NCBI GenBank assembly: GCA_023701245.1
Contig: JAMPXK010000006.1
Coordinates: 3,152 to 67,151, forward strand
DNA from: Elusimicrobiales bacterium
Lineage (GTDB): Bacteria > Elusimicrobiota > Elusimicrobia > Elusimicrobiales > UBA9959
DNA: 64,000 nucleotides
Reading direction: 5' to 3'
Part shown: in pieces, positions 1 through 64,000 of the stretch
How positions within the stretch are numbered: position 1 is the first letter of the stretch
Layout: every line of letters begins with the position of its first letter
Program-made: the position numbers and the translations under genes
The notes under the pieces: model-generated
Databases searched by the model: none
Told to the model about the DNA's origin: nothing
Seen by the model: the letters and a program-made list of their open reading frames with translations, nothing else

Positions 1-33
1 TTCGCGCATGATGTTCTCCTGTTCTTTCCGGGT

Positions 34-1083
34 TCAGGCGTAAAGCTTTTCGTAGGCTTTGCGGATCACCGGGCTTTCCCGCAGTATGTTGATGGTGACC
101 TCGGCGTGGCCCTTGGTGTAGCCGTTGCCGATGATCATGTTGACGTCCTTGCCCACGCCCTCGGCGCCCAGCGCCGACTTGGTGAAGGACGTGGCCATGC
201 TGAAGAAGTACACCGTGCCGTCGTCCTTGCACATCAGGATGGAGGCCATCTCCGTGTTCTGCACGTTCACGCAGTTGATGACCACGTCGGCCAGCTTCCC
301 GTCAGTAAGCGCCGCTATTTTCTCGTAGCAGCCGACGGCGTCGGTGGCGTTGGCCTGTATCGCCTCGTGGAAGAAGCCGTATTCTTTCATCTTGCTGACG
401 CCTTCGGCGGAATATTCGATGCCGATGATCTTGCCGGTCACGCCGGCGCGGCGCCGGGCCTCGTATGCGCACAGGATGCCGGACTTGCCGCCGCCGCCGA
501 TGATGACCACGGTGTTGCCGGGGCGCACCAGTTTGGCGGTCTGGGCCGGGGCGCCGGCCACGTCGAGAATGGCGAGGGCCAGCGTCTCGGGCAGGTCCTT
601 GGGCAGCTTGGCGTAGATGCCGCTCTCGAACAGGATGGCTTTCGCCTTCACGTTCACCTGTTCGGTGCCTTTCTTGATGCCCAGCACTTTCTCTATCTTG
701 AGGGGGGTCAGCGACAGCGAGACGAGGCTGGCTATCTTATCCCCCTCCTTGAGGTCTATCTTGCCCTCCAGGGCCGGGCCGATCTTGGCCACCTTGCCTA
801 TGAACATGCCGCCGGAGCCGGTCACGGGGTTCTGCATCTTGCCGCGCTCGCCGACGATCTTGAGGATGGCGTCCTGGATCTTCATTTCGTCGCCGTTCAC
901 GGAAGCCTTGATCTGGGTGAAGGAGGCGGAGTCTATGTTGAGGGTCTCCACGTCCACCAGGATCTCGTTGTCGTAGATGGCGTCCATGTCGTTGGAAATT
1001 TTGAGCGCCGGCTGGGGCAGCACGCCTTTGGGGTCTATTACCCGGTGCGCGCCGAAGGGATTGCCGTTCTTAAGTATTTTCAT
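34..1083 (-). CDS. kdd: L-erythro-3,5-diaminohexanoate dehydrogenase (lysine fermentation)
   Basis: 349-aa ORF with Rossmann motif IIGGGGKSG. Overall Kdd-like sequence, directly adjacent to a Kce (BKACE) gene and CoA-transferase A/B genes, the classic lysine fermentation arrangement. Confidence 0.75.
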   Translation of the reverse strand: MKILKNGNPFGAHRVIDPKGVLPQPALKISNDMDAIYDNEILVDVETLNIDSASFTQIKASVNGDEMKIQDAILKIVGERGKMQNPVTGSGGMFIGKVAKIGPALEGKIDLKEGDKIASLVSLSLTPLKIEKVLGIKKGTEQVNVKAKAILFESGIYAKLPKDLPETLALAILDVAGAPAQTAKLVRPGNTVVIIGGGGKSGILCAYEARRRAGVTGKIIGIEYSAEGVSKMKEYGFFHEAIQANATDAVGCYEKIAALTDGKLADVVINCVNVQNTEMASILMCKDDGTVYFFSMATSFTKSALGAEGVGKDVNMIIGNGYTKGHAEVTINILRESPVIRKAYEKLYA

Positions 1084-1101
1084 GTTCTGTCTCCTGTTGA
1101 A

Positions 1102-1920
1102 TTAAGCTCCGCGCAGGCCGAAAAGTTTTCTTACGTCTGCTGGGGTGGCGATCTCCAGCTGGGCCTCTTTCGACATCCTTACGGCCCGCTCCACGAACTC
1201 GGCGTTGGACGCGGCCAGCCGGCCCTTGGCGTAGTAGATATTGTCCTCGAAGCCCACGCGGATATAACCGCCGGCCGCTATGGCCAGGCAGATGCCCGGG
1301 ATGTGAGCGCGGCCTATGCCCATCACGGTGAAATGGCTCTCGGCGGGCATCTGGTCCATCATGTAGCCCAGGGTCTTGGGCGTCAGCGACAGCGCCGCCG
1401 GCACCTGCATCACGAAGCCGTAGTGGTAGGGAGGTTTTATGAGGCCTTCCTTGATGAGGATATGGGAGGACTGGACGTGCGAGACGTCGAAGCATTCCAG
1501 TGTGGGATGCACCTTGTGCTTGTTCATCTCGCTGGCGAACTGCCGCATGATGGGCAGCGTGTTCACTATATAGTCGTTGCCGAAATTTACCGTGCCGCAG
1601 TCGAGCGAGGCCATATCCGGCTCCAGCGCCACGGGCGCTATGCGCTCTTCGGGGGTCATGCCCACGGCGCCGCCGGTGGTGATCTCCACCACCACGTCGG
1701 TCTTTTTGCGGATAAGGTCTATGGCCTTCTTAAAAACTTTAACGTCGGCGGTGGGGCCGCCGTCTTCGCCGCGGGCGTGCAGATGCACTATGGCCGCGCC
1801 GGCCCGGCAGCATTCCTCGGCCGAGGCCGCGAGCTCCTCCGGGGTTACCGGCAGGGCCGGGCACTGCTTCTTCGTGGTCTCCGCGCCGGTGAGCGCGCAG
1901 GTTATCACCATTTTGGCCAT
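1102..1920 (-). CDS. kce: 3-keto-5-aminohexanoate cleavage enzyme (BKACE/DUF849 family)
   Basis: 272-aa ORF. N-terminus MAKMVITCALTGAETTK...PVTPEE and VHLHARGEDGGP are typical of BKACE/Kce. Lies between kdd and the CoA-transferase genes. Confidence 0.8.
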   Translation of the reverse strand: MAKMVITCALTGAETTKKQCPALPVTPEELAASAEECCRAGAAIVHLHARGEDGGPTADVKVFKKAIDLIRKKTDVVVEITTGGAVGMTPEERIAPVALEPDMASLDCGTVNFGNDYIVNTLPIMRQFASEMNKHKVHPTLECFDVSHVQSSHILIKEGLIKPPYHYGFVMQVPAALSLTPKTLGYMMDQMPAESHFTVMGIGRAHIPGICLAIAAGGYIRVGFEDNIYYAKGRLAASNAEFVERAVRMSKEAQLEIATPADVRKLFGLRGA

Positions 1921-1929
1921 GATATGTCC

Positions 1930-2589
1930 CTAGAACTTCCCAAGTTTGCCCGCCACGTGCAGCGGGGCCTCGGTGGCCTTTATCACTTCTTCCACCGTGG
2001 TGTCTTCGGCTATCTCCTCCAGCACCAGGCCTTTCTTGGTGACGCGGATGAAGGCCATGTCGGTGACTATCAGGTCCACTTCGCCTTTGGCGGTCAGCGG
2101 GAGGGTGCACTTTTTTAATATCTTGGGGGCGCCGTTCTTGCTGGTGTGTTCCATGGCCACTATCACGTTCTTGGCGCCGGCCACCAGGTCCATGGCGCCG
2201 CCCATGCCGGGCACCATCTTGCCGGGGATCATGTAGTTGGCGAGGTTGCCTTCCATGTCCACTTCCAGGCCGCCGAGCACCGTGTAGTCCACGTGGCCGC
2301 CGCGGATGATGGCGAAGCTCATGGAGGAATCGAAGAAGGCCCCGCCGGGCACGATGGTGACGGGCTGGCCGCCGGCGTTGACCACCCGGGGGTCTTCCTT
2401 GCCTTTCTGGGCCGCCGGGCCCAGGCCGGTGAAGCCGTTCTCGGACTGCAGCAGGATGGTGCGGCCCGCGGGGATATAGTTGGCCACCATGGTGGGCATG
2501 CCTATGCCGAGGTTGACCAGCGCCCCGTCGGGGAATTCCTGCGCTATGCGCTTTACCAGCCTGACTCTTTTAAGTTCTTTGGGGTCCAT
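1930..2589 (-). CDS. atoA: 3-oxoacid/acetoacetate CoA-transferase subunit B
   Basis: 219-aa ORF. LVNLGIGMPT and SENGFTGLGP motifs are characteristic of family I CoA-transferase beta subunits. Confidence 0.85.
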   Translation of the reverse strand: MDPKELKRVRLVKRIAQEFPDGALVNLGIGMPTMVANYIPAGRTILLQSENGFTGLGPAAQKGKEDPRVVNAGGQPVTIVPGGAFFDSSMSFAIIRGGHVDYTVLGGLEVDMEGNLANYMIPGKMVPGMGGAMDLVAGAKNVIVAMEHTSKNGAPKILKKCTLPLTAKGEVDLIVTDMAFIRVTKKGLVLEEIAEDTTVEEVIKATEAPLHVAGKLGKF

Positions 2590-2601
2590 TGAAATTCTCC
2601 T

Positions 2602-3282
2602 TTACGCTTTGAGCTGCAGGTTGGCGGCCGGCAGGGTGGATTTCACTATGGCGGAGACGAAGATGCCGGGGATGGTGACCTTGTCCGGGTCCAGCTCGCC
2701 GGGTTCCACTATCTTCTCGGCTTCCAGGATGACGTGGTCGGCGGCCATGGCCATGACCACGGCCATGTTCTTGGTGGCACCGGGCAGGAAGGCGTTTCCG
2801 TATTTGTCGGCGACCTCGGCCTTGATGAAGGCGAAGTCCGCGCCCAGCGGCAGTTCCAGCAGGTAATCCTTGCCGCCGAGGTTCAGTTTCTGTTTCCCCT
2901 CTTCCACGGCCGTGCCTATGCCGGTGGGGGTCAGCACGCCGCCCAGGCCCGCGCCTTTGGCCCTGATGCGCTCGGCGAAGGTGCCCTGGGGCACCAGCGT
3001 GACCTTCATTTCGCCGGAATTCATCTTAGCCCCGGATACGGGATTGGTGCCGATATGGGAGGCGGTCAGCGTGGCCGCGCGGTTCTGGCAGACCAGCCGA
3101 CCTACGCCCACGTCGGGGTAGGCGGTGTCGCTGGTGATGAGGTTGAGGTTCTTGGCGCCCTTGTTGATGAGAGCGTCTATGAGGGTGAACGCGTTGCCGC
3201 AGCCCATGAAGCCGGCCACCATCAGGGTGGCGCCGTCCTTGATATCCTCTACAGCCTTATCCGCCGTTAAAATTGGTTTCAT
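2602..3282 (-). CDS. atoD: 3-oxoacid/acetoacetate CoA-transferase subunit A
   Basis: 226-aa ORF. GATLMVAGFMGCG N-terminal motif of CoA-transferase alpha subunits. AAGGAG SD sits 6 nt upstream of the ATG. Confidence 0.85.
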   Translation of the reverse strand: MKPILTADKAVEDIKDGATLMVAGFMGCGNAFTLIDALINKGAKNLNLITSDTAYPDVGVGRLVCQNRAATLTASHIGTNPVSGAKMNSGEMKVTLVPQGTFAERIRAKGAGLGGVLTPTGIGTAVEEGKQKLNLGGKDYLLELPLGADFAFIKAEVADKYGNAFLPGATKNMAVVMAMAADHVILEAEKIVEPGELDPDKVTIPGIFVSAIVKSTLPAANLQLKA

Positions 3283-3369
3283 GCCTGACTCCTTAAAGTG
3301 CCGCCGCGATTTTTTATATTTAACAACTTATTATATTATAATGGCAAGACAGCAGGCTGTTAACCAGGA

Positions 3370-3503
3370 GCGGGTGGCGAGGGGGTGCCTTCAGAAGGCC
3401 CTCACGGAGGCCCGAGCTTGCGCAGCGCGAGGGCCGAGTGAGGAGGGGCGGGCACGGTGTGTCCCGACCCCGTGCCTGAGGAAGGCACCCCCTCGCCACC
3501 CGC
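3370..3503. repeat. Type-1 nested-hairpin intergenic element, copy A
   Basis: Perfect 23-bp inverted arms (3370-3392 gcgggtggcgagggggtgccttc / 3481-3503) enclose a core shared with copies at 9896-10023 and 53788-53942. Confidence 0.9.
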
Positions 3504-3532
3504 GAACCTGCAAGCCTGTCGCTGGAGAATTT

Positions 3533-4348
3533 ATGCATAAGGTACATATCGACCACCGGGCGGGCATGATCAAAGAGAACATGGCGCGCATAAAGCGCAA
3601 GATCCTGGTGATGAGCAACAAGGGCGGCGTGGGCAAGAGCACCGTGGCGGTGAACTTCGCGGCCCTGCTGGCCAAAGCCGGCCAGCGCACCGGCCTGCTC
3701 GACATAGACATCCACGGCCCCTCCGCCGCCCGCATGACCGGCATGGAGGGCAAGGCCCACGCCACCGACGGCGCGCTGATAGAGCCGCTGCAGGCCGCCC
3801 CCAACCTCAAAATGATCTCCATGGGCTCGGTGCTGAGCGCCGCCGACACGCCCGTAGTCTGGCGCGGGCCGCTCAAGCTCGGAGTCCTCAAACAGTTCCT
3901 CTCCGACGTGAAATGGGGCGACCTGGACGCGCTTATAATCGACGCCCCCCCCGGCACCGGCGACGAACCGCTGACCATCTGCCAGCTGATCCCCGAAATG
4001 ACCGGCGCCGTGGTGGTCACCACCGGGCAGCAGGTGGCGCTGCTGGATTCCCGCAAGGCGGTAAATTTCCTCAAGACCCTCGGCATCCCGGTACTGGGCA
4101 TCCTGGAGAACATGACGGCTTTCCATTGCCCCCATTGCTCCAAAGAAGTGAACCTCTTCAAGACCGGCGGCGGCGCGCAGGCCGCCCGCGAACTGGGCGT
4201 GCCGTTCCTGGGCTCGGTGCCGTTCGCCCCGGCCATGGTGGACGCCGGCGACGAGGGCCGTTTTTTTGCCGTGGAACGCCCGGAGGCGCCGCCTTCCGCC
4301 GCGCTAGCGCGCGCGCTCGGTAAGACGCTCGAGGGGATATTGAAGTGA
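3533..4348 (+). CDS. apbC: Mrp/ApbC/NBP35-family Fe-S cluster carrier ATPase
   Basis: Deviant Walker A SNKGGVGKST; CPHC motif (AFHCPHCSKE). The ORF-track start at 3125 is rejected because it reads through the repeat element. ATG 3533 is chosen, ATG 3566 is also possible. Confidence 0.8.
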   Translation: MHKVHIDHRAGMIKENMARIKRKILVMSNKGGVGKSTVAVNFAALLAKAGQRTGLLDIDIHGPSAARMTGMEGKAHATDGALIEPLQAAPNLKMISMGSVLSAADTPVVWRGPLKLGVLKQFLSDVKWGDLDALIIDAPPGTGDEPLTICQLIPEMTGAVVVTTGQQVALLDSRKAVNFLKTLGIPVLGILENMTAFHCPHCSKEVNLFKTGGGAQAARELGVPFLGSVPFAPAMVDAGDEGRFFAVERPEAPPSAALARALGKTLEGILK

Positions 4349-5199
4349 CACGGGCAACCTTGCTGCTTTCCGCGCTGCTTTTTTCCGCGCCCGCCGCGGC
4401 CGAATTCGCGCCTTTCGGCGCTCAGGCGCAGGCCGGGGCGCCGGCGCTAAGCTTCTGCGCGCAGGGAAAATTCCTGATCTATACCGGGGAATGCTCCCCC
4501 CTGGCCGCGGCCAAGGATTCCATAAGCGCCAAGGCCTGCGGCGACGTGGCGGCGGTGCTGGGCCAGGCCCTGCCCTCCCTCTATCCTAATGCCCAGGTAG
4601 AGAGCTATTCCGGCCTTACTTCGGAAGAAGTCATGGAAACCATGATGAAGCCCAATGTCCTGGGCTTTTTTTTCATCGGCCGCGGCGACGTCAAAGGCGC
4701 TTTCGTCACCGGGCCCGGGCAGGAGAAGATCTACCCTGATATTTCGGCCTGCCTGTCCAGTTACGATCTTTTCGGGGGGTTTACCTCGCACAGCCGGTTC
4801 TCGCCCGTCTCCCCGGCCCCCGCGGCCATGCGCGGCCGGGTGCTCAGCCGCACCGAGCTCGTCTATGCCGGGGCCGGCGCGGCGCCGGACTCCTGGGCCA
4901 AATTCTGCAAGCCCAAGTGGGGCCTGGTCTACCCGACGCGCACTTTCGCCGGACGCCTGAAAGGCGACGCCATGAAGTTCGTGGCGCTGCTGCAGGAAGA
5001 AAAGCGCAGGCATGTGCTTAAAACGCTGGCCACAATTTGCGACAACTGCCCGGGCCACGTCGCCGCCGGCAGCGAGCTGGCCCGGCTCTGCCCGCCCAAT
5101 TCGGACGTCTGCAAACTGCGCAAGATCACCCCCGGGTCCGAGGGGTTCATCCTTAAGAATTACTGCGCGGCCCTGGCTCCCTCCCCGGTCAAAGATTAA
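4345..5199 (+). CDS. Hypothetical secreted cysteine-rich protein
   Basis: 284-aa ORF with signal peptide (LLLSALLFSAPAAA-EF) and multiple Cys. GTG start overlaps the apbC stop (GTGA), suggesting translational coupling. No family recognised. Confidence 0.5.
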   Translation: MTRATLLLSALLFSAPAAAEFAPFGAQAQAGAPALSFCAQGKFLIYTGECSPLAAAKDSISAKACGDVAAVLGQALPSLYPNAQVESYSGLTSEEVMETMMKPNVLGFFFIGRGDVKGAFVTGPGQEKIYPDISACLSSYDLFGGFTSHSRFSPVSPAPAAMRGRVLSRTELVYAGAGAAPDSWAKFCKPKWGLVYPTRTFAGRLKGDAMKFVALLQEEKRRHVLKTLATICDNCPGHVAAGSELARLCPPNSDVCKLRKITPGSEGFILKNYCAALAPSPVKD

Positions 5200-5217
5200 C
5201 TATAATCTAATACGCAT

Positions 5218-6318
5218 ATGGCGAAGATCCTGCATACGGCCGACCTGCATATAACGGACGGCGAAGAAAAGAACTACTGCTACGGCGTGCTCGACGAGAT
5301 AATAGCCCTGGCCGCCGCGGAGCGGGCGGACGCGCTGGTGCTGGCCGGGGACCTCTTCGATTCTTTCGGGGATTTCGAGGCGCTGCGCAAGGAAGTCTGC
5401 CGCAAGTTCGAGCCGCTGGCCGCCACCGGCTGCCGCGTTATCTATATCCCCGGCAACCACGAAGCCCGCGGGTCCCAGGCGGACCTGTCCGCCTACAACC
5501 TGGACCCGGTCCTGTTCTGCGCCGCGCGGCCATTTTCCCTGGTAGAGGCGGGCGACGCCGAATTCCTCTGCGTGCCGCACGCCGACAGTTACGACGGCTA
5601 CCGGGACTGGAAAGTGCCCCCCAAACAAAGCGGCCTTTGCCGCGTCGCCGTGGTGCACGCCCTCAATTCCTCCATCTACTCCGGGCCGGAGGAAGAAACG
5701 GATTCCAGGACCGGCGTGATGGACGAGGATATCTTCGCGCGCTTCGGCGTGGATTACGCCGCTTTCGGGCACGTGCATTCCGGGCGGCAGCAGACCCTGG
5801 GCGGGGTAGTGGCCTGTTACCCGGGTTCCCCCCGCGTCTGGCGGGCCCACCCGCGTGAAGCCGGTCAGAAATCCGTGTGCCTGGTGGAAACCTCCGGTGC
5901 CGGAGTTTCCGTGCGCGTCCTCCCTCTCAAGGCCGCCGGGGAGTACCGGGAGTATTCTCTGCCGCTGGACCTGGCCGGCGCCCTGGCGCCCGCCGCCGTA
6001 GAAAAGCTGCTGGCCGCGGCCGGCGCGTTGGACCTGGTGGCCGTGTCCCTTACCGGCGTGGTGGAGGACGAGAACGCGGCCAAGGCCTCGGCTGAAAAGC
6101 TGCGGGAGGGCCTGGCCGGCAGATGCCGCCTGGCCCGCGTCACGCTGGACACTGTTGTGGCCGCAGCGCTCTCTTCCAACGCCCTGGCCCGGGCCTTCCT
6201 GGCCGAGATGGACAAGCTGGAGCCGGAGCAGGCTGACGCGGCGGGCTACCGCCGCTGGCTGCTGGCGCGGCAGTACGGGCTGGAAGAACTGGCCGCCCGC
6301 GCCGGGGAGGCCGCGTGA
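5218..6318 (+). CDS. Calcineurin-like metallophosphoesterase, SbcD/Mre11-like (YhaO/SbcF-like)
   Basis: Motifs HTADLH, AGDLFD, GNHE and GHVH in the canonical order of Mre11/SbcD phosphoesterases. Overlaps the downstream ATPase gene by 4 nt. Confidence 0.75.
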   Translation: MAKILHTADLHITDGEEKNYCYGVLDEIIALAAAERADALVLAGDLFDSFGDFEALRKEVCRKFEPLAATGCRVIYIPGNHEARGSQADLSAYNLDPVLFCAARPFSLVEAGDAEFLCVPHADSYDGYRDWKVPPKQSGLCRVAVVHALNSSIYSGPEEETDSRTGVMDEDIFARFGVDYAAFGHVHSGRQQTLGGVVACYPGSPRVWRAHPREAGQKSVCLVETSGAGVSVRVLPLKAAGEYREYSLPLDLAGALAPAAVEKLLAAAGALDLVAVSLTGVVEDENAAKASAEKLREGLAGRCRLARVTLDTVVAAALSSNALARAFLAEMDKLEPEQADAAGYRRWLLARQYGLEELAARAGEAA

Positions 6319-8630
6319 TAAAGCGCCTCGAACTGGAAGATTTCGGCAAGTTCCGCAAAACCTCCCTGGTCTTCGGGCCTTTCACGCTGGTGACCGGCCC
6401 CAACGAGGCAGGCAAGACCACCGTTTTCGACGCGCTCTTCGACGCGCTTTGCGCCGGGTCCAAGCACGAAGGGCGGCCGCTCTGGAAGAACATGGCCGCC
6501 CGTTACGGGGCCATCCGCCGGTCCTCCGTCGTCTGGGAGGACGGTTTCGCTCCGCTGCAATTCGGCGACAACGAGTTCCTTGAGATCTTCGCTATCCGCG
6601 GCGGGGAACTTTCCGTAAAGCACCCCGAGAATAAAGGGGCGTCCTCCTGGGCGGAAGCGGCGGAGAACGCGCTGCTTAATTCCGGGCTCAACCCGGCCCG
6701 GCTGGCCGCCGGTCTCAGGGACAAGGCGGAAAGCGCGCGCAAAGGTTCCATCCAGGCCAGGCTGCACCGTTTGAAAGAGGCCATAACGGACAAGGGGCCC
6801 ATGATAGCGGCGCTCCGGTCGGAGCGCGACGCCGTGCTGGCCGGAGCCCAAACCGCCGCCGGGCTCGCGGCCGAGCGGGAGCGCCGCGCCGCCGCCCTGG
6901 AATTGAAAAATTCCGAACTGGCGCAGTTGGGCGCTAAGGTGGAAGAACTCTCCTCCGCGGCCCGCCTGGCCGCCGCCATAGAGGGCATAAATACGCTGCG
7001 GGACCTGAAGGAAGCCAGGGAGGAGGCGGCCGCCCTGGCGGCCTACGCTTCCAGCGAGCTGCCGGCCTACCGGGCCTTGAAACATACCCAGTCCGAAATG
7101 GAGAAGGCAGAGGCTTCCGCGGCCGCGGCCCTGGCCGAAAAACGCTCCGCGCTCGACGCGGCGCAGAAGGCCGCCGCCGAACTTTCCGCTAAAGCCGGCC
7201 AGCTGCAGCCTCGCGGCGAAATGGCCCTGGTCCTGGCCGACAAACTGGCGGCTTTCGCGGCCGAGCCCGGCAAAGTCACCCGCGTGCTGAATACCCGGCT
7301 CCGTTTCGGCCTCTGGGCGGGCGGCCTGGCGCTTGCGGCGCTGGTGGCGTACTCGGGCGCCGGTGCCGTGGCCTACGCGGCCGCGGCCGCTATCCTGGGC
7401 GCGGCCGGCTGGGCCGGGTTCAAACTCGCTTTTACCCAGACCATGGTTCCCCGCGGTCCGGGTGAGGAAGCCGCTTTCCTGGCCGGCGTGGCCGCCACCT
7501 GGTCCACGGTCTGCGAGGCCCCCCTCCCTAAGCAGGGCGTGGAAGACGCCCGCAACTACCTGGCCCGGGCCAGGGCGGACCAGGAAGCCGCGGCCGAGGC
7601 CGCCGAGGCCAAGGTTTCCGAAGTGGAATTCCTGATAGCTTCGGCCAGTTCGGCGGAGGCCGACCTGGAGGACCGGGCGCGCAGGGCCCGCAAGGCGGCC
7701 GCCGAGGCCGACAAGTGGCTGAAGGCCCGCGCCTGCGCGACCGAGGACGAATACCAGGCGAAGCTGGCCGAGTATAAAGCCCGCGCGGCCCGCTGCGCCG
7801 ATATGGAACAGCGCCTGGCGGTGTTCCTGCGCCGCAACAATTGCTCCGCCGAGAAAGAGCTGAAGGATAAACTGCATACCGAGAAAGAATCCATAGAGCG
7901 GCGCGGGATCGGTCCCGAACAGGCGAACGGGCCCGAACTGGAACGCCTCAAGCACGCGCAGGCCCTGCTGGCGCAGGAAGTCAGGGAACTGGAAGCGGCG
8001 CTCAACAAGGTCGCTTCCGAACTTGAGACGGCCAAGGCCGTTTCCGGGGTGCGCCTCGGCGGCCTGCCGGAAAGAATAAACCTGGCCGAGACGGAACTGG
8101 AAGCGGAGAAGGCGGAACTGGCGGAACTGGAACTGCAGGCGCAGGCCTGCCTGCTCGCCGCCGGGGTTTTCGACCGCCTTGGCGAGAGCTCGCTGCTGGC
8201 TTTCGAGGAACTCGGCAAGGAAGTTTCCTCCGTGCTGCAGGCGGTGCTGCCGGCGGCAAGCGCTGAATTCAGGGTTTTTGAAGCGGCGGGAGCGGCGGTT
8301 ACGGACGCCACCGGCCTGCGCCGGCCCGTGCGGAACCTTTCTTCGGGCACGCGCGACCTTTTTATGCTGGCCGCGCGCCTGGCCATAGCCAGGCGCTCAC
8401 GCCTGGGCCAGGCCGGCCCCGCGCCGGCGCTGCTGCTGCTGGACGAACCTTTTTATACGCTGGACCAGGCGCGGACGCGCCTGGCACTGCTGCTGCTGGC
8501 CGCCTTCCACAAGAACACCGGCTGGCAGATCATAATCCTTACCAAGGACCCTGGCGTCGCCGCCGAAGCCGCCCGCCTGGACGGGGTCAAGGCGACGGAA
8601 GTGGCCCTCGAACCTCCCAAGCCGCTCTAA
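6315..8630 (+). CDS. SMC/Rad50-like AAA ATPase with membrane-spanning apex (YhaN/SbcE-like)
   Basis: Walker A GPNEAGKTT, signature LSSGTRD, Walker B LLLLDEP, and long Ala/Glu-rich coiled coils. Two hydrophobic helices sit mid-protein (LWAGGLALAALVAY...AAGWAGFKLAF) where Rad50 has its hook. Confidence 0.75.
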   Translation: MIKRLELEDFGKFRKTSLVFGPFTLVTGPNEAGKTTVFDALFDALCAGSKHEGRPLWKNMAARYGAIRRSSVVWEDGFAPLQFGDNEFLEIFAIRGGELSVKHPENKGASSWAEAAENALLNSGLNPARLAAGLRDKAESARKGSIQARLHRLKEAITDKGPMIAALRSERDAVLAGAQTAAGLAAERERRAAALELKNSELAQLGAKVEELSSAARLAAAIEGINTLRDLKEAREEAAALAAYASSELPAYRALKHTQSEMEKAEASAAAALAEKRSALDAAQKAAAELSAKAGQLQPRGEMALVLADKLAAFAAEPGKVTRVLNTRLRFGLWAGGLALAALVAYSGAGAVAYAAAAAILGAAGWAGFKLAFTQTMVPRGPGEEAAFLAGVAATWSTVCEAPLPKQGVEDARNYLARARADQEAAAEAAEAKVSEVEFLIASASSAEADLEDRARRARKAAAEADKWLKARACATEDEYQAKLAEYKARAARCADMEQRLAVFLRRNNCSAEKELKDKLHTEKESIERRGIGPEQANGPELERLKHAQALLAQEVRELEAALNKVASELETAKAVSGVRLGGLPERINLAETELEAEKAELAELELQAQACLLAAGVFDRLGESSLLAFEELGKEVSSVLQAVLPAASAEFRVFEAAGAAVTDATGLRRPVRNLSSGTRDLFMLAARLAIARRSRLGQAGPAPALLLLDEPFYTLDQARTRLALLLLAAFHKNTGWQIIILTKDPGVAAEAARLDGVKATEVALEPPKPL

Positions 8631-9877
8631 ACCGCCGCCCGCCGGGCCAGCCGGTAGGCGGCCAGGGCCTCCGGGAACGGCGACAAGACCCGCTCCAGCA
8701 CTCCCTTGCATTCCGAGATCGCGGTGCCGTAATTGGTTATGGGGATCCCGGCCGCCGCGGCCCGGCCCATGCGGTTGAGTATCTCCGCGCGGTTGAGCAT
8801 GCAGCCGCCGCACTGGATGGCCAGCTTGTAATCCCCCAGTCCGCCCGGCAGGTCGTGCCCGGCGAAAGTGTCTATCTTCAACTCCCCCCCGGCGGTTTCC
8901 TTAAGCCAGCGCGGCAGCTTTACTCGGCCGATGTCGTCCTCTATGGCATGGTGGCTGCAGGCTTCCAGGACGGCCACCCGGTCTCCGGGCCGCAGGCCGC
9001 GTATGGCGGCGGCCCCGGCGGCGTAGGCGGACAGGTCCCCTTTAAAACGGGCGAACAGGATGGAAAAAGTGGTGCAGGGCACGCCGGGCGGCGTGTGCTT
9101 GACCATGAAGTCCACCACCTGGGAATCGCAGACCACCAGCGCCGGCGGCTCTTTGAGGGCGTCCAGGGCCCGGAGGTATTCGTGCTCGCGGCAGACCAGC
9201 GGCAGGGCGCCGTGGTCCAGCAGGTCGCGCATGGCCTGGACCTGCGGCAATATTATGCGGCCCTTGGGGGCTTCTTTGTCTATGGGGATGATGAACACCG
9301 CGGTCTGGCCGGGTTTTACCAGGTCTCCCAGTATGACGGCCGGGGCGCCGGCCGGCGGCGCGCCGAGGCGCAGCAGGCGTTCTTTCACGGCGGCCACGGC
9401 GGCCTCACGGCGGGTCTTATCCACGGCGGAGCAGAGGATGGGGGCTATGCCGCGGCCGGCCAGGGCGGCGGAGAGTTCCGGGGCGGGCGCGGCGATATCG
9501 GTCTTGTTGACCAGGACGATAACGGGAATGCGCTTTTCGGCGGCGGCCGCCAGGATCTCCTCTTCGCAGTCGCCCCAGCCGGCGGGTTCGGCTACCAGCA
9601 GGGCCACGTCGGCGCGGTCGAAGATGCGGCGGGCGCGTTCTTTGCGGAGTTCGCCCAGGCGGCTGTTGTCGTCGAGGCCGGCGGTGTCGAGGAAGACCAC
9701 GGGACCGACGGGCAGGAGTTCCATGCTCTTCTCCACCACGTCGGTGGTGGTGCCGGGGACCGGCGAGGTAATGGCTACGTCCTGGCCGGCCAGCATATTG
9801 AGCACGCTGGACTTGCCGACGTTGGTGCGGCCGAAGATGGCGATCTGGAGTCTCATCGATTTAGGCGTGCTGTTCAT
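8627..9877 (-). CDS. hydF: [FeFe] hydrogenase maturase GTPase HydF
   Basis: G1 GRTNVGKSS, G3 DTAG, NKTD. C-terminal EACSHH...QCGGC cluster motif. Start moved to ATG 9877 (MNSTPKS, GGAAAGGA SD); the longer ORF reads through repeat copy B. Confidence 0.88.
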   Translation of the reverse strand: MNSTPKSMRLQIAIFGRTNVGKSSVLNMLAGQDVAITSPVPGTTTDVVEKSMELLPVGPVVFLDTAGLDDNSRLGELRKERARRIFDRADVALLVAEPAGWGDCEEEILAAAAEKRIPVIVLVNKTDIAAPAPELSAALAGRGIAPILCSAVDKTRREAAVAAVKERLLRLGAPPAGAPAVILGDLVKPGQTAVFIIPIDKEAPKGRIILPQVQAMRDLLDHGALPLVCREHEYLRALDALKEPPALVVCDSQVVDFMVKHTPPGVPCTTFSILFARFKGDLSAYAAGAAAIRGLRPGDRVAVLEACSHHAIEDDIGRVKLPRWLKETAGGELKIDTFAGHDLPGGLGDYKLAIQCGGCMLNRAEILNRMGRAAAAGIPITNYGTAISECKGVLERVLSPFPEALAAYRLARRAAV

Positions 9878-9895
9878 AGTAGTCCTTTCCTCGGG

Positions 9896-10023
9896 TCCGG
9901 CGGGGGTATGGGGTCTGAAGGCCCTCTCGGAGGCCGAGGCTTGCGTAAGCGACGAGGCCGAGTGAGGAGCGGCGCGAACGGTGTTCGCGACCGCGTGCCT
10001 GAGGACCCCATACCCCCGCCGGA
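9896..10023. repeat. Type-1 nested-hairpin intergenic element, copy B
   Basis: Perfect 20-bp arms (9896-9915 tccggcgggggtatggggtc / 10004-10023) around the conserved core. Lies between the hydE stop and the hydF start. Confidence 0.9.
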
Positions 10024-10029
10024 ACCCCT

Positions 10030-11022
10030 TTATGCCCGCTTCAAACTGTGGCCGAAACCTTCGGCGCGCTGCCGGCCCAGGGAGGCCAGCATGGCGTCCA
10101 CGCAGCCGGCGCACTGCTCCGGCTGTTCTCCGGTGCAGATCTTGCCGGGGTACAGGCTGTAGTCGGCGCGGTTCTCCATGGGGCTGATGTTGGGCATCAG
10201 CACGTTGGCGCCGCAGCCCAGGGCCTTCTGCCTCCCCCTGGGGTCCAGGGTGCCCATGGCGGTGGTGGCCGGGATATGGGTGTTCTTGGTGACGATGCGG
10301 GTCAGCGCCACCATGCGCAGGGCGGCGTCGAGCGTGCCGCAGTCGGCCCCGGCCATGGGGGTTTCGGGGCTGGCGATGAACGGGCCTATGCCCACCATGT
10401 CCAGGTCCAGCTTCTTGAAGAGGAGGATGTCGTCGGCCATGCTTTCCAGGCTCTGGCCGGGCAGGCCGGCCATTACGCCGGACCCTACCTGGAACCCGGC
10501 ATCCTTGAGGCGCGCCAGACAGGCGAAACGCCTGTCGTAATCCGAGTCCGGCTTGAGCATGCTGAAAAGGCGCCGGTCGGAGGTTTCGAAGCGCAGCAGG
10601 AAACGGTCGGCCCCGGCGGCGCGCAGCAGCCTGTACTCTTCGGCGGAGTACTCCCCTACGGAAAGGGTGATGGCCAGGCCGGTCTCGGTCTTTACTTTTT
10701 CCACTACGGCGGCCAGCTCCCTGGGCCCGTAATGGGGGTCTTCGCCGGACTGCATCACCACGGTTTGGTACTTCAGGCGGACGGCGGTGCGGGCGCAGTC
10801 CAGTATCTGCGCCGGGCTCAGGCGGTAGCGGCGCACTTTGGCGTTGCCGGCCCTTATGCCGCAGTAGTAGCAGCGGCGGCGGCAGTAGTTGGAGAACTCT
10901 ATGAGGCCGCGCAGGTGTACGCCGTCGCCTACCTGCTCGCGGCGCACCTTGTCCGCCAGGGCATAGAGATCCGCCGGATCGCTATCCGGGTTGAGGGCGG
11001 CGATGATCTCATTTTTGTTCAT
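10030..11022 (-). CDS. hydE: [FeFe] hydrogenase maturase HydE (radical SAM)
   Basis: 330-aa ORF. Radical-SAM CRRRCYYCGI (CX3CX2C), BioB-like fold signature, position between hydG and hydF. Confidence 0.88.
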   Translation of the reverse strand: MNKNEIIAALNPDSDPADLYALADKVRREQVGDGVHLRGLIEFSNYCRRRCYYCGIRAGNAKVRRYRLSPAQILDCARTAVRLKYQTVVMQSGEDPHYGPRELAAVVEKVKTETGLAITLSVGEYSAEEYRLLRAAGADRFLLRFETSDRRLFSMLKPDSDYDRRFACLARLKDAGFQVGSGVMAGLPGQSLESMADDILLFKKLDLDMVGIGPFIASPETPMAGADCGTLDAALRMVALTRIVTKNTHIPATTAMGTLDPRGRQKALGCGANVLMPNISPMENRADYSLYPGKICTGEQPEQCAGCVDAMLASLGRQRAEGFGHSLKRA

Positions 11023-11039
11023 ATTTGGCCCGGCCCGGG

Positions 11040-11067
11040 CCCCCCTTCCGCAAAGGGTTCGCGGGGG
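11040..11067. repeat. Partial type-2 element (shares 26 of 27 aligned nt with the 3' part of the 16386-16479 element)
   Basis: cccccc-ttccgcaaagggt-t-cgcggggg here versus ccccccc-ttccgcaaagggt-g-cgcgggg at about 16439-16466. Lies in the 70-nt hydG-hydE gap. Confidence 0.7.
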
Positions 11068-11092
11068 AGCGCCACTGACAGCCCGCTGTTAT

Positions 11093-12571
11093 TCAGAAGC
11101 ATAGGTCCCGCTCGCCGCCTTCTATCCTTTTGTAGTAGGTTTCCAAAAGCTTCAGGGTCTCCGGAGGGAAATGCGCTCCGCGGTCGCGGATCTCGTTGAT
11201 CTCGCGGCGGATCAGCGCTTCGCCTTTGGCCCTGGTGGCTTCGGAGGCGAAGTCGTCGAGCCATTCGCGGTAGGTGAGCACGGCGTTGAGCTTGCAGAAG
11301 CGGCTTTCATGCCCGCTCTTGAGCAGTTTCATGATGTGGTCGCCGGTGCGGCCGCAGCGGTAGCCGGAGGCGCAGAAGGAGGTGATGTGGCCCAGGTCGG
11401 CCAGCTCGCCTATCACCTCGTCGAGGGAGCGGGTGTCGCCCAGGATGAACTGCTGTTTCTCGGCTTCCTGCGCGCCGGCGCGCTCGGAGTAGGCGCCTAT
11501 GCCTATGCGGGTGCTGGCGTCGCGCTGGGTGCACATGCCTATGACCTCGCGGATGGTCTCCGGGCGCTCGCGGGCGGTGACTATCATGCCGGCGTAGGGG
11601 ACGGCCAGGCGCAGTACGGCCACCAGCTTCTTGAAATCGGCGTCGGAAACGTTGCGGAGGCTGGCCTCGGGCAGGCTGGTGCCGTCGGCGTTCTCCAGGC
11701 GCGGGAAAGAGATGGTATGCGGGCCGACGCCGAAGCGCGCTTCCAGTTCGCGCGCGTGCGCTACCAGGCCCAGCACTTCGAATTTCCAGTCGGGGTTGAG
11801 GCCGAAGAGGGCGCCCAGGGCCACGTCGTCTATGCCGGCGGCGAAGGCCCGGTGCATGACGTAGAGGCGCCAGCGGTAGTCGGCTTTGGGGGTGCCGCCG
11901 GGATGAAGTCTGGCGTAGAGCTCCCGGTCGTAGGTTTCCTGGAAGACCTGGTAGGTGCCGAGGCCGGCGGCCTTGAGCAGCTTCAGGTCCTCGACGTTCA
12001 TGGGGGCGGCGTTGACGTTGACGCGGCGTATCTGGCCGAAGCCCTTGCGGGTGGGCACTTTGACGGCGTAGATGGTCTTCATGGCCTCGGCTATGTACTG
12101 CGCGCCGGTGGCGGGATGTTCGCCGGTGACGAAGATGAGGCGCTTATGGCCTATGCGCCCGGCGAGGGCTTCGGCCTCGGACCGGATCTCTTCCATGGAG
12201 AGTTTGCGGCGCACGGCCCCGGCGTTGCCGGTGCGGAAGCCGCAGTAGAGGCAGTTGTTGACGCAGAAGTTGGAGGCGTAGAGCGGGGCGAAGGTGATGA
12301 CGCGGTTGTCGTAGACCTTGCGCTTGACATCGCGGGCGGCCTGGTAGATCTCTTCGAGCAGGCCGGGGTCGGTGACGGCCAGGAGCGCCGCGGCGTCTTC
12401 GGGCGGGAGGGCCTCGGAGACGGCGAGCGAACGGGCGAGGATCTCGCGGACGCGGTCGGCCGAAGGGGCCGGGGCGGCGAGCGCCGCTTTCAGCGCTTTA
12501 TCGTCTATGAAGTCTTTGCCGTCTTTGAGGTAGTCTGCGTAGGTGTCTGCGTTAACGGTCACGGTTTGCAT
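11093..12571 (-). CDS. hydG: [FeFe] hydrogenase maturase HydG (radical SAM tyrosine lyase)
   Basis: Radical-SAM CVNNCLYCGF, ThiH-like body, C-terminal Cys triad. Start moved to ATG 12571 (MQTVTVN, GGAGA SD); the longer ORF reads into repeat element F. Confidence 0.88.
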   Translation of the reverse strand: MQTVTVNADTYADYLKDGKDFIDDKALKAALAAPAPSADRVREILARSLAVSEALPPEDAAALLAVTDPGLLEEIYQAARDVKRKVYDNRVITFAPLYASNFCVNNCLYCGFRTGNAGAVRRKLSMEEIRSEAEALAGRIGHKRLIFVTGEHPATGAQYIAEAMKTIYAVKVPTRKGFGQIRRVNVNAAPMNVEDLKLLKAAGLGTYQVFQETYDRELYARLHPGGTPKADYRWRLYVMHRAFAAGIDDVALGALFGLNPDWKFEVLGLVAHARELEARFGVGPHTISFPRLENADGTSLPEASLRNVSDADFKKLVAVLRLAVPYAGMIVTARERPETIREVIGMCTQRDASTRIGIGAYSERAGAQEAEKQQFILGDTRSLDEVIGELADLGHITSFCASGYRCGRTGDHIMKLLKSGHESRFCKLNAVLTYREWLDDFASEATRAKGEALIRREINEIRDRGAHFPPETLKLLETYYKRIEGGERDLCF

Positions 12572-12597
12572 AAGGTCTCCTTGGTTCGGGGCCGCCA

Positions 12598-12698
12598 GGG
12601 TGTTACCCTGGGCCCCACACCCGGGGAACCGTTGCGCGGTTCCCCCGTCCCTTACGGGACGGGTCCCCCTCCCCAAGTGGGGCGTGCGGGTAACACCC
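12598..12698. repeat. Type-2 nested-hairpin intergenic element (copy F)
   Basis: Outer stems GGGTGTTACCC/GGGTAACACCC and GCCCCAC/GTGGGGC enclose hairpins GGGGAACC[gttgcgc]GGTTCCCC and CGTCCC[ttac]GGGACG. Confidence 0.85.
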
Positions 12699-12720
12699 CG
12701 CCGTCCCCTCCAAACAGCGC

Positions 12721-13896
12721 CTAGTGCACGGCTTCGGTTGCGACCGGCACCGGCGCGTCCTTGAGCGTCAGCTCGAAGGAGGTCCCTTCACCGTACTTGG
12801 ACTGCACTTTTACGTCGCCGCCGTAAAGCTTTACCACTTTCTTGAGTATGGACAGGCCGAGGCCGCTGCCGTCGATGTTGCGGGTGTGCTCGTTCTTCAT
12901 GCGCACGAATTCCCCGAACAGTTTGGCGAGCTCCTGCTCCGTCATGCCTATGCCGGTGTCCGAGCAGCGTATGGCTACGGCGCCGTCCTGGCGGGCCAGT
13001 TCGAGGACCGCCCGGCCGCCTTCGCGGTTGTACTTGACGGCGTTGGTCAGCAGGTTGGACAGGACCATGTCCACTTCGCCCGGGTCGGCCGTCATCAGCA
13101 GCTGCGCCGGGGCTTTGAGCTCCACCGTGACTTTTTTGGCTTCGGCCAGGGCGGCGATGTTCTCCAGTATGAGCCCGGCGGTCTTTACCAGGTCCACCTG
13201 TTCTATGGCGCGCCGTTTTTTGCCGGATTCCAGGCGGGTAAGGTCCAGCAGGTCCATGACGAGTTTTCTCATGCCGCCTATGCGGGTGACGCTGCGGTCC
13301 ACCATGGCGTCGTAGGCGGCCAGCTCGGGGCCTTTCAGGCGCTCTTTCATGAGGTGCATGTAGCCTTCCACCGCGGCCAGCGGGCTCTTGAGCTCGTGCG
13401 CGAGGACCGAGATGAATTCGAAACGCACCTGGCGCTTCTCGTCCTCCAGCTTTTTGGCCTTGCGCTGCAGGTAGACGCTGCGCGCGGCCTTGGAGATGGT
13501 GGCGCGGAGTTCTTCCGGAGTAAAGGGCTTGGCCAGGAAGTCGAAAGCCCCGCGCTTGGTGGCGGTGACCGCCACTTCCAGCGAGGCGAAGGCCGTTATC
13601 ATGATGGTCAGGAAATCCCCCGCCCCCGGGGCGGCTGCCAGCACGTCTATGCCGGTCATGTCCGGCAGTTTATAGTCCAGGAGCAGGATGTCCGGGCTCT
13701 TGGCTTTCAGCGCGGCCAGGGCTTCGTCGCCGGTGGAGGCGCTGCGCACGGCGAAGGTGACGGTCTCGCTGAAGTCGGGCAGGGGCACGCTGAAGCCTTC
13801 CAGGGAGCGTTCCGCCCCCGCGCGCATGCCGGCCTCGTCGTCGACGATGAGTACGTCCAGCTGGTGGACGGGCAGGGGGTCAGGCATGACGCTCAC
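12721..13896 (-). CDS. Hybrid response-regulator receiver / histidine kinase (REC-HisKA-HATPase_c)
   Basis: N-terminal REC (VLIVDDE...LLLDYKLPDMTG), H-box SVLAHELKSPL, and N/G boxes (LTNAVKYN, DTGIGM, GSGLGLS). No transmembrane or DNA-binding region. Confidence 0.85.
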   Translation of the reverse strand: MSVMPDPLPVHQLDVLIVDDEAGMRAGAERSLEGFSVPLPDFSETVTFAVRSASTGDEALAALKAKSPDILLLDYKLPDMTGIDVLAAAPGAGDFLTIMITAFASLEVAVTATKRGAFDFLAKPFTPEELRATISKAARSVYLQRKAKKLEDEKRQVRFEFISVLAHELKSPLAAVEGYMHLMKERLKGPELAAYDAMVDRSVTRIGGMRKLVMDLLDLTRLESGKKRRAIEQVDLVKTAGLILENIAALAEAKKVTVELKAPAQLLMTADPGEVDMVLSNLLTNAVKYNREGGRAVLELARQDGAVAIRCSDTGIGMTEQELAKLFGEFVRMKNEHTRNIDGSGLGLSILKKVVKLYGGDVKVQSKYGEGTSFELTLKDAPVPVATEAVH

Positions 13897-14290
13897 CCGC
13901 GCCCATAAGGCGCTTAAGTTCGCTCTTGAGCTGCTCGAAGCGCAGTTCCTTGTGGATTATGGCGTCGGCCTTTATCCAGGTCTTGGGGTCATGGGCCTTG
14001 TCGAAGTAGAAGCCGGTCTCCTTGGTGACCGAGGTCACGATGACCACCGGGATACTGGGGTCCATCTTCTTTATCTTGTGGCTCAGCACGAAGCCGGAAT
14101 CGGGGTTCTCCATCATCAGGTCCAGGACGGCGGCCTTGAAATTGCCGGGCCGGATGAGAGGCTCGGCCTCTTTCTGGGTGGAGGCGCTGACCACTTCGTA
14201 GTCTTCGCTTTCGAGGTAGATCTTCATCTGTTCCATCATATCCGGGTCGTCTTCCACTACCAGGATCTTTATTTTGTTCTTGTCGGTCAT
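13880..14290 (-). CDS. Single-domain response regulator (REC only)
   Basis: 136-aa ORF with ILVVEDD and AAVLDLMM receiver motifs and no output domain. Overlaps the downstream REC-HK gene by 17 nt. Confidence 0.85.
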   Translation of the reverse strand: MTDKNKIKILVVEDDPDMMEQMKIYLESEDYEVVSASTQKEAEPLIRPGNFKAAVLDLMMENPDSGFVLSHKIKKMDPSIPVVIVTSVTKETGFYFDKAHDPKTWIKADAIIHKELRFEQLKSELKRLMGAGERHA

Positions 14291-14314
14291 AGTATTCTCC
14301 TGTCGCCGCTTAGA

Positions 14315-16348
14315 TCATTTGCCCGCGGTCTCCGCTTTCATCTTGATCGCCCCGGCGTCGCGCGCCACGCGGGGCAGTTTTACCGTAAAGGTGGTGCCCG
14401 TCGGGCCCTTGGCCGGGTCGGAGTTGCTCTCTACCGCGATGCTGCCGCGGTGCACTTTGATGATGCCGTAAGAGACCGCCAGCCCCAGGCCGGTCCCCTT
14501 GCCTATCTGCTTGGTGGTGAAGAAAGGCTCGAAGATCTTCTTGGCATTCTCCGGCTTTATGCCGCAGCCGGTGTCCGAAACGCTGAAGCAGACGCTTTCG
14601 CGCTCGGGGAAGGTGCGGATGGTGAGCGCGCCGGCGCCGCCCATGGCTTCCAGGGCGTTGGTCACCAGGTTGGTAAGCACCTGGATTATCTGGTCGGGGT
14701 CCATCTCGGCCTGCAGGTCCTCGCCGGAGCGGTCCACGGTCAGCTTCAGCGTGGCCGGGACCGACGCCGTCTTGAAATAGTTGTCGATGAGGCGTACCAG
14801 GCTGGTCTGGCGGAAGAACGGCTTGTTCTTGCGGGCGAAGTTGAGCAGCCCGCCCACGATCTTCTTGCAACGGTCGGCCTGCTCGGTTATCATCTTGGCG
14901 TCGGCGAAGACGCGGGTGTCCTTCTGGCACTGTTCGGCCAGCAGGTGGGCGTAGAGCAGCACCACGCCGAGCGGGTTGTTGAGCTCATGGGCCACTCCGG
15001 CGGCCAGCTGGCCCATGCTGGCGAGCTTTTCCGACTGCATCAGGGCCTGCTTGGTCTTGGCCAGCTGGTTGTAGGAGACCGTCAGTTCGTCGGCGGTGGT
15101 CTTGAGCCGGTCTATGGTGTAGGGGAGGCACATTTCGCTTTCGGCTATGCCGCGGATGATGGCCACGGCGTGCTCCACGCAGGTGGGGTAGCCGCAGGCG
15201 CCGCAGTTCAGTTCGTCCTCCGGCCTGGTCTTGCCCATCTTGGCCAGGACGGCCTTGAGCTCCTCGCCGGCCGGCAGTTTCATGCGCCGGTCCTCGGCTT
15301 CGAAGGAGGCGCCGTAGTTCAGGCCGCGGAAGCGGCGCACGCTCTCTTCCCAGTCGTTGAGGCGGATGCTGAAATAGCTTTTGCGGGCGTAGCGGCGCAG
15401 GGCGGCCTCGCGCGCGTGCTTGGAGGACTTTACGCTGATGCCGGGGCCCATGATGCAGCCGTTGCAGCAGAGCAGGTCTATGAAATCGGCGTCGATGTCT
15501 CCGTGCTCCATGTTCTTGAGCACTTCCGGGAAGTTCTCCAGCCCTTCCGAAGAGAGGAAGCGGCCGCTCAGCAGGTCCTCTTCGAGTTCGGCGGAGTTGA
15601 GCAGGCCGCCGCCCATGGGGTAGAGCACGCCCTTGGCGGGATGCGGCGGGTCGAACTGGGCGTCCAGGGCGCTGTTGCGGTCCACGCCGGCGTCCTTGAG
15701 GATGGTGCGCAGCTCCACGAAGGTTATGGATTCCGCTATGTCGGCCAGGTTGCGGGCGGTCTCTTCCTTCTTGGCCACGCACGGCCCGATGAAGACCACT
15801 TTTACTTCGGGACCGTACATGTCGTGTATGACCCGGGCCTCGGCCACCATGGGGGAGACTATGGGCGCGAGGCTGCCCACCAGGGCCGGGTGGTATTTTT
15901 CCACGAAGGAGACCACTGCGGGGCAGGCGGTGCTGATGAATTTTTTGCCGGGGTTCTCGTTGATGAGCTTGCGGTACTGCAGGGAGACCATGTCCGCGCC
16001 GAAGGCCACTTCGCAGACATGTTTGAAGCCGAGGGCCTTTAACATGCCGGCGAACCGCAGGGGGTCTATCCCGCCGAATTCAACGGGGAAACTTGGGGCC
16101 AGGGCGGCGGCGACGGGCGCGCCGCTCTTGAGGAGGGCTTTTACGGCGCGGATGGAGTCCAGGGTCTCTTTGGCGCCGCGGCTGCACATGAGCACGCAGT
16201 TGGCGCAGCCTATGCAGCGCTCCTTTATGACCTCGGCCTGGCCGCCGGAGATGCGGATGGCCTTGGCGGGGCAGCCGCGCACGCAGGTATAGCACGCCTT
16301 GCAGCGTTCTTTGATGGTCCTTACTAGTGGCTCGCTATCGGGTGTCAT
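14315..16348 (-). CDS. Sensory [FeFe]-hydrogenase-like protein fused to a histidine kinase
   Basis: Contains a 2x[4Fe-4S] ferredoxin motif. The H-cluster-domain motifs are altered: STACP, GPCVAKKEE, LLCCNGCIMGPG. A CX2CX4CX16C motif (CGACGYPTC...C) follows, then H-box VAHELNNPL and HATPase_c. Start set to ATG 16348 (MTPDSEP). Confidence 0.85.
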   Translation of the reverse strand: MTPDSEPLVRTIKERCKACYTCVRGCPAKAIRISGGQAEVIKERCIGCANCVLMCSRGAKETLDSIRAVKALLKSGAPVAAALAPSFPVEFGGIDPLRFAGMLKALGFKHVCEVAFGADMVSLQYRKLINENPGKKFISTACPAVVSFVEKYHPALVGSLAPIVSPMVAEARVIHDMYGPEVKVVFIGPCVAKKEETARNLADIAESITFVELRTILKDAGVDRNSALDAQFDPPHPAKGVLYPMGGGLLNSAELEEDLLSGRFLSSEGLENFPEVLKNMEHGDIDADFIDLLCCNGCIMGPGISVKSSKHAREAALRRYARKSYFSIRLNDWEESVRRFRGLNYGASFEAEDRRMKLPAGEELKAVLAKMGKTRPEDELNCGACGYPTCVEHAVAIIRGIAESEMCLPYTIDRLKTTADELTVSYNQLAKTKQALMQSEKLASMGQLAAGVAHELNNPLGVVLLYAHLLAEQCQKDTRVFADAKMITEQADRCKKIVGGLLNFARKNKPFFRQTSLVRLIDNYFKTASVPATLKLTVDRSGEDLQAEMDPDQIIQVLTNLVTNALEAMGGAGALTIRTFPERESVCFSVSDTGCGIKPENAKKIFEPFFTTKQIGKGTGLGLAVSYGIIKVHRGSIAVESNSDPAKGPTGTTFTVKLPRVARDAGAIKMKAETAGK

Positions 16349-16385
16349 AATCGTTGTCTGACTTAAGTCCTGAGCTATTAGTGGC

Positions 16386-16479
16386 GCCCGGGATATTGCC
16401 CCACGCACCCTGGAAGATGGAAACCCTTGCGTCGGTTTCCCCCCCTTCCGCAAAGGGTGCGCGGGGCAATATCCCGGGC
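16386..16479. repeat. Type-2 nested-hairpin intergenic element (copy D)
   Basis: 25-bp arms with one mismatch (16386-16410 / 16455-16479) enclose GGAAACC[cttgcgtc]GGTTTCC and CCCTT[ccgca]AAGGG hairpins. Lies between the hydA stop and the sensor-kinase start. Confidence 0.88.
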
Positions 16480-16492
16480 ACCCTTCTGCTGT

Positions 16493-18217
16493 CTACGTTA
16501 GGTCCGCCGCCTTGCGCCTGGCGTACTTAGTGTGCAGGAGGTGGTGGCTCTTCTCGCCGAGGGGCTTGCCGAGGAAGTCCTTGTAGAGGGCCTGCACGGC
16601 CTTGTTGGCGTGCGAGGTGCGGATCTTCTCGGAGGCGTCGATATTGTACAGGGCGCGCATGCGCTCGGCTACGGCGGCCTTGTTGCGGGCGAAGGGCTGG
16701 CCGCCGCCGTTGATGCAGCCGCCGGGGCAGGTCATGATCTCTATGAAGTGGAGGTCCTTCCTGCCGTTCTTGATCTCTTCCAGCAGTTTGCGGGCGTTGC
16801 CCAGGCCGCTGACGGCCGCTACCCCGGCTTCCAGGGCGCCGATCTTGAGGCGGGCTTCCTTGATGCCGTTCTGGCCGCGCACGGCTTCCACCTTGAGGGT
16901 GCCCAGTTCCTTGCCGGTGAGCAGGTAATGGGCGGTGCGCAGGGCGGCTTCCATGACGCCGCCGGAGGCGCCGAAGATCTTGCCGGCGGTGCTGCGGTCC
17001 CCGAAGGGCATATCCGGCTCTTCGGGCTGCAGGGTCTTAAGGTCTATGCCGTAAATGCGCAGCAGCTGGGCCAGTTCGCGCGTGGTCACCACCGCGTCGA
17101 TGTCGGGGGTGCCGTCGCGGCCCATCTCGGGGCGGGTCACTTCGAATTTCTTGGCGGTGCAGGGCATGACCGAGACGCTGTACATCCTGGCCGGGTCGAG
17201 CCCCTGCTTTTTGGCGTAGTAGGTCTTGATCATGGCTCCCAGCATCTGCTGCGGGCTCTTGCAGGTGGAGAGGTTGGGCAGCAGTTCGGGATAGAAGGTC
17301 TCCACGAACTTTATCCACCCGGGCGAGCAGGAGGTGAACATGGGCAGCGGGCCGCCGGTCTTTATGCGGTGCGCCAGTTCGCTGGCCTCCTCCATGATGG
17401 TCAGGTCGGCCGCGAAGGAGGTGTCGAAGACGGCCTTGAAGCCCATCTTGCGGAAAGCCGCGGTCATGACGCCGTTGACGTCGGTGCCGGCGGGCAGGCC
17501 GAACTCCTCGGCGAGGGACACGGAGATGGACGGGGCGTGCTGCACCACCACGTGCAGTTTCTTGTCGGAGAGGGCTTCCATGACCGCCTGGATGTCGCTC
17601 TTCTCCATCAGGGCGCCGGTGGGGCAGACGTTGATGCACTGCCCGCAGTTGACGCAGGAGGAGACGTTGAGGCTGGAGTCGAAAGCGCAGCCGATGGAGG
17701 TGTCCGAGCCGCGCTTTACGAAGTCTATGCAGGAGACGCCCTGCACCTCCTCGCAGACGCGCACGCACTTGCCGCAGAGAATGCACTTGTCGGGGTCGCG
17801 GGAGATGGAGGGGCTGGAAATATCCAGGGGCTTCTTCTTCTTGGCCACGGGGAAGCGGCGGCCGGTCACGCCGTAGTCGCGGCTGAGGCGGTTAAGCTCG
17901 CAGGTGGGCTGCTTGGCGCAGTAGAGGCAGTCGTCGGGATGAGAACCCAGCAGCAGTTCCACCACGGTCTTGCGGGCGTTTATGACGCGCGGGCTGTTGG
18001 TGAGGATCTTCATCCCCTCGGCCGCCGGGAAAGAGCAGCTGGGCAGGAGGTTGCCCTGGCCTTCCGCTTCTACCACGCAGATGCGGCAGGCGCCGGAGGG
18101 CAGCATGCCTTCCATGTGGCAGAGGGTGGGCACATGCACGCCTTCGCGGCGCAGCACGGTGAGCAGGGTTTCCCCCGCCTGGGCTTCTACGGTCTTTCCG
18201 TTCACGGTGAGTTTCAT
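16493..18217 (-). CDS. hydA: [FeFe] hydrogenase catalytic subunit (HydA/HndD type, multi-cluster N-terminus)
   Basis: N-terminal 2Fe-2S, HX3CX2CX5C and 2x[4Fe-4S] motifs. H-cluster motifs MPCTAKKFE and EIMTCPGGCINGGGQP are canonical, but motif 1 reads TSCSPGW. Confidence 0.88.
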   Translation of the reverse strand: MKLTVNGKTVEAQAGETLLTVLRREGVHVPTLCHMEGMLPSGACRICVVEAEGQGNLLPSCSFPAAEGMKILTNSPRVINARKTVVELLLGSHPDDCLYCAKQPTCELNRLSRDYGVTGRRFPVAKKKKPLDISSPSISRDPDKCILCGKCVRVCEEVQGVSCIDFVKRGSDTSIGCAFDSSLNVSSCVNCGQCINVCPTGALMEKSDIQAVMEALSDKKLHVVVQHAPSISVSLAEEFGLPAGTDVNGVMTAAFRKMGFKAVFDTSFAADLTIMEEASELAHRIKTGGPLPMFTSCSPGWIKFVETFYPELLPNLSTCKSPQQMLGAMIKTYYAKKQGLDPARMYSVSVMPCTAKKFEVTRPEMGRDGTPDIDAVVTTRELAQLLRIYGIDLKTLQPEEPDMPFGDRSTAGKIFGASGGVMEAALRTAHYLLTGKELGTLKVEAVRGQNGIKEARLKIGALEAGVAAVSGLGNARKLLEEIKNGRKDLHFIEIMTCPGGCINGGGQPFARNKAAVAERMRALYNIDASEKIRTSHANKAVQALYKDFLGKPLGEKSHHLLHTKYARRKAADLT

Positions 18218-18227
18218 GGTGGTATCC

Positions 18228-20189
18228 TCAAGCGGCGCTGACGGCCTTGAATTTGCAGACGGTCCTGCAGGAACCGCAGGAAATGCACTTCTCGGCTATG
18301 ATGTAGTGGGGCACTTTGGGCTTGCCCACTATGGCCTGCGTGGGGCAGCCTTTCATGCAGAGCGTGCAGCCTTTGCACTTTTCCGCGTCTATGGAGAATT
18401 CCAGCATCTCGGTGCAGGCGCCGGCGGGGCACTTGCGCTCGAAGATGTGGGCTTCGTATTCGTCGCGGAACCAGCGCAGGGTGCTGAGCACCGGGTTGGG
18501 GGCGCTCTGCCCCAGGCCGCACAGGCTGGTCTCGCGGATGACCTGGCTCAAGTCCTCCAGGTTCATGATGCCTGAGAAGCGGGCCAGGGCGTCGGCGTCC
18601 TTTTCGCCGCGGCGGTGGCGGGTGATGGCTTTCAGGATCTCCAGCATGCGCAGCGTGCCTTCGCGGCAGGGAATGCACTTGCCGCAGCTCTCGCGCTTTA
18701 TGAAGTCCATGAAGTACTTGGCCACGTCCACCATGCAGGTTGTCTCGTCCATGACCACGAGGCCGCCGGACCCCATCATGGCGCCCACGGTCTTGAGGGA
18801 CTCGTAGTCCACCTGGATGGTCATGTGGCTCTGGGGGATGCAGCCGCCCGACGGGCCGCCTATCTGCACGGCCTTGAACCCCAGGCCGTTCTCTATGCCG
18901 CCGCCTATGTCGAAGACGATCTCTTTGAGCGTGGTGCCCATCGGGATCTCCACCAGACCGGTGCGGTTGACCTTGCCGGAGAGGGCGAAGACCTTGGTGC
19001 CTTTGGACCCCTTGGTGCCGATGGCGGCGAAGGCCGCCGGGCCCTGCGAAATTATCTCGGGGACATTGGCGAAGGTCTCCACGTTGTTGATGACGGTGGG
19101 CTTGCCGAACAGCCCCTTTACCGCCGGGTACGGCGGGCGCGGCTTGGGCATGCCCCGCCGGCCTTCTATGCTGTTCATCAGCGCGGTTTCCTCTCCGCAG
19201 ACGAAGGCGCCCGCGCCCATCTTTATGATGACGTCCAGGTCGAAGCCGCTGCCGTAGATGTTCTCTCCCAGCAGGCCGTAGGCCTTGGCGTCCGCTATGG
19301 CTTTTTTCAGGTTCTTGATGGCCAGCGGGTACTCCGCGCGGATATAGATGTACGCCTTGGAGGCGTGGATGGCGTAGGCGCCGATGGCGATGCCTTCCAG
19401 CACGCGGTGCGGGTCGCCCTCTATGACGGAGCGGTCCATGAAGGCGCCGGGGTCCCCCTCGTCGGCGTTGCAGATGATGTATTTCTGGTCGGCGTCGGAG
19501 GAAAGGGCTATCTTCCATTTCTTGCCGGTCGGGAAACCGCCGCCGCCGCGGCCGCGCAGGCCGCTGGCCTCTATCACGTCGCAGGCCTGGATCGGCGTCA
19601 TGGTGTGGATCACCTTCAGGAAAGCCCCGTAGCCGCCTCGGGCGATATGTTCCTGTATGGAGAGCGGGTCCACTATGCCCACGTGCTTGAGCACGAAGCG
19701 CAGCTGTTTGGCGAAAAAGGGATGGTCGCTGAGCAGCGGGACTTTGGGCCACTTCTTGCCCCCGTCCTCGAATTGGCCGAGCAGGTGCTCCTTGAGAGGG
19801 GCCCTGTCCTTGAAGACGGAATCCAGGAGGGCCGGGGTTATGTCGCCGGTGGCGGCCTGGAAGCCTACCCTCGCGTGGCCCGGCAGCTGTACGTCCAGCA
19901 GGGGCTCGGCGGCGCAGAGGCCGATGCAGCCCACCTCCAGGATATCAGCTTCCAGCTTGTTGTCCTTCAGGTATTTCCTGGCCGCTTCCAGGGTCTTTGC
20001 GGCGCCGGCGGCCAGGCCGCAGGTGCCGGCTCCCACGTAGATTATGGCGCGCTCGGCGCTCTCGCGGCGCAGAGCCGCGGCCTTTTGGGCGTAATCCTCC
20101 GAGCCGAAGGCGCGGGTGAGAAAAGCCTTGCGGGCGGAGGCCGGGATCCCGGCGAGATTGTTGTCTATTAAACCGTTATTTTGCGGCAT
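18228..20189 (-). CDS. hydB: NuoF-like flavoprotein subunit of bifurcating-type hydrogenase (HydB/HndC)
   Basis: 653 aa. GLRGRGGGGFPTGKKW (FMN/NADH site), SCGKCIPCREG (N3-type cluster), C-terminal 2x[4Fe-4S] (CKGCTLCMKGCP, CISCGSCRTVC), N-terminal thioredoxin-like Cys pattern. Confidence 0.88.
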   Translation of the reverse strand: MPQNNGLIDNNLAGIPASARKAFLTRAFGSEDYAQKAAALRRESAERAIIYVGAGTCGLAAGAAKTLEAARKYLKDNKLEADILEVGCIGLCAAEPLLDVQLPGHARVGFQAATGDITPALLDSVFKDRAPLKEHLLGQFEDGGKKWPKVPLLSDHPFFAKQLRFVLKHVGIVDPLSIQEHIARGGYGAFLKVIHTMTPIQACDVIEASGLRGRGGGGFPTGKKWKIALSSDADQKYIICNADEGDPGAFMDRSVIEGDPHRVLEGIAIGAYAIHASKAYIYIRAEYPLAIKNLKKAIADAKAYGLLGENIYGSGFDLDVIIKMGAGAFVCGEETALMNSIEGRRGMPKPRPPYPAVKGLFGKPTVINNVETFANVPEIISQGPAAFAAIGTKGSKGTKVFALSGKVNRTGLVEIPMGTTLKEIVFDIGGGIENGLGFKAVQIGGPSGGCIPQSHMTIQVDYESLKTVGAMMGSGGLVVMDETTCMVDVAKYFMDFIKRESCGKCIPCREGTLRMLEILKAITRHRRGEKDADALARFSGIMNLEDLSQVIRETSLCGLGQSAPNPVLSTLRWFRDEYEAHIFERKCPAGACTEMLEFSIDAEKCKGCTLCMKGCPTQAIVGKPKVPHYIIAEKCISCGSCRTVCKFKAVSAA

Positions 20190-20661
20190 TTGAGTTCTCC
20201 GTTTTCCTGATGTCGTCCACTAGTTTGCGGAGTTTGTCGGGGGTGATCTTGGCGTGGAACTCCCCGTTAAGGCTGATGACCGGGGCCAGGCCGCAGGCGC
20301 CTATGCAGGCCACCACTTCTATGCTGAAAAGCCCGTCGCGGGTGGTGTCCCCCGCTTTAATGCCCAGGACCTCTTCGCACATCTTGAGCACGGCCGCCGA
20401 GCCCTTTACGTGGCAGGCGGTGCCGCGGCAGATCATGATGTGGTACCTGCCCACCGGTTTGAACCTGAACTGGTTGTAGAACGTGGCCACCCCGTAAACC
20501 TTGCTGGCGGGGATATTGAGGTGTTTGGCCACCTTCAGCGCGGCGGGCTTGGAGATGTAGCCGTCCGCGGCCTGGACGTCCTGCAGGATCGGTATCAGCT
20601 TGTCCCTCTTGGCGAAGCTGTAGTTTTCCAGGACCTTGTCCACTTTGCTCGGGGCGCTCAT
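20176..20661 (-). CDS. hydC: NuoE-like [2Fe-2S] subunit (HydC/HndA)
   Basis: 161 aa. Thioredoxin-like ferredoxin pattern CRGTACH...ACIGACGLAP. Overlaps hydB by 14 nt. Confidence 0.88.
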   Translation of the reverse strand: MSAPSKVDKVLENYSFAKRDKLIPILQDVQAADGYISKPAALKVAKHLNIPASKVYGVATFYNQFRFKPVGRYHIMICRGTACHVKGSAAVLKMCEEVLGIKAGDTTRDGLFSIEVVACIGACGLAPVISLNGEFHAKITPDKLRKLVDDIRKTENSNAAK

Positions 20662-20665
20662 GGTG

Positions 20666-21298
20666 TTACTCCTTAAGTTTGCTCTTGCGGGCGAAATACG
20701 CCACTTTTTCTATCGAAAGCGTGATGTCCAGCTGTTCCAGGAAAACGCCCGGCGGCAGTTTCAGCTGTACCGGCGCGAAGTTCACAATGCCGCGGACCCC
20801 GGAACGCACCAGGATGTCTGCCGCCTCCTGCGCGGAGGCGGCGGGCACCGTTATGATGCCTACCGCCGCCTTTTCGCGTGAGACGGTCTTTTCCAGCTGG
20901 CCGATATGGTGCACCTGGCAGCCCGAGTAGACCCGGTCGGTCTTTTCCGGGTCCTGGTCGAAAGCCGCCACTATGCTGAGGTTGGGCCTGCGCTTGAGGA
21001 AGTAGGAAAGTATGGCCTTTCCGAGGTTGCCCACCCCCACCAGCACCATCTTGGTAAGCGACGCGGATTCCAGGTGCGAGTAGAGCTCGGTCATGAACTC
21101 CTTTATGGGATAGCCCCGCTGCGGGGTCCCCTTGAGCTTGAAGTTCATCAGGTCTCGCCGGACCTGCTCCGGCGAAACCCCCACCGCTGCCGCCAGTTCA
21201 TGCGAGAAGACATGCTCAGAACCCGCCTCCAGGCGGTTGTGGAGGAACTGACAGTAGCGGAAGAACCGCTCTACGGTGCGCTGGGGTATCCTTGTCAT
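20666..21298 (-). CDS. rex: Redox-sensing transcriptional repressor Rex
   Basis: 210 aa. N-terminal winged helix (IPQRTVERFFRYCQFL) and Rossmann GVGNLG. Typical Rex length, immediately upstream of hydCBA. Confidence 0.88.
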   Translation of the reverse strand: MTRIPQRTVERFFRYCQFLHNRLEAGSEHVFSHELAAAVGVSPEQVRRDLMNFKLKGTPQRGYPIKEFMTELYSHLESASLTKMVLVGVGNLGKAILSYFLKRRPNLSIVAAFDQDPEKTDRVYSGCQVHHIGQLEKTVSREKAAVGIITVPAASAQEAADILVRSGVRGIVNFAPVQLKLPPGVFLEQLDITLSIEKVAYFARKSKLKE

Positions 21299-21306
21299 AT
21301 CGCTCC

Positions 21307-21723
21307 TTACTTGGTGCGGCCTTCCACGTTGACCTGCTCCTTTTTAAGGGCGAGCAGTTCTTTCACCCTGGCCAGGAACTCTTTGGGCTTTATGGGTTTC
21401 TCCATGAAGGCGTCCACCGGCAGGAACTCCCCGTCCTTTTCCCCGAACTTCTGGGGCGAAGTTTCGTTCACGGAGGTGAGCATCATGATGGGCACGTACT
21501 TCAGGGCCTCGGTGCGGCGGAACTTCTGCGCGGTGGTGAAGCCTTCCGTGGAGTCGTCCATCATGACGTCCAGTATTATCAGGTCCGGCTTTGCCTTGGC
21601 GGCCTTCTCGAACCCTTCCTTGCCGTTGATCGCCGTCACAACGGTGTGACCGGCCCCCTGCAGGACCACTTCGCAGGTGTCCAGGATGTCCTTATCGTCG
21701 TCTATGCAGATTATCTTTGCCAT
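21307..21723 (-). CDS. Single-domain response regulator (REC only), first gene of the rex-hyd transcription unit
   Basis: 138 aa. IICIDDD and LIILDVMM receiver motifs, no output domain. GGAGGAAAGT SD before the ATG. Confidence 0.85.
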   Translation of the reverse strand: MAKIICIDDDKDILDTCEVVLQGAGHTVVTAINGKEGFEKAAKAKPDLIILDVMMDDSTEGFTTAQKFRRTEALKYVPIMMLTSVNETSPQKFGEKDGEFLPVDAFMEKPIKPKEFLARVKELLALKKEQVNVEGRTK

Positions 21724-21752
21724 ACTTTCCTCCGGGTCTTAGCGTTTGAAGT

Positions 21753-21806
21753 GTAACGTTTACTGCCGCATCGTTATTTAATAACGTTAATTAAGTAACG
21801 TTGACT
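21753..21806. promoter_or_regulatory. Candidate operator array: three TAACGTT motifs and a 15-nt palindrome in the leader of the REC-rex-hyd operon
   Basis: AACGTT at 21755-60, 21783-88 and 21797-802. Palindrome CGTTATTTAATAACG at 21772-21786. The region is a sharp low-GC island. Confidence 0.35.
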
Positions 21807-21814
21807 ACAGAAAT

Positions 21815-21843
21815 AGTATACGTCATCGTTTGTATTTTGTCAA
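21815..21843 (-). promoter_or_regulatory. Sigma-70-type promoter for the REC-rex-hydCBA unit
   Basis: Minus strand reads TTGACA (21843-21838), 17 nt, TATACT (21820-21815). It lies about 90 nt upstream of ATG 21723. Confidence 0.55.
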
Positions 21844-22009
21844 TACCTATTTTAAAGCGTGGATTTAACGTCGGGAGAGCATCGTTAACGGTCCGTTACA
21901 CAGTGCCGGAAAGACGCGGGCGGAGCTTGGCCGGCGGCCGCGCGCGCCGCCTCCCCCGGCCGGGCTTGGTAACGCTGCCCGCCTTCCCCCCCCAGGGCCC
22001 CGGGGCGGT

Positions 22010-22040
22010 AAAAAAACGGCCCTTCCGCTGGGAAGGGCCG
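22010..22040 (-). terminator. Rho-independent terminator after the 22065-24348 gene pair
   Basis: Minus strand: CGGCCCTTCC-cagc-GGAAGGGCCG followed by TTTTTTT. Confidence 0.75.
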
Positions 22041-22064
22041 TCTATTCTGGCGGTCTGGAGGGCG

Positions 22065-23834
22065 CTACAGTTTGAACTTTGGCAGTTTCAGTTTGCCCGG
22101 GGCGGCCGTCTGTTTCAGTTTTTTCTCCAGGTCGCCGGTAAAGCCTCCCAGGGACTTTTCCCCGGCGCCCAGCTTTTCCTTCAGCTCGGCTTCCTTGCCG
22201 CTCGTCAGGGCGTCCAGTTTCTTCTTGTACGGTTCCAGGGCCGCGTCCACCTTCTTGGCGGCCTCGTCCTGCGCTTTTTTCAGCTCGGCCCCCAGGGCCT
22301 TCGAGAAACCCGCGGAGAGCGCGGCCGCCAGGTCCGTCTCTACCGAGAACTTCGGCTCTCCGACGGTGCCAGAGAGGTCGGACCAGATGGCCGCCGAATT
22401 GAGGCCGCTGAAGGAGCCCAGCAGCGCGGTCCTCACCTGGGGCGTCTTTACGGAATCCGCCCTGGGGGCGAAGGAGGCCCCGGCGATATTAAAAGCCGCG
22501 CGGCCGGAGAGCTTCTCCCCTTGCGTGGCGAATTTTCCGTCGAAGTTGCCGGTCCCGCCGACTGTCACGGAGATGGAACTGTCCGACCCCAGCTTAAGGT
22601 CCTTTACCTGCATCCCGGAATAGACGGCCAGCACCCGCGTCTTTACGGTCTCGCCGGTGGCGTCGGCCAGGGCGTTGACCTCCAGCCTGCGCGGGCCCCT
22701 GGCGCCTTTGATCTCGGCTACCAGCGGCCGCCCGTAGACCTTGGGCTGCGTGGTAATGCCCTCTACGCGGCCGGCGTACTCCAGCGGTTCCTCGAGGCCC
22801 AGCTCCCCGGAGAGCGCCAGCTCCCTTATAAGGAAAGAGGGCCAGGACTTCTCCCTGGGGAAGTGCACCACCCGGCCGCGGGCGGCTTCGCGGGCCAGGG
22901 TTTTGGCCGTGGCGCTCTGGGGCATGTAGCGGCGGGCGATAGCCAGCCACTTCAAACCTTTTTGGGTCTTTTCGGCTATGGCCGGGCCCGCCAGCATCTT
23001 GGCGAGGGACTCTTTGTCCAGGGACGGCAGTTTCATCCTGCCCATCACGGCGGCCGTATCTTTGCGGCGGGCCTCCTCCACGGCTTTCATGCCCGCCCTG
23101 GCTTCCGCCAGTTTGGTTTCCAGCTCGGCCTTATCCTTCTTGAAGTCCGCGGAAAGCTTCTTAAGTTCTTTGCCGGCCGCCGCGTAATCCTTGGCCTGCT
23201 TGGCGAAATTGGTCTCCGCCCTGGCCTTCTCGTAATCCGCCTTCAGGGCGTCCATGCGGGCCTGGTAGCGCTGGAAATCGGCTTTCTCGAAGAGCTTTTT
23301 ATAGTCCTCCTCGTATTTCTTTTCCAGCTCCCGGGCCAGCCTTACGGATTCCAGCGAGTCCGCGTCCACTTTGTAGGCGGCCATCGCGTCGGATTTGACG
23401 TCGGCCGCACGGTCCAGCGCGAAATCCCGGGAAGACGCTTTCATTTCCCTGGTAAAGGCGGACTCTTCTTCCTTGACGAAAGGCAGGCGCGCGGAGGTCT
23501 TGCGCGGGGTGCCGAATTTGAGGCCGGCCAGGGAGGCTTTATCCACCACGATCTTTTTTTCGAGCAGCGGCCGCCCTTCCATCCTGAACTCCAGCAGGGA
23601 GAATTCGCAGAGGTTGGAGAACTCCGCATTGGCGTCGCCCACGCTCACCTCGCGTACGGCCATGGAAGGCGGCAGCAGGGTGGTTTTCACGGAGGCGATC
23701 TCGGCCCTGGCCCCGGCGGCCTTCTCCAGGCCCTTTACCAGGCCCCACTTCAGCAGGGGGTCGAAAGCGAAGAAAAAGAAGGCCCAGACCAGCAGCAGCA
23801 GGACAAGGCGGGGCGCGATGTAGGACCAGCGCAT
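22065..23834 (-). CDS. Membrane-anchored coiled-coil protein, TIGR03545-like (uncharacterised family)
   Basis: 589 aa. N-terminal TM helix (LVLLLLVWAFFFFAF), central Lys/Glu/Ala coiled coil, paired with a DUF2062-like gene. Family assignment is from memory and needs HMM confirmation. Confidence 0.55.
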   Translation of the reverse strand: MRWSYIAPRLVLLLLVWAFFFFAFDPLLKWGLVKGLEKAAGARAEIASVKTTLLPPSMAVREVSVGDANAEFSNLCEFSLLEFRMEGRPLLEKKIVVDKASLAGLKFGTPRKTSARLPFVKEEESAFTREMKASSRDFALDRAADVKSDAMAAYKVDADSLESVRLARELEKKYEEDYKKLFEKADFQRYQARMDALKADYEKARAETNFAKQAKDYAAAGKELKKLSADFKKDKAELETKLAEARAGMKAVEEARRKDTAAVMGRMKLPSLDKESLAKMLAGPAIAEKTQKGLKWLAIARRYMPQSATAKTLAREAARGRVVHFPREKSWPSFLIRELALSGELGLEEPLEYAGRVEGITTQPKVYGRPLVAEIKGARGPRRLEVNALADATGETVKTRVLAVYSGMQVKDLKLGSDSSISVTVGGTGNFDGKFATQGEKLSGRAAFNIAGASFAPRADSVKTPQVRTALLGSFSGLNSAAIWSDLSGTVGEPKFSVETDLAAALSAGFSKALGAELKKAQDEAAKKVDAALEPYKKKLDALTSGKEAELKEKLGAGEKSLGGFTGDLEKKLKQTAAPGKLKLPKFKL

Positions 23835-23835
23835 A

Positions 23836-24348
23836 TTACACCCCCTCCTTGAAGTACCAGTCGAAGAGGAACGAGGCTTTCATGCCTTTCACTACCCTGG
23901 AATTCATGACCTGGTCCCGGAATTTTTCGTTGTAGAAGACCCCGAAACGGCGGCCGGCGAAATAGACCGGGACAAAGAGCGCCGCGCCCGCGGTCAGGCC
24001 TCCCAGCAGTACCGTGTTATTGAAGGCGGTCCAGGGCAGTACCGGCATATTGTAGAGCGCGGTCCACAGCGGGGCCAGAGCGTCGGCCGTCAGCAGTGCG
24101 TAGCCGAGCGGGTCGGTAAGTTTGTCCGCCAGCGGGTTGACGAAGGAGACCAGGAACATGGCGATGAGGCCCATGGGGATGTTCACCTTGAGCGCCATGA
24201 GCAGCACCAGCAGCAGTTGCGCCGTCAGGTTGCCCTTGGGGATGAGGCCTATTACGAAGCCGAGCGCGATGCCCCAGCCTATCTGGGACGGATCGGTATC
24301 GGAGGTGAGGCCTTTGATGAATTGACGCAGGATTCCTAGTGGGTTCAT
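23836..24348 (-). CDS. Small polytopic membrane protein, DUF2062/TIGR03546-like
   Basis: Start set to ATG 24348 (MNPLGILRQF...). Has 3-4 predicted TM helices. The stop abuts the start of the 589-aa gene (1-nt gap). Confidence 0.55.
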   Translation of the reverse strand: MNPLGILRQFIKGLTSDTDPSQIGWGIALGFVIGLIPKGNLTAQLLLVLLMALKVNIPMGLIAMFLVSFVNPLADKLTDPLGYALLTADALAPLWTALYNMPVLPWTAFNNTVLLGGLTAGAALFVPVYFAGRRFGVFYNEKFRDQVMNSRVVKGMKASFLFDWYFKEGV

Positions 24349-24400
24349 CCTTAAAATATATAAAACATCGCCGGCCTCGGCAAGCCGGTTCTGCCGGTTT

Positions 24401-24991
24401 TTGTATAATTTGGGCGTGGCAAACTTGGAACTCCTGCTTATAGCGCTCGGCCTCTCTATGGACGCCTTCGCGGTCGCCGTGGCCAGCGGCGCTACCATGA
24501 AGCGCCTGCACCTGCCTCACGCCCTGAAGATGGGTTTTTTCTTCGGCGCCTTCCAGGCCCTTATGCCGGTGCTGGGCTGGCTGGCCGGGCTGGGGATGCG
24601 GAGCTTTATCTCCGGCGTGGACCATTGGATAGCTTTCGTCCTGCTGACCGGTATAGGCGGGAAGATGCTTTACGAGGCTTTCCGGATAAAGGAAGAGGAA
24701 GACTGCGGCGGGCCCAAGACCTGTCCTTTCGATAACGGGACCCTGACGGTACTGGCCATCGCCACCAGCATAGACGCGCTGGCGGTCGGCATAACTTTCT
24801 CGGTGCTGCAGGTCTCCATAATCTCGCCGGTCCTGGTGATAGGCCTGGTGACCTTCCTGATGTCCGTCGCCGGGGTTAAAATGGGGTCCGCCGGCGGCCA
24901 TTTCTTCGAACATAAAATGGAAGCCGCCGGCGGGTTGATCCTGATCGCAATAGGGCTGAAGATCCTGCTCGGGCACCTCGGGGTCTTTTAA
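24401..24991 (+). CDS. mntP: Manganese efflux pump MntP
   Basis: Duplicated SMDAF / SIDAL(A) motifs (LSMDAFAVAVA, TSIDALAVGIT) and six hydrophobic segments. The start is uncertain: TTG 24401 overlaps a TATAAT box, and GTG 24416 is more likely. Confidence 0.8.
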   Translation: MYNLGVANLELLLIALGLSMDAFAVAVASGATMKRLHLPHALKMGFFFGAFQALMPVLGWLAGLGMRSFISGVDHWIAFVLLTGIGGKMLYEAFRIKEEEDCGGPKTCPFDNGTLTVLAIATSIDALAVGITFSVLQVSIISPVLVIGLVTFLMSVAGVKMGSAGGHFFEHKMEAAGGLILIAIGLKILLGHLGVF

Positions 24992-24994
24992 CCC

Positions 24995-25684
24995 TTACTT
25001 GTCCTTTTCCCTGAACCACTTCTCCTTGCCATAGAGCTTCTGTATGCAGTCCTCGCACAGGCCGTGCGTAAAGCGCGCGTTGGACCGTTCCTCCAGGTAA
25101 ACCTCCACTTTCTGCCAGAAGCCTTTGTCGTCGCGGATCTTCTTGCAGTTGGCGCAGATGGGGATGAGCCCCTGCAGGGTCCGGACTTCCTTCAGGGTAT
25201 CCTCCAACTGGGCGTTCTTGCTGATGATCTGGATGTGACCGGTCACTATCTCGCTGAATTCCTCCATCAGGCGGACGATAGGGCCCTCGAAGTTGTTGGG
25301 TTTTTTGTCGAACAGGCAGATGCTGCCGAAGATGTCCCCGTCGGGATTGAAGATCGGCACGCCGGCGTAGGCGACAAAGCCCGCCCTGGCGCCTTCGCTA
25401 TCCTTCCAGAAATCGCTTTTGGTGGCGTCCGGGATGATGAGCTTTTCCCTGGCCTGGATGACGGCCGCGCAGTAGATGCGCAGGCCCTGGCCCATGTCTA
25501 TTCGGGCGTCTTCCTTGAAGGTGGCGTCATTGCCCTGGCTTGCCCCGATTATGCGCAGGGAATTGTCCTCCACGATATTGATGGTGGCGGCGGGCACCTG
25601 CGCCACCTGGGCCAGCAGGTCCGCGATGTTGCGCCACTTGAGGACGGCTATGTCCGGGATCTGTGCGTGTTTCTTTTCGGGCAT
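24995..25684 (-). CDS. GAF-domain protein with C-terminal Cys/His (zinc-ribbon-like) module
   Basis: 229 aa. GAF-like body (FVAYAGVPIFNPDGDIFGSICLFD) followed by IPICANCKKIRDDKGFWQKVEVYLEERSNARFTHGLCEDC. Last gene of the TonB-receptor/kinase operon. Confidence 0.7.
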   Translation of the reverse strand: MPEKKHAQIPDIAVLKWRNIADLLAQVAQVPAATINIVEDNSLRIIGASQGNDATFKEDARIDMGQGLRIYCAAVIQAREKLIIPDATKSDFWKDSEGARAGFVAYAGVPIFNPDGDIFGSICLFDKKPNNFEGPIVRLMEEFSEIVTGHIQIISKNAQLEDTLKEVRTLQGLIPICANCKKIRDDKGFWQKVEVYLEERSNARFTHGLCEDCIQKLYGKEKWFREKDK

Positions 25685-25693
25685 GGTTGCTTC

Positions 25694-26137
25694 CTAGACC
25701 GGCAGCTTTGAAACCGTGGCCCAGTACATCTCGAAGCGGCGGGCCAGTTCGAGGAATTCCTCCAGGGAGGCGGGCTTGGTGATGTAGGAGGCCGCCCCGT
25801 TCTCGTAGCTGCGCACGATGTCCTCGTGGCGCGAGGAGGTGGTCAGCATGACCACGGGGATGCCGCGCAGGGCGGGGTCGCCCTTCAGGCGCTTGAGCAC
25901 CGTCATCCCGTCCATGAGGGGCAGGGTGATGTCCAGCAGTATCAGCGCCGGCTTGAAGGGTTTTTTTCCCGTATGGCGCCCGGAGGCGGCCAGCAGGTCC
26001 AGCGCTTCCTGGCCGTCACGGGCCACCTGCACGTCGTTGATGACCTTGAATTCCTTGAAGGCGCGCTGCGCTATAAGTACGTCGTCCTCGTTGTCCTCCA
26101 CCAGCAGTATGCTGAGGTTTTCCTGTTCGTTCGCCAT
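25694..26137 (-). CDS. Single-domain response regulator (REC only)
   Basis: 147 aa. ILLVEDNEDD and LILLDITLPLMDG motifs, KP at the expected position, no output domain. Confidence 0.85.
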   Translation of the reverse strand: MANEQENLSILLVEDNEDDVLIAQRAFKEFKVINDVQVARDGQEALDLLAASGRHTGKKPFKPALILLDITLPLMDGMTVLKRLKGDPALRGIPVVMLTTSSRHEDIVRSYENGAASYITKPASLEEFLELARRFEMYWATVSKLPV

Positions 26138-26154
26138 GGGGTGTGCTCTCCTTG

Positions 26155-27996
26155 TTAAGGTCTGTTCCTGAGGTCGGCGGGTATCAGGAAGTAGAATACG
26201 GATCCCGCCCCCTCTTTCGACTCCACCCAGACCTTGCCGCCGTGTTCTTCCACGATCTTTTTGACTATAGCCAGTCCCGCGCCCGTTCCCCCGCCGAACT
26301 CCTGGCGGGAATGCAGGCGCTTGAACATCTTGAAGATCTCCTCGTAGTACTGGGCGGGAATGCCTATGCCGTTGTCGCTTACTGAAAATTTCCAGTAGTA
26401 TTCCCCGAACCTCTCCGCCGCTACCCGCACACTCGGGGCCGTGCTGGTATTGTACTTCAGGGCGTTGGCTATAAGGTTCTGAAAGACCTGGCGCAGTTTG
26501 ACCGGGTCGCCGAAGAGCGTGGGCAGCCCCGGCGCCAGCGTTATCTGCGCCTTCTTCTCCTCTATGGCGCTGGCCAGGCTGGCCTCCGCTTCGGCGGCCA
26601 GGACGGCGGTGGAGGTGTCTTCGTACGGGTTGCGCACCCGCGCCAGGCGCGCGTAGCTCAGCAGGTCGTCTATCAAGCGCCGCATTCTCGAGGAGGCTTT
26701 GGAGATCCTGCCCAGGTAGTCGGCCGCCTGGGGTTCCAGCTTCTTGGCGAAATCGGCCAGCAGGATATTGGAGAACATCTCTATGCCGCGCAGCGGCTCT
26801 TTGAGGTCGTGGGAAACGGTGTGGGCGAAGGCGTCCAGTTCGCTGTTGACCATTTCCACTTCTTTAAGGTACTGCGTGAGTTTTGCTTCCGACTGCTTGT
26901 GCTGGGTGGTGTCCTTGAGTATGATGACCGCTTCGCGGCGGCCCGCCCCCCCGGTGAAGGCGGCCGACAGCATGACCGGGATGCGGCTGCCGTCTCCGGC
27001 CTTGAAAAGCAGGTCCATCTCCTTGGTGTGCCCGGTCCAGGACAGCAGGCTGAAAGGTTCCACGCCGCCGTCGGCCTGCGGTTCCAGGAGGTCCTTGATG
27101 TTCAGCGGGGTCTTGAAGTCGTGCCCCGAGAAGACGTGGGCGGCCATGTTGGCCTTCAGGATCTTACCCTCCTCGTCCGTGATGATAAGGGGGTCCGGCA
27201 TGCTCTCCAGCAGGGAATCCAGGTACTGCTTGGAAACCGTGGTCTCGGCCAGGCCTTTGGCCAGCTTATTGAAACTGATAGCTACGTCGCCGAGTTCGTC
27301 TCCGGAGATGACGGGGATGAGCACGTTGTAGTCCCCGTCGCGTACCTTGCGTATGCCGGTGCGCAGCTGGTTGAGCTGCCCGAGGACTATGCGCACGAAC
27401 AGGGCCGACAGCCCCAGCGCCGCGGCCGCGATAAGGACCGCGATTAGGATCAGCCTGTAGATGATGGAGGTTTCCGCCTTTTTGGCGTGCGTGAGCGGCA
27501 GGCCGGCGTACAGGAAGCCGGCCGGGGCCGCCCCGCCCCCGAGCCCCTCGAAAAGGATATCCTCGTTGGAAGGCTTATCCTTCTTGCGCAGGGGCAGCAG
27601 GATCTCCACCGTTTCTTCCCCGTTGTAATCGGCCCGGCGGAAACGGGCCTTTTCTACCGGAGAGGGCGAGTCGAAAAGCCGGCTTTTAAGGACGGTGCCG
27701 GTAAGGGCCACGTTGGTGTGCGCCACGATGGTCCCGTCCGTGGCGACTACGGCGGCGTAGAGGGCCCCGGTCTTCTGCCCGAACAGGTGCAGGGCCTTTA
27801 TCGCTTCAAGTTCGCTGCGGGCGGCCAGGGCTTTCTGCAGGGGCGCGGAAACGTCGCCGGCGGCCGCCGCGGCGTTATCCGTTATCTGGGCGCTCAGGGC
27901 CTCCGTGACGGCCTTGCCGGAAAAATGGATGTTCACCCACAGCGAGACGCCCACCAGCACGAGGATAAAAGAGAAGATCTTGAAATGGAGTTTCAT
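26155..27996 (-). CDS. Sensor histidine kinase (periplasmic Cache-like domain, HAMP, PAS, HisKA, HATPase_c)
   Basis: Two TM segments flank a periplasmic region of about 170 aa. H-box VSHDLKEPL; N/G boxes LIANALKYN, DNGIGI, GGTGAGLA. Start ATG 27996 overlaps the upstream stop (ATGA). Confidence 0.85.
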   Translation of the reverse strand: MKLHFKIFSFILVLVGVSLWVNIHFSGKAVTEALSAQITDNAAAAAGDVSAPLQKALAARSELEAIKALHLFGQKTGALYAAVVATDGTIVAHTNVALTGTVLKSRLFDSPSPVEKARFRRADYNGEETVEILLPLRKKDKPSNEDILFEGLGGGAAPAGFLYAGLPLTHAKKAETSIIYRLILIAVLIAAAALGLSALFVRIVLGQLNQLRTGIRKVRDGDYNVLIPVISGDELGDVAISFNKLAKGLAETTVSKQYLDSLLESMPDPLIITDEEGKILKANMAAHVFSGHDFKTPLNIKDLLEPQADGGVEPFSLLSWTGHTKEMDLLFKAGDGSRIPVMLSAAFTGGAGRREAVIILKDTTQHKQSEAKLTQYLKEVEMVNSELDAFAHTVSHDLKEPLRGIEMFSNILLADFAKKLEPQAADYLGRISKASSRMRRLIDDLLSYARLARVRNPYEDTSTAVLAAEAEASLASAIEEKKAQITLAPGLPTLFGDPVKLRQVFQNLIANALKYNTSTAPSVRVAAERFGEYYWKFSVSDNGIGIPAQYYEEIFKMFKRLHSRQEFGGGTGAGLAIVKKIVEEHGGKVWVESKEGAGSVFYFLIPADLRNRP

Positions 27997-28865
27997 GGGA
28001 AGAGGTAATTGGCCCGGCGCAGTATCTCGGGGGTGAGCTGCAGCTTGCACTTGCGGGCTGCGGAGGCGTTCAGCGTAAGTTCCACCGCCGGCGGGAAGAT
28101 GATCTCCGGCAGTTTTTCGCCGGCCCTGAGGGCCAGGACGGCCCGCGCCGCCGTTTCCCCCATATCCTTGAAGCTGACGCCGATGGAGGCCGCCGCCCCT
28201 TCGCGGGTCATCCCCTTGGTGGAGCCGTAGAACGGGATGCCGTTGTCCCAGGAGAAGTCCCGCATGATCATCAGATTTTCCGGGGTCAGCAGCAGCGGGT
28301 CGGGAGGGAGCCAGAAGGCGTCGGCCGTTCCCCTGGTCTGCCGCAGCAGCGAAGGCATATCCTCTATCGAAGGCACTTTTACGGCGGTGACGGCTATGCC
28401 GTGCGCGGCGCCTTCCTTTGTCAAATTATCGTCGAAATTCCCGAAGACCGGGGTCATCCAGAAAACGCGCAGGCGCCGTATGCCTGGCTGCAGTTCCTTT
28501 ATCCTTAAAAAAATTTCCGTGAAAGAAGGGATCAGGCTGATCTTCGCGCCCTTGGTCCTGCCCGCCGGGTCGCTGACAAAGATCCCCGGAGCCATGCAGT
28601 AGACCACTTGCAGCGGGGCCGGGTAGGAATAGTTGGCCGCTTTTCCCCCGAAAGCCACCACGATGTCGGCAGCGGGCGGGAAGGAGGGTTTGCCTGCGGC
28701 CAGGTTGGAATAGGGTACCTCGCTGCCGTAAGCGGCCTGGAAAGCGGAAAAAGCTTCCATGTAGGCGCCGCCGTCGGAGGACAGTACGGCCACCGTCTCC
28801 CCGGCGAGAACGGCCGCCGGACAGGCCAGCAGCAGGCAGAGTGCCAGCGGGCGGCTAGAATTCAT
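27993..28865 (-). CDS. Periplasmic ABC-type substrate-binding-like protein (PF04392-like), no cognate permease or ATPase nearby
   Basis: 290 aa. Signal peptide, motifs DAFWLPPDP and NGIPFYG. Clear paralog of 57663-58520. Overlaps the TonB-receptor gene by 11 nt. Confidence 0.65.
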   Translation of the reverse strand: MNSSRPLALCLLLACPAAVLAGETVAVLSSDGGAYMEAFSAFQAAYGSEVPYSNLAAGKPSFPPAADIVVAFGGKAANYSYPAPLQVVYCMAPGIFVSDPAGRTKGAKISLIPSFTEIFLRIKELQPGIRRLRVFWMTPVFGNFDDNLTKEGAAHGIAVTAVKVPSIEDMPSLLRQTRGTADAFWLPPDPLLLTPENLMIMRDFSWDNGIPFYGSTKGMTREGAAASIGVSFKDMGETAARAVLALRAGEKLPEIIFPPAVELTLNASAARKCKLQLTPEILRRANYLFP

Positions 28866-30819
28866 AGGCCGCCTTCAAGAAGATCTCGCGCGAGGCGGCA
28901 GGCAGCGGCGCGTGACCGCCGGTGTAGGGCTGTATATAGGCGTAGTTGGACTTGAAGACGTCCTTTATTCCCAGGTTCAGCGTCAGGCGCGGCAGCAGGC
29001 GGTCTTTCGCCTGGAGGTTAAGGTCCGCTATAACGCGCTCTCCGAAAGACCGCAGGGCCCCGTCCCCGGCGTAGCCGTAGCGGCGGGACAGGTAAATGGC
29101 CGAAGGGTTGGCGCTGAAGCCCTTGCCAAGGGGCAGGGAGGCGCCGGCGACGAACTTATGCCGGGGAAAGCCCAGCAGGCAGCTGCCGTGTGCCGGAACG
29201 CTGTAGACGTCCACCCGGTTGCCGCGGGCGGCGTAGGTCTGGTAGGCCAGGTCGGCGCGGTAAGTGCCGCTCTTGAATTTAACCGCCACGCCCATGCCCC
29301 GCGTGCCGGTCCTGTCGTAATTGCGGTAGGTTTCCGCGTTGTTGACGTAGGTGAAGATTATCGGCCGCTTTATGGTGGTCTGGAAGAGATTGGCGGAGAA
29401 GTACAGCGTTTCCGAGGCCTTATAGCCGGCTTCCAGTTCCGCGGAGGTGGCCTTTTCGGGCTTGATCTCTATCCCGTTGTCCGAGGCCAGGCGGATGTTC
29501 TCTATGGCCGGGGCGCGGAAAGCCTGGCTGTAGATGGCCTTGAAGTTGAAATCGTTGAACAGCCGGGTGACGGCGAAACGCGGCACCAGCGAGGCGCCGT
29601 ACTGGGAGTGTTTGTCGTAGCGGGCGCCGACCACAAAATTGGCGGCGGCGGGATTGAAACTGCCCTGGCCGAAGAAAGCGTAATTGTCGAAGTTCGCCTC
29701 CTCCTTGCCGCTAGCGTACCGGGAGGGCGCGGCGGTGAGCTCGTCCACCTTCACCCCGTCGTGAAAGTACTCGCCGCCGGCCAGCACTTCGGCGCCGGTC
29801 CCGAAGCTCCGGAAGGCCGTGAACGCCGCGGTGACGCGCTGCGTCTTCTTGTCGTAGGCGAAATATTCGTCCTTTTCAAGCCAGGCCATGGTCCTGGCGT
29901 AGCTGAGGCGCGGCTCCAGCTTTACCAGCCAGGGCAGGTACAGGGTGTGCTTGAATTCCGCGAAAACGGAAGGGAACTGCACCTTGGCGGACCCGGTGGA
30001 AAGCACTTCCCCGAAATGGTCCCTCTCCCGAAGGGTGTAGCTGTCGAGGATGAGGCGCAGGGAAGTGTCTTTGCCGGCCGCCTGCAGGTTGAGGCTGCGG
30101 GGGCGCAGGTCGGAGGCGCGGTTCATGCTGTAGGAGGTCCCGGAGAAATCCGTGTAGCGGCGGTCGCTGCGCTGGGCTTCTCCCCAGTGGGCCTTGCCGG
30201 AGATCTCGGTGCCGTTGAAAACCTTGCCGAAGGCGTAGCCGGCGTAATTGCGGGCCCTGGCGCGCTCGCCCTGGCCGTAGGCCGCGTAGGCGAGGCTGCC
30301 GTCCAGCGCCCTGGCCGTGCGGGTGCGGATATTGATCACGGCCAGCTCCGCGAAACCGCCGTAGAGGGCGGAGCCGGGACCTTTTATGATCTCTATCTCT
30401 TCTATCTGGTCCACGGGAAAACGGTCGAACTGTACTGTGGAATAGAGGGGTTCGTTGTAGCTCTGGCCGTCCCACATCAGCAGGACCTTGCCTTCGTTGC
30501 CCCAGTTGCCGCGCACCCCGAGGCCCAGGTTGCCCTGGACGTCCATGCCGAAGTCGAATTCCGGGACCAGTTTCAGGACGTCCGTCAGGTCCCGCGCACC
30601 GAGGGCCTGGATCTCTTCCCTGGTGATAACGGCTACCAGTCCGGGCGTTTCACGCAGGCCCATGGCGCTGCGGCTGGCCACCGAAGTCTTTATATTGAGG
30701 GCCTGCTCCAGGGTTGCCCGTTCGAGGCTGAAGAATTCGTCCTCATCGGTGCGCGCGGGCCACCCGGCCAGGAGCGTGCCCGGCAGCAGCAAAAGAGAGA
30801 GAATTAAAAGGCGTAGCAT
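28855..30819 (-). CDS. TonB-dependent outer-membrane receptor
   Basis: 654 aa. Signal peptide, plug motifs (ETPGLVAVITREEI, IEIIKGPGSALYG), beta-barrel repeats, C-terminal aromatic (..AAYEF). No N-terminal signalling extension. Confidence 0.85.
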   Translation of the reverse strand: MLRLLILSLLLLPGTLLAGWPARTDEDEFFSLERATLEQALNIKTSVASRSAMGLRETPGLVAVITREEIQALGARDLTDVLKLVPEFDFGMDVQGNLGLGVRGNWGNEGKVLLMWDGQSYNEPLYSTVQFDRFPVDQIEEIEIIKGPGSALYGGFAELAVINIRTRTARALDGSLAYAAYGQGERARARNYAGYAFGKVFNGTEISGKAHWGEAQRSDRRYTDFSGTSYSMNRASDLRPRSLNLQAAGKDTSLRLILDSYTLRERDHFGEVLSTGSAKVQFPSVFAEFKHTLYLPWLVKLEPRLSYARTMAWLEKDEYFAYDKKTQRVTAAFTAFRSFGTGAEVLAGGEYFHDGVKVDELTAAPSRYASGKEEANFDNYAFFGQGSFNPAAANFVVGARYDKHSQYGASLVPRFAVTRLFNDFNFKAIYSQAFRAPAIENIRLASDNGIEIKPEKATSAELEAGYKASETLYFSANLFQTTIKRPIIFTYVNNAETYRNYDRTGTRGMGVAVKFKSGTYRADLAYQTYAARGNRVDVYSVPAHGSCLLGFPRHKFVAGASLPLGKGFSANPSAIYLSRRYGYAGDGALRSFGERVIADLNLQAKDRLLPRLTLNLGIKDVFKSNYAYIQPYTGGHAPLPAASREIFLKAAYEF

Positions 30820-30849
30820 GGTCCCCCCACGGGCGGCGTCTCCGGGCGG

Positions 30850-31044
30850 TCAGGGCGCGGGCCGGCGCGGCACGATGATGACGGCGGCCGCGTAGGCTAT
30901 GACGCCCGGGATGATGGCGGTCGCGAGCAGGAGGAATACGAATCCCAGGCGCAGCACCACCGGGTCCACTTCGAAATACTCTCCCAGCCCCCCGAGTATC
31001 CCGGCGAAGACTTTATTGGTGTCGCTTCGGTAAAGACGCTTCAT
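30850..31044 (-). CDS. PspC-domain small membrane protein
   Basis: 64 aa. MKRLYRSDTNKVFAGILGGLGEYFEVDPVVLRLGFV is the PspC domain signature, followed by one TM helix. Confidence 0.8.
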   Translation of the reverse strand: MKRLYRSDTNKVFAGILGGLGEYFEVDPVVLRLGFVFLLLATAIIPGVIAYAAAVIIVPRRPAP

Positions 31045-31127
31045 AGCGGATATTCTAATATATTATCACCGGCAACGCTTGCTTTTTCTGGGCCAAGGCG
31101 GCCGGCAAAATTGTAAGATTACGGGTA

Positions 31128-32555
31128 ATGGTCCGGGACGTCATCATCATAGGGGCCGGTATAAGCGGCGCGGCCATAGCCCGGGAGCTTTCCCGCTACC
31201 GGCTCAAGGTGCTTCTTCTGGAGAAGGAGGCCGAGCCGGCCTTCGGCGTTTCCAAATCCAACAGCGGCATCATCCACGCCGGCACGCAGAACCCGCCGTC
31301 TTCCCTTAAAGGCTGGCTGTGCGTGGAAGGCAACCGCCTGCTGCGCGAGGAACTCGCCGCGGACCTGGGACTCCATTTCGTGCAGTGCGGCCAGCTGATA
31401 GTCGTTTTCGACCTGGCGGACCTGCCGGAACTGGATAAGATCAAGGCCGAAGGCGAGGCCCTGGGCGTAAAAGGCCTGGAAATAGTGGACCGCGCCTGGC
31501 TGGACGCCAGGGAGCCCAATCTCGGCCCCGAAGTAAAGGCGGCGCTCTACGTTCCCAGCGCCGGCATCATAAGCCCCTACCGCTTCGTTTACGCCCTGGT
31601 GGAGAACGCCGTGCGCAACGGTGTCCGCCTGGAAACTTCCTCCAGGGTGACCGCGGTAAGGCGCCGCCCCGAAGGTTTCGAGGTGGTCGCCGGCGGCCAG
31701 GTTTTCCGTTCCAGGTTCGTGGTCAACGCCGCCGGCCTCTACGCGGACGAAGTCTCCGCCATGGCGGGAGCCCCGACCTTTAAGATAACGCCGCGCAAGG
31801 GCGAAGAGTACCTGCTCGATAAGAAGCGCGAGCATATCGCCAACCATATTATTTTCCCCCTGCCTTCGAAGACGTCCAAAGGCATTCTCATAATCAAGAC
31901 CTCGGACGGGAACCCGATGATAGGTCCCACCGCGCACGAGACGCCGGACAAAGAGGACCTGGCCACCACCGACGCGGGGCTGGCCGAGGTGCTGGCCGGC
32001 GCCCGGCGTATGATGCCCTCACTCGACCGGTCCGACATCATCGCCTACTTCGCCGGCCTGCGGCCGGCCTCCGGCAAGGACTTCATCATCCGTCACGAAG
32101 ACGCCGTGCCCGGGCTGGTGAACGTGGCCGGGATCCAATCCCCCGGCCTGACCTCCGCGCCGGCTATCGCGGTGATGGTGGCCGGCCTGCTGAAGGAGCG
32201 CGGCCTGCCCCTGACGCCGAAAGAAGAATTCCACCGCCTGCGCCCGCGCCCCGTGCACCTCTTCCAGGTGCCGTTGGAGGAGACGGCGCGGCTGATAGAG
32301 AAAGATCCCTCCTACGGCGACATAGTCTGCCGCTGCGAACTCGTCTCTGCGCAGGAGGTGCGCGACGCTATCAGGCGCGGCGCCCGCACCCTCGACGGCG
32401 TAAAGTTCCGCACCAGGGCGCAGTCCGGCCGCTGCCACGGCGGATTCTGCACCACGCGCATCATCAAACTCATGCAGGAAGAACTGGGCCTGCCCGTTAC
32501 CGCCGTCTCCAAGCGCGGCCCCGGGTCCGAACTCATAAAGGACGAACGCAAATGA
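31128..32555 (+). CDS. FAD-dependent oxidoreductase, GlpA-like (glycerol-3-phosphate dehydrogenase family) with BFD-like [2Fe-2S] domain
   Basis: Dinucleotide fold VIIIGAGISGAA. C-terminal CRCELVS...GRCHGGFC. Followed by the usual second flavoprotein and a DUF1667 gene. Confidence 0.75.
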   Translation: MVRDVIIIGAGISGAAIARELSRYRLKVLLLEKEAEPAFGVSKSNSGIIHAGTQNPPSSLKGWLCVEGNRLLREELAADLGLHFVQCGQLIVVFDLADLPELDKIKAEGEALGVKGLEIVDRAWLDAREPNLGPEVKAALYVPSAGIISPYRFVYALVENAVRNGVRLETSSRVTAVRRRPEGFEVVAGGQVFRSRFVVNAAGLYADEVSAMAGAPTFKITPRKGEEYLLDKKREHIANHIIFPLPSKTSKGILIIKTSDGNPMIGPTAHETPDKEDLATTDAGLAEVLAGARRMMPSLDRSDIIAYFAGLRPASGKDFIIRHEDAVPGLVNVAGIQSPGLTSAPAIAVMVAGLLKERGLPLTPKEEFHRLRPRPVHLFQVPLEETARLIEKDPSYGDIVCRCELVSAQEVRDAIRRGARTLDGVKFRTRAQSGRCHGGFCTTRIIKLMQEELGLPVTAVSKRGPGSELIKDERK

Positions 32556-32629
32556 ACCCTATCTATCTCCGGCACGGCAGTTCCAGGACCCGCAGGTTCC
32601 TGCGCGGGAACTAGGCGGCGCTTCGCACT

Positions 32630-33610
32630 ATGAAAGAGAGGCAACTGGTGGTGGTAGGAGGCGGCCCGGCGGGCATGGCGGCGGCGCTGGCGGCCAGGGA
32701 GGCCGGCGTCGCCGACGTGCTGCTGCTGGAACGCGACCAGCACCTGGGCGGCATCCTTAACCAGTGCATCCATCCCGGTTTCGGGCTGCATCATTTCAAG
32801 GAAGAGCTTACGGGCCCGGAATACGCGGACCGCTTCGCCGCGCGCGTCCTGGCGGATCCCGGTATAGAGGTCCGCCTTAAGTCTTTCGCCGTAAAGCTTA
32901 CCCCGGACCGCCGGATCTCTTTCCTGCGCCCCGGAGCCCTGGAGGAAGTGCAGGCCGGGGCCGTGGTGCTGGCCACCGGCTGCCGGGAACGCACCCGCGA
33001 GATGATCCCCATCCCGGGTACGCGGCCCGCCGGGGTCTACCCCGCCGGCCTCGCCCAGAAGATGGTGAATATGGAAGGCTGGATCCCGGGCCGCGAGGCG
33101 GTCATCGTGGGGTCGGGGGATATCGGCCTTATAATGGCCCGCCGCATGGCGCTGGAAGGCGTCCTGGTGAAGGCCGTCATCGAGATACAGAAGAGCAGCC
33201 GCGGGCTCGTGCGCAACGTCGTGCAGTGCCTGGAAGATTTCGGGATCCCGCTGTATTTCCAGCACCGTATCTCCATGGTACGCGGCCGGGACCGCGTAGA
33301 GAGCGTGGACGTGGTGCGCGTGGACGACGAGTTCAGGGATATCCCCGGCTCGGACTTTTCCCTCTCCTGCGACACGGTCCTGGTCTCCGTCGGCCTGATC
33401 CCGGAGAACGAACTGCTGGAGATGGCCGGGGCCCTGATAGACCGCAAGACCAACACCCCCGTGGCTCCCGACGTGAACCTTACTTCCCTGCCCGGCATCT
33501 TCGCCTGCGGCAACGCCTGCAAGGTCTATGACCTGGCCGACTGGGTCACCCGCGACAGCCAGCTGGCCGGGCGCATGGCCGCCAGATACCTGGGAGTTGC
33601 CGACCTATGA
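32630..33610 (+). CDS. Pyridine nucleotide-disulfide-type FAD/NAD(P) oxidoreductase
   Basis: VVVGGGPAGMAAA and VIVGSGDIGL dinucleotide motifs. Overlaps the DUF1667 gene start by 4 nt. Confidence 0.75.
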   Translation: MKERQLVVVGGGPAGMAAALAAREAGVADVLLLERDQHLGGILNQCIHPGFGLHHFKEELTGPEYADRFAARVLADPGIEVRLKSFAVKLTPDRRISFLRPGALEEVQAGAVVLATGCRERTREMIPIPGTRPAGVYPAGLAQKMVNMEGWIPGREAVIVGSGDIGLIMARRMALEGVLVKAVIEIQKSSRGLVRNVVQCLEDFGIPLYFQHRISMVRGRDRVESVDVVRVDDEFRDIPGSDFSLSCDTVLVSVGLIPENELLEMAGALIDRKTNTPVAPDVNLTSLPGIFACGNACKVYDLADWVTRDSQLAGRMAARYLGVADL

Positions 33611-33969
33611 AACGCAGAATGACCTGCATAGAGTGTCCCCAGGGCTGCAGTCTCGAAGTGGAGGCCGACGGTTCCCGCTTTATCGGCGTCACCGGCTATA
33701 AGTGCCGGCGCGGCGGCGCCTACGCCAGGCAGGAGACCGAAGCTCCACTGCGCACCCTGACCACCTCGGTGCTGACCAGCGGCCTGGAGCTCAAGATGCT
33801 GCCGGTCCGCACTTCCCGGCCCATTCCGAAGGCCAGGCTGTTCGAGGCGATGGCGGCCGTCAAGCTCATCGTAGTGACTTCTCCGGTCAAGGCAGGCGCC
33901 GTTATCGCGCCCGACTTCCTTGGCCTGGGCGTGGACCTTGTGGCCTGCCGCCCCCTGCTTAAAAAATGA
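33607..33969 (+). CDS. DUF1667-domain protein
   Basis: 120 aa. [12 protein letters not shown]...YKCRRG N-terminal Cys pattern typical of DUF1667 partners of GlpA-like flavoproteins. Confidence 0.7.
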
Positions 33970-34472
33970 GACACCGCCTGGTAATTTTTCTGCTGTCAGG
34001 GTTGGCCGCCTGCGCGCCGGCCCCGGAGGCTCCCATGGACGAAAAACTTAAAAAGCTGACGCCCCTGCAGTACGAGGTGACGCGCAACTGCGGCACGGAG
34101 CCGCCGTTCAAGAACGAATATTGGGATAACCACAGGGCCGGGATCTACGTGGACGTGATCAGCGGCGAGCCGCTCTTCCTGTCCTCGGACAAGTTCGACT
34201 CCGGTTCCGGCTGGCCCAGCTTCACGCGCCCGGTCCCCGGCGCCAAGGTGCAGGAGCGCCGCGACGTCTCGCTGGGAATGGAAAGGACGGAGGTGCGCTC
34301 CGGGTCCAGCGACTCCCACCTGGGTCACGTCTTCCCCGACGGACCCGGCCCCGGCGGGCTGCGCTACTGCGTCAATTCCGCCGCGCTGCGTTTCGTGGCG
34401 CTGGAGGATATGGAGAAAGAAGGCTACGGGCAATACATCCCCCAGGTCAAGGCCGCCAGCCAGGGGAATTAA
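33966..34472 (+). CDS. msrB: Peptide-methionine (R)-S-oxide reductase MsrB, lipoprotein form
   Basis: Lipobox LAAC, GWPSF, HLGHVF and catalytic RYCVNS motifs. The two zinc CxxC pairs are absent. Confidence 0.85.
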
Positions 34473-34642
34473 GTCTCTTCGCGGAACCAGCTTTCCTTGC
34501 CGTAAAGCTCGTGCATGCAGTCCTTGCAAAGCCCGTGCGTAAAGCGCGCGGCCGAATGCTTTTCCAGGTAAGTCTCCACTTTCTGCCAGAACCCCTTGTC
34601 GTCCAGGACGCTTTTACCTCTGGCGCAGAGTTTCGGCGGTCT
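34469..34642 (-). pseudogene. Remnant of a paralog of the C-terminal Cys/His module of 24995-25684
   Basis: Open frame without a start codon encodes ..[54 protein letters not shown]. By eye about three quarters of nt match 24995-25150. An upstream ATG (34679) is in another frame and stops after 21 codons. Confidence 0.7.
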
Positions 34643-34723
34643 TCAGTTCTGCGGCGGCTGGTTTCTTTGCTTTTCGCATGATCCCCTCCCTGCACGACCA
34701 TTTTATATTGATTGCCCGGGTAT

Positions 34724-34752
34724 TTGACACATGCCGCCATATTTTTTACATT
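34724..34752 (+). promoter_or_regulatory. Candidate promoter for the Ehr-type operon
   Basis: TTGACA (34724-29), 17 nt, TACATT (34747-52), within a local low-GC patch about 80 nt upstream of ATG 34832. Confidence 0.35.
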
Positions 34753-34831
34753 ATTGATACCGCTTGTTTTCCCCGCCACGGGAAACTTCAGCGTCGTTCT
34801 TTCGGCGTGGTCGTCAGGGTCTTTGCTATAA

Positions 34832-36799
34832 ATGCCGCTCTTCCTGCTTTCCTTTCTCCTGCTGCTTTGCGGCGCCGCGCTGCCGCTTTTGCTGTGGCGG
34901 CGCCCGCTCGCGGCCCAGCGCTCCGCGGTCTGCTGCGCCGTGGCCGCTTCCGCGGTGGGTCTGGTTCCCGTCCTGCGCGTGCTCTTTACCGGGGTGCCCG
35001 CTTCCTTTTCCTTCCCCTGGTCCGTCCCCCTGGCCTCTTTCTCGCTGCTGCTGGACCCGCTTTCCGCTCTTTTCGCGGTTCCCCTGCTCCTGCTTACCGG
35101 CCTGGCGGCGGTGTACGGCGCCGGGTATCTGGCGGCCTGCGCGGGCAAAAAACCGCTGGCCCTGGCCTGGGCCGCTTTCAACCTCCTTACCGCCTCCATG
35201 CTGCTGGTTTTTTCGGCGGCTAACGCCGTGCTCTTCCTGCTAGGCTGGGAACTCATGGCGGCGGCTTCCTTTCTCTTGGTGCTTTTCGAGCATGAGCGCG
35301 AGCAGGCCCGCAAAGCCGGCTTTATCTACCTGGCGGCGGGCGGTACCGGCGCCCTGCTGCTGCTGGGCCTTTTTCTGCTCCTGGGAGCGGGCGCGCCCTC
35401 CATGGATTTTTCGGATTTCAGGGTTCCCTCCGGCGGCGCGGCGACGGCCGCTTTTCTGCTTGCCCTCGGTGGCTTCGGCCTTAAGGCCGGCTTCATCCCG
35501 CTCCATGTCTGGCTGCCCGAGGCCCACCCGGCCGCCCCCAGTCATGTTTCGGCGGTAATGAGCGGCATCATGATAAAGACGGGGCTCTATGGCATCATCC
35601 GGGTGCTTGGCCTGCTGAAGCCCTGGCCGGAATGGTGGGGCTGGCTGCTGCTCGGTCTCGGCCTGGTTTCCTGCCTTGGCGGCGCCTTGTTCGCCCTGGC
35701 CCAGCACGAACTCAAACGGGTCCTGGCGTATTCCAGCATAGAGAACGTCGGCATTATCCTGCTGGCGCTCGGCCTCGGCGTGGTTGCGGCGGCCTGCGGC
35801 GCGCATCAACTGGCTTCGCTGGCTTTTGCCGGCGCCCTGCTGCACGTTTTCAACCACGCCCTTTTCAAGGGGCTGCTCTTTATGGGCGCCGGGGCCGTCC
35901 TGCACGGCACTGGTACCGGAGAGTTGGAGGCCCTTGGCGGCCTTTCCAAACGCATGCCCGCGGCCGCGGCTTTCTTCATGGCCGGCTCCGCGGCGGCCTG
36001 CGCGCTGCCCCCCCTAAACGGCTTTGCCGGGGAGTTCCTTGTTTACCTGGGAGCTTTGCGGGCGCTCAATTCCCCGGGGTCCGTCGCGCTGGCCGGCGTG
36101 CTGGCCGGGCTGGCCCTGGCGGCCGCCGGCGCCGTGGCCGCGGCCGCTTTCACCCGGGCCGCGGGTACCGCTTTCCTGGGCGAGCCGCGCACCGAGCGCG
36201 CCGCCGGGGCTCACGCGCCGGGGCCGCTCATGGCCGTTCCCATGTTCCTGCTGGCGCTGCTCTGCCTGCTGTCCGGGCTGGCCGCGCCGCTGCTGCTCGG
36301 CCCTCTTTCCGCAGCCGTAAGCGCGGGGTTCGGAGGTTATTACGGTTTTGCGGCCGGCCTGGAAGCCATGGGCCCGTTCCTGTATATTTCCGCGGCCGCT
36401 CTCTGCCTGCTGGGGCTTATAGCTCTGGCCGCGGCCAAGCGCCGGGCTTTCCTGGGCGGGCGGCAGCCGGCTTCAGGGGTGACCTGGGACTGCGGCTATG
36501 CCGCCCCGACGGCGCGAATGCAGTACGGGGCTTCTTCTTTCGCGCAGCCGCTCACGGATTTCTTCCAGCCGCTCCTGCGTAAACTGGGGCAGTACCCGGT
36601 CATTTCCGAATATTTCCCGGCCAAGGCTTCTTTCTCCACCGAGGCCCAGGCGGTTTTTTATAATTCGGTCTATACCCCCGCCGCGGTGCGCCTGCGCGAC
36701 CTGGCCTACAGGTTCAGCTGGCTGCAGCACGGCCGGTTGCAGCTTTACATCATGTATATCGTCGTCACGCTTATAGGGCTCCTGCTATGGAAATTGTAA
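34832..36799 (+). CDS. NuoL/HyfB-like antiporter-type membrane subunit (EhrA-like)
   Basis: 655 aa, highly hydrophobic. Motifs GWELMAAASFLLV, HVWLPEAHPAAPSHVSA and AYSSIENVG are typical of Mrp/NuoL-type subunits. Confidence 0.8.
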   Translation: MPLFLLSFLLLLCGAALPLLLWRRPLAAQRSAVCCAVAASAVGLVPVLRVLFTGVPASFSFPWSVPLASFSLLLDPLSALFAVPLLLLTGLAAVYGAGYLAACAGKKPLALAWAAFNLLTASMLLVFSAANAVLFLLGWELMAAASFLLVLFEHEREQARKAGFIYLAAGGTGALLLLGLFLLLGAGAPSMDFSDFRVPSGGAATAAFLLALGGFGLKAGFIPLHVWLPEAHPAAPSHVSAVMSGIMIKTGLYGIIRVLGLLKPWPEWWGWLLLGLGLVSCLGGALFALAQHELKRVLAYSSIENVGIILLALGLGVVAAACGAHQLASLAFAGALLHVFNHALFKGLLFMGAGAVLHGTGTGELEALGGLSKRMPAAAAFFMAGSAAACALPPLNGFAGEFLVYLGALRALNSPGSVALAGVLAGLALAAAGAVAAAAFTRAAGTAFLGEPRTERAAGAHAPGPLMAVPMFLLALLCLLSGLAAPLLLGPLSAAVSAGFGGYYGFAAGLEAMGPFLYISAAALCLLGLIALAAAKRRAFLGGRQPASGVTWDCGYAAPTARMQYGASSFAQPLTDFFQPLLRKLGQYPVISEYFPAKASFSTEAQAVFYNSVYTPAAVRLRDLAYRFSWLQHGRLQLYIMYIVVTLIGLLLWKL

Positions 36800-37704
36800 A
36801 GCCCTTCTGCCAGTACCTGGCCGCCATGACGCTGGCGCCGCTCCTGCCCGGCATAGTCAACCGGGTGAAGGCCTTTTTCGCCGGCCGCCGCGGCCAGCCC
36901 GTGCTGCAGCTCTACTTCGATCTCTACAAGCTGCTGAATAAGACGCCGGTCTACAGCCGTACCGCCACCTGGGTCTTCCGCGCCGGGCCGGTGGCGGGCG
37001 TCAGTGCCCTGGTCATGGCCCTCCTCCTGCTGCCTTTCGCCGGCCGCCCCTCCTTCCTCTCTTTCGAAGGCGATTTTATTTTCCTGATCTACCTGCTGGG
37101 CCTGGCCAGGTTCGCCACGGTGCTGGCCGCCCTGGATACCGGGTCCGCTTTCGAAGGGATGGGCGCCAGCCGCGAGATGCAGTTCGCCGTCTTCGCGGAG
37201 CCGGCCTTTTTCCTGGGGCTGGCGGCCCTGGTCAGGGTGAGCGGCCAGACCTCGCTGGCCGGCATCTTCGGCGCGCTTACGCCGGAGACGTGGCGTCAGG
37301 CGGCGCCGGTGCTGGCCTTGCTTACGGCTTCTTTTTTTATAGTCCTCCTGGCCGAGAATTCCAGGGTGCCGGCCGACGACCCCAACACGCACCTGGAACT
37401 TACCATGATACACGAGGTGATGGTGCTGGACCACAGCGGGCCGGACCTGGCCTATATCCTTTACGGGGCGGCCCTGAAACTGTGGCTGTTCGCGGCGCTG
37501 ATAGCCTGCATGGTGCTGCCGCGCCACAGCGGGTCCTGGGCCGCAGACGCGGGGCTGTTCCTGCTGGTCATGGCCGGCGTGGCCGCGGCCGTAGGGATAG
37601 TGGAATCTGTGATGGCCAGGCTGAGGCTGACCAAGGTGCCGTATATGCTGATAACGGCTTTCGCGTTCTCGGCGCTGGCGCTGATCTTCCAGATGGGCAG
37701 ATAA
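36787..37704 (+). CDS. NuoH/HycD-like membrane subunit (EhrB-like)
   Basis: 305 aa. N-terminal RVKAFFAGRRGQPVLQ and PADDPNTHLELTMIHEV resemble formate-hydrogenlyase subunit 4/HyfC. Confidence 0.78.
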   Translation: MEIVKPFCQYLAAMTLAPLLPGIVNRVKAFFAGRRGQPVLQLYFDLYKLLNKTPVYSRTATWVFRAGPVAGVSALVMALLLLPFAGRPSFLSFEGDFIFLIYLLGLARFATVLAALDTGSAFEGMGASREMQFAVFAEPAFFLGLAALVRVSGQTSLAGIFGALTPETWRQAAPVLALLTASFFIVLLAENSRVPADDPNTHLELTMIHEVMVLDHSGPDLAYILYGAALKLWLFAALIACMVLPRHSGSWAADAGLFLLVMAGVAAAVGIVESVMARLRLTKVPYMLITAFAFSALALIFQMGR

Positions 37705-37705
37705 T

Positions 37706-38371
37706 ATGCACACTTTCGCCGAACTCATGATCGTTCTGATAATACTGCTGGACATGGCGCTGGCCGTTACGGGCTCGCTTTCGTCCTGTATCCGCCTTGT
37801 GGCGGCCCAGGGCGTGGTGGCGGGCCTGCTGCCGCTGCTGGCCGCCGGCGGCGCGACGCATACCCGGGCGCTGGTCTTTGCCGCCGTCATCATCACGCTC
37901 AAGGGGGTTGTTTTCCCCTGGCTGCTGCTGCGGGCGAGGGACCGGTCGGGGGCGCGCAAGGACGTGGAGCCCCTGATCAGCTACCCCGCCTCCATTCTGC
38001 TCTGCCTGGGCGCGTTCATAGCCTCGTCCTGGCTGGGCTCGCGCCTGCCGCTGCCCGAAAGCGGCGTGGCGTGGACGGTGCCGGCCTCGCTCGCCACGAT
38101 CTTCACCGGGTTCCTGCTCATCACCACGCGCAGCAAAGCCATAACGCAGGTGCTGGGGTACCTGGTCATAGAGAACGGCATCTACATTTTCGGCCTGGCG
38201 CTGTTCGTGGAGCAGCCCATGCTGGTGGAACTGGCCATCCTGCTCGACGTCTTCGTCGCAGTTTTCGTGATGGGCATAGCCATCTTCCACATCAGCCGCG
38301 AATTCGACCACATAGACACGGCGGAGCTTTCCGAACTGAACGACTGGCGCCGCGGGGAGTACGGCAAATGA
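37706..38371 (+). CDS. HyfE-like small membrane subunit (EhrC-like)
   Basis: 221 aa. VLGYLVIENGIYIFGLAL and LLDVFVAVFVMG are typical of HyfE/hydrogenase-4 component E. Confidence 0.75.
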   Translation: MHTFAELMIVLIILLDMALAVTGSLSSCIRLVAAQGVVAGLLPLLAAGGATHTRALVFAAVIITLKGVVFPWLLLRARDRSGARKDVEPLISYPASILLCLGAFIASSWLGSRLPLPESGVAWTVPASLATIFTGFLLITTRSKAITQVLGYLVIENGIYIFGLALFVEQPMLVELAILLDVFVAVFVMGIAIFHISREFDHIDTAELSELNDWRRGEYGK

Positions 38372-39867
38372 TCCTGCCCCTGCTGCTGCTGCCGTTCTGC
38401 GCCGGGCTGCTGGCCTTTATCGTCCGCGAAGACCGCCTGCGCCGCGGCCTCCTGGTCTGGACCTCGCGGATGCATTTCTTTTTCACCGCGCTCCAGGTCT
38501 GGGGACAGCTCTCAGGCATCCATGGTTTCACGCCGCTCCAGGCCCTGCAGGGCGGCGCCGCGCCAGCCTGGTTCGCTTTCGACGCGCTCGGCCTGTTGTT
38601 CCTGGGTATTACGTCGCTGCTGTTCCTGGGCGCCTCCCATTACGCCTCGTATTACCTGGCGGCCGAGAAGCGCGATCCCGGCGAGGACGCCGAAGGGCTG
38701 TTCGTCTTCAACAACGCGCCGGAGGCGGTGTTCACCGGCTGCCTGCTGCTTTTCCTGGCCGCCATGACGGCGGTCACGGCCAGCCGCCACATGGGCCTGT
38801 TGTGGGCCGCCGTGGAGGCCACCACGCTGCTGAGCGCGCCGCTCATCTATTTCCACCGGCATAAACGTTCGCTGGAGGCCACCTGGAAATACCTGCTGAT
38901 CTGCTCCGTGGGGATAGCGCTGGCCCTTATGGGCAACATGTTCCTGGGGGCCGCCGGCCTGAAGGCCGGCGGAGGCCTGGAGCTGGGAGGCCTGCTGGCC
39001 GGCGCGGGCGGCCTGGACAAGCCGCTGCTCAAGGCGGCGTTCCTGTTCCTGTTCGTGGGCTATGGCACCAAGATGGGCCTCTCCCCCTTCCACACCTGGC
39101 TGCCGGACGCGCACAGCGAGGCGCCGGCGGTGGTTTCCGCGCTGCTTTCAGGCGCCCTGCTCAACTGCGCCTTCCTGGGGATACTTCGCGTCAACTCCGT
39201 CTGTGCCGCGGCCGGGCTGGCTGACTTCACCGGCGGGATACTTGCGCTTTTCGGCTTGTTCTCCGTGGTTACGGCCGCGCTGTTCATGCTGGGGCAGCGG
39301 GACTACAAGCGCATGCTGGCCTACTCCAGCATAGAGCATATGGGCATACTTTCTTTAGGCGCCGGCCTGGGCGGCGCGGCCATGTTCGGCGCCCTGCTGG
39401 GCGCCCTCAGCCATTCCCTGGCCAAGGCGGGGCTCTTCTTCACTTCCGGCAACGTGCTGGCCGCGGAGAAGACCAAGCGCATTTCCGAAGTGCGCGGGCT
39501 CTGGCGGCGGGCGCCTCGCACGGCGGCCCTCTGGCTGGCCGGCTTCTTCCTGATAACCGGCCTGCCCCCTTCCGGCGTCTTTCTCTCCAAGTTCCTCATC
39601 CTGAGGGAAACTTTCGAGCGGGGGCAGTACTGGCTCGCCGGGACTTTGCTGTTCTTCCTCGCGGTGCTGTTCGCGGGGATGGCCAAGGTGTTCATTTCCA
39701 TGGTCTTCGGGCCGCGGGAAGAAAAGGAGGGCGGCAAGCCCTTTACGGAGCCGGGCGCCATGCTGCTGCCGGCGCTGCTTTTCTTCCTGCTGGTGATCGG
39801 CCTGGGGCTCTATCTGCCCGCCTGGCTCGGCGGCCTGCTGGACGCGGCTGCGGGAGGCGGCTTATGA
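38368..39867 (+). CDS. NuoM/N/HyfF-like antiporter-type membrane subunit (EhrD-like)
   Basis: Start ATG 38368 overlaps the upstream stop (ATGA). Motifs PFHTWLPDAHSEAPAVVSALLSG and AYSSIEHMG. The longer ORF-track start (38071) is rejected. Confidence 0.8.
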   Translation: MILPLLLLPFCAGLLAFIVREDRLRRGLLVWTSRMHFFFTALQVWGQLSGIHGFTPLQALQGGAAPAWFAFDALGLLFLGITSLLFLGASHYASYYLAAEKRDPGEDAEGLFVFNNAPEAVFTGCLLLFLAAMTAVTASRHMGLLWAAVEATTLLSAPLIYFHRHKRSLEATWKYLLICSVGIALALMGNMFLGAAGLKAGGGLELGGLLAGAGGLDKPLLKAAFLFLFVGYGTKMGLSPFHTWLPDAHSEAPAVVSALLSGALLNCAFLGILRVNSVCAAAGLADFTGGILALFGLFSVVTAALFMLGQRDYKRMLAYSSIEHMGILSLGAGLGGAAMFGALLGALSHSLAKAGLFFTSGNVLAAEKTKRISEVRGLWRRAPRTAALWLAGFFLITGLPPSGVFLSKFLILRETFERGQYWLAGTLLFFLAVLFAGMAKVFISMVFGPREEKEGGKPFTEPGAMLLPALLFFLLVIGLGLYLPAWLGGLLDAAAGGGL

Positions 39868-41315
39868 GGACCGACCCCCTTTCCGCCTTCAATTTCCCGG
39901 CGTCCGACATGGAGCCGGCGCTGTTCTTCGAGACCGCGGCTTCTCGGCTGGCGGCCGGAGGCAGGACGCTGGCCTATTTCGCCCTGCCGGAGGGCGGCGG
40001 GTTCCGCCTGGTGATGGCGATAGGTTTCGACCGGGAGGGCCGCGTGGAGGTGTATTCCTCGCGGGTTTCCGGACCGTTCAGGGCGCTTACCCCCTCTTTC
40101 CCCCAGCTGCATCTTTTCGAAAGGGAGATCTATGAGCAGTCGGGGCTGAAGCCGGAAGGCCATCCCTGGCTTAAACCGATCCGCTTCAATACCCCGGGCG
40201 CGGTGCCCGGCGTAGCCGACTACTTCACCGTGCACGGCAGCCAGGTGCACGAAGTGGCGGTAGGCCCCGTCCACGCCGGGGTCATAGAGCCGGGGCATTT
40301 CCGTTTCCAGTGCCACGGGGAGCGGGTTTTCCACCTTGAGATCATGCTGGGCTACCAGCACCGGGGCGTTGAAAAACGCCTTTCCTCCGGGCCCGACGCG
40401 CGGGCTATCCATTACGCGGAAACTCTGGCCGGCGACACCACGGCCGGGCACGCCTGGGCTTACTGCGGCGCGCTGGAGGCCCTGTGCGGGGTCAACGTGC
40501 CGCCGCGGGCGCAGGTCCTGCGCGGGATAATGCTGGAACTGGAGCGCCTGGCCAACCATACCGGCGACCTGGGCGCCCTTGCCGGCGACGTGGCCTACCT
40601 GCCCACCGCCTCTTTCTGCGGCCGCCTGCGCGGGGATTTCCTGAACATGACGGCCCTGATCTGCGGCAACCGCTTCGGCCGCAACATGTTCCGCCCTGGC
40701 GGCGTTAATTTCGACCTGGACCCGGCGCTGGTGAAGGAGCTTAAGCTGCGCCTCGCCGCCGCCTTCCGCGACGTGGAGCGGGCCGCGGCCCTGCTCTGGG
40801 ACACCGGGTCCGTGGCCGACAGGTTCGAGGGTACCGGCGTGGTCTCAAAAGAAGCGGCGGAAGGCCTGGGCCTGGTGGGACCGGCCGCGCGCGCCTCCGG
40901 CGTCGGGCTGGATACCCGCCGTAATTTTCCCTACGGGCCTTACGAAGGTTTTACCATGAGCGTTTCCGGCAGCGGGGACGTTTATTCCCGCGCCTATGTG
41001 CGCTGGCTGGAGATACAGAAGTCGGCCGAACTGGCAGCCGCCTGGCTGGAGGCCCTGCCGCAGGGCCCCCTGGCCGCCGACTGCGGAGAGCTCAGGCCCG
41101 ACAGCGGCGCGGTCTCCCTGGTGGAGGGCTGGCGCGGCCAGATCTGCCATTTCGCCCTGACCGGCGCCGACGGGCGGCTGCGGCATTACAAGGTGGCCGA
41201 TCCGTCCTTTCATAACTGGCAGGGGCTGGCGATGGCCCTGCGCGGCGCGGAGATCTCCGATTTCCCGCTCTGCAACAAGAGCTTCAACCTTTCCTACTGC
41301 GGGAGGGATTTGTGA
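39864..41315 (+). CDS. NuoC-NuoD/HycE-like large subunit lacking the [NiFe]-binding cysteines (EhrL-like)
   Basis: NuoC-like part (LFEREIYEQSGLKPEGHPWLKP) fused to a NuoD/HycE-like part (GPVHAGVIEPGHFRF). At the position of the N-terminal CxxC motif it reads LAGDTTAGH. The C-terminus is DFPLCNKSFNLSYCGRDL, not DPCxxCxxR. Confidence 0.8.
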   Translation: MRTDPLSAFNFPASDMEPALFFETAASRLAAGGRTLAYFALPEGGGFRLVMAIGFDREGRVEVYSSRVSGPFRALTPSFPQLHLFEREIYEQSGLKPEGHPWLKPIRFNTPGAVPGVADYFTVHGSQVHEVAVGPVHAGVIEPGHFRFQCHGERVFHLEIMLGYQHRGVEKRLSSGPDARAIHYAETLAGDTTAGHAWAYCGALEALCGVNVPPRAQVLRGIMLELERLANHTGDLGALAGDVAYLPTASFCGRLRGDFLNMTALICGNRFGRNMFRPGGVNFDLDPALVKELKLRLAAAFRDVERAAALLWDTGSVADRFEGTGVVSKEAAEGLGLVGPAARASGVGLDTRRNFPYGPYEGFTMSVSGSGDVYSRAYVRWLEIQKSAELAAAWLEALPQGPLAADCGELRPDSGAVSLVEGWRGQICHFALTGADGRLRHYKVADPSFHNWQGLAMALRGAEISDFPLCNKSFNLSYCGRDL

Positions 41316-42049
41316 TCAAGGCATTGTTCGCCCGCCTCAGGCAGGGCTACCGCACGGCGCCTTTCCCCTCACCGGAGCCGAAGCTGCCCCCGCGCTACCT
41401 GGGCCGCCCGGAACTGAGGTCCCCGAAGCTGGAAAAAGCGGCCGCGGCCTGCCCGTACGGCGCCATCGCCGCCGGAGAGGCGCCTTCGCTGGACCTGGGG
41501 CGCTGCGTTTTCTGCGGGCAATGCGCCGCGGCGGCGCCGGAGGCCGTTGTGTTCACCCGCGACTATAAACTTTGCGCCTCAAACCGCCAGGCGCTCGTTA
41601 TAAGCGGCCGGGACCTGGCCCGCGCGCAGGCGCTGGGCGCCCGGCTGCGCGGCCTGTTCGGGCGCTCGCTGCGCCTGCGCCAGGTGAGCGCCGGCGGCTG
41701 CGGCGCCTGCGAGGCGGACTGCAATGTCCTGGGCACCCTGGCTTTCGATATGGGGCGCTTCGGCATCCAGTTCGTGGCTTCGCCGCGCCACGCCGACGGG
41801 ATCCTGGTGACGGGGCCCGTGACGAAGAACATGGAACTCGCCCTGCGCAAGACTTACGACGCGGTGTCCTCCCCCAAAGTGGTCATAGCCTGCGGCTCCT
41901 GCGCCATCGCCGGCGGGCCTTACGCCGGGCACGAAGAATGCGCGGGCATCCCGGCCGACATCCCCGTGGACCTCTACCTGCCCGGCTGTCCTCCCCACCC
42001 CCTTACCATCCTCGACGGGCTCCTGCGCCTGCTCGGCCGCATAGCTTAG
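41312..42049 (+). CDS. NuoB/HycG-like small subunit with N-terminal one-cluster ferredoxin-like segment (EhrS-like)
   Basis: GGCGACEADC, GSCAIAGGPY and LPGCPPHP are the NuoB [4Fe-4S] ligand motifs. The N-terminal part has ..ACPYGAI.. and CVFCGQCAAAAP. Confidence 0.8.
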   Translation: MIKALFARLRQGYRTAPFPSPEPKLPPRYLGRPELRSPKLEKAAAACPYGAIAAGEAPSLDLGRCVFCGQCAAAAPEAVVFTRDYKLCASNRQALVISGRDLARAQALGARLRGLFGRSLRLRQVSAGGCGACEADCNVLGTLAFDMGRFGIQFVASPRHADGILVTGPVTKNMELALRKTYDAVSSPKVVIACGSCAIAGGPYAGHEECAGIPADIPVDLYLPGCPPHPLTILDGLLRLLGRIA

Positions 42050-42088
42050 TACCCCCGCCTCTGCCGGCTGCCGGGGCGGCGGCGCCTG

Positions 42089-42116
42089 TTGATTTTGGCG
42101 GATGAAGTTGTATAAT
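42089..42116 (+). promoter_or_regulatory. Sigma-70-type promoter for 42147-43079
   Basis: TTGATT (42089-94), 16 nt, TATAAT (42111-16), with the local TTGTATAATTGGG context seen at two other promoters. Confidence 0.55.
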
Positions 42117-42146
42117 TGGGGTAGAGCGCGAGTTGAGCGAAATCAA

Positions 42147-43079
42147 ATGATCAAACTGCTTTTCACCCTGCTGCTGGCCGCGGTTACGGCCCGGGCCGCC
42201 GAACCTTTCAGCCTTAACGCCCTTGGCGCGCCGGACCTGGCCGAACTTCAGCTGCCTGCCCCCCCCGCCGTGCTTGTGCCGCTGCGCGCCGAGCCCGAAC
42301 CCCAGCCGGCGCAGAAGTATTTCAACGCCTACGTTCTCAAGGCCATAGACTACCTTTACAAGAACTACGGCCTCAAGGGTTACGACATCAACTCCATCCT
42401 GACGCACGACATCGACTACAACGGCGGCGTTATCAAGGCCCGCCGCCCCCCGCTGACCATGTGCGTGGCCGCGCAGATGGAGATCCTCCTTACCGCTTTC
42501 GCCGTGTACCTCTCGGAGACCGGTGACAGCTCGCCGTACTATTACCTGCCCAAGCGCAGCTACGAGGGCCTGGCCGTCACCGATCTCAAGGGCCATATCT
42601 GGGTCAATTCCGAGTTCAACGCCAACGGCACCGCCGACGCGCTGATCAATTTCGGCATGGGCGAGCGCCGGCCTTTCGAGAACCTGACCCCCGGCGATTT
42701 CGTGAACATCAACCGCACCAACCGCACCGGCCACGCGGTGACCTTCCTTGGTTATATCGATAAGACCGGCAGGGTACTGCCCAGGTACGATGCCTCGGTG
42801 GTGGGCTTCAAGTATTTCTCCTCGCAAGGCAGGCTGGAGGTCGGCCAGGGCGGCCTGGATTACCGCTACGCCGTGTTCAGCAAGTTCGGCTGTCCCGAGA
42901 TGCCCTATAAGCGAGACTGCGAGGTCATCTATTCCGCGGACCAGAGGATGCTGAACACCGGCACTATGCTGGCGCCCAAATTCTGGACCGGCGTTAAACC
43001 GGAGGCTTCCGCGGCCGTCCCCGGCGCGCAGACCGTGCTCAACCGCTCCTACTTCCTCGGGCTGACCACCGACGACTGA
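42147..43079 (+). CDS. Secreted hypothetical protein, possible Cys-His hydrolase
   Basis: Start ATG 42147 (MIKLLFTLLLAAVTARA-AEP signal peptide). Candidate nucleophile in PLTMCVAAQME and His in RTGHAVTFLGY. No family recognised with confidence. Confidence 0.5.
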   Translation: MIKLLFTLLLAAVTARAAEPFSLNALGAPDLAELQLPAPPAVLVPLRAEPEPQPAQKYFNAYVLKAIDYLYKNYGLKGYDINSILTHDIDYNGGVIKARRPPLTMCVAAQMEILLTAFAVYLSETGDSSPYYYLPKRSYEGLAVTDLKGHIWVNSEFNANGTADALINFGMGERRPFENLTPGDFVNINRTNRTGHAVTFLGYIDKTGRVLPRYDASVVGFKYFSSQGRLEVGQGGLDYRYAVFSKFGCPEMPYKRDCEVIYSADQRMLNTGTMLAPKFWTGVKPEASAAVPGAQTVLNRSYFLGLTTDD

Positions 43080-43097
43080 CGCCCGGCGCCAAGGCGC

Positions 43098-43130
43098 AAA
43101 AAAGCCCCGGGACCTCCCGGGGCTTTTTTT
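43098..43130. terminator. Bidirectional Rho-independent terminator
   Basis: AAAAAA-GCCCCGGG-acct-CCCGGGGC-TTTTTTT between convergent genes ending at 43079 (+) and 43144 (-). Confidence 0.8.
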
Positions 43131-43143
43131 GGGCTCGGGCGGC

Positions 43144-44964
43144 TTAAGCGGGCGTCTTTACGGCGTCCAGCAGCTTCTTGTATTCCGCCAGCGGACCGGC
43201 CAGGCCCTTTATGGCCGTCTCCCAGAATTCCGGCTTGCCTATGTCGGCGCCCAGGCTGCGCCGGGCCACCCCTTCGGCCGTGTCGGAACCGGTCAGCCGC
43301 AGGAAGGCCTCGTACTTGGGCAGGAAGGCCGGCCCCTCCGCCTTGAATTTCCTGAACAGGGTAGCCGCCATCAGGAAGCCGAACGTGTACGGGTAGTTAT
43401 AGAAGGAGACCCCGGACATGTAGAAATGCAGCTTGGAAGCCCAGAACAGCTGGTCCTCGCCGCCCTCGGTCAGCGCGTCGCCGAACACCTGCCGCTGCGC
43501 CTGCGCCATCAGCTCCCTGAGCCGCGCCGGGGAGACTTCCCCTCGCTGGCGCTCCTCGTGGAACGCCTTTTCGAAGCGGAAGCGCACGGTGATGTCGAGG
43601 ATGGTGACCGCCGCGCCGGTAAGATATTCGTCGAGCATTATCAGCTTCTGCGCCTGGGGCACGGCCGGGTCGCCCTGGATGCCTTCCGCCAGCAGGTGTT
43701 CTCCGAAGATGGAAGCGGTCTCTGCCAGGGTCATGGGATACTCGGTGGCCCAGGCCCGCATCTCCTTCATCAGGTGGCCGTGCCAGGCGTGACCCATCTC
43801 GTGGGCCAGGGTGTTGACGTCGCCCAGGGTCCCGTTGAACGTCATGAAGACGCGGCCCTCGCCTGTGAGGTGAGAGCCGGTGCAGAAAGCGCCGGGGCGC
43901 TTGCCGCCGCGGGCCTCGCTCTCCAGCCAGCCTTTGCGCACGAAATCCTTGTAGAACGCCCCCAGCCCGGGGTAAACGCGGCTGAAGGCGGCCTCTACCT
44001 TGGCCGACCCGTCCTCCCAGGAATAGGTCTTGCTGTCCTTGAGCGGCAGAGGGGCTTCGCGTTCGTAGAAAGCGATGCCCTTGCGCCCCATGGCCGCCGC
44101 CTTTACGCGGAGGATCTCCCGGACAGGTTCCAGGTTGCGCTCCACGGCGGCGTACATGGCGTCCAGGGTGGAGCGCTTTATGCCGGCGCCGAAAAGCGAT
44201 TGATCCAGGAAATGCTTTATCCCGCGGCGCCTGTAAAGCGTAAGGCGGGTGCCGGCCATGGCGTTAAGCGCGGCGGCGCAGGAGTCTTCTATGGAGGCCC
44301 AGGCCTTGTTGCCGCCCTCGAAGGCGGCGCGGCCGACGGCGCGGTCCGGGTCTGACATCAGGGCGCGCCAGCGTGAGATGGGAAGAGTTTCCACGCGGCC
44401 GTCGGGCCAGCACATCTCGAAGGAAAGCTTGCTGGAGATCTTGTTGTAGAGCCGGTTCCACGACTGGAAGCCGTCCACGGACAGGTCGGCAGCCAGCTTT
44501 TCCTCGGCGGGGCTCATGGTGCGGCGGGCCTGCTCGCGCACGCGCTTGAGCGAGTAGGCAACGTCCCTGAGCTTTTCGCGCCTGATAAAGGCGGCGAAGG
44601 TCTTTTCCGGCACGTCCTTGAAGGCCCGCAGCATGTCCACGCCGAACTTGGAGTATTCCGCGCCCAGCGAGGAAAGCGCGGCTTCCTCGGCCGCGTACGC
44701 CTCGTTTTCGGCGTGGGCGGCGCCCAGGCAGCCGACATAGGCGAAGATGTGGCCCAGGCGGGTTTCGGCGTTCTCGGCCGCCAGCAGGAGTTTTTCCCAG
44801 GCATTCGCCGTCTTAGGGGAGAGCGGGGCCAGCGCGGCCGCCTTTTTCTGCAGAACCGCTATGTCCGCCCCGAGCTTTTTCTTGAAAGCCCGCATTTCCG
44901 GACCGTCGAAAGCCGGAAAAAAACTTTTCAGGTCCCACTGGACGCCTTTCTTGTCGCTTTTCAT
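43144..44964 (-). CDS. pepF: Oligoendopeptidase F family (M3B) metallopeptidase
   Basis: 606 aa. HEMGHAWH zinc motif; overall PepF-like length and sequence. GGAGGG SD and a TATAAT box at 44990-44995 (minus). Confidence 0.82.
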
Positions 44965-45086
44965 ATTCCCTCCGTTGGCTGACCTCCCAATTATACAATT
45001 TCGCCATTTTCAATTTGACCGGGTGGCGCCAAAGAGTTAACATCACAAGTGGGGGTTCTCTCTCTCATTGTCCACAGGAGGAAATC

Positions 45087-45707
45087 ATGAAAATACTATT
45101 GGTTTATTACTCTATGTACGGCCATATCCACGAAATGGTCAAAGCCGCCGCGGAAGGCGCAAAAAGCGCCGGGGCGGAAGTGGTGATAAAGCGCGTGCCC
45201 GAAACACTGACGGAAACGGGGCTGGCCAAAATGGGCGCCCTGGAGGCCCAGAAAGCCCAGGCCGGCGTGCCGGTCTGTTCGCCTGAGGACCTGGCGGCCG
45301 CAGACGGCATCATCTTCGCCACCCCTACCCGCTTCGGCAATATGTGCGCCCAGATGCGGCAGTTCCTGGATTCCACCGGCGGGCTTTGGCTGAAAGGCGC
45401 CCTGGTGGGGAAGGTGGGCAGCGTCATGACCAGTTCCGCCACACAGCACGGCGGGCAGGAGTCCACCCTGCTGACCTTCCACACCAACCTGCTGCACCAC
45501 GGCATGGTGATAGCCGGCCTGCCTTATTCTTTCCAGGGGCAGATGGGCGTGACCGAACTTACGGGCTGCTCCCCTTACGGCGCCTCCACCATCGCCGGGG
45601 GACAGGGCGAACGCATGCCCAGCGCCAACGAACTGGCCGGGGCCCGGTTCCAGGGTAGATATGTAGCGCAGCTGGCTGGCAAACTTGCCGGGCTGAAGCT
45701 GGGTTAA
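45087..45707 (+). CDS. wrbA: NAD(P)H:quinone oxidoreductase, WrbA-type flavodoxin-like protein
   Basis: [45 protein letters not shown] 5 nt upstream of ATG 45087; the longer ORF start is rejected. Confidence 0.85.
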
Positions 45708-45786
45708 GGCCGGCGCTTTAGCTGGACGCCGCGGGCGGTCCCGCGGCGTTCTTATTTTCTCCGTCGGCAAATGGTAAAATAAAAGT

Positions 45787-46314
45787 ATGGAATGCTACCT
45801 GGCCCTGGTAAAGACCCACCCTATCCTTTCCGCTATGGCCCAATTCGCCCTGCTCGGCACCCTGGGTGAAGTTTTCTCCAAGTGGCTGGCGCAGCGCCGG
45901 GTCTTCTCCCCCTTCGGAACGCGTGGAACGCTGCTGCGGATGGCCGCCTGGGCGCTGCTCGCGGTCTGTATAAAATACGCGTTCACCGGTTTTGTCGCCT
46001 TCGTGGAAGGGCTTGCCGGCCATGGGCTGCTGCCGCAGCTCGGCGCTTTCGGCAGGGCGTTTGCCGTGTCCCTGGCCATGAATCTGCAGTTCGGCCCTTT
46101 CCTGGTAATCGTCCACCGGCTCCTGGATAACGCCATAGACGGCCGCCCTAACTGGGCCAACCTAGACAAGAGCCTGCTTTCGCTGCTCTGGTTCTGGGTG
46201 CCGGCGCATACCGTCACCTTCCTGCTGCCCCCGGACTTCCGCATAGGCCTGGCCGCGCTCTGGTCGCTGGCGCTGGGCCTGCTGCTCGGCTTCTACAGCC
46301 GTCCCGCCAAATAA
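45787..46314 (+). CDS. Hypothetical integral membrane protein
   Basis: 175 aa with four hydrophobic segments. No family recognised. Confidence 0.5.
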   Translation: MECYLALVKTHPILSAMAQFALLGTLGEVFSKWLAQRRVFSPFGTRGTLLRMAAWALLAVCIKYAFTGFVAFVEGLAGHGLLPQLGAFGRAFAVSLAMNLQFGPFLVIVHRLLDNAIDGRPNWANLDKSLLSLLWFWVPAHTVTFLLPPDFRIGLAALWSLALGLLLGFYSRPAK

Positions 46315-46315
46315 A

Positions 46316-46338
46316 GAAGCCGCGCCCGGCGCGGCTTC
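46316..46338 (-). terminator. Terminator hairpin downstream of the multi-PAS kinase
   Basis: GAAGCCGCGC-ccg-GCGCGGCTTC, a perfect 10-bp stem. On the minus strand it is followed by TTTATTT. Confidence 0.6.
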
Positions 46339-46360
46339 CTGCGCTGCTTTCGCGCCGTCG

Positions 46361-48358
46361 TCAGACGGCGCGGGGCAGGTAGATCTTGAAGGTGGTGCCG
46401 CGTCCCGGCGAGCTTTCCACGCAGATGCCCCCGCCGGCCCGGTTCACTATCCCGTAGACCGTAGAGAGGCCGAGGCCGGTGCCCTGACCCGGTTTTTTGG
46501 TGGTAAAGAAAGGCTCGAAAAGGTGCTCCATGGTCTCCGGGGTCATGCCGGTGCCGGAGTCGGTCACCGTGAGCTCCCCGTAGGCGCCGGGAGGCGGGGC
46601 CAGGCGGCAGCCCGCCGCTTCCGTGCCCAGGTCCGCGTTGCGCGTGGCAAGCGTTATCCTGCCGCCATCGGGCATGGCGTCGCGCGCGTTGATGACCAGA
46701 TTCACTATCACCTGGGCTATCTGGGTAGGGTCCGCCCTGACCGGCAGCAGGCCTTCGTCCAGGCGGGTCTCCAGGTGCATATTGGAGCCTATCAGGCGCT
46801 TGAGCATCTTTTCGCTGCCTGCCGCGATGGCGTTGAGACTGACCACCTCCGGTTTCGGCTCCTGCCTGGCGCTGAAGGTCAATAACTGGCGCGTAAGGGC
46901 GGCGCCGCGCTCCGTCTCCAGCAGTATTTCGGCCAGGTCGGCCTTGGCCGGCGCGCCTTCCGGCATGGTGTCGGAAAGGATCTCCGCGTAGCCGCTGATA
47001 GAGACCAGGATGTTGTTGAAGTCGTGGGCAATGCCGCCGGCCAGGCGGCCGACCGCCTCCAGCTTCTGCGATTGGAGCAGCTGCTCCTGGAGTTTGTCCT
47101 TGGCCTGCTCGGCCTTGAGGCGCTGGGAGATCTGGGCCGTCAGCTCCTCGTTGGCCCGGGTCAGCTCCGCGGTGCGTTCCTTCACCCGCTGTTCCAGGTT
47201 CTGGTTGAGGTTGAGCACCTGCGCTTCGGTGTGCCGGCGCGCGCTGATGTCCCGGCACAAAGTCAGGATCTGCGGCACGCCCGCGCGGGTGACCACGTTG
47301 GCGTTTATCTCTACAGGAGTGAACTTGCCGGAGGGCGCGGCGTACTCTACTTCGAAATTGCAGATATAGCCGTCCCTGGCGCACCTGGCCACGGCTTCGG
47401 CGTTGCGCTCCTTCTCATGAGGCGCGGTCCACTCCAGCACGGTGCGGCCTATGACCTCCTTGAGGTCCTTGCGGCCGGTCAGGCGGACGTATTCGGTATT
47501 GGCGTCCATCACCCGGCCTTCCTTGTTTATTATGACGTAGCCGGTCCTGGTGGCTTCCACCAGGCCCCTGTAGCGGCTCTCGCTCTCGCGCAGGGCGCGC
47601 TCGGCGTTCGCCCTCTCCGTGATGTCGTCGAACATGACGAAAACCTTGTTGGCGGCTATCACCCCGAAGATAAAACAGATCTTTACCGAACCGTCCTTGC
47701 AGGTGGCCCGGTATTCTCCGCCCTCTATGGCCGTTTTCTCTGCGAAAGCCTTGTGGACCTTTCCCATCCAGCGGGCCACGACCTCCTGGCGGTATTTCGG
47801 GTCCGGGTAAGCCAGCTGCCACCAGCGGTCCATGTTGGGGATCTCGCTGTGCGGGTAGCCGAAAGTCTTTACGGCCTGCTGGTTGATGTAGACAATGGTG
47901 CCGTCCAGCTCGACGATGGCCATGGCCATCGGGGCCTGGTCGAGGATCTTGCGCAGGGTGGTTTCGCTCTCCAGCAGGGCCTGCTCGGTAAGCTTGCGCG
48001 CCGTTATGTCGGAGCCGGAGGCTATGTAGATATCTTTCTGCGGGCAGGGTATCAGGCGCCAGAGTATCCATTTACTGGTGCCGTCCTTGCAGAGGCAGCG
48101 GCTTTCATGCGAGGAGGCTGCGGCGTCCTGCAGTACCTTCCGCTCGGCTTCCTGCGCCCTGGGCCTGTCTTCGGGGTGTACCAGGTCCAGGGAGGCGCGG
48201 CCTTCGATCTCGGCAGGGGTAAAGCCGGTGGCCGCGGTCCAGGCCGGGTTGGCCTTCAGTACGCGGCCTTCCTTGTCGACCACTGAAAAGAGTTCCGCTG
48301 TGGTGTGAAAAAAATACTCGCACAGTGAAAGTTCTTCGGTTGTCAGTCGGTCCCCCAT
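46361..48358 (-). CDS. Cytoplasmic multi-PAS sensor histidine kinase
   Basis: 665 aa. At least three PAS-like repeats, H-box IAHDFNNIL, N/G boxes (NLVINARDAM, DSGTGM, GTGLGLS), no TM segment. Confidence 0.85.
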   Translation of the reverse strand: MGDRLTTEELSLCEYFFHTTAELFSVVDKEGRVLKANPAWTAATGFTPAEIEGRASLDLVHPEDRPRAQEAERKVLQDAAASSHESRCLCKDGTSKWILWRLIPCPQKDIYIASGSDITARKLTEQALLESETTLRKILDQAPMAMAIVELDGTIVYINQQAVKTFGYPHSEIPNMDRWWQLAYPDPKYRQEVVARWMGKVHKAFAEKTAIEGGEYRATCKDGSVKICFIFGVIAANKVFVMFDDITERANAERALRESESRYRGLVEATRTGYVIINKEGRVMDANTEYVRLTGRKDLKEVIGRTVLEWTAPHEKERNAEAVARCARDGYICNFEVEYAAPSGKFTPVEINANVVTRAGVPQILTLCRDISARRHTEAQVLNLNQNLEQRVKERTAELTRANEELTAQISQRLKAEQAKDKLQEQLLQSQKLEAVGRLAGGIAHDFNNILVSISGYAEILSDTMPEGAPAKADLAEILLETERGAALTRQLLTFSARQEPKPEVVSLNAIAAGSEKMLKRLIGSNMHLETRLDEGLLPVRADPTQIAQVIVNLVINARDAMPDGGRITLATRNADLGTEAAGCRLAPPPGAYGELTVTDSGTGMTPETMEHLFEPFFTTKKPGQGTGLGLSTVYGIVNRAGGGICVESSPGRGTTFKIYLPRAV

Positions 48359-48392
48359 AGAGATGAATATACAAAAAAAAGGCGCGTCCAGG

Positions 48393-48421
48393 AAAAAAGG
48401 CCCCCGCCGGCGGCGGGGGCC
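48393..48421 (-). terminator. Rho-independent terminator after DEAD-box helicase 1
   Basis: Minus strand: GGCCCCCGCC-gcc-GGCGGGGGCC followed by TTTTTT. Confidence 0.8.
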
Positions 48422-48426
48422 CTGGT

Positions 48427-50028
48427 CTACTCCGATTTGTAATCGGATTTTTTCTTTTTAAGGAACCTGGTGAACCAGTTCCCGCCGGGGGCGGCCTTCT
48501 GGGGCGGCGCCTGGCGGCTGTCCGGCCTCTGTTGGCGTCGGCCTTCGTAACGGCGCGGTTCCTCGAAATACGGGGACAGGCTTACGATGCCGCCTTTCCG
48601 GGACGGGTCGGCCCCGTAGCGGTTGGGACGGCCGTGGGCGCTTGCCTGCTGGGGCCTGCCGCCGACGGGGCCCCTGGCCGGGCGGCGCGAGTCGTCGCGG
48701 CGGCCTCCCGGGCGGGCGGAGGCGGGTCTGTTGTCGCGGCGCGGGCGGCCGCCGTGCTCCTGCTGCGGCCGGTCCGACTGCGGCGGGCGGGCCTGGCGGG
48801 GGCCCTGCGGGCGCGGCTGGCGCTGGCGCTGTTCGGGCGGCCTGCGGGCCGGTGCTCCCTGGGGCGCGGCCTCTGGCGCGCCGAAGTCCGCGGAAGCCAC
48901 GTCCGGCATCTGGACGCGCGTCAGCGGCATGCGGATAAGCCGCTCTATGTTGCGGACGTCCCGGCCCTGGTCCGGGGCGGCGAAGGTGATGGCGCGGCCG
49001 GGCTGGCCGGCGCGGCCGGTGCGGCCTATGCGGTGCACGTAATTGCCGTCCTCGTCGGGCAGGTCGTAGTTGATGACCAGTTCTATCCCGGTCACGTCTA
49101 TGCCGCGGGCGGCGATGTCGGTGGCCACCAGGACCCGGTACTTCCCCGACTTGAACCCGTCGAGGGCGTCCCGGCGCTGGGCCAGAGAACGGTTGGAATG
49201 GATCTCGGCCGCGCTGTGCGGCATTTCCCGTATGGCGCGGGCTATCTTCTTGGCGTTATGCTTGGTGCGCACGAAGAGCAGCACGCTGCCCCAGTACTTG
49301 TCCAGCAGTTTGGCCAGGAGGGCGTTCTTCTCGCTGCGGTCCACTATGAAAAGTTCCTGCTCCACCTTTTCGGCCGCCGTGCCGGGACGGGCCACTTCCA
49401 CGCGCATGGGCAGTTTCATATGACGGCTGGCCAGGCGCATGATGTCGTCGGGCATGGTGGCAGAGAAGAGCATGGTCTGCCTGTCTCCGGGGACCGCCGC
49501 TATGATCTTTTCTATCTGCGGGGCGAAACCCATGTCGAACATGCGGTCCGCTTCGTCGAGCACCAGTACCCGCACGTCCGCCAGGCTGACGGTGCGCTGC
49601 TGGAGGTGGTCTATCAAACGCCCGGGGGTGGCGATTATTATCCGCGGGCCCCGGCGCAGTTCCTGGGTCTGGCGGTTCATGCTTTCCCCGCCTATCACCA
49701 CGGCGCAGCCCATCCCCATCAGCGGGGAGAACTGGCGTACCACGTCGGCGACCTGCAGCGCGAGTTCCCTGGTCGGGACTATCACGAGGCCTTTGCCCTG
49801 GCCGGCCGCCGCGAGACGCTGGATCATGGGAACGGCGAAAGCGATGGTCTTGCCGGTGCCGGTCTGGGCTATGCCCACCATGTCGCCGCCGCCGGCGGCC
49901 ACCGGGATGGCTTTCTGCTGGATGGGAGTGGGGACTTTGAACTTCAGTTTATCTAAAGCTTCAAGGAGTTTGGGGGCTATGCCCAGGCCGTAAAAGCCGG
50001 GCGAGGTGTCGGTTTTTGTTTCAGTCAT
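48427..50028 (-). CDS. DEAD-box ATP-dependent RNA helicase with Arg/Pro/Gln-rich C-terminal tail
   Basis: Q-motif, AQTGTGKT, DEAD, SAT and HRIGRTGRAG motifs. ATG 50028 is preferred over the TTG 50034 of the ORF track, which overlaps a GATAAT box. Confidence 0.88.
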   Translation of the reverse strand: MTETKTDTSPGFYGLGIAPKLLEALDKLKFKVPTPIQQKAIPVAAGGGDMVGIAQTGTGKTIAFAVPMIQRLAAAGQGKGLVIVPTRELALQVADVVRQFSPLMGMGCAVVIGGESMNRQTQELRRGPRIIIATPGRLIDHLQQRTVSLADVRVLVLDEADRMFDMGFAPQIEKIIAAVPGDRQTMLFSATMPDDIMRLASRHMKLPMRVEVARPGTAAEKVEQELFIVDRSEKNALLAKLLDKYWGSVLLFVRTKHNAKKIARAIREMPHSAAEIHSNRSLAQRRDALDGFKSGKYRVLVATDIAARGIDVTGIELVINYDLPDEDGNYVHRIGRTGRAGQPGRAITFAAPDQGRDVRNIERLIRMPLTRVQMPDVASADFGAPEAAPQGAPARRPPEQRQRQPRPQGPRQARPPQSDRPQQEHGGRPRRDNRPASARPGGRRDDSRRPARGPVGGRPQQASAHGRPNRYGADPSRKGGIVSLSPYFEEPRRYEGRRQQRPDSRQAPPQKAAPGGNWFTRFLKKKKSDYKSE

Positions 50029-50105
50029 ACTCAATTATCCCATATACGGGGTCCCTATTGATATAGGGCGCCCCGCCGGCGGGCCGTTTTTTATATAATA
50101 ACGGC

Positions 50106-50600
50106 GTGAAGAAACTCCTGCTGGTCCTCGCTCTCGCCTGCCCCTGCGGCGCCGCCGCGCAGGAGCCGCAGGAAAAGCGCCTTAACGGGCTTGAGCGGCG
50201 CGTTACCAGCGTGGAAAAGCGCGTTACCAGGCTGGAAGGGTCGCCTCCCTCCTCCCGCGAGGTCAAAGCCTCGCCCGAGACCGCCGCGCCGCTGGCCGCC
50301 GTCTTCATTAAGAAAAAACAGGTGGTAGGCAAAAAGATCGGCTTCATGCTGTACCTGGAGCTGGAGAACGTTTCCCGCCGGCGGTTCTACGCCTTCAACG
50401 GGGTCCTGGTTTTTCGCGACGAGACCGGGGCCGCGATCTGGTCCAAACCTTACGCCTACGGCGAACCCCTGCTGCCCGGCGAGGTGATAGAGGTCTCTCT
50501 GGGCATCTCCAGCGAGCAGACCAGGGAATACCTTAAATTCCTCAAGGCCAAGTCGGTGACGGTGGCGCTGGAAAAGCAGGAGGTCTACGGCGCTGAGTAG
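50106..50600 (+). CDS. Hypothetical secreted protein
   Basis: 164 aa. Signal peptide MKKLLLVLALACPCGAAAQ. GTG start 6 nt after a TATAAT box. No family recognised. Confidence 0.5.
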   Translation: MKKLLLVLALACPCGAAAQEPQEKRLNGLERRVTSVEKRVTRLEGSPPSSREVKASPETAAPLAAVFIKKKQVVGKKIGFMLYLELENVSRRRFYAFNGVLVFRDETGAAIWSKPYAYGEPLLPGEVIEVSLGISSEQTREYLKFLKAKSVTVALEKQEVYGAE

Positions 50601-50642
50601 TCCGTCTGCGCCGCGCTGCGGGGCCCGCCTGGCGGGCCTTTT

Positions 50643-51107
50643 TTATTCCAGGATCTTGTCGAGGGCCGGGGTTATGGCGAGTTTGTACCAATGGGCGGTA
50701 GCCGCGGTGCAGCGGTGCTTGTCCGGGCAGACCTTTACAAAACCGAAGCGCAGATGGCAGCAGATGGTGACCAGGTTCCCGTCTTCGCAGGAGTACCAGA
50801 CCTCGCCGGCGCCCTGCGCGATGGCGTAGCGCAGGCGGGCCGACGTGAGGCGCTTCGCCACGCCCATTTCCCTGAACTCGGGCCTGACCAGCAGGGCGTC
50901 CATTATCCAGCGGCCTTTTTCGAAATAGATGACGCTGAGGCCGGCCAGTTCTTCCCCGGCGTAGGCCGCGAAGTAGGCGTGGGGCTGCCTGCCCAGGCGC
51001 TTTACGGCGCGGCCCTGGTAGAAGTCCTCGAAGCGGGCCTTCCAGGCCTTATCCTCGCGCTCCACTTTGCGTACCGTGATCTTGAGTGCGGTCATCATAC
51101 CTGTCAA
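50643..51107 (-). CDS. GNAT-family N-acetyltransferase
   Basis: 154 aa. The segment LLVRPEFREMGVAKRL resembles the acetyl-CoA-binding motif A of GNATs. Confidence 0.6.
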   Translation of the reverse strand: MTGMMTALKITVRKVEREDKAWKARFEDFYQGRAVKRLGRQPHAYFAAYAGEELAGLSVIYFEKGRWIMDALLVRPEFREMGVAKRLTSARLRYAIAQGAGEVWYSCEDGNLVTICCHLRFGFVKVCPDKHRCTAATAHWYKLAITPALDKILE

Positions 51108-51252
51108 TTATAGCGAAAGACCGCAGCGGGCGCATCGGCCATAAGCCCCAGCCGGCAGTGGGCCGAATAGCGCCGCCGCTCTGGGGCTAAAGCCTCTTCA
51201 GCGGGCGGAGGCATTCTTATAGTATATAACGGTACCGCCTATAGGAGGCCGC

Positions 51253-52401
51253 TTGAAGACTATTTTAACAGTACTGCTGCTGCTTGTTCCCGCGCTGCCG
51301 GCGTTCACCGCCGGGGCCGCCGCGCCGCAAAGCGCCGCTCTCGGCGCCCTGCCACGCGAACTTCCGTCCCTTCCTCCCTCCCTGCTCGCCCCGCTCCCGG
51401 AAAGGGCCGGGTACGACTGGGCGGGTCTGCCGGCGTATATCTTTACCGAGACCGAACGCCTGGCGCCTCCATTGGTGGACGCCATCGGGCGTACCAGGCG
51501 GACCCTGGACGTGGCCTTGTACAATCTGCAGATAGACGATACCGTGGCCGCGCTGGTGCGGGCCAAGGAACGCGGGGTAAAGGTGCGCGTGCTCTTTGAC
51601 GGCGCGCATGTTTACCCGGAGGCGGGCCGCCAGATAAAGGCCATCATAGATTCCGGCATAGAGACCCGGGTGATGAACGGGCGCGGCGGTACCGGCGCCA
51701 TGCACTGCAAGTACGCCGTGTTCGACGGGACGCTGCTGCAGACCGGGTCGGCCAACTGGAGCGGCTTCGCCGAAAGCTTCAGCTATGAGAACATCATGTT
51801 CGTCTCCGACGCGGACGTAGTGGCCGGCTATGAGAGGAATTTCGACTGGATGTGGCGGCAGGCCCGTCCCGCCGGCCAGCCGACCGCGCCCGCCGAGAAA
51901 CCCACCCCCCCGCCTTCCGACCCCACCCCCGACGTGAATTTTAACGGGACGCTCCTGCCGGATTATGTGTTCTCCCCCCGGGGCGGCACCGAGGCGGCCA
52001 TCGTCAGGGCCATAGACGCCGCCCGCGCCGAGGCTGACGTGGCCATGTTCACCTTTACTTCCGCAAATATCATGGACGCCCTTAAGCGGGCGGCGGCCCG
52101 CGGCGTCCGGGTGAAGCTGATGCTGTTCGCAGGGCAGAAATTTCCTTTCCTGCAGGAGGCCAAGGCCAACCGCATGGAACTCCGCTTCAAGGAAGGCCGG
52201 CTGGAAAAAGGCCAGATGCACAATAAATTCGCCGTGCTGGACGGGCGCCTGCTCATAAACGGGTCCTTCAACTGGACCGCCACGGCGGAGAACAGCAATA
52301 CCGAGAACACCATCTTCACCACGGCCCCGGAATACGTGGCCCCCTACAAGGCGGAATTTGACAAGCTCTACCGGCAAGCTTTCGGCCCTAAAGCCGACTA
52401 G
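51253..52401 (+). CDS. Secreted phospholipase-D-superfamily protein with two HKD motifs (Nuc-like nuclease or phospholipase)
   Basis: Signal peptide. HCKYAVFDGTLLQTGSANWS and HNKFAVLDGRLLINGSFNWT. TTG start 4 nt after an AGGAGG SD. Confidence 0.78.
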   Translation: MKTILTVLLLLVPALPAFTAGAAAPQSAALGALPRELPSLPPSLLAPLPERAGYDWAGLPAYIFTETERLAPPLVDAIGRTRRTLDVALYNLQIDDTVAALVRAKERGVKVRVLFDGAHVYPEAGRQIKAIIDSGIETRVMNGRGGTGAMHCKYAVFDGTLLQTGSANWSGFAESFSYENIMFVSDADVVAGYERNFDWMWRQARPAGQPTAPAEKPTPPPSDPTPDVNFNGTLLPDYVFSPRGGTEAAIVRAIDAARAEADVAMFTFTSANIMDALKRAAARGVRVKLMLFAGQKFPFLQEAKANRMELRFKEGRLEKGQMHNKFAVLDGRLLINGSFNWTATAENSNTENTIFTTAPEYVAPYKAEFDKLYRQAFGPKAD

Positions 52402-52413
52402 ACTTCCCTGCGT

Positions 52414-52452
52414 TAAAAAGAAAAGGCCGCCAGTCAGGCGGCCTTTTCTTTT
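52414..52452. terminator. Bidirectional Rho-independent terminator
   Basis: AAAAGGCCGCC-agtca-GGCGGCCTTTT with A-rich and T-rich flanks, between convergent genes ending at 52401 (+) and 52467 (-). Confidence 0.8.
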
Positions 52453-52466
52453 GCTGCGGGAAGGCG

Positions 52467-53738
52467 TCAGCGGCGGCGGCGGCCCCCGCCTCCGGCGGGT
52501 CTGCGCGCGGAGCGCTGGTTCCAGCCGCGGCCGGCGGCCGCGTGATTGTAGCCCCACAGGGTCTCGGCCGGGATCTCCGGGTGGGTGACCTGGTTCATGG
52601 GGATGCCGGTGAGGGTCTCTATACTGCGCACGTCCCCGCCCTGCTCGGGCATGGCGAAGGTGATGGCGCGGCCTGGCTGGCCGGCGCGGCCGGTGCGGCC
52701 TATGCGGTGCACGTAAGCGTCGTCCTCGGCGGGCATCTCGTAGTTTATCACCACTTCTATGCCGGTCACGTCTATGCCGCGGGCGGCGATGTCGGTGGCC
52801 ACGAGGATGCGGTACTTGCCGGACTTGAAGCCTTCCATCGCGTCCTTGCGCTGGCCCATGGTGCGGTCGGAGTGGATCTCGGCCACGGGGTGGCCCATGT
52901 AGTCCAGTATCTGCGCCACCTTGGCGGCGTCGTAGCGGGTCTCCACGAAAATGAGCACGGTGCCGGTGTACTTCTCCAGGAGCTTGGAGAGCAGCAGGGG
53001 CTTCATGCCGCTGCGCACCACGTAGAGTTCCTGGATCACGTTGGCGGCGGCGGTGCCGGACTTGGCCACTTCTATGCGGATCGGCAGCTTCATGTGCTGG
53101 CTGGCCAGTTTCATCACCTCGTCGGGAATGGTGGCGGAGAAGAGCATGGTCTGCCGTTCCTTGGGCAGCTCGCGGATGATGCGGTTGATCTGCGGGGCGA
53201 AACCCATGTCGAACATGCGGTCGGCCTCGTCGAGCACCAGGATGCGGGCGTCGTGCACTTTGGCGGCGCCGCGCTCGATATGGTCGTAGACGCGGCCCGG
53301 GGTGCCTATGAGGATCCTGGCCTTGCGGTTGAGGTCGCGCAGCTGGGATTCTTTGCCTTCGCCGCCTATGAGGCAGGCGACGCCCATGTTGAAGGCGGGC
53401 GCGAAATCGCGGCAGACTTCTGCCACCTGGATGGCGAGTTCGCGGGTGGGCAGCAGCACCAGGGCCTTGCCCGGGCCGGCGGCCAGGCGCTGGATCATGG
53501 GCAGCGAGAAAGCGATGGTCTTGCCGGTGCCGGTCTGCGCTATGCCCACCATGTCCTTGCCTTCGGTGGCGATGGGGATGGATTTCTGCTGGATGGGCGT
53601 GGGGGTGACGAAGCCCTTCTTGTCGAGGATGTCCATGAGCTTCGGGGCGATGCCGAGCCCGTAGAAGCCGGAGGCCTTTTTCTTCAAGCCCAGGGTGCGC
53701 AGGGCTTTGAGGCCTATGTTCTTGAGTAGCTTTTTCAT
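52467..53738 (-). CDS. DEAD-box ATP-dependent RNA helicase (second paralog)
   Basis: AQTGTGKT, DEAD, SAT and HRIGRTGRAG motifs. Short Gly/Arg tail. TATAAT box 11 nt upstream of the ATG. Confidence 0.88.
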   Translation of the reverse strand: MKKLLKNIGLKALRTLGLKKKASGFYGLGIAPKLMDILDKKGFVTPTPIQQKSIPIATEGKDMVGIAQTGTGKTIAFSLPMIQRLAAGPGKALVLLPTRELAIQVAEVCRDFAPAFNMGVACLIGGEGKESQLRDLNRKARILIGTPGRVYDHIERGAAKVHDARILVLDEADRMFDMGFAPQINRIIRELPKERQTMLFSATIPDEVMKLASQHMKLPIRIEVAKSGTAAANVIQELYVVRSGMKPLLLSKLLEKYTGTVLIFVETRYDAAKVAQILDYMGHPVAEIHSDRTMGQRKDAMEGFKSGKYRILVATDIAARGIDVTGIEVVINYEMPAEDDAYVHRIGRTGRAGQPGRAITFAMPEQGGDVRSIETLTGIPMNQVTHPEIPAETLWGYNHAAAGRGWNQRSARRPAGGGGRRRR

Positions 53739-53787
53739 ATGGTATCTATATTATAGTCTTTTTCCCCCCGCACCCGCGATTGATACT

Positions 53788-53942
53788 GGGCCGGCATGGA
53801 TATGGCTCGGTCGGGCCTTCGCGCAGGCCTGAGCTTGCGTAAGCGCGAAGGCCGGGTGGAGCGAAGCGACACCGCAGTGTGAGGAGCGGCGGCCACGGTG
53901 TGGCCGACCGCGTGCCCGACCGAGCCATATCCATGCCGGCCC
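53788..53942. repeat. Type-1 nested-hairpin intergenic element, copy C
   Basis: Perfect 29-bp arms (53788-53816 gggccggcatggatatggctcggtcgggc / 53914-53942) around the conserved core, with an extra insert of about 24 nt. Confidence 0.9.
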
Positions 53943-53969
53943 TTACTATGAACTGTGGCGAACTGTGGG

Positions 53970-55373
53970 CTAGTTGAGTTCGAATTCTTCGCCGGGGGCG
54001 GGGCTTTTGACGTTCTTTATGCCTTCCCTGCCCAGGGCTTCTGTCAGGGCCGCGCGGGCTTCGGGTTCGCCGTGCACCAGGAAGACGCCGCGCCGCGGGG
54101 CGCAGGCCTTCACGAAAGAGACGATGTCGTTATTGTCCGCGTGGGAAGAGAAAACGTGCATGGTCTCTATGGAGGCCGCCACCTCGTGCTCCATGCCGAA
54201 GATCTTCACCAGTTTCTGCCCGTCCTGCAGGCGCCGCCCCAGCGTGCCCTGCGCCTGGTAGCCCACCAGCAGCACTATGTTCTCCGGCCCGGAGATGTTG
54301 TTGCGCAGGTGGTGCAGCACGCGGCCGCCTTCGCACATGCCCGAGGCCGAGATTATCAGCATCGGCCCCTTCTTGTTGTTGAGCGCCTGCGACTCTTCCT
54401 TGGTGCGCAGGTAGCGGATATAGTCGAAGCCGAACGGGTCGCCGTCCATGCGCGCGTAGGCCTGGAACTTGTCGTCGAAGGAGAAGTCGTCGCGGAACTT
54501 GCTGAAGATCTCGGTCAGGCTGACGGCCATGGGGCTGTCCACGTAGACGGGGATCTCGGGCGCGGCTTTTTCCCTGAACAGGCGGTCCAGGATAAAGACT
54601 ATCTCCTGCGTGCGCTCCAGGGCGAAACTGGGGATGATCACCTTGGCCCGGGTCGCTACCGCGCGCCGGATGACTTCCGCCAGTTTTTCCCCGGCGTCGG
54701 CCAGCTTCTCGTGCAGCCGCCCGCCGTAGGTGCTTTCCACCACCAGGTAGTCCACGCCCTCCGGGGCCACCGGGCTTTCCATCAGCAGGCCTTCCTGGCG
54801 GCCCAGGTCGCCGGTATAGAGCAGGCGGCGCCGCCCGCCTTCGGTGTCCAGGTCCAGCTGGCACATGGCCGAACCCATCACGTGGCCGGCGTTGAGAAAG
54901 CGCGCCTCTACGCCCGGCAGCGGGGCAAAGGCGGTATTGTAGGCCGTGGGTTTGAGGTGGGCCAGGGCCTTCTTCGCGTCTTCCTCGTCGTAAAGCGGTT
55001 CTATGGTAAGTTTTTCCGCGGCATGGATCTTGTTGTAGAACCGGGCGTCGCCCACCTGCAGGCGCGCCGAATCCGCCAGCATTATGCCGGCTATTTCCGC
55101 CGTGCCGGCGGTGGCGTACAGCGGGCCGTCGCAGCCGTCGCGGTAAAGCGAAGGCAGCAGGCCGCAGTGGTCTATATGCGCGTGCGAGAGCAGCACCGCG
55201 TCCACCGAGGCGGGCGGGAAGGCGAAGGAGCGGTTCTTCTTCTGCGCGTCGTTGCGGTGCCCCTGGAACATGCCGCAGTCCAGGAGCAGTGAGCCCGCCG
55301 GCGTCTCCAGCAGGTGGCGCGAGCCGGTCACTTCCCCCGCCGCGCCGTGGAACGAGATCTTGGTTTTTGACAT
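53970..55373 (-). CDS. Metallo-beta-lactamase / beta-CASP family ribonuclease
   Basis: 467 aa. LLDCGMFQG, HAHIDHCG (HxHxDH), a beta-CASP-like middle region, C-terminal VHGE. Confidence 0.8.
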   Translation of the reverse strand: MSKTKISFHGAAGEVTGSRHLLETPAGSLLLDCGMFQGHRNDAQKKNRSFAFPPASVDAVLLSHAHIDHCGLLPSLYRDGCDGPLYATAGTAEIAGIMLADSARLQVGDARFYNKIHAAEKLTIEPLYDEEDAKKALAHLKPTAYNTAFAPLPGVEARFLNAGHVMGSAMCQLDLDTEGGRRRLLYTGDLGRQEGLLMESPVAPEGVDYLVVESTYGGRLHEKLADAGEKLAEVIRRAVATRAKVIIPSFALERTQEIVFILDRLFREKAAPEIPVYVDSPMAVSLTEIFSKFRDDFSFDDKFQAYARMDGDPFGFDYIRYLRTKEESQALNNKKGPMLIISASGMCEGGRVLHHLRNNISGPENIVLLVGYQAQGTLGRRLQDGQKLVKIFGMEHEVAASIETMHVFSSHADNNDIVSFVKACAPRRGVFLVHGEPEARAALTEALGREGIKNVKSPAPGEEFELN

Positions 55374-55374
55374 G

Positions 55375-55851
55375 CTAGTTTCTCCGTGGCGCGAAATCCC
55401 GCAGCGGCCCGAGGGTCTTGCGCATCAGTATTTCGTCGCTGCCCTTCCTGAAAAAGTCCTTCAACACCCCCGCTTTTTTGTAGCCGAGGCGCCTGTAGAA
55501 GCGGAGGGCTCCTTTATTAAAGGAAGAGACGCACAGGAAGACATTGGGCGAGCGGGCGAAGATCTTCTTCTCCGCGAAGCGCATCAGCGCTTCCCCCAGC
55601 CCCCGCCCCCGGAAGCCCGGCGCGGTGAACAGGGACTGGATATACCCGCGGAAGGTGCCGTACATGGTGATGGTCACCAGCCCGGCCAGGGCGCCGCCTT
55701 CCTTTATCATATAGGTCTCGCGGAAAGGTACGCTGAAAGTGGCAAGGCAATGCGCCGGGCCCAGGCCCAGGGCGCGCCAGGGGTCCGAAGCGGCCATCAG
55801 CGCGGCCGCGGCCTTTTTGTCCTTACCGGAAGCCAGGCGGGTTACCTTCAC
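55375..55851 (-). CDS. GNAT-family N-acetyltransferase
   Basis: 158 aa. FTAPGFRGRGLGEALM (motif A, R-G-x-G). GTG start. The stop lies 1 nt from the beta-CASP start. Confidence 0.7.
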   Translation of the reverse strand: MKVTRLASGKDKKAAAALMAASDPWRALGLGPAHCLATFSVPFRETYMIKEGGALAGLVTITMYGTFRGYIQSLFTAPGFRGRGLGEALMRFAEKKIFARSPNVFLCVSSFNKGALRFYRRLGYKKAGVLKDFFRKGSDEILMRKTLGPLRDFAPRRN

Positions 55852-55905
55852 GCTCTAGATAATACTAAATTCGCGCCGGCGGGCATAAAATGGGATAATA
55901 TTCCC

Positions 55906-56550
55906 ATGCTGCACGACTTTCTGGATTACGCGGCCTTCGCTTTCCTGGCTTTGTTCCCCATCCTCAATCCCCCGGCCATGTCGCCTATCTTCCTGGATAT
56001 GACCGACGCCCTGGCCGATGAGGACCGGCATAAACTGGCCTGGCTGATAGGCAAATATACCTTTATGCTGCTGTTCGCGGTGCTGGTGGCCGGCGGCTGG
56101 CTGCTCAAGATCTTCGGCATCTCGGTCCCCGTCATCCGGGTGGCCGGCGGCCTGCTGCTCTTCAACACGGCCTGGAAGATGCTCAATAACGAACCTAAAT
56201 TCTCGCCCGAGGAGCATGAGGAGCTAAAAGGCCGTGTTTCTTCCCGCGCGTTCTTCCCTATGACCATGCCGGTTACCGCCGGCCCCGGTTCCATAGCCGT
56301 TACGCTTACCCTGGTGCCGGCCGGCTCGCTGCTGGCCTCCGGGACCTGGGTTAAGTTCGCCGGGGACGCGGCGGGGATAGCCCTGGCCGCTCTTAGCGTT
56401 TTTCTTTTCTACCGTTATTCGGAGAACCTGCTGCGCCGGCTGGGCCGCGCCGGGGCGCAGACCATTTCCAAGATCTCCGCTTTTATCCTGCTGGCCATCG
56501 GCGTGCAGATAATCTGGCAGGGGCTGCGCGGGCTTATGGCCGCCGGTTAA
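55906..56550 (+). CDS. MarC/UPF0056-family integral membrane protein
   Basis: 214 aa from ATG 55906. FLALFPILNPPAMSPIFL and FFPMTMPVTAGPGSIA are typical MarC motifs. The longer ORF-track start is rejected. Confidence 0.78.
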   Translation: MLHDFLDYAAFAFLALFPILNPPAMSPIFLDMTDALADEDRHKLAWLIGKYTFMLLFAVLVAGGWLLKIFGISVPVIRVAGGLLLFNTAWKMLNNEPKFSPEEHEELKGRVSSRAFFPMTMPVTAGPGSIAVTLTLVPAGSLLASGTWVKFAGDAAGIALAALSVFLFYRYSENLLRRLGRAGAQTISKISAFILLAIGVQIIWQGLRGLMAAG

Positions 56551-56570
56551 GAAGTCCCGCTTGCTTTCGA

Positions 56571-56595
56571 GGGGCGCTGTCGCGCCCCTTTTTTT
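56571..56595 (+). terminator. Rho-independent terminator after the MarC-family gene
   Basis: GGGGCGC-tgtc-GCGCCCC followed by TTTTTTT. Confidence 0.8.
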
Positions 56596-56725
56596 ATCCC
56601 AATATTTGACCGGGGGCCAAAGGACCTATGCCGCATATAGGCCTTTTGGCCCTTGCGGAATAGGCCGTATGGCTTAAACTATGTTTGATTTAAGTCATTG
56701 ACCAGTGTCAAGCAGCGGAGGAAAG

Positions 56726-57607
56726 TTGAAACTCAACGGTGTACTGCTCGCGGCTGTTCTTACGGTCCTTCCCTTTTCCCGCCTGGCGGCGCAAGCCCCG
56801 GCTTTCGAGGCCCTCAGGGTTTCGGCGGCCGGGGTCGATCTTTCCGCACTGCCCCAGCCCGAGGCGCGCCTCTTTAACGCCCCCCTTCCCGGCCACCGCG
56901 CCCTTTCCGGCAAGGCGCTCTTCGATTACCTGCATCAGGCCACCGTGCCCGCTCCCCGCAAAGCGTTCCCTTCCTACGACGGCTCGCGGGCTTTCATGTA
57001 TTCCAAGGCCGATAATGCCGGCTGCAACGGCGCCCCCGGCATCATAACCCTGTATTCCCGCGTCTGCGTGAACGGCTCCAGCGACAGCGGCAACGCCTAC
57101 CGCGAGACCGGGGATATGAACAAGGACGGCGTCGTGGACAACTTCATCAACGCCGAGCATATCTGGCCGCAGAGCTATTTCAACAGCGCCCTGCCCATGG
57201 TGGCGGACCTCCACCACCTCGCCCCCACTTTCCCTACGCCCAACGGCCGCCGGGGCAACCTCCGGTTCGCGCGCGTCTCCAAGCCCATCTACAGCACCTC
57301 GTCCGGCTCTATGCTCGGTAAAGAAGGTTTCGAGCCGGCCGACGAGGCCAAAGGCAATGTCGCCCGCGCCATCTTCTACTTCGTGGTGCGCTACCATGAC
57401 CGCAATATCCGGCAGGGAATGGATTATACGGGTTTCTGGATCAACAATGTGCAGATGCTGCTGGAGTGGAACCGGCAGGACCCGCCCGACGCCGCTGAAC
57501 TGCGCCGCAACGCGCTCGTAGAGGAATTCCAGGGCAACCGCAATCCTTTCATAGACGAGCCGGCCCTGGCCGAGCAGATAGGCGCCGACGTTTTCAGGGC
57601 TCATTAA
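56726..57607 (+). CDS. Extracellular endonuclease I family (EndA/Dns-like), paralog 1
   Basis: NAEHIWPQSYF, DLHHLAPTF, KGNVARAIFYF, GNRNPFID. TTG 56726 (4 nt after GGAGG) is preferred over GTG 56705 and gives signal peptide MKLNGVLLAAVLTVLPF. Confidence 0.82.
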   Translation: MKLNGVLLAAVLTVLPFSRLAAQAPAFEALRVSAAGVDLSALPQPEARLFNAPLPGHRALSGKALFDYLHQATVPAPRKAFPSYDGSRAFMYSKADNAGCNGAPGIITLYSRVCVNGSSDSGNAYRETGDMNKDGVVDNFINAEHIWPQSYFNSALPMVADLHHLAPTFPTPNGRRGNLRFARVSKPIYSTSSGSMLGKEGFEPADEAKGNVARAIFYFVVRYHDRNIRQGMDYTGFWINNVQMLLEWNRQDPPDAAELRRNALVEEFQGNRNPFIDEPALAEQIGADVFRAH

Positions 57608-57627
57608 AGCCCGGCGCCGGTCAGCAG

Positions 57628-57657
57628 GAAGGCCCCTTCCGGGGCCTTCTTTTTTTT
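57628..57657 (+). terminator. Rho-independent terminator after endonuclease I paralog 1
   Basis: GAAGGCCCC-ttcc-GGGGCCTTC followed by TTTTTTTT. Confidence 0.85.
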
Positions 57658-57662
57658 ATCGG

Positions 57663-58520
57663 TTATCTGGCCGCCACAGGCCAGCGGCATTTTTCGGGCA
57701 GAACTTTGTTGACCCGCAGGCGGACGTCCTCTACGTAAGTCACCTGCGGCAGCCGGTCGCCCTTATGCAGGGTCCTCAGGGCGCGCGCGGCGGCGGCCCC
57801 CGCCTGGGCGAACTCCGGGGCGTAGGAAGCCGTAGCCCCGCTCCCCACTAGGGCGGAGGTAGGGGCGTAGAAGGGAATGCCGTTGGCGCAGGAAAAACTG
57901 GCCAGGAGCATGATGCTGGACTGGGTGATCAGGGCGGGGTCCGGCATGAGCCAGAAGGCGTCCATCTTTCCCATCAGCCGGCGCAGGCGCTCCGGGAAAG
58001 CTTCCGGATTCTTCAATTTGGAGGAGATCACCTCTATGCCGGCGGCTTTGCCCGCCTCCCGCAGGTCCGAAATGTAGTCTTCACCGGGATAGGCCGTCCA
58101 GAAAACGGCCAGGCGCCGCAGGCCCGGCTGAAAGGCCTTGTAAGCGGCCAGGGCGGGGCCGGGGGCGGGTACCATGGAGATCTCGTGAAAGCCGCGGCCC
58201 CGGAGGGCCACCGGGGCCAGCGCGTAGACTATATGCGCGCCCTGCGGGTAATCAAGGGCGGCGGCCTTCGCCCCGAAAGCCGCGGTATGCCTGGTTTCGT
58301 CAGTTGGAACCTCTCCTGGTTGGGAAAGGTCGAACAGGGTGAAAGGTTCCCCCATCTCGGCTTTGAACTCCAGATACGCCTCGGCGTAGGGGCCGGTGTT
58401 GACGGAGAGTACGGCGGTCAGGTCACCGGCCAGGCAGGCCGAGGGCAACAGCAGCAGCGCGCCGGCCGCCAGCCAGGGCGGCGGTCTCAGTCGTTTGTTC
58501 CTGTCTCTGTTCTCCGTCAT
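57663..58520 (-). CDS. Periplasmic ABC-type substrate-binding-like protein (PF04392-like), paralog 2
   Basis: 285 aa. Signal peptide; DAFWLMPDP and NGIPFYAP match paralog 27993-28865. Immediately downstream of a TonB-dependent receptor. Confidence 0.65.
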   Translation of the reverse strand: MTENRDRNKRLRPPPWLAAGALLLLPSACLAGDLTAVLSVNTGPYAEAYLEFKAEMGEPFTLFDLSQPGEVPTDETRHTAAFGAKAAALDYPQGAHIVYALAPVALRGRGFHEISMVPAPGPALAAYKAFQPGLRRLAVFWTAYPGEDYISDLREAGKAAGIEVISSKLKNPEAFPERLRRLMGKMDAFWLMPDPALITQSSIMLLASFSCANGIPFYAPTSALVGSGATASYAPEFAQAGAAAARALRTLHKGDRLPQVTYVEDVRLRVNKVLPEKCRWPVAAR

Positions 58521-58528
58521 TTCACCCT

Positions 58529-60718
58529 TTAAAATTTATAGGTCAGGCCGGCCGTCGCCTCGAAAGGATTTTGCGGCGCCCCGGCCATGGTGTCCGGCCC
58601 TGCACCGTAGGCTGCATTGTAGTAACGGCGGTCAAAAATATTCTTAAACTGCAGATAGGCCGTGAGGCCGGCCAGTTTGGCGCAGGCGTAGCGTATGAGC
58701 AGGTCCGCTACGGCAAAGGGCGCCACTCTTCCCCCGTCCTGATTGCGGCTATAGGAGCGGTAGAGCAGTTTTGGCGTTACGGACAATCTGCCGCGCAGCA
58801 CGGACAGGCCCGCCAGGAGCGTGTGTCTGGAGTTGAACGGCATCGGGGCGCCGTCCTGTCTGGCTTCCGAAAGTGTATATGACGCCCAAGGTTCCAGGCT
58901 GCAGCGGCCGGCACGCCATACGGCGTCGGCGCGTAAAGTGGTGCCGAAGGTCTCCGCGGTTCCGGTGTTGATGGGTTGTTCCAGTGTGTCAACTTCCACG
59001 CCCTTGAACAGACCGGGGCCTATGGAGACGTCCTGGATAAGGTCATAGACTTTGGTGTAATACGGATTCAGGGAGACCCTGAGGGAACTCCCGAAAGAAT
59101 GGGTCAAAGAGGCTTCCGCGGAGCGCAGCTTTTCCGGGGCCAGGCCCTCGTTGGGAATATGGAAGAAGTAACTATGATAGCCGCTGGCCGCCGTCGGCGA
59201 TGAAACAAAAGAACCGAAATGCCTGTGCGTGTCGCTCGGAGAGGGCGAGAGGAAGGCTTCTCCGTAGAGAAGCTTGACCACTGTGTCCTCACTGGCGCCC
59301 GGCTTCCAGACAAGCCCCGCCCGCGGGTTCCAGGTCTCGCCATAAGTGCTGTTGCGGTCGTAGCGCAATGCCAGTGACAGGGAAACGTTCCCCAGCTGGC
59401 TGGCCTGGAGCCTTATGAAAGCCCCGGTATTGGAGTACACCAGGGAATAGAAATCCACCGGGATGTCGGAGCCGGTGTAGGTAAAGCCCTGGGAGACCGG
59501 GCTTTTCGAAGTGTCGAACTTGCGGGAAAGGTCCGCGGTGTAGGGCAGTACCGTGCTCTGCTGGTAGGTCAGTCCCAACAGTACGGGGTATCCTTGAGCC
59601 GGCTCGAACGACAATAACTCATGGATGGACGTGGTCTGCGCCGAAGCGTATTTATAAGCGGGCTGATAGGAAGAAAAAGAGTTGAGGAACTTGGTCTCGG
59701 GTGAAAGTTCGTAATCGTAATAGGAGGCCAGGCTGGTAAGGGTCCACGCCTCGTCGGGAGAAGTATACGAGTGCCTGCCGTAGACGGTCCAATAGCCGGT
59801 GGCGAAACGGGCGTCCTTCACGTACTGTGAGAATTCCGGCTTTACGCCTATGGAAGAGGAATGGGACTCTCCCATGCGGATGAACCCCATGTCTACATTT
59901 CCAAGGGTCACGCGGGAATTCATGTAGGAGGATACTTCCCTGGCGTCATACGGGCGCGGCGCCACGGTAGCCGTTGCCGTGCTTCCCACTGTCTTCATAA
60001 GGCCCTGCTGGTACTCGCCGTTGTGCCAGGCATAGTCTGTTTTGTAGAAGGCCGGAAGTTCCGGCCCTTCCGAACTGGCCGCGGCGTACGTAAGGGAAGC
60101 GGAGGGCAGCCGGGCACCGGGGACGTTGCTGCTCAGCCGGGATCCGGCGGATGCGTCCGCGTTCTTCGAATCGAATCTGCCGTACGCCGCGGACACGCGG
60201 CTGTGGTTGTCGGAGCGGGTTACCACGTTTATGACCCCGCTGAACGCGTCCGCCCCATATAGGGAAGACATCGGGCCGAGTACCACCTCCACCCTTTGGG
60301 CGTCCGCCAGCGACAACTGCTGCGCTATCGCGAACATATCTCCTGTAGGCGGGGTAATGCGCACCCCGTCGTACATCACGAGCAGGCGCTCATTATCATG
60401 AATGCCCCGGACGCTTATCACATTCAATCTCCCCTCGTCGGAATTGCGCTGCACCTGGAATTGGGGAGTGTCGTTGAGCAGGTCCGCCAGGGACCTGTAA
60501 CCGCGTTTTTCCAGGGTCTCGGCAGTAATGACATAAGCGGTGGCGGCCGTGTCGGAAGGGCGTTCTTCGGCGTAGGAAGCCGCCAGCAGCGGCGTGTCCA
60601 TGATGTCGCCCAGCGTGGACTGGAAAAAGTCCACATCCGAGCCCTCCGGCTGGGCGCAGCTTGTGGCGGCGTAAAAGAACAGGCCGCATGCTGCGGCTAA
60701 AAACGCTTTCTGTCTCAT
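58529..60718 (-). CDS. TonB-dependent outer-membrane receptor (second)
   Basis: 729 aa. Signal peptide, plug (AYVITAETLEKRGY, VEVVLGPMSSLYGADAF), barrel, C-terminal ..GLTYKF. Confidence 0.85.
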   Translation of the reverse strand: MRQKAFLAAACGLFFYAATSCAQPEGSDVDFFQSTLGDIMDTPLLAASYAEERPSDTAATAYVITAETLEKRGYRSLADLLNDTPQFQVQRNSDEGRLNVISVRGIHDNERLLVMYDGVRITPPTGDMFAIAQQLSLADAQRVEVVLGPMSSLYGADAFSGVINVVTRSDNHSRVSAAYGRFDSKNADASAGSRLSSNVPGARLPSASLTYAAASSEGPELPAFYKTDYAWHNGEYQQGLMKTVGSTATATVAPRPYDAREVSSYMNSRVTLGNVDMGFIRMGESHSSSIGVKPEFSQYVKDARFATGYWTVYGRHSYTSPDEAWTLTSLASYYDYELSPETKFLNSFSSYQPAYKYASAQTTSIHELLSFEPAQGYPVLLGLTYQQSTVLPYTADLSRKFDTSKSPVSQGFTYTGSDIPVDFYSLVYSNTGAFIRLQASQLGNVSLSLALRYDRNSTYGETWNPRAGLVWKPGASEDTVVKLLYGEAFLSPSPSDTHRHFGSFVSSPTAASGYHSYFFHIPNEGLAPEKLRSAEASLTHSFGSSLRVSLNPYYTKVYDLIQDVSIGPGLFKGVEVDTLEQPINTGTAETFGTTLRADAVWRAGRCSLEPWASYTLSEARQDGAPMPFNSRHTLLAGLSVLRGRLSVTPKLLYRSYSRNQDGGRVAPFAVADLLIRYACAKLAGLTAYLQFKNIFDRRYYNAAYGAGPDTMAGAPQNPFEATAGLTYKF

Positions 60719-60751
60719 TGCTCTATCCCCCCTCGAAAAAACGCGGTCAGG

Positions 60752-62035
60752 CTACTGCGCCAGCTTGTATGGGTCTTCGGTAACGCTGAGCATGTACATG
60801 GCTGCCTTGACGTTCCTGGGGACGGCCTTGCCTATCATGGCCGCGCCCGGGTAAAAAGTTGTCCCTTCCAGTTCCGTGGTGAACGCGAAGACGCCGCGCT
60901 TCTCATAGGCCCAGTCCATGGTGTCGCCCGTGGCCACGTAAAGGTCGCTGGCCTGCTGGGGCCTGTAGCCGGTGGCGGCGGCCATGGCCTTGGCCATGGT
61001 CTCGAAAACCTTGCGGTCGCGGGCGCTCTCTACCGGAGTGCTTTTGCCCGCCCAGGGGTACAGCAGGAGGCTGGAGTAGGAATGATAGCTCATCAGCGTC
61101 CGTAACCCGGGCCTGGTTTCTATAAAGGCCTTTACCGCCAGAGTTTCGGGTTCGGAGAAAGCGTAGGGCCCGCAATAGGTGTCGGCGCCGGGCGAATGGG
61201 AGGCGCCGGCCTGGCACCAGCGGGAGTCGTAGTTGCGGTTCAGGTCCACCCCTATGCTCTTGTCCGGGTTGACGCGCGCGTTCTTGCGGTGCCAGCGGTA
61301 TTTCCCGGTCTGGAGGTCGTATTCCGCGCCGTCGGGGTTGGTCATCGGGGCGACGTAGATGTCCAGGGTGTCGAGGTACCTGCGTATCTCGGGATCGGTC
61401 TTGCGCTCGAGCAGGTAGGCGGCCACGCCCAGAGCTACTTCGTTGGAAAGGTGCTCGCGGCCGTGGTGGTTGCCCATAAAGAACGCGGCCGGCCTGGCCG
61501 ACGGGGCTTCCCCCTTCTCGGCCGGGTTTATGCGCAGGCACCAGATGTCCCGGCCCTGCACGGTTTTGCCCAGGGAGAAGAGCGAGGTTTCCGCCGGGTT
61601 GGCGGCCGCCAGGGCCCGCAGTTCCTCCAGCGTCTCGGCGTAATTGTGATAGGGCGCGTCGGCCGCCGGGAAATCCTTGAGGTGGTTTTTGGCGTAGTCC
61701 CGGATGGGCTGGCGGCTTTTGACGAAAAAGCCTTTCGCGGCCAGTTGCTCCATGGCCGTTTTCTCTATAAGGCCTGAAACGAAGCCTTCGCGGATCTCCG
61801 CGATATCCAGCCCGGCCGCGAGCAGCGCGGTGCGGTCGAATTTGTCCTCGGCGGCTACCGTGACCCAGTAGCGCGTGTCCGCCGCCAGGTGATCGAACGC
61901 TCCCGGCAGCCGCGGTTCAGGCGCGGGCGCGGCGGCCCGGGGGCCCGCGGCCTGCTCCAGCTGGGCATACGGGCCAAGGCAGAAAGCGAGAGGCGCGTTA
62001 AAGGCGAGGGCGGCGGCAAGGAGGTTTTTTTTCAT
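60752..62035 (-). CDS. M14-family zinc carboxypeptidase, secreted
   Basis: Start ATG 62035 (MKKNLLAAALAF signal peptide). HHGREH zinc motif, YHSYSSLLLYPW, TTELEG. Confidence 0.8.
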   Translation of the reverse strand: MKKNLLAAALAFNAPLAFCLGPYAQLEQAAGPRAAAPAPEPRLPGAFDHLAADTRYWVTVAAEDKFDRTALLAAGLDIAEIREGFVSGLIEKTAMEQLAAKGFFVKSRQPIRDYAKNHLKDFPAADAPYHNYAETLEELRALAAANPAETSLFSLGKTVQGRDIWCLRINPAEKGEAPSARPAAFFMGNHHGREHLSNEVALGVAAYLLERKTDPEIRRYLDTLDIYVAPMTNPDGAEYDLQTGKYRWHRKNARVNPDKSIGVDLNRNYDSRWCQAGASHSPGADTYCGPYAFSEPETLAVKAFIETRPGLRTLMSYHSYSSLLLYPWAGKSTPVESARDRKVFETMAKAMAAATGYRPQQASDLYVATGDTMDWAYEKRGVFAFTTELEGTTFYPGAAMIGKAVPRNVKAAMYMLSVTEDPYKLAQ

Positions 62036-62133
62036 TGAGGACCTGTTATGGAAATATAGCAAAACCGAGGGCTTGCGGGCCATGTTTTTAAGGTATAATA
62101 TCCGTGGCGTACTAAGACGAACTTGGAGGCATT

Positions 62134-63021
62134 TTGAAACGCAACTTGCTGTTCGCCGTACTTGCCCTGACCGCCGCAGGTTTCTGGTTCCCTTCTTCCG
62201 CGCAGGACCTGCCGAGCCTCGAACAATTCTACTCCGCCCTTCCCGGGCAGGAAGCGCCGCCTTCCCCCGCCATTCCCTTCCGCGCCGCAGCCTATCTGGC
62301 CGGCGCGGTTTCTGTTAACGGCGAGAAACTTTTTCAGTACCTGCACGAGGCCACCGAGTATCCCGTACTTGGGACCGGCACGGATTACCTTAAAGCCAAG
62401 AAGTACATGTTCTCCGTCGCCGACAATACCGGGTGCGGCGGGCGCCCGGGCGTTACCTGCGCTTATTCCCTGATCTGCGTCCCCGGGGCCAGCGAGCACG
62501 GCGCCGACTACAAGGAGCCGGGCGACGCCAACGGCGACGGCATCCAGGACAGGGACGGGATGAACGCGGAACATGTCTGGCCGCAGGGGTTCTTCGACGA
62601 AGCCAAGCCCATGAAGTCCGACCTGCATCACATTTTCCCCACCTTCATTACCGTCAACAACATGCGGGGCAGCCAGCCTTTCGGTGAAGTCTCCAGCCCC
62701 GTCTACGGCACCAACAGCGGCTCGCAGTTGGGCGATGACGGCTTCGAACCGGCCGACGCCGTCAAGGGCGACGTGGCCCGCGCCATGCTCTATTTCGTAC
62801 TGCGCTACCACGACCGCTCTATTCGCGACGGCGTGGATTACGCCGATTTCTGGAAGAACCGCGTCCCGCTGTTCATGAAATGGCACCTCCAGGACCCACC
62901 CGACGCCGCCGAGCGCCGCCGCAACGACCTGATAGATTCCTACCAGGGCAACCGCAATCCCTTCGTGGACGATCCCCGGCTTGTGGAAAAGATAGGCCTG
63001 AAGGTTTTCCAGGCGCATTGA
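62134..63021 (+). CDS. Extracellular endonuclease I family, paralog 2
   Basis: NAEHVWPQGFF, DLHHIFPTF, KGDVARAMLYF, GNRNPFVD. TTG start 4 nt after GGAGG. Signal peptide. TATAAT at 62094-62099. Confidence 0.82.
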   Translation: MKRNLLFAVLALTAAGFWFPSSAQDLPSLEQFYSALPGQEAPPSPAIPFRAAAYLAGAVSVNGEKLFQYLHEATEYPVLGTGTDYLKAKKYMFSVADNTGCGGRPGVTCAYSLICVPGASEHGADYKEPGDANGDGIQDRDGMNAEHVWPQGFFDEAKPMKSDLHHIFPTFITVNNMRGSQPFGEVSSPVYGTNSGSQLGDDGFEPADAVKGDVARAMLYFVLRYHDRSIRDGVDYADFWKNRVPLFMKWHLQDPPDAAERRRNDLIDSYQGNRNPFVDDPRLVEKIGLKVFQAH

Positions 63022-63047
63022 CCGGCCGGGCAGGAGCCCGCCGCGCG

Positions 63048-63076
63048 AGCCCCGCTTTTCGCGGGGCTTTTTATTT
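63048..63076 (+). terminator. Rho-independent terminator after endonuclease I paralog 2
   Basis: AGCCCCGC-ttttc-GCGGGGCT followed by TTTTATTT. The T-tract overlaps the stop codon of the convergent M28 gene. Confidence 0.8.
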
Positions 63077-64000
63077 GGGTAAAGGCGTAAGGCGGACTTT
63101 GCCGGCGACTACCGCCAGGTTGAGCCGCACCAGTTGGGCGGCATAGTCCCAGGAAAGGGACTCCAGCTTGTCGCAGGCTTTGTGGTAGCAGGGGTTGTGG
63201 TCGTCCCAGTGCTCTATGGACAGGTACGTGGGGATGCCGGCTTCCAGGAAAGGGACATGGTCGCTGCCCCAAGCCGGCATGGCGATGTAAGGCTGCAGTT
63301 TGGTGTAGGTCCTGGCGAGCGACCCCACCCAGTCGGCGTGGGCCGAAAATTCCTTATTGGTCTCTATCTCCAGGATCCCGTCGCGGTTCCAGGCGATCAT
63401 GTCCATGTTCACGGCCCAGGCGATCCGGGAAAGCTCGCCGGATTCCTTCAGCTTTTTAACGCAGGCGTAGCCGCCGGCTATGCCGGTCTCCTCGCCGTTG
63501 GCCGCCACGAAGATAAGGTCGTGGTCCGCCTTGTAATTGGAAAGGACCTTGGCCATCTCCAGCACCCCGGCCGAACCGGAGGCGTTGTCGTCGGCACCGG
63601 CGTTCTCATGTCCCACGGAATCCATGTGGCCTATGACCAGAAAGGCCTTAGCCCCCGCGGGGCCCGCTTTGCGGCGCGCTAGGATGTTGCATTCCTTGTC
63701 CGCCTTGCGGTTCTTGTAGCACTGGCGTTCCACGGCGTAGCCCATGCCCGCGAACTGCGCGGCGATGTAGTCCATGGCGGCCCTGTTGCCGGAAGCCGCG
63801 GACAGGTCCAGGGAGCCGGCGCTGCGCTTGCCCGTCATGGTGATGGCCTCGGCGTAGCCCATGAGCCGGCGGCTGTCTATCCCGTCCAGCAGGGAGAGTA
63901 CCGCCGGGTCGGCGGCTTTTTCCTCGCCCTTTGGCGCGGGGCCGTTGTACACTTCTCCCGGCGAGACCAGGCGCAGGCGCGCGGCCAGGGCCGGCGGCAG
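63071..64000 (-). CDS. M28-family zinc aminopeptidase (5' end probably beyond the window)
   Basis: GHMDSVG...GADDNASG...NGEETG...HWDDH... metal-ligand pattern of M28 peptidases. The frame stays open from the GTG at 63952 up to the window edge. Confidence 0.78.
   Translation of the reverse strand: MPPALAARLRLVSPGEVYNGPAPKGEEKAADPAVLSLLDGIDSRRLMGYAEAITMTGKRSAGSLDLSAASGNRAAMDYIAAQFAGMGYAVERQCYKNRKADKECNILARRKAGPAGAKAFLVIGHMDSVGHENAGADDNASGSAGVLEMAKVLSNYKADHDLIFVAANGEETGIAGGYACVKKLKESGELSRIAWAVNMDMIAWNRDGILEIETNKEFSAHADWVGSLARTYTKLQPYIAMPAWGSDHVPFLEAGIPTYLSIEHWDDHNPCYHKACDKLESLSWDYAAQLVRLNLAVVAGKVRLTPLPK

Follow-up and report, generated by a model that had tools for sequence, protein, structure and literature searches.

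The REP/BIME elements of Enterobacteria and Pseudomonas are mobilised by RAYT transposases of the Y1/HUH type, and REP sequences reportedly stabilise upstream mRNA segments, as at malE-malF (Newbury et al., 1987). Correia elements produce a TA target duplication, and MIRUs (mycobacterial interspersed repetitive units; Supply et al., 1997) are said to be specific to the intercistronic spacers of operons. In Neisseria, the Correia elements (CREE/NEMIS) measure ~100-155 bp and have long inverted arms, and the duplex that they form in mRNA is bound or cut by RNase III (PMC2649163, PMC2229807). The ERIC/IRU elements of Yersinia operons are imperfect palindromes of ~127 bp which lie between cistrons and are co-transcribed (De Gregorio et al., 2005, through PMC2229807). 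ERIC affects the stability of flanking mRNA segments, an effect that depends on orientation and acts through an RNase E site (PMC2229807).

The window, that is, the whole stretch of 64,000 nucleotides that was analysed, contains a host operon with the order REC-Rex-hydC-hydB-hydA-hydS(HK)-REC-REC/HK-hydG-hydE-hydF (8627..21723, minus strand), assigned by Pfam and conserved in gene order among relatives. Its genes, taken from ORF and Pfam calls, and its predicted promoter are the following:

21815..21843, minus strand, predicted operon promoter TTGACA-17-TATACT (11/12 matches), 5' of the first REC gene
21307-21723, minus strand, REC, first gene of the operon
20666-21298, minus strand, Rex
20176-20661, minus strand, hydC
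18228-20189, minus strand, hydB
16493-18217, minus strand, hydA
14315-16348, minus strand, hydS, a HydS-like hydrogenase-domain histidine kinase
13880-14290, minus strand, REC, between hydS and REC-HK
12721-13896, minus strand, REC-HK
11093-12571, minus strand, hydG
10030-11022, minus strand, hydE
8627-9877, minus strand, hydF

The gene calls agree with the sequence-only reading that exactly four long gaps are present, namely 16349-16492 (144 nt), 12572-12720 (149 nt), 11023-11092 (70 nt) and 9878-10029 (152 nt); the remaining junctions measure 24, 10, 8 or 4 nt or are overlaps. The module of 13 genes proposed by that reading has to be corrected to 11, counted from the predicted promoter, which was the only strong promoter-like site given by the promoter scan within 8000-22500 (21843-21815). 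The identical TTGACA/TATACT pair is found in the upstream gaps of the related loci L080 and L081, and in L082 the second hexamer is TATAGT. Any upstream extension of the operon would cross the 341-nt promoter gap (21724-22064), in which no element was found. It had also been noticed that genes downstream of the elements lack an obvious Shine-Dalgarno (SD) sequence. This absence is real before hydS and hydE and it is native, since the SD-less stretches ahead of these genes (..CAGGCAACGATatg for hydS, tgaGGCCCTatg for hydE) recur unchanged in element-free relatives. Unmasked ORF calls extended into two of the elements, D and F.

Four elements were located in the long gaps and two outside the cluster:

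16371..16494, minus strand, element D, hairpin repeat of type 2 (subtype 2a), hydA/hydS gap (inverted repeat, fold, model R2)
12578..12717, minus strand, element F, hairpin repeat of type 2 (subtype 2b), REC-HK/hydG gap (inverted repeat, fold, R2)
11027..11073, minus strand, element E, remnant comprising the 5' half of a type-2a element, hydG/hydE gap (sequence likeness to D)
9892..10027, minus strand, element B, repeat of type 1 with a three-way junction, hydE/hydF gap (inverted repeat, fold, R1)
3369..3504, minus strand, element A, type-1 repeat in a divergent intergenic region outside the cluster (inverted repeat; R1, 118.6 bits)
53786..53944, minus strand, element C, type-1 repeat, likewise outside the cluster and flanked by two co-directional minus-strand genes (R1, 108 bits)

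The outer arms of D (16383-16411 and 16454-16482) pair over 29 bp with two mismatches, both G.U on the sense strand, and its core is TTGCGGAAGGGGGGG, followed by the hairpin GGAAACC-GACGCAA-GGGTTTCC; the element folds with -86 kcal/mol (z -13.5) and matches R2 with 78.7 bits (E 2e-17). F, with arms at 12588-12608 and 12688-12708 and an R2 match of 113 bits, has two inner hairpins (CCGTCCC-GTAA-GGGACGG and GGAACCG-CGCAA-CGGTTCC), and a native SD, AAGGAG, is located 3' of it. The arms of B are at 9893-9922 and 9997-10026 (R1 match of 128 bits, E 6e-27), and the element is placed after the hydE stop codon and before the native GAGG SD of hydF. Outside the operon, A belongs to a type-1 subfamily with GGTTCGCGGGT...ACCCGCTCC ends, and C includes an optional additional mini-hairpin of 23 nt (ACTGCGGTGTCGCTTCGCTCCAC). 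When the local inverted repeats of the 64 kb are ranked by length, A, B, C and D take the first four places and F the twelfth. Element E apart, fold energies range from -83 to -122 kcal/mol, with z values of -6 to -13.5 relative to shuffled sequences. E shares 26 of 27 bases with the 5' arm and core of D across CCCCGCG(A/C)ACCCTTTGCGGAAGGGGGG; it did not form a long hairpin (fold z -1.1) and was not detected by R2. The earlier statement that each long gap carries one of these elements is confirmed, with the caveat that E, already called partial there, is a truncated remnant and not a hairpin.

The elements are long G+C-rich hairpins that begin immediately behind stop codons, and they could be taken for intrinsic terminators or attenuators that divide the cluster into separate transcription units. 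However, no T-run follows D, F or B, the minus-strand terminator scan of the gaps was empty, and the only promoter-like restart site was a 9/12 chance-level match (16495-16468) overlapping D, whereas true operon ends in relatives consist of short hairpins with T-runs (L065, 4008-4039; L080, 15404-15445). We find this explanation scarcely credible. As the elements have neither terminator tails nor convincing promoters, co-transcription across them is to be expected.

Types 1 and 2 are two related families of structured palindromic repeats, and neither Rfam nor the searchable literature yielded a description of them. Type 1 forms a three-way junction of ~135 nt, and type 2 measures 105-150 nt and combines a G-rich linker with two inner hairpins; copies of both families measure 105-160 nt and contain two or three inner hairpins, and the outer arms of the two types are similar (..CGGGGTATGGG.. 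and ..CGGGGTGTTCCCC..). Of 78 genome loci that match the type-1 core pattern, 77 come from 19 Elusimicrobia MAGs; model R1 gave 116 type-1 copies in 788 kb. For type 2, an exact core was recovered from at least 120 metagenome stretches, which belong to many contigs, and R2 gave 107 matches. Both families occupy intergenic DNA at many unrelated sites and in either orientation, are much commoner in co-directional and convergent gaps than in divergent ones, and frequently occur as adjacent inverted pairs. The arms are complementary inside each copy and differ among copies with compensatory changes, while the core is conserved. Among type-1 copies, both partners vary in 41 of 46 pairs and 89% of cells are paired (42-48% with slid partners); for type 2 the values are 23 of 31 pairs and 88% (40-57% with slid partners). 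It must be noted that variable arms around a conserved core are the reverse of a typical TIR-type MITE.

Mismatches in both families are strand-asymmetric. In type 1, G.U was counted 59 times vs 159 for A.C, and C.U 268 times vs 19 for G.A; the complementary strand folds more stably in 47 of 47 copies. In type 2 the counts are 79 for G.U vs 40 for A.C, and 181 for G.A vs 32 for C.U. The better-folding strand of type 1 is antisense to the flanking genes in 36 cases and sense in 20; type 2 has the opposite bias, and therefore no simple single strand rule applies to both families. Covariation this strong could mean selection on RNA. Such asymmetry, together with the very strong covariation in every helix and the conserved junction nucleotides, would suit a free-standing or cis-acting structured RNA family with the three-way junction as its functional unit (a protein- or ligand-binding motif, or a small RNA). 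Against this, a search of Rfam 15 with the window and 18 related loci gave no match at the gathering threshold, nor any even at E<=1 beyond a generic miRNA hairpin on D (26 bits vs a threshold of 53) and a match inside the hydS gene. Moreover, the genes beside the copies are unrelated (pur, nifSU, lptB, prmC-murA, groEL, hyd) and both orientations relative to transcription occur, G.U pairs make up ~1% of type-1 cells, fewer than is usual in a functional RNA, and copies are frequently nested, truncated or recombined. An RNA family is accordingly very improbable in our opinion.

Comparison of orthologous hyd operons revealed a patchwork of filled and empty junctions, given here in the order hydA/hydS, REC-HK/hydG, hydG/hydE and hydE/hydF. 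In L081, whose REC-HK is 86% identical, the gaps are 66/18/6/20 nt with zero elements, and the 66-nt spacer has no model match; a more distant relative, L207, is compact and element-free at the four junctions, and other relatives are element-free at one to three of them. L080 has type-2 elements at 4/4 junctions, with near-identical arms among its copies, and its hydG/hydE junction, the site of E here, holds a complete type-2 element. F-type copies also fill REC-HK/hydG in L080, L083 and L065. The hydG/hydE gap is empty (7 nt) in L083 and L084, is occupied by a type-1 element in L065, and contains a reverse-oriented type-1-like element of 268 nt in L082 and L086. At hydE/hydF, L081, L082, L086 and L065 show a 20-nt gap or an overlap (the latter in L065) and no counterpart of B, and the copy of L083 is a remnant which was retained although its hairpin is lost. 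In L085, a type-1 fragment lies at hydA/hydS and a 2b/2a recombinant at REC-HK/hydG.

These data amount to at least 11 independent gains, and the operons differ among relatives; therefore, the elements have to be regarded as insertions rather than as a conserved feature of the operon. All the gains fall in the four junction classes, never at REC/Rex, hydB/hydA or hydS/REC (native gaps of 3-25 nt), a restriction whose chance probability is ~0.025 by our own estimate, weighted by native gap length. In eight hyd loci the elements are ~4 times denser in the operon than in its flanks (16 vs 4 model matches in ~105 vs ~107 kb), in agreement with the enrichment implied by the initial reading. That reading had also proposed that the elements partition the module. 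They do sit exactly at the boundaries between hydCBA, the sensor genes, hydG, hydE and hydF, but the partition is neither designed nor conserved, as L081 and L207 are empty, type and orientation vary at each junction and the families are distributed genome-wide.

The restriction to four junction classes and the higher density would also be expected if the hairpins had been recruited as selected punctuation, conferring distinct mRNA half-lives or translation on hydCBA, the sensor and regulator genes and each maturase, in the manner of REP stabilisers, of the ERIC copies of Yersinia operons or of Correia elements cut by RNase III; similar effects are documented for ERIC and Correia (PMC2229807, PMC2649163). 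The orientation of type-2 copies in hyd operons (15 sense, 0 antisense) and the stem mismatches of D, both G.U on the mRNA strand, point in the same direction. However, the sense uniformity is attributable to local copying, because the arms are near-identical in L080 and E matches D, and genome-wide the type-2 copies in co-directional gaps are 25 sense and 16 antisense. The empty junctions of relatives, the interchangeable types and orientations (reversed in L082 and L086) and the persistence of remnants without hairpin also argue against it, and we regard selected punctuation as unlikely. Avoidance of the three other short junctions could reflect positive selection at module boundaries and not mere tolerance. 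Insertion restricted to boundaries is compatible with selection, or with tolerance at sites that can do without translational coupling. It is decidedly doubtful that types 1 and 2 form a new repeat class repeatedly recruited at operon module boundaries, with sub-operon control under selection and mobility through an unrecognised enzyme.

We consider it probable that the gap elements are insertions of dispersed repeats of the REP/MITE kind, specific to Elusimicrobia, with the following course of mobility and mRNA effects. An ancestrally compact hyd operon would have been entered repeatedly between a stop codon and the ribosome-binding site of the next gene, with later local copying, nesting, recombination and truncation. 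The elements presumably moved as a folded single DNA strand, with an HUH/Y1 enzyme (RAYT or IS200-like) or template switching as the most likely route, which would explain the strand-asymmetric mismatches and the missing duplications, and they may have persisted only where parting neighbouring cistrons does no harm. Duplexes of 20-30 bp would be transcribed inside the polycistronic mRNA, where they should interrupt translational coupling and serve as RNase III sites or 3'-exonuclease barriers, and we propose that decay would therefore proceed separately for hydCBA, the sensor genes and each maturase. By analogy with ERIC and Correia elements, an effect on mRNA stability is plausible.

With respect to mobility, no target-site duplication, preferred dinucleotide or conserved target was found in the flanks of 98 type-1 copies, nor did the comparison of filled and empty orthologous junctions show a duplication. 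No recurrent protein family or transposase was found beside the elements. Three Y1_Tnp genes were present in the ~1.6 Mb searched (L011, L031 and L206); that of L206 is flanked by inverted GGGGACG(C/T)TCATTCCTAATTCC repeats and that of L031 has GGCGCTGTCCCCTATTTT downstream, all of them belonging to neither type. Given the extent of this search, other RAYT genes may exist. Two other classes were rejected: TIR-type MITEs, as the TIRs are not conserved among copies and neither a shared autonomous IS nor a target-site duplication was found, and integron attC sites, as flank composition shows no GTTRRRY-like conserved boundary and the flanks are conserved operon genes instead of cassettes.

Repeat insertions are a simple account of the odd spacing in this [FeFe]-hydrogenase, sensor and maturase operon. 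Additionally, two abundant repeat families are now defined in a largely uncultured phylum and can be masked by annotators, the pattern of orthologous junctions with and without them could act as a lineage marker, and the patchwork among close relatives constitutes a natural experiment on the uncoupling of structural, sensory and maturation genes.

Among described systems, PATEs (derived from IS200/IS605) share hairpin-dependent mobility of a single strand, strand-specific structure and the absence of duplication, but no IS200/IS605 copy with matching ends and no conserved 4-5 nt target 5' of the element was found here. MIRUs differ in being direct tandem repeats of 46-100 bp with small ORFs that overlap stop and start codons, and not hairpins. 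Correia elements are alike in size, long inverted arms and presence or absence between strains; in contrast, they have conserved 26-bp TIRs, an IHF site and the ability to create promoters, whereas the elements described here have no duplication, no conserved arms and no convincing promoter (a 9/12 chance-level match on D). ERIC is likewise an intercistronic, co-transcribed imperfect palindrome, from which an mRNA effect here may be supposed by analogy, but its sequence is unrelated and conserved from end to end, unlike the varying and covarying arms of types 1 and 2. REP/BIME, already invoked by the sequence-only reading, is the right kind of comparison. REPs are single hairpins of 20-40 nt with a conserved 5' GTAG-type tetranucleotide, whereas types 1 and 2 are multi-branch structures of 105-160 nt with variable arms and a conserved core, in which no invariant 5' tetranucleotide was found, only the subfamily tails CCGCGAGATGnnnAGTC and GGTTCGC; the three Y1_Tnp genes adjoin other short repeats, which is a difference from RAYT systems. 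Both are high-copy extragenic palindromes that are common inside operons and in gaps between co-directional or convergent genes, often form adjacent inverted pairs of alternating orientation, fold in a strand-specific manner without target-site duplication (here shown for type 1), and occur in a clade that contains Y1_Tnp.

The window has a G+C content of 63%. The genes of its hyd operon, assigned from ORFs and Pfam, are the following:

21307-21723, minus strand, REC, first gene of the operon
20666-21298, minus strand, Rex
between Rex and hydA, minus strand, hydC and hydB
16493-18217, minus strand, hydA
14315-16348, minus strand, hydS (HydS-like hydrogenase-domain histidine kinase)
13880-14290, minus strand, stand-alone REC
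12721-13896, minus strand, REC-HK (receiver-histidine kinase hybrid)
11093-12571, minus strand, hydG
10030-11022, minus strand, hydE
8627-9877, minus strand, hydF

The four long gaps counted in the sequence-only reading were confirmed exactly (144, 149, 70 and 152 nt), and at the remaining operon junctions the genes overlap or are at most 24 nt apart. Its claim that a hairpin fills each of them held in part: a repeat element is present in all four (D, F, E and B, respectively), but E is unfolded (z −1.1) and corresponds to just the 5' half of an element like D. The sole strong promoter-like site is a predicted promoter, TTGACA-17-TATACT, at 21843-21815. The elements were rejected as terminators or promoters, given that the terminator scan found no terminator-like sites on the minus strand of the gaps and that the lone promoter-like match there, overlapping D (16495-16468), is at chance level (9/12; 3 sites versus 2.1 expected).

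The region upstream of the operon (window 21724-22064; L080:1757-2110; L081:1825-2252; L082:2033-2279, L numbers denoting the other loci compared) is conserved between species. Many GTAACG, CGTTAC and TTAACGTTAA repeats, which possibly serve Rex or the response regulators as operators, surround the promoter. The regulatory genes of the operon form an unusually rich set, which every relative examined retains. It comprises a histidine kinase whose HisKA/HATPase part is directly fused to a sensory [FeFe]-hydrogenase-like domain, two stand-alone receivers, the REC-HK hybrid and Rex. The REC-HK protein (12721-13896) shows 100% identity to one encoded in an 'Elusimicrobiales bacterium' MAG. hydF and a plus-strand gene that converges on it (6315-8630) share 4 nt at their 3' ends (8627-8630), and no terminator separates them; in some relatives a normal terminator hairpin follows hydF (L065 4008-4039, L080 15404-15445). 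Elsewhere in the window, direct repeats at 48921-49218 and 52595-52892 (298 nt) and at 49808-49933 and 53479-53604 (126 nt), 83-85% identical and spaced 3.67 kb apart, lie within two minus-strand genes that are probably paralogues.

The longest four local inverted repeats of the entire 64 kb are A, B, C and D (A and C are copies outside the operon), with F ranking twelfth. The fold energies of these five elements lie between −83 and −122 kcal/mol (z −6 to −13.5). Two hairpin-repeat families were distinguished. In type 1 (A, B and C) a copy-specific outer stem of about 30 bp surrounds a conserved three-way junction, with the core ..GGCACGGGGTCG-stem-ACC-stem-CGCCCCTCCTCAC..GCTTACGCAAGC..GTGAGGG.. 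Type 2 (D, F and E; subtypes 2a and 2b) has a similar outer stem, inside which lie a G-rich linker, TTG(C/G)GGA(A/G)GGGGG, and two hairpins, one variable and one conserved (GGAACCG-CGCAA-CGGTTCC); the outer arms of both types are alike (..CGGGGTATGGG.. and ..CGGGGTGTTCCCC..). Both sides change in 41 of 46 type-1 pairs and in 23 of 31 type-2 pairs, and 89 and 88% of the cells, respectively, are paired, versus 42-48 and 40-57% with partners slid.

Type-1 mismatches on the modelled strand are asymmetric (G.U 59 versus A.C 159; C.U 268 versus G.A 19), and therefore the complementary G-rich strand folds better; its advantage in stability, about 10 kcal/mol, holds in 47/47 copies. Few type-1 cells (about 1%) hold a G.U pair. 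Since the G.U/A.C asymmetry favours the strand usually antisense to genes, it does not support a function at the mRNA level. In type 2 (alignment A7; G.U 79 versus A.C 40, G.A 181 versus C.U 32) the modelled strand folds better, with greater stability in 18 of 19 copies; within the hyd operon this strand is sense.

A mini-hairpin module of 23 nt, ACTGCGGTGTCGCTTCGCTCCAC or a variant containing GGCCTTCGGCC, is optional in type 1 and confined to a minority of copies (C, at window 53786-53944, and copies in L005, L023, L039, L045, L050, L064, L079, L013, L068 and L033). Its place in the element is not the same in all of them, which suggests that type-1 elements are modularly built. An insert of about 48 nt (TGGGCTATGCCCGTGCCGCATCAGGCGCTATGCGCAACAGGCGGCCAA) is shared by two different junctions, L080:13947-14176 and L085:11171-11367, where it interrupts the CGCAA loop of the hairpin conserved in type 2. 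Each of the two elements that carry it is a 2b-5'/2a-3' recombinant with arms that have lost their pairing.

The orthologous operons differ in which of the gaps are occupied.

Gap length in nt, with element content in brackets, at hydA-hydS; REC-HK-hydG; hydG-hydE; hydE-hydF
Window: 144 (2a); 149 (2b); 70 (2a remnant); 152 (type 1)
L080: 194 (2a); 153 (2b); 154 (2b); 230 (2b/2a recombinant with nested insert)
L083: 198 (2a with insert); 157 (2b); 7; 77 (remnant)
L084: 71 (none); 175 (2a); 7; 156 (2b)
L085: 121 (type-1 fragment); 197 (2b/2a recombinant); 6; 166 (2a)
L081: 66 (none); 18; 6; 20
L082 / L086: 37 / 23+33; 19; 268 (type-1-like, reverse orientation); overlap
L065: REC-HK-hydG 2b; hydG-hydE 169 (type 1); hydE-hydF overlap
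L207 (distant): 8; 45; 53; overlap

This pattern of filled and empty gaps indicates that the compact operon is ancestral, and the comparison implies at least 11 independent element gains in hyd operons. Insertions fall downstream of the stop codon and ahead of the native SD, as seen when an empty junction of L081 (tag-CCGATCGT-GAGGTCCAGACT-atg) is set beside a filled one of the window (taa-A[B]GAGGAAAGGACTACT-atg). Local copying of elements is evident from their sequences: the arms of the L080 copies are nearly identical, and E and D share 26 of 27 bases. The lack of an SD before hydS and hydE, which the sequence-only reading had remarked on in genes downstream of the elements, is a native trait, also found in element-free operons. 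The junctions REC-Rex, Rex-hydC, hydC-hydB, hydB-hydA (10-14 nt), hydS-REC (13-25 nt) and REC-REC-HK were element-free in all compared operons.

Model hits in the window and seven hyd loci numbered 16 in about 105 kb of operon versus 4 in about 107 kb of flank, a roughly four-fold difference in density that is inflated by shared ancestry. In the window, by rough gene calls, roughly 4/10 hyd junctions hold an element versus about 1/28 other co-directional ones. The exact type-1 core pattern was found at 78 genome loci, 77 of them in 19 Elusimicrobia or Elusimicrobiales MAGs and a single one in Streptomyces, with about 4 chance matches expected for the pattern; the type-1 covariance model (R1) recovered 116 copies in 788 kb. 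The exact type-2 core occurs in at least 120 metagenome stretches from many different contigs, and the R2 model confirmed 107 type-2 hits. Rfam gave nothing relevant for either family, whether searched with gathering thresholds or with a cut-off of E<=1, and no description of type 1 or type 2 was found in the literature on Elusimicrobia repeats. Readings as attC sites, riboswitches or ribozymes were discarded in view of the absence of conserved boundary motifs, the mutually unrelated neighbour genes and the absence of covariance-model hits.

None of the copies examined lies within a gene. The orientation counts below are approximate because the GC3-based gene caller was crude, missing Rex and, in some loci, hydS.

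Approximate orientation of element copies relative to neighbouring genes
Type 1: co-directional sense 36, antisense 20; convergent 24; divergent 9
Type 2, genome loci: co-directional sense 15, antisense 0; convergent 2; divergent 0
Type 2, metagenome sample: co-directional sense 25, antisense 16; convergent 17; divergent 6

A strict sense orientation of type 2, apparent in 15/15 genome copies, was lost in the wider metagenome sample (25 versus 16). Adjacent inverted pairs of elements are frequent. Other operons also hold copies, at purD-purM, purM-purN, prmC-murA and the nifS and nifU genes; type 1 occupies purD-purM and type 2 purM-purN at L008:3241-3373 and 4373-4516 (orthologue L037), and type 2 lies at prmC-murA in L004:6691-6820. 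One type-1 copy (L012:2496-2560, minus strand) is located about 35 nt downstream of an apparent tRNA 3' end (…GGTTCAAATCC…CCA).

With respect to mobility, neither target-site duplications nor conserved target motifs were found at the flanks of type-1 copies or at orthologous junctions. All-against-all BLAST of 317 flanking proteins revealed no transposase recurrent beside the elements, the only clusters being of housekeeping orthologues. Screening about 1.6 Mb for an HUH...Y motif yielded three Y1_Tnp (RAYT or IS200-like) genes:

L206:11506-12504, minus strand, RAYT-like Y1_Tnp, Pfam PF01797
L031:2877-3770, minus strand, RAYT-like Y1_Tnp, Pfam PF01797
L011:7180-7998, minus strand, RAYT-like Y1_Tnp, motif only

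They were rejected as mobilisers of the elements because the short repeats that flank them are neither type 1 nor type 2. On either side of the L206 gene stands GGGGACG(C/T)TCATTCCTAATTCC, a short repeat of another kind, in inverted copies, and a further repeat, AATAGGGACAGCGCC, occurs in L031 and L021. These genes and their short repeats resemble classical REP/RAYT pairs, present alongside the type-1 and type-2 elements. An inverted type-1 pair at L073:6258-7512 was also rejected as a transposon, given that the enclosed island of about 1 kb encodes an Mrr-like endonuclease and not a transposase; the product is a membrane protein with an Mrr-like restriction endonuclease C-terminus. The elements probably move as single-stranded DNA, a mode suggested by their strand-specific folding, by the lack of duplications and by the occurrence of Y1 enzymes in the clade.

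Judging from these comparisons, the elements belong among REP/MITE-like dispersed repeats; they colonised permissive intercistronic sites and are not conserved parts of the operon. The proposal that they partition the operon into modules stands insofar as they are restricted to module boundaries, but orthologues differ in the elements they carry there. This restriction is consistent with purifying selection that keeps translation coupled inside hydCBA and among the sensor genes; positive selection for uncoupling would also fit. The elements would be transcribed as duplexes of 20-30 bp without U-tracts and, by analogy, might be expected to resemble ERIC or Correia elements in their effects, by being cut by RNase III, by blocking exonucleases or by abolishing coupling (PMC2229807, PMC2649163).

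Follow-up and report, generated by a model that had tools for sequence, protein, structure and literature searches.

A Mobile, High-Copy, Non-Coding Repeat with a Conserved Three-Way-Junction Core in Elusimicrobia

Introduction

What kind of element keeps its centre and its fold, lets its stems change, and sits between ordinary genes where it encodes nothing? The question was raised by three intergenic loci in a 64,000-nucleotide stretch of an Elusimicrobiales genome (assembly GCA_023701245.1, contig JAMPXK010000006.1, positions 3,152 to 67,151), which we call the window and whose positions we use throughout. An earlier reading of the bare sequence, here the original prediction, had described three loci in one orientation with a common core, closed by outer arms thought to be unrelated and peculiar to each copy, and had taken the whole for a selected secondary structure of no named family. 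It left open whether the element moves.

Here, we answer that the three loci are copies of a high-copy, non-coding mobile repeat, previously undescribed as far as our search tools tell. The sections below deal in turn with its copies, its relatives, its fold, its mobility, and its placement among genes, before we ask how it may be copied and what it may do.

What Do the Three Copies Look Like?

Copies A, B, and C lie on the + strand of the window and align over a core of ~95 nt (Table 1). A covariance model built from 61 relatives and run with filters off returns exactly these three loci (E = 4e-38, 3e-34, and 5e-25), as the original prediction would have it. The perfect outer inverted repeats reported for A, B, and C (23, 20, and 29 bp) were all confirmed, and that of copy A sits inside a 30-nt, 90% inverted repeat. 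Family-wide, perfect arm runs of at least 20 bp occur in just 23/99 copies, so the window copies stand at the perfect end of the range. Their folding z-scores lie between -8.7 and -12 for either strand, and none of the shuffles equals them.

Table 1. Coordinates of the element copies and their parts in the window
Feature	Position	Strand	Remarks
Copy A, unit	3367..3508	+	GGAGCGGG ... CCCGCGAACC subfamily; covariance model 123.9 bits
Copy A, 5' outer arm	3370..3392	+	23 nt, perfect complement of 3481-3503
Copy A, helix hp1	3400..3443	+	CCTCAC/GTGAGG, GGCCC/GGGCC, tandem G.A, UU bulge, GCA triloop
Copy A, helix hp2	3445..3471	+	GGGGCGGGCAC-GGT-GTGtCCCGaCCCC
Copy A, 3' outer arm	3481..3503	+	
Copy B, unit	9893..10027	+	covariance model 137.1 bits
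Copy B, 5' outer arm	9896..9915	+	20 nt, perfect complement of 10004-10023
Copy B, helix hp1	9922..9967	+	GUAA (GNRA) loop at 9946-9949
Copy B, helix hp2	9969..9994	+	GCGGCGCGAAC-GGT-GTTCGCGaCCGC
Copy B, 3' outer arm	10004..10023	+	
Copy C, unit	53788..53942	+	covariance model 92.4 bits
Copy C, 5' outer arm	53788..53816	+	29 nt, 100% complement of 53914-53942
Copy C, helix hp1 plus inserted module	53817..53884	+	CCTTCGC subfamily
Copy C, optional mini-hairpin module	53855..53878	+	GGTGGAGCGAAGCGACACCGCAGT, contains GCGAAGC
Copy C, helix hp2	53886..53911	+	GCGGCGGCCAC-GGT-GTGGCCGaCCGC
Copy C, 3' outer arm	53914..53942	+	

Distances of 6.4 and 43.8 kb separate the copies, and housekeeping genes surround them. 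Copy A occupies the 5' UTR of a ParA/Mrp-like gene (3533-4348), in sense orientation and downstream of a promoter-like site at 3313-3342. Copy B lies between hydE (10030-11022, minus strand) and hydF (8627-9877, minus strand), the maturase genes of FeFe hydrogenase; it is antisense to the operon, with its right end 3-7 nt from the hydE stop codon. Copy C separates an RNase J-like gene (53970-55373, minus strand) from a DEAD-box helicase gene (52467-53738, minus strand) and is antisense to both. The mini-hairpin module of copy C is missing from A and B and is found elsewhere in other copies, at other positions (fetched loci L004, L005, L038, L012, L067, and L032).

Genes were called with our own codon-usage caller, and Pfam confirmed most calls in the window, five proteins being without a match. 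As expected from the original prediction, the element has neither an ORF nor a target-site duplication, its copies are not regularly spaced, and the 56 genes of the window include no transposase; nor do they include an integrase or a reverse transcriptase. A tRNA/tmRNA scan of the window was also negative. With filters off, the covariance model gives, in addition, a weak match in the window to an unrelated long hairpin (16374-16488). All three copies happen to lie on the G- and T-rich strand.

Where Else Does the Element Occur?

An nhmmer census counted 161 distinct copies in the 118 loci that were fetched, which come from ~20 Elusimicrobia metagenome-assembled genomes (MAGs) and from metagenomes. 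Similarly, covariance model R1, built from the 61 copies, finds 111 copies in the genome set and 52 in the metagenome set; the copies in relatives that the original prediction proposed to look for thus exist, and the covariation holds in them. The density comes to roughly one copy per 20 kb in the intergenic regions of GC-rich Elusimicrobia.

When the 23-nt core GTGAGGAGNGGCGNNNACGGTGT was used as a search pattern in a collection of species-representative genomes, it was found in 78 genome loci, all from Elusimicrobia/Elusimicrobiales MAGs or unclassified bins except for one Streptomyces locus (L013), which is a chance match to the pattern with the rest of the element missing. The pattern also occurs in 43 metagenome contigs and matches no viral contig. 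No similarity to the element was seen in phages or plasmids, and blastn gave no match in 5,426 Escherichia coli genomes, ERIC and REP-BIME included as far as sequence goes.

Against Rfam (release 15), 0 matches reached the gathering threshold in the window and in 10 loci, and a search at E up to 10 gave just miRNA-type hairpin matches far below threshold, in agreement with the earlier failure to recognise a named RNA family. A literature search on Elusimicrobia repeats found no report of such an element.

Which Structure Is Conserved, and on Which Strand?

Applied to a MAFFT alignment, RNAalifold predicts 37 pairs, and 22 of these show compensatory changes. Across the alignment of 111 copies, pairing holds in 96.8% of cells, both sides have changed in 31 of the 37 pairs, and 613 cells have changed on both sides, a result as good being reached in 0/500 shuffles. 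As a control, sliding the 3' partner by 1-3 columns reduces pairing to 33-45% of cells. The selected secondary structure that the original prediction read from conserved loops and compensated stems is therefore borne out, with the addition that one particular strand forms it.

The outermost part of the fold is a closing helix with a median of 28 pairs. Inside it comes a short helix that alternates between AGGC/GCCU, AAAAC/GUUUU, and GGGC/GCCC, and then a three-way junction from which two hairpins arise. From base to middle, hp1 consists of CCUCAC/GUGAGG, a bulged G with tandem G.A, and GGCC/GGCC (or tandem G.A again); from middle to tip, two GC/GC steps follow with a UU bulge between them, and the loop is either a GNA triloop or one of GUAA, GCAA, and GAAA. 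Hairpin hp2 is GGGGCG.../...CGaCCCC with an invariant tip, AC-GGT-GT. Candidate recognition sequences in the junction and loops of the core are GTGAGGAG, ACGGTGT, and GCTTGCG. A conserved, strand-specific three-way-junction core inside fast-changing stems is an unusual trait among bacterial repeats.

For hp2, the covariation reported earlier is correct and general: pairs 89/102 and 90/101 swap GC for CG in 15/61 and 24/61 sequences. For hp1, the complementarities quoted earlier do exist, but the partner CGCGAGGG is kept in just 68% of cells, and that pairing is a real alternative in the CCTTCGC subfamily alone, to which copy C belongs and in which CTTCGCGC/GCGCGAAG can also pair. Family-wide, CCTCAC/GTGAGG, with its invariant GTGAGG, plus GGCC/GGCC is held in 93-100% of cells; what had been described as a conserved 18-nt loop is therefore a helix in its own right, with a GNRA or GNA loop at its tip.

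Two known motifs were considered by inspection and rejected. A hammerhead is suggested by CUGAGGA beside the stem in copies A and B, but at that place the family has CUGACGG, CCGACGG, or UUUGCG, and its junction strands measure 0-2 nt. A K-turn in hp1 fails on its internal loop, which is 3 x 2 nt and not 5 x 2.

Selection for folding acts on one strand, which is the + strand of the window. There, G.U pairs outnumber A.C mismatches by 125 to 23 overall and by 58 to 7 in the fast-changing arms, the remaining mismatches being mostly purine-purine, and the excess of G.U is present in every gene context, whether neighbouring genes run with the element or against it. In 97/99 copies, the + strand folds more stably than its complement, the margin being 10.7 kcal/mol under RNA parameters and 5.5 under DNA parameters. 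It also bears the c(GNA)g and c(GNRA)g loops, the tandem G.A pairs, and the GGAG/CGAC helix end, which in two subfamilies reads G-C, G.A, A.G, G-C. Very stable DNA mini-hairpins are typified by c(GNA)g triloops and by GCGAAGC, and GNRA loops are common in RNA, so that the loops do not decide between single-stranded DNA and RNA.

Does the Element Move?

It does, and the clearest signs are sites that are filled in one genome and empty in another. In L064, the hydE-hydF spacer is 9-15 nt long and empty where the window has copy B, and in L080, the 5' UTR behind the same TATAAT measures 45 nt and is empty where the window has copy A. Similarly, L027 is filled (6684-6827), and four other MAGs have 2-10 nt there from the stop codon to the next ATG. 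Further filled and empty pairs are L007 and L036 versus L044, L070 versus L005, and L063 versus L041. Empty sites lack the arms as well; the arms are thus part of the mobile unit and move together with the core. That the core had been inserted into a pre-existing hairpin, or that the arms had been copied from the target, was rejected for copy B and L027, where the empty sites are 2-15 nt long and bear no trace of an arm. As a side observation, L064 has a copy of its own one gene upstream, where the window has a mere remnant of another repeat.

Recent copying is seen within a single MAG, on two different contigs of which the copies in L016 and L062 are 97% identical from (T)GGAGCGGG to CCCGCGAACC; their flanks are unrelated, and there is no target duplication. 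The unit ends of copy A were set from this pair. Neither the junctions of these two paralogs nor those of 29 type-i and type-ii copies have a target-site duplication. The base before the unit (position -1) is T or C in most copies, and no target motif was seen at copy junctions beyond that. A doublet together with its spacer is also duplicated at different sites (L026 versus L061/L096), which shows that inverted doublets can be copied as one unit.

The arms are less private than had been thought. Rather than being unrelated and always specific to one copy, they follow a degenerate consensus across the family, GGAG(G/C)GG.GGC(A/G)AGGGTATGGG, and fall into subfamilies that recur across genomes with conserved, non-palindromic termini and 3' tails. 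The first set, found in many MAGs, starts (C)GGAGGGG.GGC.AGGGTATGGG and ends ...CCCCGAC, followed by the conserved tail U-NNN-CAUCUCGCGG, which is present in 27/145 copies. The second, which includes copy A, has GGAGCGGGTGGCG at its start and CCCGCGAACC at its end, with CAGGCCTG often coming next, and the third has the arms TGGCGGAGACC...GGGCAGGGTTAGCAAAA. Copies B and C have CCGGC..GG.TATGG in common and are diverged versions of the first consensus (the GGAG...CGAC set). The termini of the subfamilies, 5' GGAG... and 3' ...GAC-UNNN-CAUCUCGCGG or ...CGAACC, do not mirror each other as inverted repeats.

Between orthologous sites, divergence is 16-20% in the core and 54% in the arms, so many common sites must hold different copies. 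At the site of copy C, L068 also has a copy, and the arms differ at 26/31 positions; between L001(-) and L039(-), they differ at 24/31, with the flanking DNA at 89% identity. Since the arms diverge by 54-84% where the flanks retain 80-89% identity, many "orthologous" copies are replacements or re-insertions. It is for this reason that the excess of double over single changes at such sites (64 versus 16) is not counted as proof of selection in place.

Where Does It Settle?

At most one copy overlaps a called gene, and the majority stand right beside a stop codon. Read in the orientation of the element, the flanking genes are (-,-) in 34 cases, (+,-) in 22, (+,+) in 19, and (-,+) in 7. Counting ends that have a stop codon no more than 40 nt away gives 40 for the 3' (right) end and 15 for the 5' (left) end (p = 0.001, orthologs included). 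For the orientation bias of ~3:1 relative to the upstream gene, a purely selfish model gives no account, and this speaks against the reading that we prefer below.

The majority of copies are solitary. Where copies on opposite strands are adjacent, they are arranged (-)(+) in 19 cases and (+)(-) in 1, so that their 5' ends face each other, and the partners usually come from different arm subfamilies. All five (-)(+) pairs that stand 0.4-1 kb apart enclose low-GC DNA (0.40-0.46 versus 0.57-0.62 for the locus), and each enclosed segment holds one small accessory ORF, for an Mrr-like nuclease, a HEAT lipoprotein, a MORN protein, or a membrane protein. The genes between (+)(-) pairs are ordinary.

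No conserved neighbour gene was found: clustering of 578 flanking proteins returned orthologs and signalling domains. A dedicated promoter was ruled out, since -10-like hexamers upstream are not enriched (25/95 on the + strand versus 27/95 on the opposite strand). An intrinsic terminator was likewise rejected, the hairpin having no U-tract; no T-run follows either end of the element on either strand, and canonical hairpin-plus-T-run terminators do occur in the window (43089-43138 and 52416-52452). Orientation shows no bias relative to AT/GC skew, for which loci of 8 kb are a weak test. Finally, approximate sequences of IS608 TnpA and E. coli RAYT, used as tblastn queries, found no HUH protein in ~0.64 Mb of loci.

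How Might It Be Copied, and What Might It Do?

Our preferred reading, to which we assign a probability of about 0.55, is that the element is a non-autonomous REP/REPIN/BIME-like repeat of 130-165 nt, a functional counterpart of those repeats and of ERIC/Correia elements, copied through a folded single strand by a separately encoded enzyme. The + strand folds into a long closing helix that carries the conserved three-way junction, with an irregular hp1 and with hp2. The junction and loops are the sequence-specific part, which the enzyme would read; the stems need to pair and no more, and so drift by compensatory change. New copies may be made from the folded single strand, with single-stranded DNA more likely than RNA. 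Strand specificity that is independent of the direction of transcription, together with the lack of a promoter, makes this the simplest account. The enzyme recognising the core would be encoded elsewhere in the genome, for example, a RAYT/IS200-like HUH transposase or another structure-specific recombinase; as none was found in the window or in ~0.64 Mb of loci, the enzymatic copying step is one that we infer. After insertion, a copy would be co-transcribed with its neighbours and, in either orientation, would present a very stable hairpin with a stem of 20-30 bp in a 3' UTR, an intercistronic spacer, or a 5' UTR. Such an inserted hairpin probably affects mRNA ends and processing.

Because it is mobile, the element is placed among the REP/REPIN/BIME- and ERIC-like repeats and does not stand outside the known kinds. 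With the former, it shares being an extragenic, high-copy, GC-rich hairpin repeat located after genes or between the genes of operons, without an ORF, target duplication, or terminal inverted repeats beyond the hairpin; it also shares strand-specific features and inverted doublets that act as the replicative unit, and its heterotypic doublet partners have a parallel in the Y and Z REPs of BIMEs. For REPINs, too, changes that compensate each other and so preserve the hairpin of a REP doublet have been described (PMC3116915). The differences are considerable, however. The Elusimicrobia unit is 130-165 nt long with a 95-nt structured core, compared with 20-40 nt per REP. It lacks a GTAG-type 5' tetranucleotide, GGAG being there in two subfamilies and variable in others. 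No RAYT (Y1 HUH) gene lies in the window or in the fetched loci, and the host phylum is Elusimicrobia rather than Proteobacteria. Here, moreover, the central three-way junction is conserved and the stem variable, and in REPINs it is the reverse; a conserved middle with free stems inverts the logic of REPINs and MITEs and counts against our main reading.

ERIC (IRU) and Correia/NEMIS elements are comparable as imperfect palindromes, ~100-160 nt long, that lie in either orientation in transcribed intergenic DNA and have size variants from internal insertions. Their long RNA hairpins can be processed by nucleases, RNase E for ERIC in Yersinia and RNase III for NEMIS in Neisseria. Unlike them, our element has no TA duplication and no conserved 26-bp terminal repeats, and we know of no strand-specific junction with covarying stems in those families. 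Palindromic elements derived from IS200/IS605 are similar in having no terminal inverted repeats and no target duplication, a hairpin recognised on one strand, and short conserved single-stranded tails beside the hairpin foot. They differ in that our element shows no conserved tetra- or pentanucleotide target (just T or C at -1), no separate left and right hairpins, and no lagging-strand template bias. Coupling to the lagging strand of the IS200/IS605 type predicts an orientation bias; by skew there is none, which again speaks against the main reading.

Could the element instead be kept by its hosts? The main alternative, which we consider unlikely on balance, is an orientation-specific RNA element that stops or processes antisense transcription running into the 3' end of a gene, with mobility secondary. 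The transcript of the gene itself would read the weaker complementary fold and pass through, and the antisense source would be convergent read-through, a divergent promoter, or an acquired gene. This would account for the orientation rules and the conserved loops: the + strand fold is kept in all gene contexts, the orientation to the adjacent stop codon is biased 40:15, doublets in convergent spacers give each gene its own copy as a shield (19:1), and each accessory low-GC ORF between doublets has a copy in sense orientation after it. Copy A, in sense in a 5' UTR behind a conserved TATAAT, can be added, as can the core loops, which are kept at orthologous sites despite turnover of the stems, a pattern that fits host selection equally well. 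However, no U-tract follows the hairpin on either strand in a genome that has canonical terminators, and about a quarter of the stop-adjacent copies have the other orientation. Presence or absence in close relatives and paralogs of 97% identity speak of ongoing copying rather than fixed sites, the turnover is left unexplained, and C-G-closed GNA triloops, including GCGAAGC, are more typical of DNA mini-hairpins. A bolder reading, which we hold to be improbable, makes the three-way-junction core the recognition module of an enzyme acting on folded single strands, and the inverted doublets docking sites that take up small low-GC accessory genes between core genes; this would be an integron-like cassette system, without attC or IntI, in an uncultivated phylum. 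Another such reading is an orientation-specific RNA insulator that would guard the 3' ends of genes against antisense transcription. The narrower proposal of attC-like recombination sites, between which a structure-specific recombinase inserts and excises small genes, is very improbable in our judgement. It draws on the five low-GC pairs with their single small accessory ORFs, on strand-specific folding with sequence-tolerant stems as in attC, and on the absence of target duplication. Further resemblances to attC are recognition as a folded single strand, structure conserved over sequence, a position just after stop codons, a similar length (60-150 nt), and the small accessory genes that some sites flank. 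Yet the unit ends in GGAG.../...GAC or ...GAAC and not in RYYYAAC/GTTRRRY; R''/R' core sites, same-orientation arrays, and intI or another integrase nearby are lacking; sequence conservation lies in the centre; and copies mostly occur singly, scattered among housekeeping genes such as hydE/hydF. Convergent spacers tolerate foreign genes anyway, and no cassette was found at two different sites.

The remaining candidates are more conventional. A classical MITE, with terminal inverted repeats bound by the DDE transposase that cuts and pastes it, would be small, non-coding, palindromic in outline, present in many copies, and polymorphic in its insertions, as our element is; we nevertheless regard it as highly improbable, and the original prediction argued against it too. 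Although conserved subfamily termini turned out to be present, they do not match each other as inverted copies; defined junctions show no target-site duplication, the window has no transposase, and no related IS was seen. The arms are the least conserved part, even at orthologous sites, and strand-specific wobble pairs would be irrelevant for a double-stranded substrate. Least credible of all is that every copy is an independent small RNA gene driven by a promoter of its own: this idea would suit the conserved, strand-specific structure with its GNRA loops, but it meets upstream hexamers that are not enriched, no terminator, flanks that are unrelated between copies, and a copy number and turnover like those of a repeat.

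Conclusions

REP/REPIN-type repeats are well studied in Proteobacteria alone. If our preferred reading of a repeat copied through its folded strand is true, Elusimicrobia have a large, structured counterpart, and such repeats would be more widespread and more varied than thought. A conserved junction among stems that are free to change points to an enzyme partner reading a shape plus a few loop bases, and identifying this partner could add a new recognition system for single-stranded DNA or RNA.

There are practical sides as well. Copies sit inside operons, as copy B does between hydE and hydF, and so their presence or absence may alter the expression of metabolic genes between close strains. 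In addition, the repeat is usable as a lineage marker, both for binning and for strain typing of Elusimicrobia MAGs.

Genomic setting of the window copies

The type-1 hairpin repeat has three copies in the window (A, B and C), all of which fold on the plus strand. Of the 16 4-kb bins in the window, 15 have a negative AT skew irrespective of which way their genes run, and positive values dominate the GC skew; on both counts the plus strand looks like the leading strand throughout. In a wider sample of copies, we found no rule placing the folding strand on the leading-type strand.

Because canonical terminators are present in the window, the organism evidently uses ordinary ones; their A-run/T-run signature is missing from the repeat elements. 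The divergent spacer holds two promoter-like sites that overlap each other on opposite strands, and the -35 hexamer of the minus-strand one comes within a few bases of the 5' end of copy A. The TATATTATAATGG core of this region is kept in L080, where the site of copy A is empty.

Within the hydG-hydE-hydF operon, the repeat occupies different spacers in the window and in L064, where the site of copy B is empty. A second long hairpin repeat ("type 2"), unrelated to type 1, lies between two hydrogenase-like genes, and the orthologous sites in two other Elusimicrobia loci (L017 and L032) are occupied by type-1 copies. The motif CGC(A/G)ACCCTTTGCGGAAGGGGGG is common to this hairpin, a remnant in the hydG-hydE spacer (window 11040-11061) and L079 (about 1838). 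Two genes or modules are also duplicated in the window.

Coordinates of features in the window and in loci from other Elusimicrobia
Feature	Location	Strand	Details
Promoter-like site	within window 3313-3363	+	TTTATA-18-TATAAT
Promoter-like site	within window 3313-3363	-	TTAACA-17-TATAAT
FeFe-hydrogenase neighbourhood	window 8627-20661		includes hydF, hydE, hydG, histidine kinase with hydrogenase domain, hydrogenase large subunit, NuoF-like and NuoE-like subunits
Type 2 hairpin	window 16383-16482		arms 29 nt, 93%; z = -9 to -11
ABC substrate-binding protein + TonB-dependent receptor module	window 27993-30792, 57663-60634		two occurrences
Canonical bidirectional intrinsic terminators	window 43089-43138, 52416-52452		GC hairpin between A-run and T-run
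Endonuclease I paralogs	window 56726-57607, 62134-63021		two
(-)(+) pairs, 0.4-1 kb apart	L072:6397-7375, L029:3579-4440, L056:4491-5089, L078:4566-5357, L054:2352-2784		

Inverted, nested and paired copies

In one copy, at L064:1588-1729, the conserved core (a three-way junction with branches hp1 and hp2) sits on the strand opposite to that of the outer arms and the CATCTCGCGG tail. This core is thus inverted relative to its own arms, as though recombination between the arms had flipped it. This is the sole case among 145 copies.

Hairpins also nest within hairpins. Copy C (window 53855-53878), L012, L067 and L032 contain a mini-hairpin module, about 24 nt in length, that reads GGTGGAGCGAAGCGACACC or GGTGGCCGAAGGCCAC and takes one of three positions depending on the copy: between hp1 and hp2, within hp1 or within hp2. 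Likewise, hp2 of L061 (6792-7100) is enlarged by a multi-hairpin insertion (about 160 nt) that the near-identical locus L096 lacks.

In (-)(+) pairs, adjacent copies lie on opposite strands with their 5' ends facing. Where they are 0.4-1 kb apart, the enclosed DNA has a GC content of 0.40-0.46, versus 0.57-0.62 locus-wide, and each pair encloses one small accessory ORF (for an Mrr-like restriction endonuclease, a HEAT-repeat lipoprotein, a MORN-repeat protein or a membrane protein). A sense-oriented element lies 3' of each enclosed ORF, and the ORF with its flanking elements looks like a gene cassette.

Follow-up and report, generated by a model that had tools for sequence, protein, structure and literature searches.

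What is the long, self-complementary element that separates a regulatory gene from the maturase gene hydG in this Elusimicrobiales genome, and does it belong to hydG? The window, that is, the whole 64,000-nt stretch of DNA analysed here, carries a hyd cluster with all genes on the minus strand, in the order hydA, sensor kinase, REC, REC-HK, hydG, hydE and hydF. These encode a HydA-type [FeFe] hydrogenase (16493-18217), a sensor kinase in which a histidine kinase is fused to a hydrogenase-like domain (14315-16351), a REC protein (13880-14290), a REC-HK protein (12721-13896), the radical-SAM [FeFe]-hydrogenase maturase HydG with its Radical_SAM and BATS domains (11093-12571), HydE (10030-11022) and HydF (8627-9876). 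The element lies between the REC-HK stop codon (TAG, 12723-12721) and the hydG Shine-Dalgarno sequence (AAGGAG, 12582-12577, minus strand), which is followed by the ATG at 12571-12569. An initial annotation described it as a cloverleaf-like structure and implied a role for it at hydG. We propose that it is one copy, which we call B1, of a clade-specific group of non-coding, very stable palindromic repeats that are MITE- or REP-like or descend from non-autonomous mobile elements, a reading to which we give a probability of about 0.85.

The helices described in the initial annotation are present in the sequence. On the plus strand, GGGTGTTACCC (12598-12608) pairs with GGGTAACACCC (12688-12698) and GCCCCAC (12612-12618) with GTGGGGC (12677-12683); inside this two-part outer stem stand two perfect hairpins, one formed by GGGGAACC (12623-12630) and GGTTCCCC (12638-12645) around a gttgcgc loop, the other by CGTCCC (12646-12651) and GGGACG (12656-12661) around ttac, together with a C-rich tail at 12662-12676. 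The outer pairing is wider than had been recognized, joining 12588-12608 to 12688-12708. Transcription of these minus-strand genes yields the reverse complement of these strings. The whole repeat copy, with approximate ends taken from the family alignment, occupies 127 nt at 12585-12711 of the minus strand (an nhmmer profile of 78 family copies matches 12584-12713 with an E value of 1.9e-17), and it has no start codon or ORF of its own. Read in the sense direction, it consists of GGAGGGG, the P1 5' arm, a junction, P2, P3, a second junction, the P1 3' arm and CCCCGAA. The P1 arms are GGGGACGGCGGGGTGTTACCC (12688-12708, 5' arm) and GGGTAACACCCTGGCGGCCCC (12588-12608, 3' arm), an inverted repeat of 21 nt with 86% complementarity, and P1 continues inward with GCCCCAC (12677-12683) against GTGGGGC (12612-12618). 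The purine-rich junction J1/2, UUGGGGAGGGGGACC (12662-12676), is the complement of the C-rich tail; P2 is CGUCCC-GUAA-GGGACG (12646-12661), the variable and dispensable arm of the family, and P3 is GGGGAACC-GCGCAAC-GGUUCCCC (12623-12645), the family hallmark, whose CGCAA loop appears as TTGCG on the plus strand. Nine nucleotides separate the stop codon from GGAGGGG, and five separate CCCCGAACC from the Shine-Dalgarno sequence.

Thermodynamic folding of both strands, as had been suggested, gave structures well beyond chance, with z about -5 on either strand. The 148-nt gap folds at -94.4 kcal/mol on the minus strand, the gene sense (z -5.6, with 0 of 200 shuffles as good), and at -83.7 kcal/mol on the plus strand (z -4.1, again without an equal among the shuffles); for the 127-nt element by itself the z values of the two strands are -4.9 and -5.2. 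Since shuffles never matched its fold energy, the structure of B1 is real and not an effect of composition. The sense strand also adopts the closed form as DNA (-47.5 kcal/mol, z -4.7). The initial annotation further pointed to a local hairpin in the left arm, CCAGGGT[gtt]ACCCTGG, that would exclude the closed junction. This hairpin exists, and it is the best fold for single-stranded DNA of the plus strand only; in RNA of either strand the long-range outer stem wins over the local arm hairpin. The idea that the two folds form a switch did not survive comparison across the family: arm-internal hairpins in 78 copies have mean z values of -0.4 and -1.0 and barely beat shuffles. The alternative fold is thus a by-product of the palindromic arm in B1's own subfamily and not a conserved family feature.

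With a GC-rich stem-loop of great stability 3' of a stop codon, and with the family's preference for the 3' ends of genes, the element could be a transcription terminator placed between the regulatory and maturase genes. We consider this very unlikely. The intrinsic type requires a GC-rich hairpin followed by a U-tract, and what lies 3' of the B1 stem is CCCCGAACCAAGGAG, with no U-tract. Neither a sigma-70-like promoter nor a terminator-like site was found in 12300-13000, and canonical terminators with a hairpin and T-run do occur elsewhere in the window (43089-43138 and 52416-52452). Moreover, the kinase gene and hydG lie 19-20 nt apart in relatives, which implies co-transcription. From this spacing, and from the lack of a promoter or terminator in that interval, we infer that the hyd message most likely includes the window copy.

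Could the element then be a cis-regulatory RNA specific to hydG, such as a riboswitch, thermosensor or translational operator, with the closed junction and the left-arm hairpin as its two alternating states? Its place directly upstream of the hydG Shine-Dalgarno sequence, the existence of the alternative hairpin, and a pairing in the minimum-energy RNA fold of B1 in which UUUGG (12714-12710) meets CCAAG and overlaps the first Shine-Dalgarno bases would all agree with such a role. It also resembles riboswitches and gene-specific leaders in its multi-stem junction, covarying helices, conserved junction strand and 5'-leader location. However, the Shine-Dalgarno pairing is weak and is not conserved in the orthologues, and the arm hairpins, as described above, gain nothing of substance over shuffles. 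At gathering score Rfam returned 0 matches for the window and for six related loci, and up to E 10 only chance-level matches appeared around the element (mir-939, PtaRNA1 and similar, E 0.4-5). Unlike riboswitches, B-type elements have no fixed gene or orientation, no expression platform and no curated-family match, and they are absent from the orthologous leaders of three relatives, so that the conservation of an orthologous leader is also not seen. These last two points, gene context and orthologous gaps, are set out below.

The orthologous gaps were compared in hyd clusters from seven relatives, obtained by exact-protein look-up, and in L059, recovered by the genome scan; by its HydG homologues the window belongs among groundwater Elusimicrobia. 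The proposal that orthologous hydG upstream regions would share the pairing held for part of the sample. A paired element fills the gap in five related genomes (the window, L059, L008, L009/L010 and L001, the last degenerate, its P3 loop carrying a 46-nt insert), and in every carrier relative the closed multi-stem junction is kept through compensatory changes, in agreement with the structural side of the initial annotation. In the other three, L007/L006, L004/L005 (GWA2_61_42) and L012/L014, the gap is 19-20 nt long and holds the Shine-Dalgarno sequence only, in the layout stop, about 10 nt, AGGAGG and ATG, the same as at the hydG start of the window. Neighbour joining of HydG groups the filled genomes in a single clade whose sister is L007, and L004 and L012 branch outside it. 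The simplest history is that an ancestor acquired the repeat once, 3' of the stop codon and just 5' of the Shine-Dalgarno sequence, and that the latter was left intact. We also considered that the insertion had cut the kinase C-terminus; this found no support, as the tails differ only in a low-complexity stretch. Insertion polymorphism extends to the other hyd-cluster spacers, which hold A- or B-type repeats in some genomes and none in others, and once a repeat in the opposite orientation.

The second point is the abundance of the family beside unrelated genes. Scanning species-representative genomes with the P3 pattern AACCNTTGCGN{0,1}CGGTTYCCCC retrieved at least 118 stretches. Among the matches listed, 114 of 118 carry the full architecture; they come from about 25 Elusimicrobia MAGs, with up to 22 stretches per MAG, the MAGs being labelled Elusimicrobia, Elusimicrobiales or Elusimicrobiaceae, or unlabelled but carrying full elements. 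The other four listed matches (Sorangium, Oceanisphaera, Eubacteriales and Gaiellaceae) are without the flanking architecture. A contig end is found within about 150 nt of at least 30 copies, a common sign of repeats interrupting assembly. The flanking genes are unrelated housekeeping genes, among them those for SpoIID, TGT, QueA, OTCase, an M20 peptidase and an MFS transporter. Many flanking ORFs of 370-400 aa had suggested TnpB/IS-type neighbours; Pfam assigned them to SpoIID, TGT, QueA, phosphoesterase, M20 peptidase, OTCase and MFS transporter. A phage association was likewise dismissed, as a scan of viral contigs gave one chance match in coding DNA.

Gene contexts, derived from a GC3-based gene call, could be classified for 68 copies among the matches listed. 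Co-directional spacers hold 30 copies in the sense and 13 (about 30%) in the antisense orientation, 22 copies lie between convergent genes and only 3 between divergent ones; 52 of the 68 are downstream of a co-oriented gene. The hyd clusters contribute 10 of the 30 sense copies, as orthologues or duplicates, which leaves an independent sense bias of only about 20:13. With more than 100 copies adjoining unrelated genes, in both orientations and all four gene-orientation contexts, and with no terminator, promoter or conserved Shine-Dalgarno sequestration, the claim of a regulatory structure belonging to hydG could not be upheld. No association with a gene class emerged, and we reject a hydG-specific riboswitch; a hydG-specific switch of any of the kinds above is, on this evidence, barely conceivable.

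The window itself illustrates how densely such repeats are placed. A repeat search recovered five long-stem intergenic elements, two of the B type and three of a second family, the A type (3370-3503, 9893-10026 and 53788-53942). The second B-type copy, B2, occupies 16374-16491 on the minus strand (16383-16482 by the repeat search) in the gap between hydA and the sensor-kinase gene, with an nhmmer E value of 9e-19. It lacks P2, has an outer stem of 29 bp and folds as RNA at -86.2 kcal/mol (z -12); it has in common with B1 the GGRAACC-nTTGCGn-GGTTYCC hairpin, the C-rich tail and the GCCCCAC motif. A truncated B remnant, the 5' half, is found on the minus strand in the hydG/hydE gap (11033-11089; nhmmer E 1e-5, profile positions 4-60), a gap in which L004/L005 carry a longer variant. 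Three further repeat occurrences besides B1 thus lie inside the same hyd cluster, and from hydA to hydF all spacers carry an A- or B-type repeat except the two tight junctions flanking REC (about 24 nt and an overlap). We estimate a density in the window of about 1 per 10 kb (six elements in 64 kb). The A type is also dispersed, with 39 profile matches in the loci examined, and it stands directly 5' of a B-type repeat at six loci.

What sets the family apart is the way in which its structure is conserved. We aligned 78 distinct complete B-type copies with plain MAFFT, not fitted to any structure. Copies are about 112-195 nt long, and on the hydG-sense strand the consensus reads [GGAGGGG], a P1 5' arm of 20-30 nt, YUUGSGGAAGGGGG, P2, P3, a short junction, the P1 3' arm and [CCCCGAC]. 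The P3 consensus is GGRAACC-G(N)CGCAA(N)-GGUUYCC, an invariance partly imposed by the use of P3 as the pattern of the genome scan. Outside the search pattern J1/2 is the most conserved segment, with columns T36, G39-40 and G44-47 at least 90% conserved. P2 is optional, its loop ranges from 3 to about 90 nt, and its stem occurs in variants with matching partners (CCCCGCC, CCCGTCCC, CCCCAGCC, CCCCACC and CCCGGCC). We also looked at a pseudoknot between the P2 loop (AAUUUCCCAA) and J1/2 (UUGGGGAA) and abandoned it: there is no covariation, copies with UUGCGGAA keep the loop, and many loops are 3-4 nt long. Several B copies contain nested insertions, namely a mini-insert of about 46 nt or hairpin extensions of 90 nt.

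P1 is hypervariable yet complementary, while the interior hairpin and the junction are conserved. RNAalifold on the MAFFT alignment found compensatory changes at 23 of 30 pairs. Of the P1 and P3 cells, 93.6% form pairs; column shuffles reach 73.8%, and sliding the partner columns gives at most 66%. Double-change cells number 388 versus 106 in shuffles. All 22 of the 22 P1 pairs covary, several columns showing all four Watson-Crick types. The same behaviour is seen at the orthologous site upstream of hydG, where the inner continuation of P1 reads GCCCCAG/CTGGGGC in orthologues, a compensatory change, and where differences of several bases are matched on the other strand (CAAC/GTTG versus GCAG/CTGC, and TGTTACCC/GGGTAACA versus TATTCCCC/GGGGAATA). 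P1 pairing there amounts to 22 of 22 in L008 and 21 of 21 in L009, with one G.U pair in L059 and three mismatches in the window. Identity between the orthologous elements is 0.73-0.78 (0.92 for the closest pair), compared with 0.72-0.75 (0.86) at four-fold-degenerate sites of hydG. Perfect or nearly perfect stems despite this neutral-like divergence mean that either selection keeps the pairing or conversion between copies restores it. In L008, and likewise in L059, two hyd-cluster copies have lineage-specific stem variants in common. Selfish DNA alone does not explain the upkeep of the stem at the orthologous site, which is the main unexplained point.

This upkeep is one argument for a structured RNA module, such as a signal for processing, stability or protein binding in polycistronic mRNAs, that is maintained by the host and merely spreads by transposition, the window copy serving to insulate the kinase and maturase cistrons from each other. 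Besides the pairing retained at the orthologous site at a roughly neutral rate of divergence, such a module would account for the very strong covariation, for wobble pairs in P1 that favour G.U over A.C by 112 to 26 cells, and for the G-rich strand folding better in 72 of 80 copies. It would also suit the conservation of the junction strand, which our search pattern did not impose, some sense excess (30:13) and the avoidance of divergent promoter regions (3 versus 22 convergent), both among the listed copies. Together, the stem upkeep and the G.U excess hint at selection on the single-stranded form of one particular strand. The G.U excess is suggestive only, because half of the G.U cells fall in three adjacent columns common to subfamilies and so reflect few independent events. 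About 30% of the copies in co-directional spacers are antisense, and the bias shrinks to about 20:13 without the hyd copies. The P2 arm can be missing, the core has received insertions of other repeats, and some relatives lack the element at the orthologous gap. Gene conversion between paralogous copies, for which the two copies in each of L008 and L059 would be candidates, could keep the stems perfect as well. We regard the maintained module as a genuine, if minority, possibility. In its boldest form, it would make the B-type repeats host-maintained cis-acting RNAs, placed between cistrons and at 3' ends, that insulate messages in processing or stability or offer proteins a binding platform by means of the three-way junction, the closing helix of 20-30 bp, the purine-rich junction strand and the CGCAA loop. 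That form, which would explain both the perfect pairing at neutral divergence and the accumulation of wobble pairs on one strand, we find doubtful. If it were true, the window copy would let the H2-sensor/kinase message and the hydGEF maturase message meet different fates.

Our preferred reading, a dispersed palindromic repeat of mobile or formerly mobile origin, draws its clearest hallmarks of mobility from one subfamily. In JACQPH01/CAZYFL01 an additional helix surrounds the B core and ends in 14-bp terminal inverted repeats (TIRs), GTAACTACTCAGGT/ACCTGAGTAGTTAC; these TIR-bearing copies are about 185-195 nt long, and four of them (L108, L128, L116 and L107) are flanked by perfect 8-bp direct target duplications, GAATAATC, TCATAGTC, TATTGTAC and AAATACCA. 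With its TIRs and 8-bp duplications, this subfamily is a MITE of the kind mobilized by DDE transposases. The outer layers of the other subfamilies are different. In one subfamily, a conserved 5' flank was considered as the 3' end of an RNA gene; it has no Rfam match and consists of an A-type repeat plus a subfamily-specific outer layer. The window copy has no TIR beyond P1, its flanks show no target-site duplication, and the P1 arms of B1 are family-variable and not terminal recognition repeats. Among TIR-less copies, the distribution of the longest word shared by the flanks equals that of a shuffled-pair control, and a search for target duplications beyond the TIR subfamily yielded nothing save one 11-nt AT-rich repeat in L025. 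GGAGG, the Shine-Dalgarno sequence, was also considered as a duplicated target and discarded, because GGAGGGG opens copies at unrelated loci and has no matching 3' copy. No autonomous or longer element bounded by matching TIRs was found in about 1 Mb of related loci. The family as a whole has the size, copy number and insertion polymorphism of MITEs, with TIRs and duplications only in the one subfamily.

A possible source of that subfamily may be sought among the IS66-family elements, which generate target duplications of 8 bp. Published IS66-family ends, GTAAGCGTCC... and GTAACCGTCC..., start like the GTAAC of the TIR (PMC12888890). No IS66 transposase or full-length partner turned up in about 1 Mb of related loci. 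An IS66 origin is only a lead, as the likeness, a GTAAC start and an 8-bp duplication, comes down to the first 4-5 bases and a length.

The copies without duplications, B1 included, are in the majority, and they raise the alternative that the repeats are substrates of a single-strand DNA transposase (HUH/Y1, of the IS200/IS605 or RAYT type) that reads a hairpin on one strand. Tolerance of G.T on one strand would fit a hairpin of single-stranded DNA, the sense strand of B1 does fold as DNA into the closed form, and the extragenic, 3'-end-biased distribution is REP-like. Against this, the one subfamily with classical TIRs and 8-bp duplications bears the signature of a DDE transposase, and REP and REPIN stems are conserved and recognized by their enzyme, whereas here the stem is hypervariable and the interior conserved; nor did a Y1 transposase gene come to notice in passing. 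We therefore judge mobilization by such an enzyme improbable.

Small dispersed palindromic repeats have been described in several bacteria, and we file the element with these in general and not under a particular named family. Like Correia/NEMIS of Neisseria and ERIC/IRU of enterobacteria, the B type is a non-coding repeat of 100-200 nt with many dispersed intergenic copies, insertion polymorphism and long imperfect palindromes that form stable RNA hairpins in operon transcripts, and one B subfamily likewise has TIRs and target duplications. In contrast to them, it keeps an internal three-way junction within a hypervariable outer stem, most of its copies (B1 too) are without recognizable TIRs or duplications, its host is an uncultured Elusimicrobia clade, and no sequence relationship connects it with either. 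With REP, BIME and REPIN sequences it has in common an extragenic location at high copy number, a preference for 3' ends and convergent spacers with few copies between divergent genes, hairpin formation and, in most copies, the lack of a target duplication. However, REPs are palindromes of 20-40 nt with a conserved stem, and the B type measures about 130 nt and contains a junction, its stem varying around a conserved interior; the extragenic 3' location is thus REP-like and the stem is not. The window copy shows neither the TIRs nor the duplication of a MITE, and its stems are not conserved as those of REPs are. Among the papers searched, none links Elusimicrobia with REP or MITE repeats.

Putting these results together, the history that we favour for the palindromic repeat would run as follows. 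Repeats of this kind are scattered through the intergenic spacers of a high-GC group of groundwater Elusimicrobia. B1 would have been inserted 3' of the REC-HK stop codon and 5' of the hydG ribosome-binding site in an ancestor shared by the five sampled genomes, staying there with its pairing kept by compensatory change. In the hyd message it would fold into an interrupted outer helix of about 28 bp closing a three-way junction. REP, ERIC and Correia elements act on mRNA, through RNase III cleavage, as barriers to 3' exonucleases and with orientation-dependent effects on stability. By analogy, the long double-stranded helix of B1 could provide an RNase III site or block a 3' exonuclease and so uncouple the stability of the kinase and maturase segments of that message; an effect on mRNA processing or stability is plausible on these grounds. 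Direct support for the reading as a repeat comes from family membership, copy number, taxonomic range, insertion polymorphism, covariation and the transposon hallmarks of one subfamily.

The hydG-specific claim collapses, and what takes its place is a family that is new, abundant and odd in its pattern of conservation. The structure in the hydG leader should not be annotated as a hydrogenase-maturation riboswitch, and a tempting false lead is thereby removed. Two undescribed families of structured repeats, with a third small nested insert, come to light in an uncultured phylum, where they fragment MAG assemblies and fill the spacers of operons, and where they would yield false positives in comparative screens for structured RNAs. 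Their design is unusual, in that a conserved junction sits within a stem that is hypervariable and always complementary. For this reason the family offers a natural test of how pairing is kept up, whether by selection at the RNA level, by selection on single-stranded DNA or by conversion between copies.

Besides the copy in the REC-HK–hydG gap, the window carries a second B-type element at 16383-16482, between hydA and the sensor-kinase gene, which has a 29-bp outer stem, lacks the P2 hairpin and folds as RNA at -86.2 kcal/mol (z -12). A truncated B-type remnant consisting of the 5' arm and junction only (11033-11089) lies in the 70-nt spacer between hydG and hydE. The same spacer holds a 212-nt B-type variant in one relative with the hyd cluster (L004/L005) and a full B-type copy in another (L059). 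Some B-type copies themselves contain an insert of approximately 46 nt, whose position differs by copy (9876-9921 in the relative L001, and also in loci L107, L125, L126 and L128), with the pattern GCTATGC..GTGCCGYATCA..GCTATGC..ACGGCC. The L001 orthologue of the REC-HK–hydG copy is among the carriers, and the insert looks like a third small repeat.

The A-type repeats form a second structured family, with three copies in the window (3370-3503, 9893-10026 and 53788-53942) and a length of about 135-155 nt. Their outer stem of 29-30 bp varies in sequence from copy to copy while its complementarity is kept; inside it lies a GCTTGCGYAAGC hairpin, and the repeat also has GAGTGAGGAG and a further hairpin, CGNNNAC-ggt-GTNNNCG, which shows compensatory changes. 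A profile built from five copies returned 39 matches in the Elusimicrobia loci examined. At six loci, a B-type copy has an A-type repeat immediately on its 5' side, and the two are oriented relative to each other just as they are in the window. Canonical bidirectional intrinsic terminators, in which runs of A and T border a GC hairpin, also occur at 43089-43138 and 52416-52452. Thus, the genome uses ordinary terminators, and the A- and B-type repeats are something else.

Between hydA and the maturase genes, the minus strand encodes a [FeFe]-hydrogenase-like domain with Fe-S motifs fused to HisKA/HATPase (14315-16351), followed by a REC protein (13880-14290) and then REC-HK (12721-13896). This set, which is kept in all relatives compared, looks like a hydrogen-sensing phosphorelay. 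In the relative L008, gene calling fills the hydA position (4004-5627) with short opposite-strand ORFs, and hydA could be disrupted or mis-assembled there. Elsewhere in the window, two stretches of coding DNA recur as direct repeats that are 83-85% identical (48921-49218/52595-52892 and 49808-49933/53479-53604). Both pairs are spaced by 3.67 kb and lie within the genes at 48427-50034 and 52467-53738, which are probably paralogous.

Finally, among loci L015-L132, at least 30 B-type copies fall within approximately 150 nt of the end of a MAG contig; examples are L035 (at both ends), L048, L053, L056, L060 and L094. In this clade, the B-type repeats therefore break assemblies systematically.
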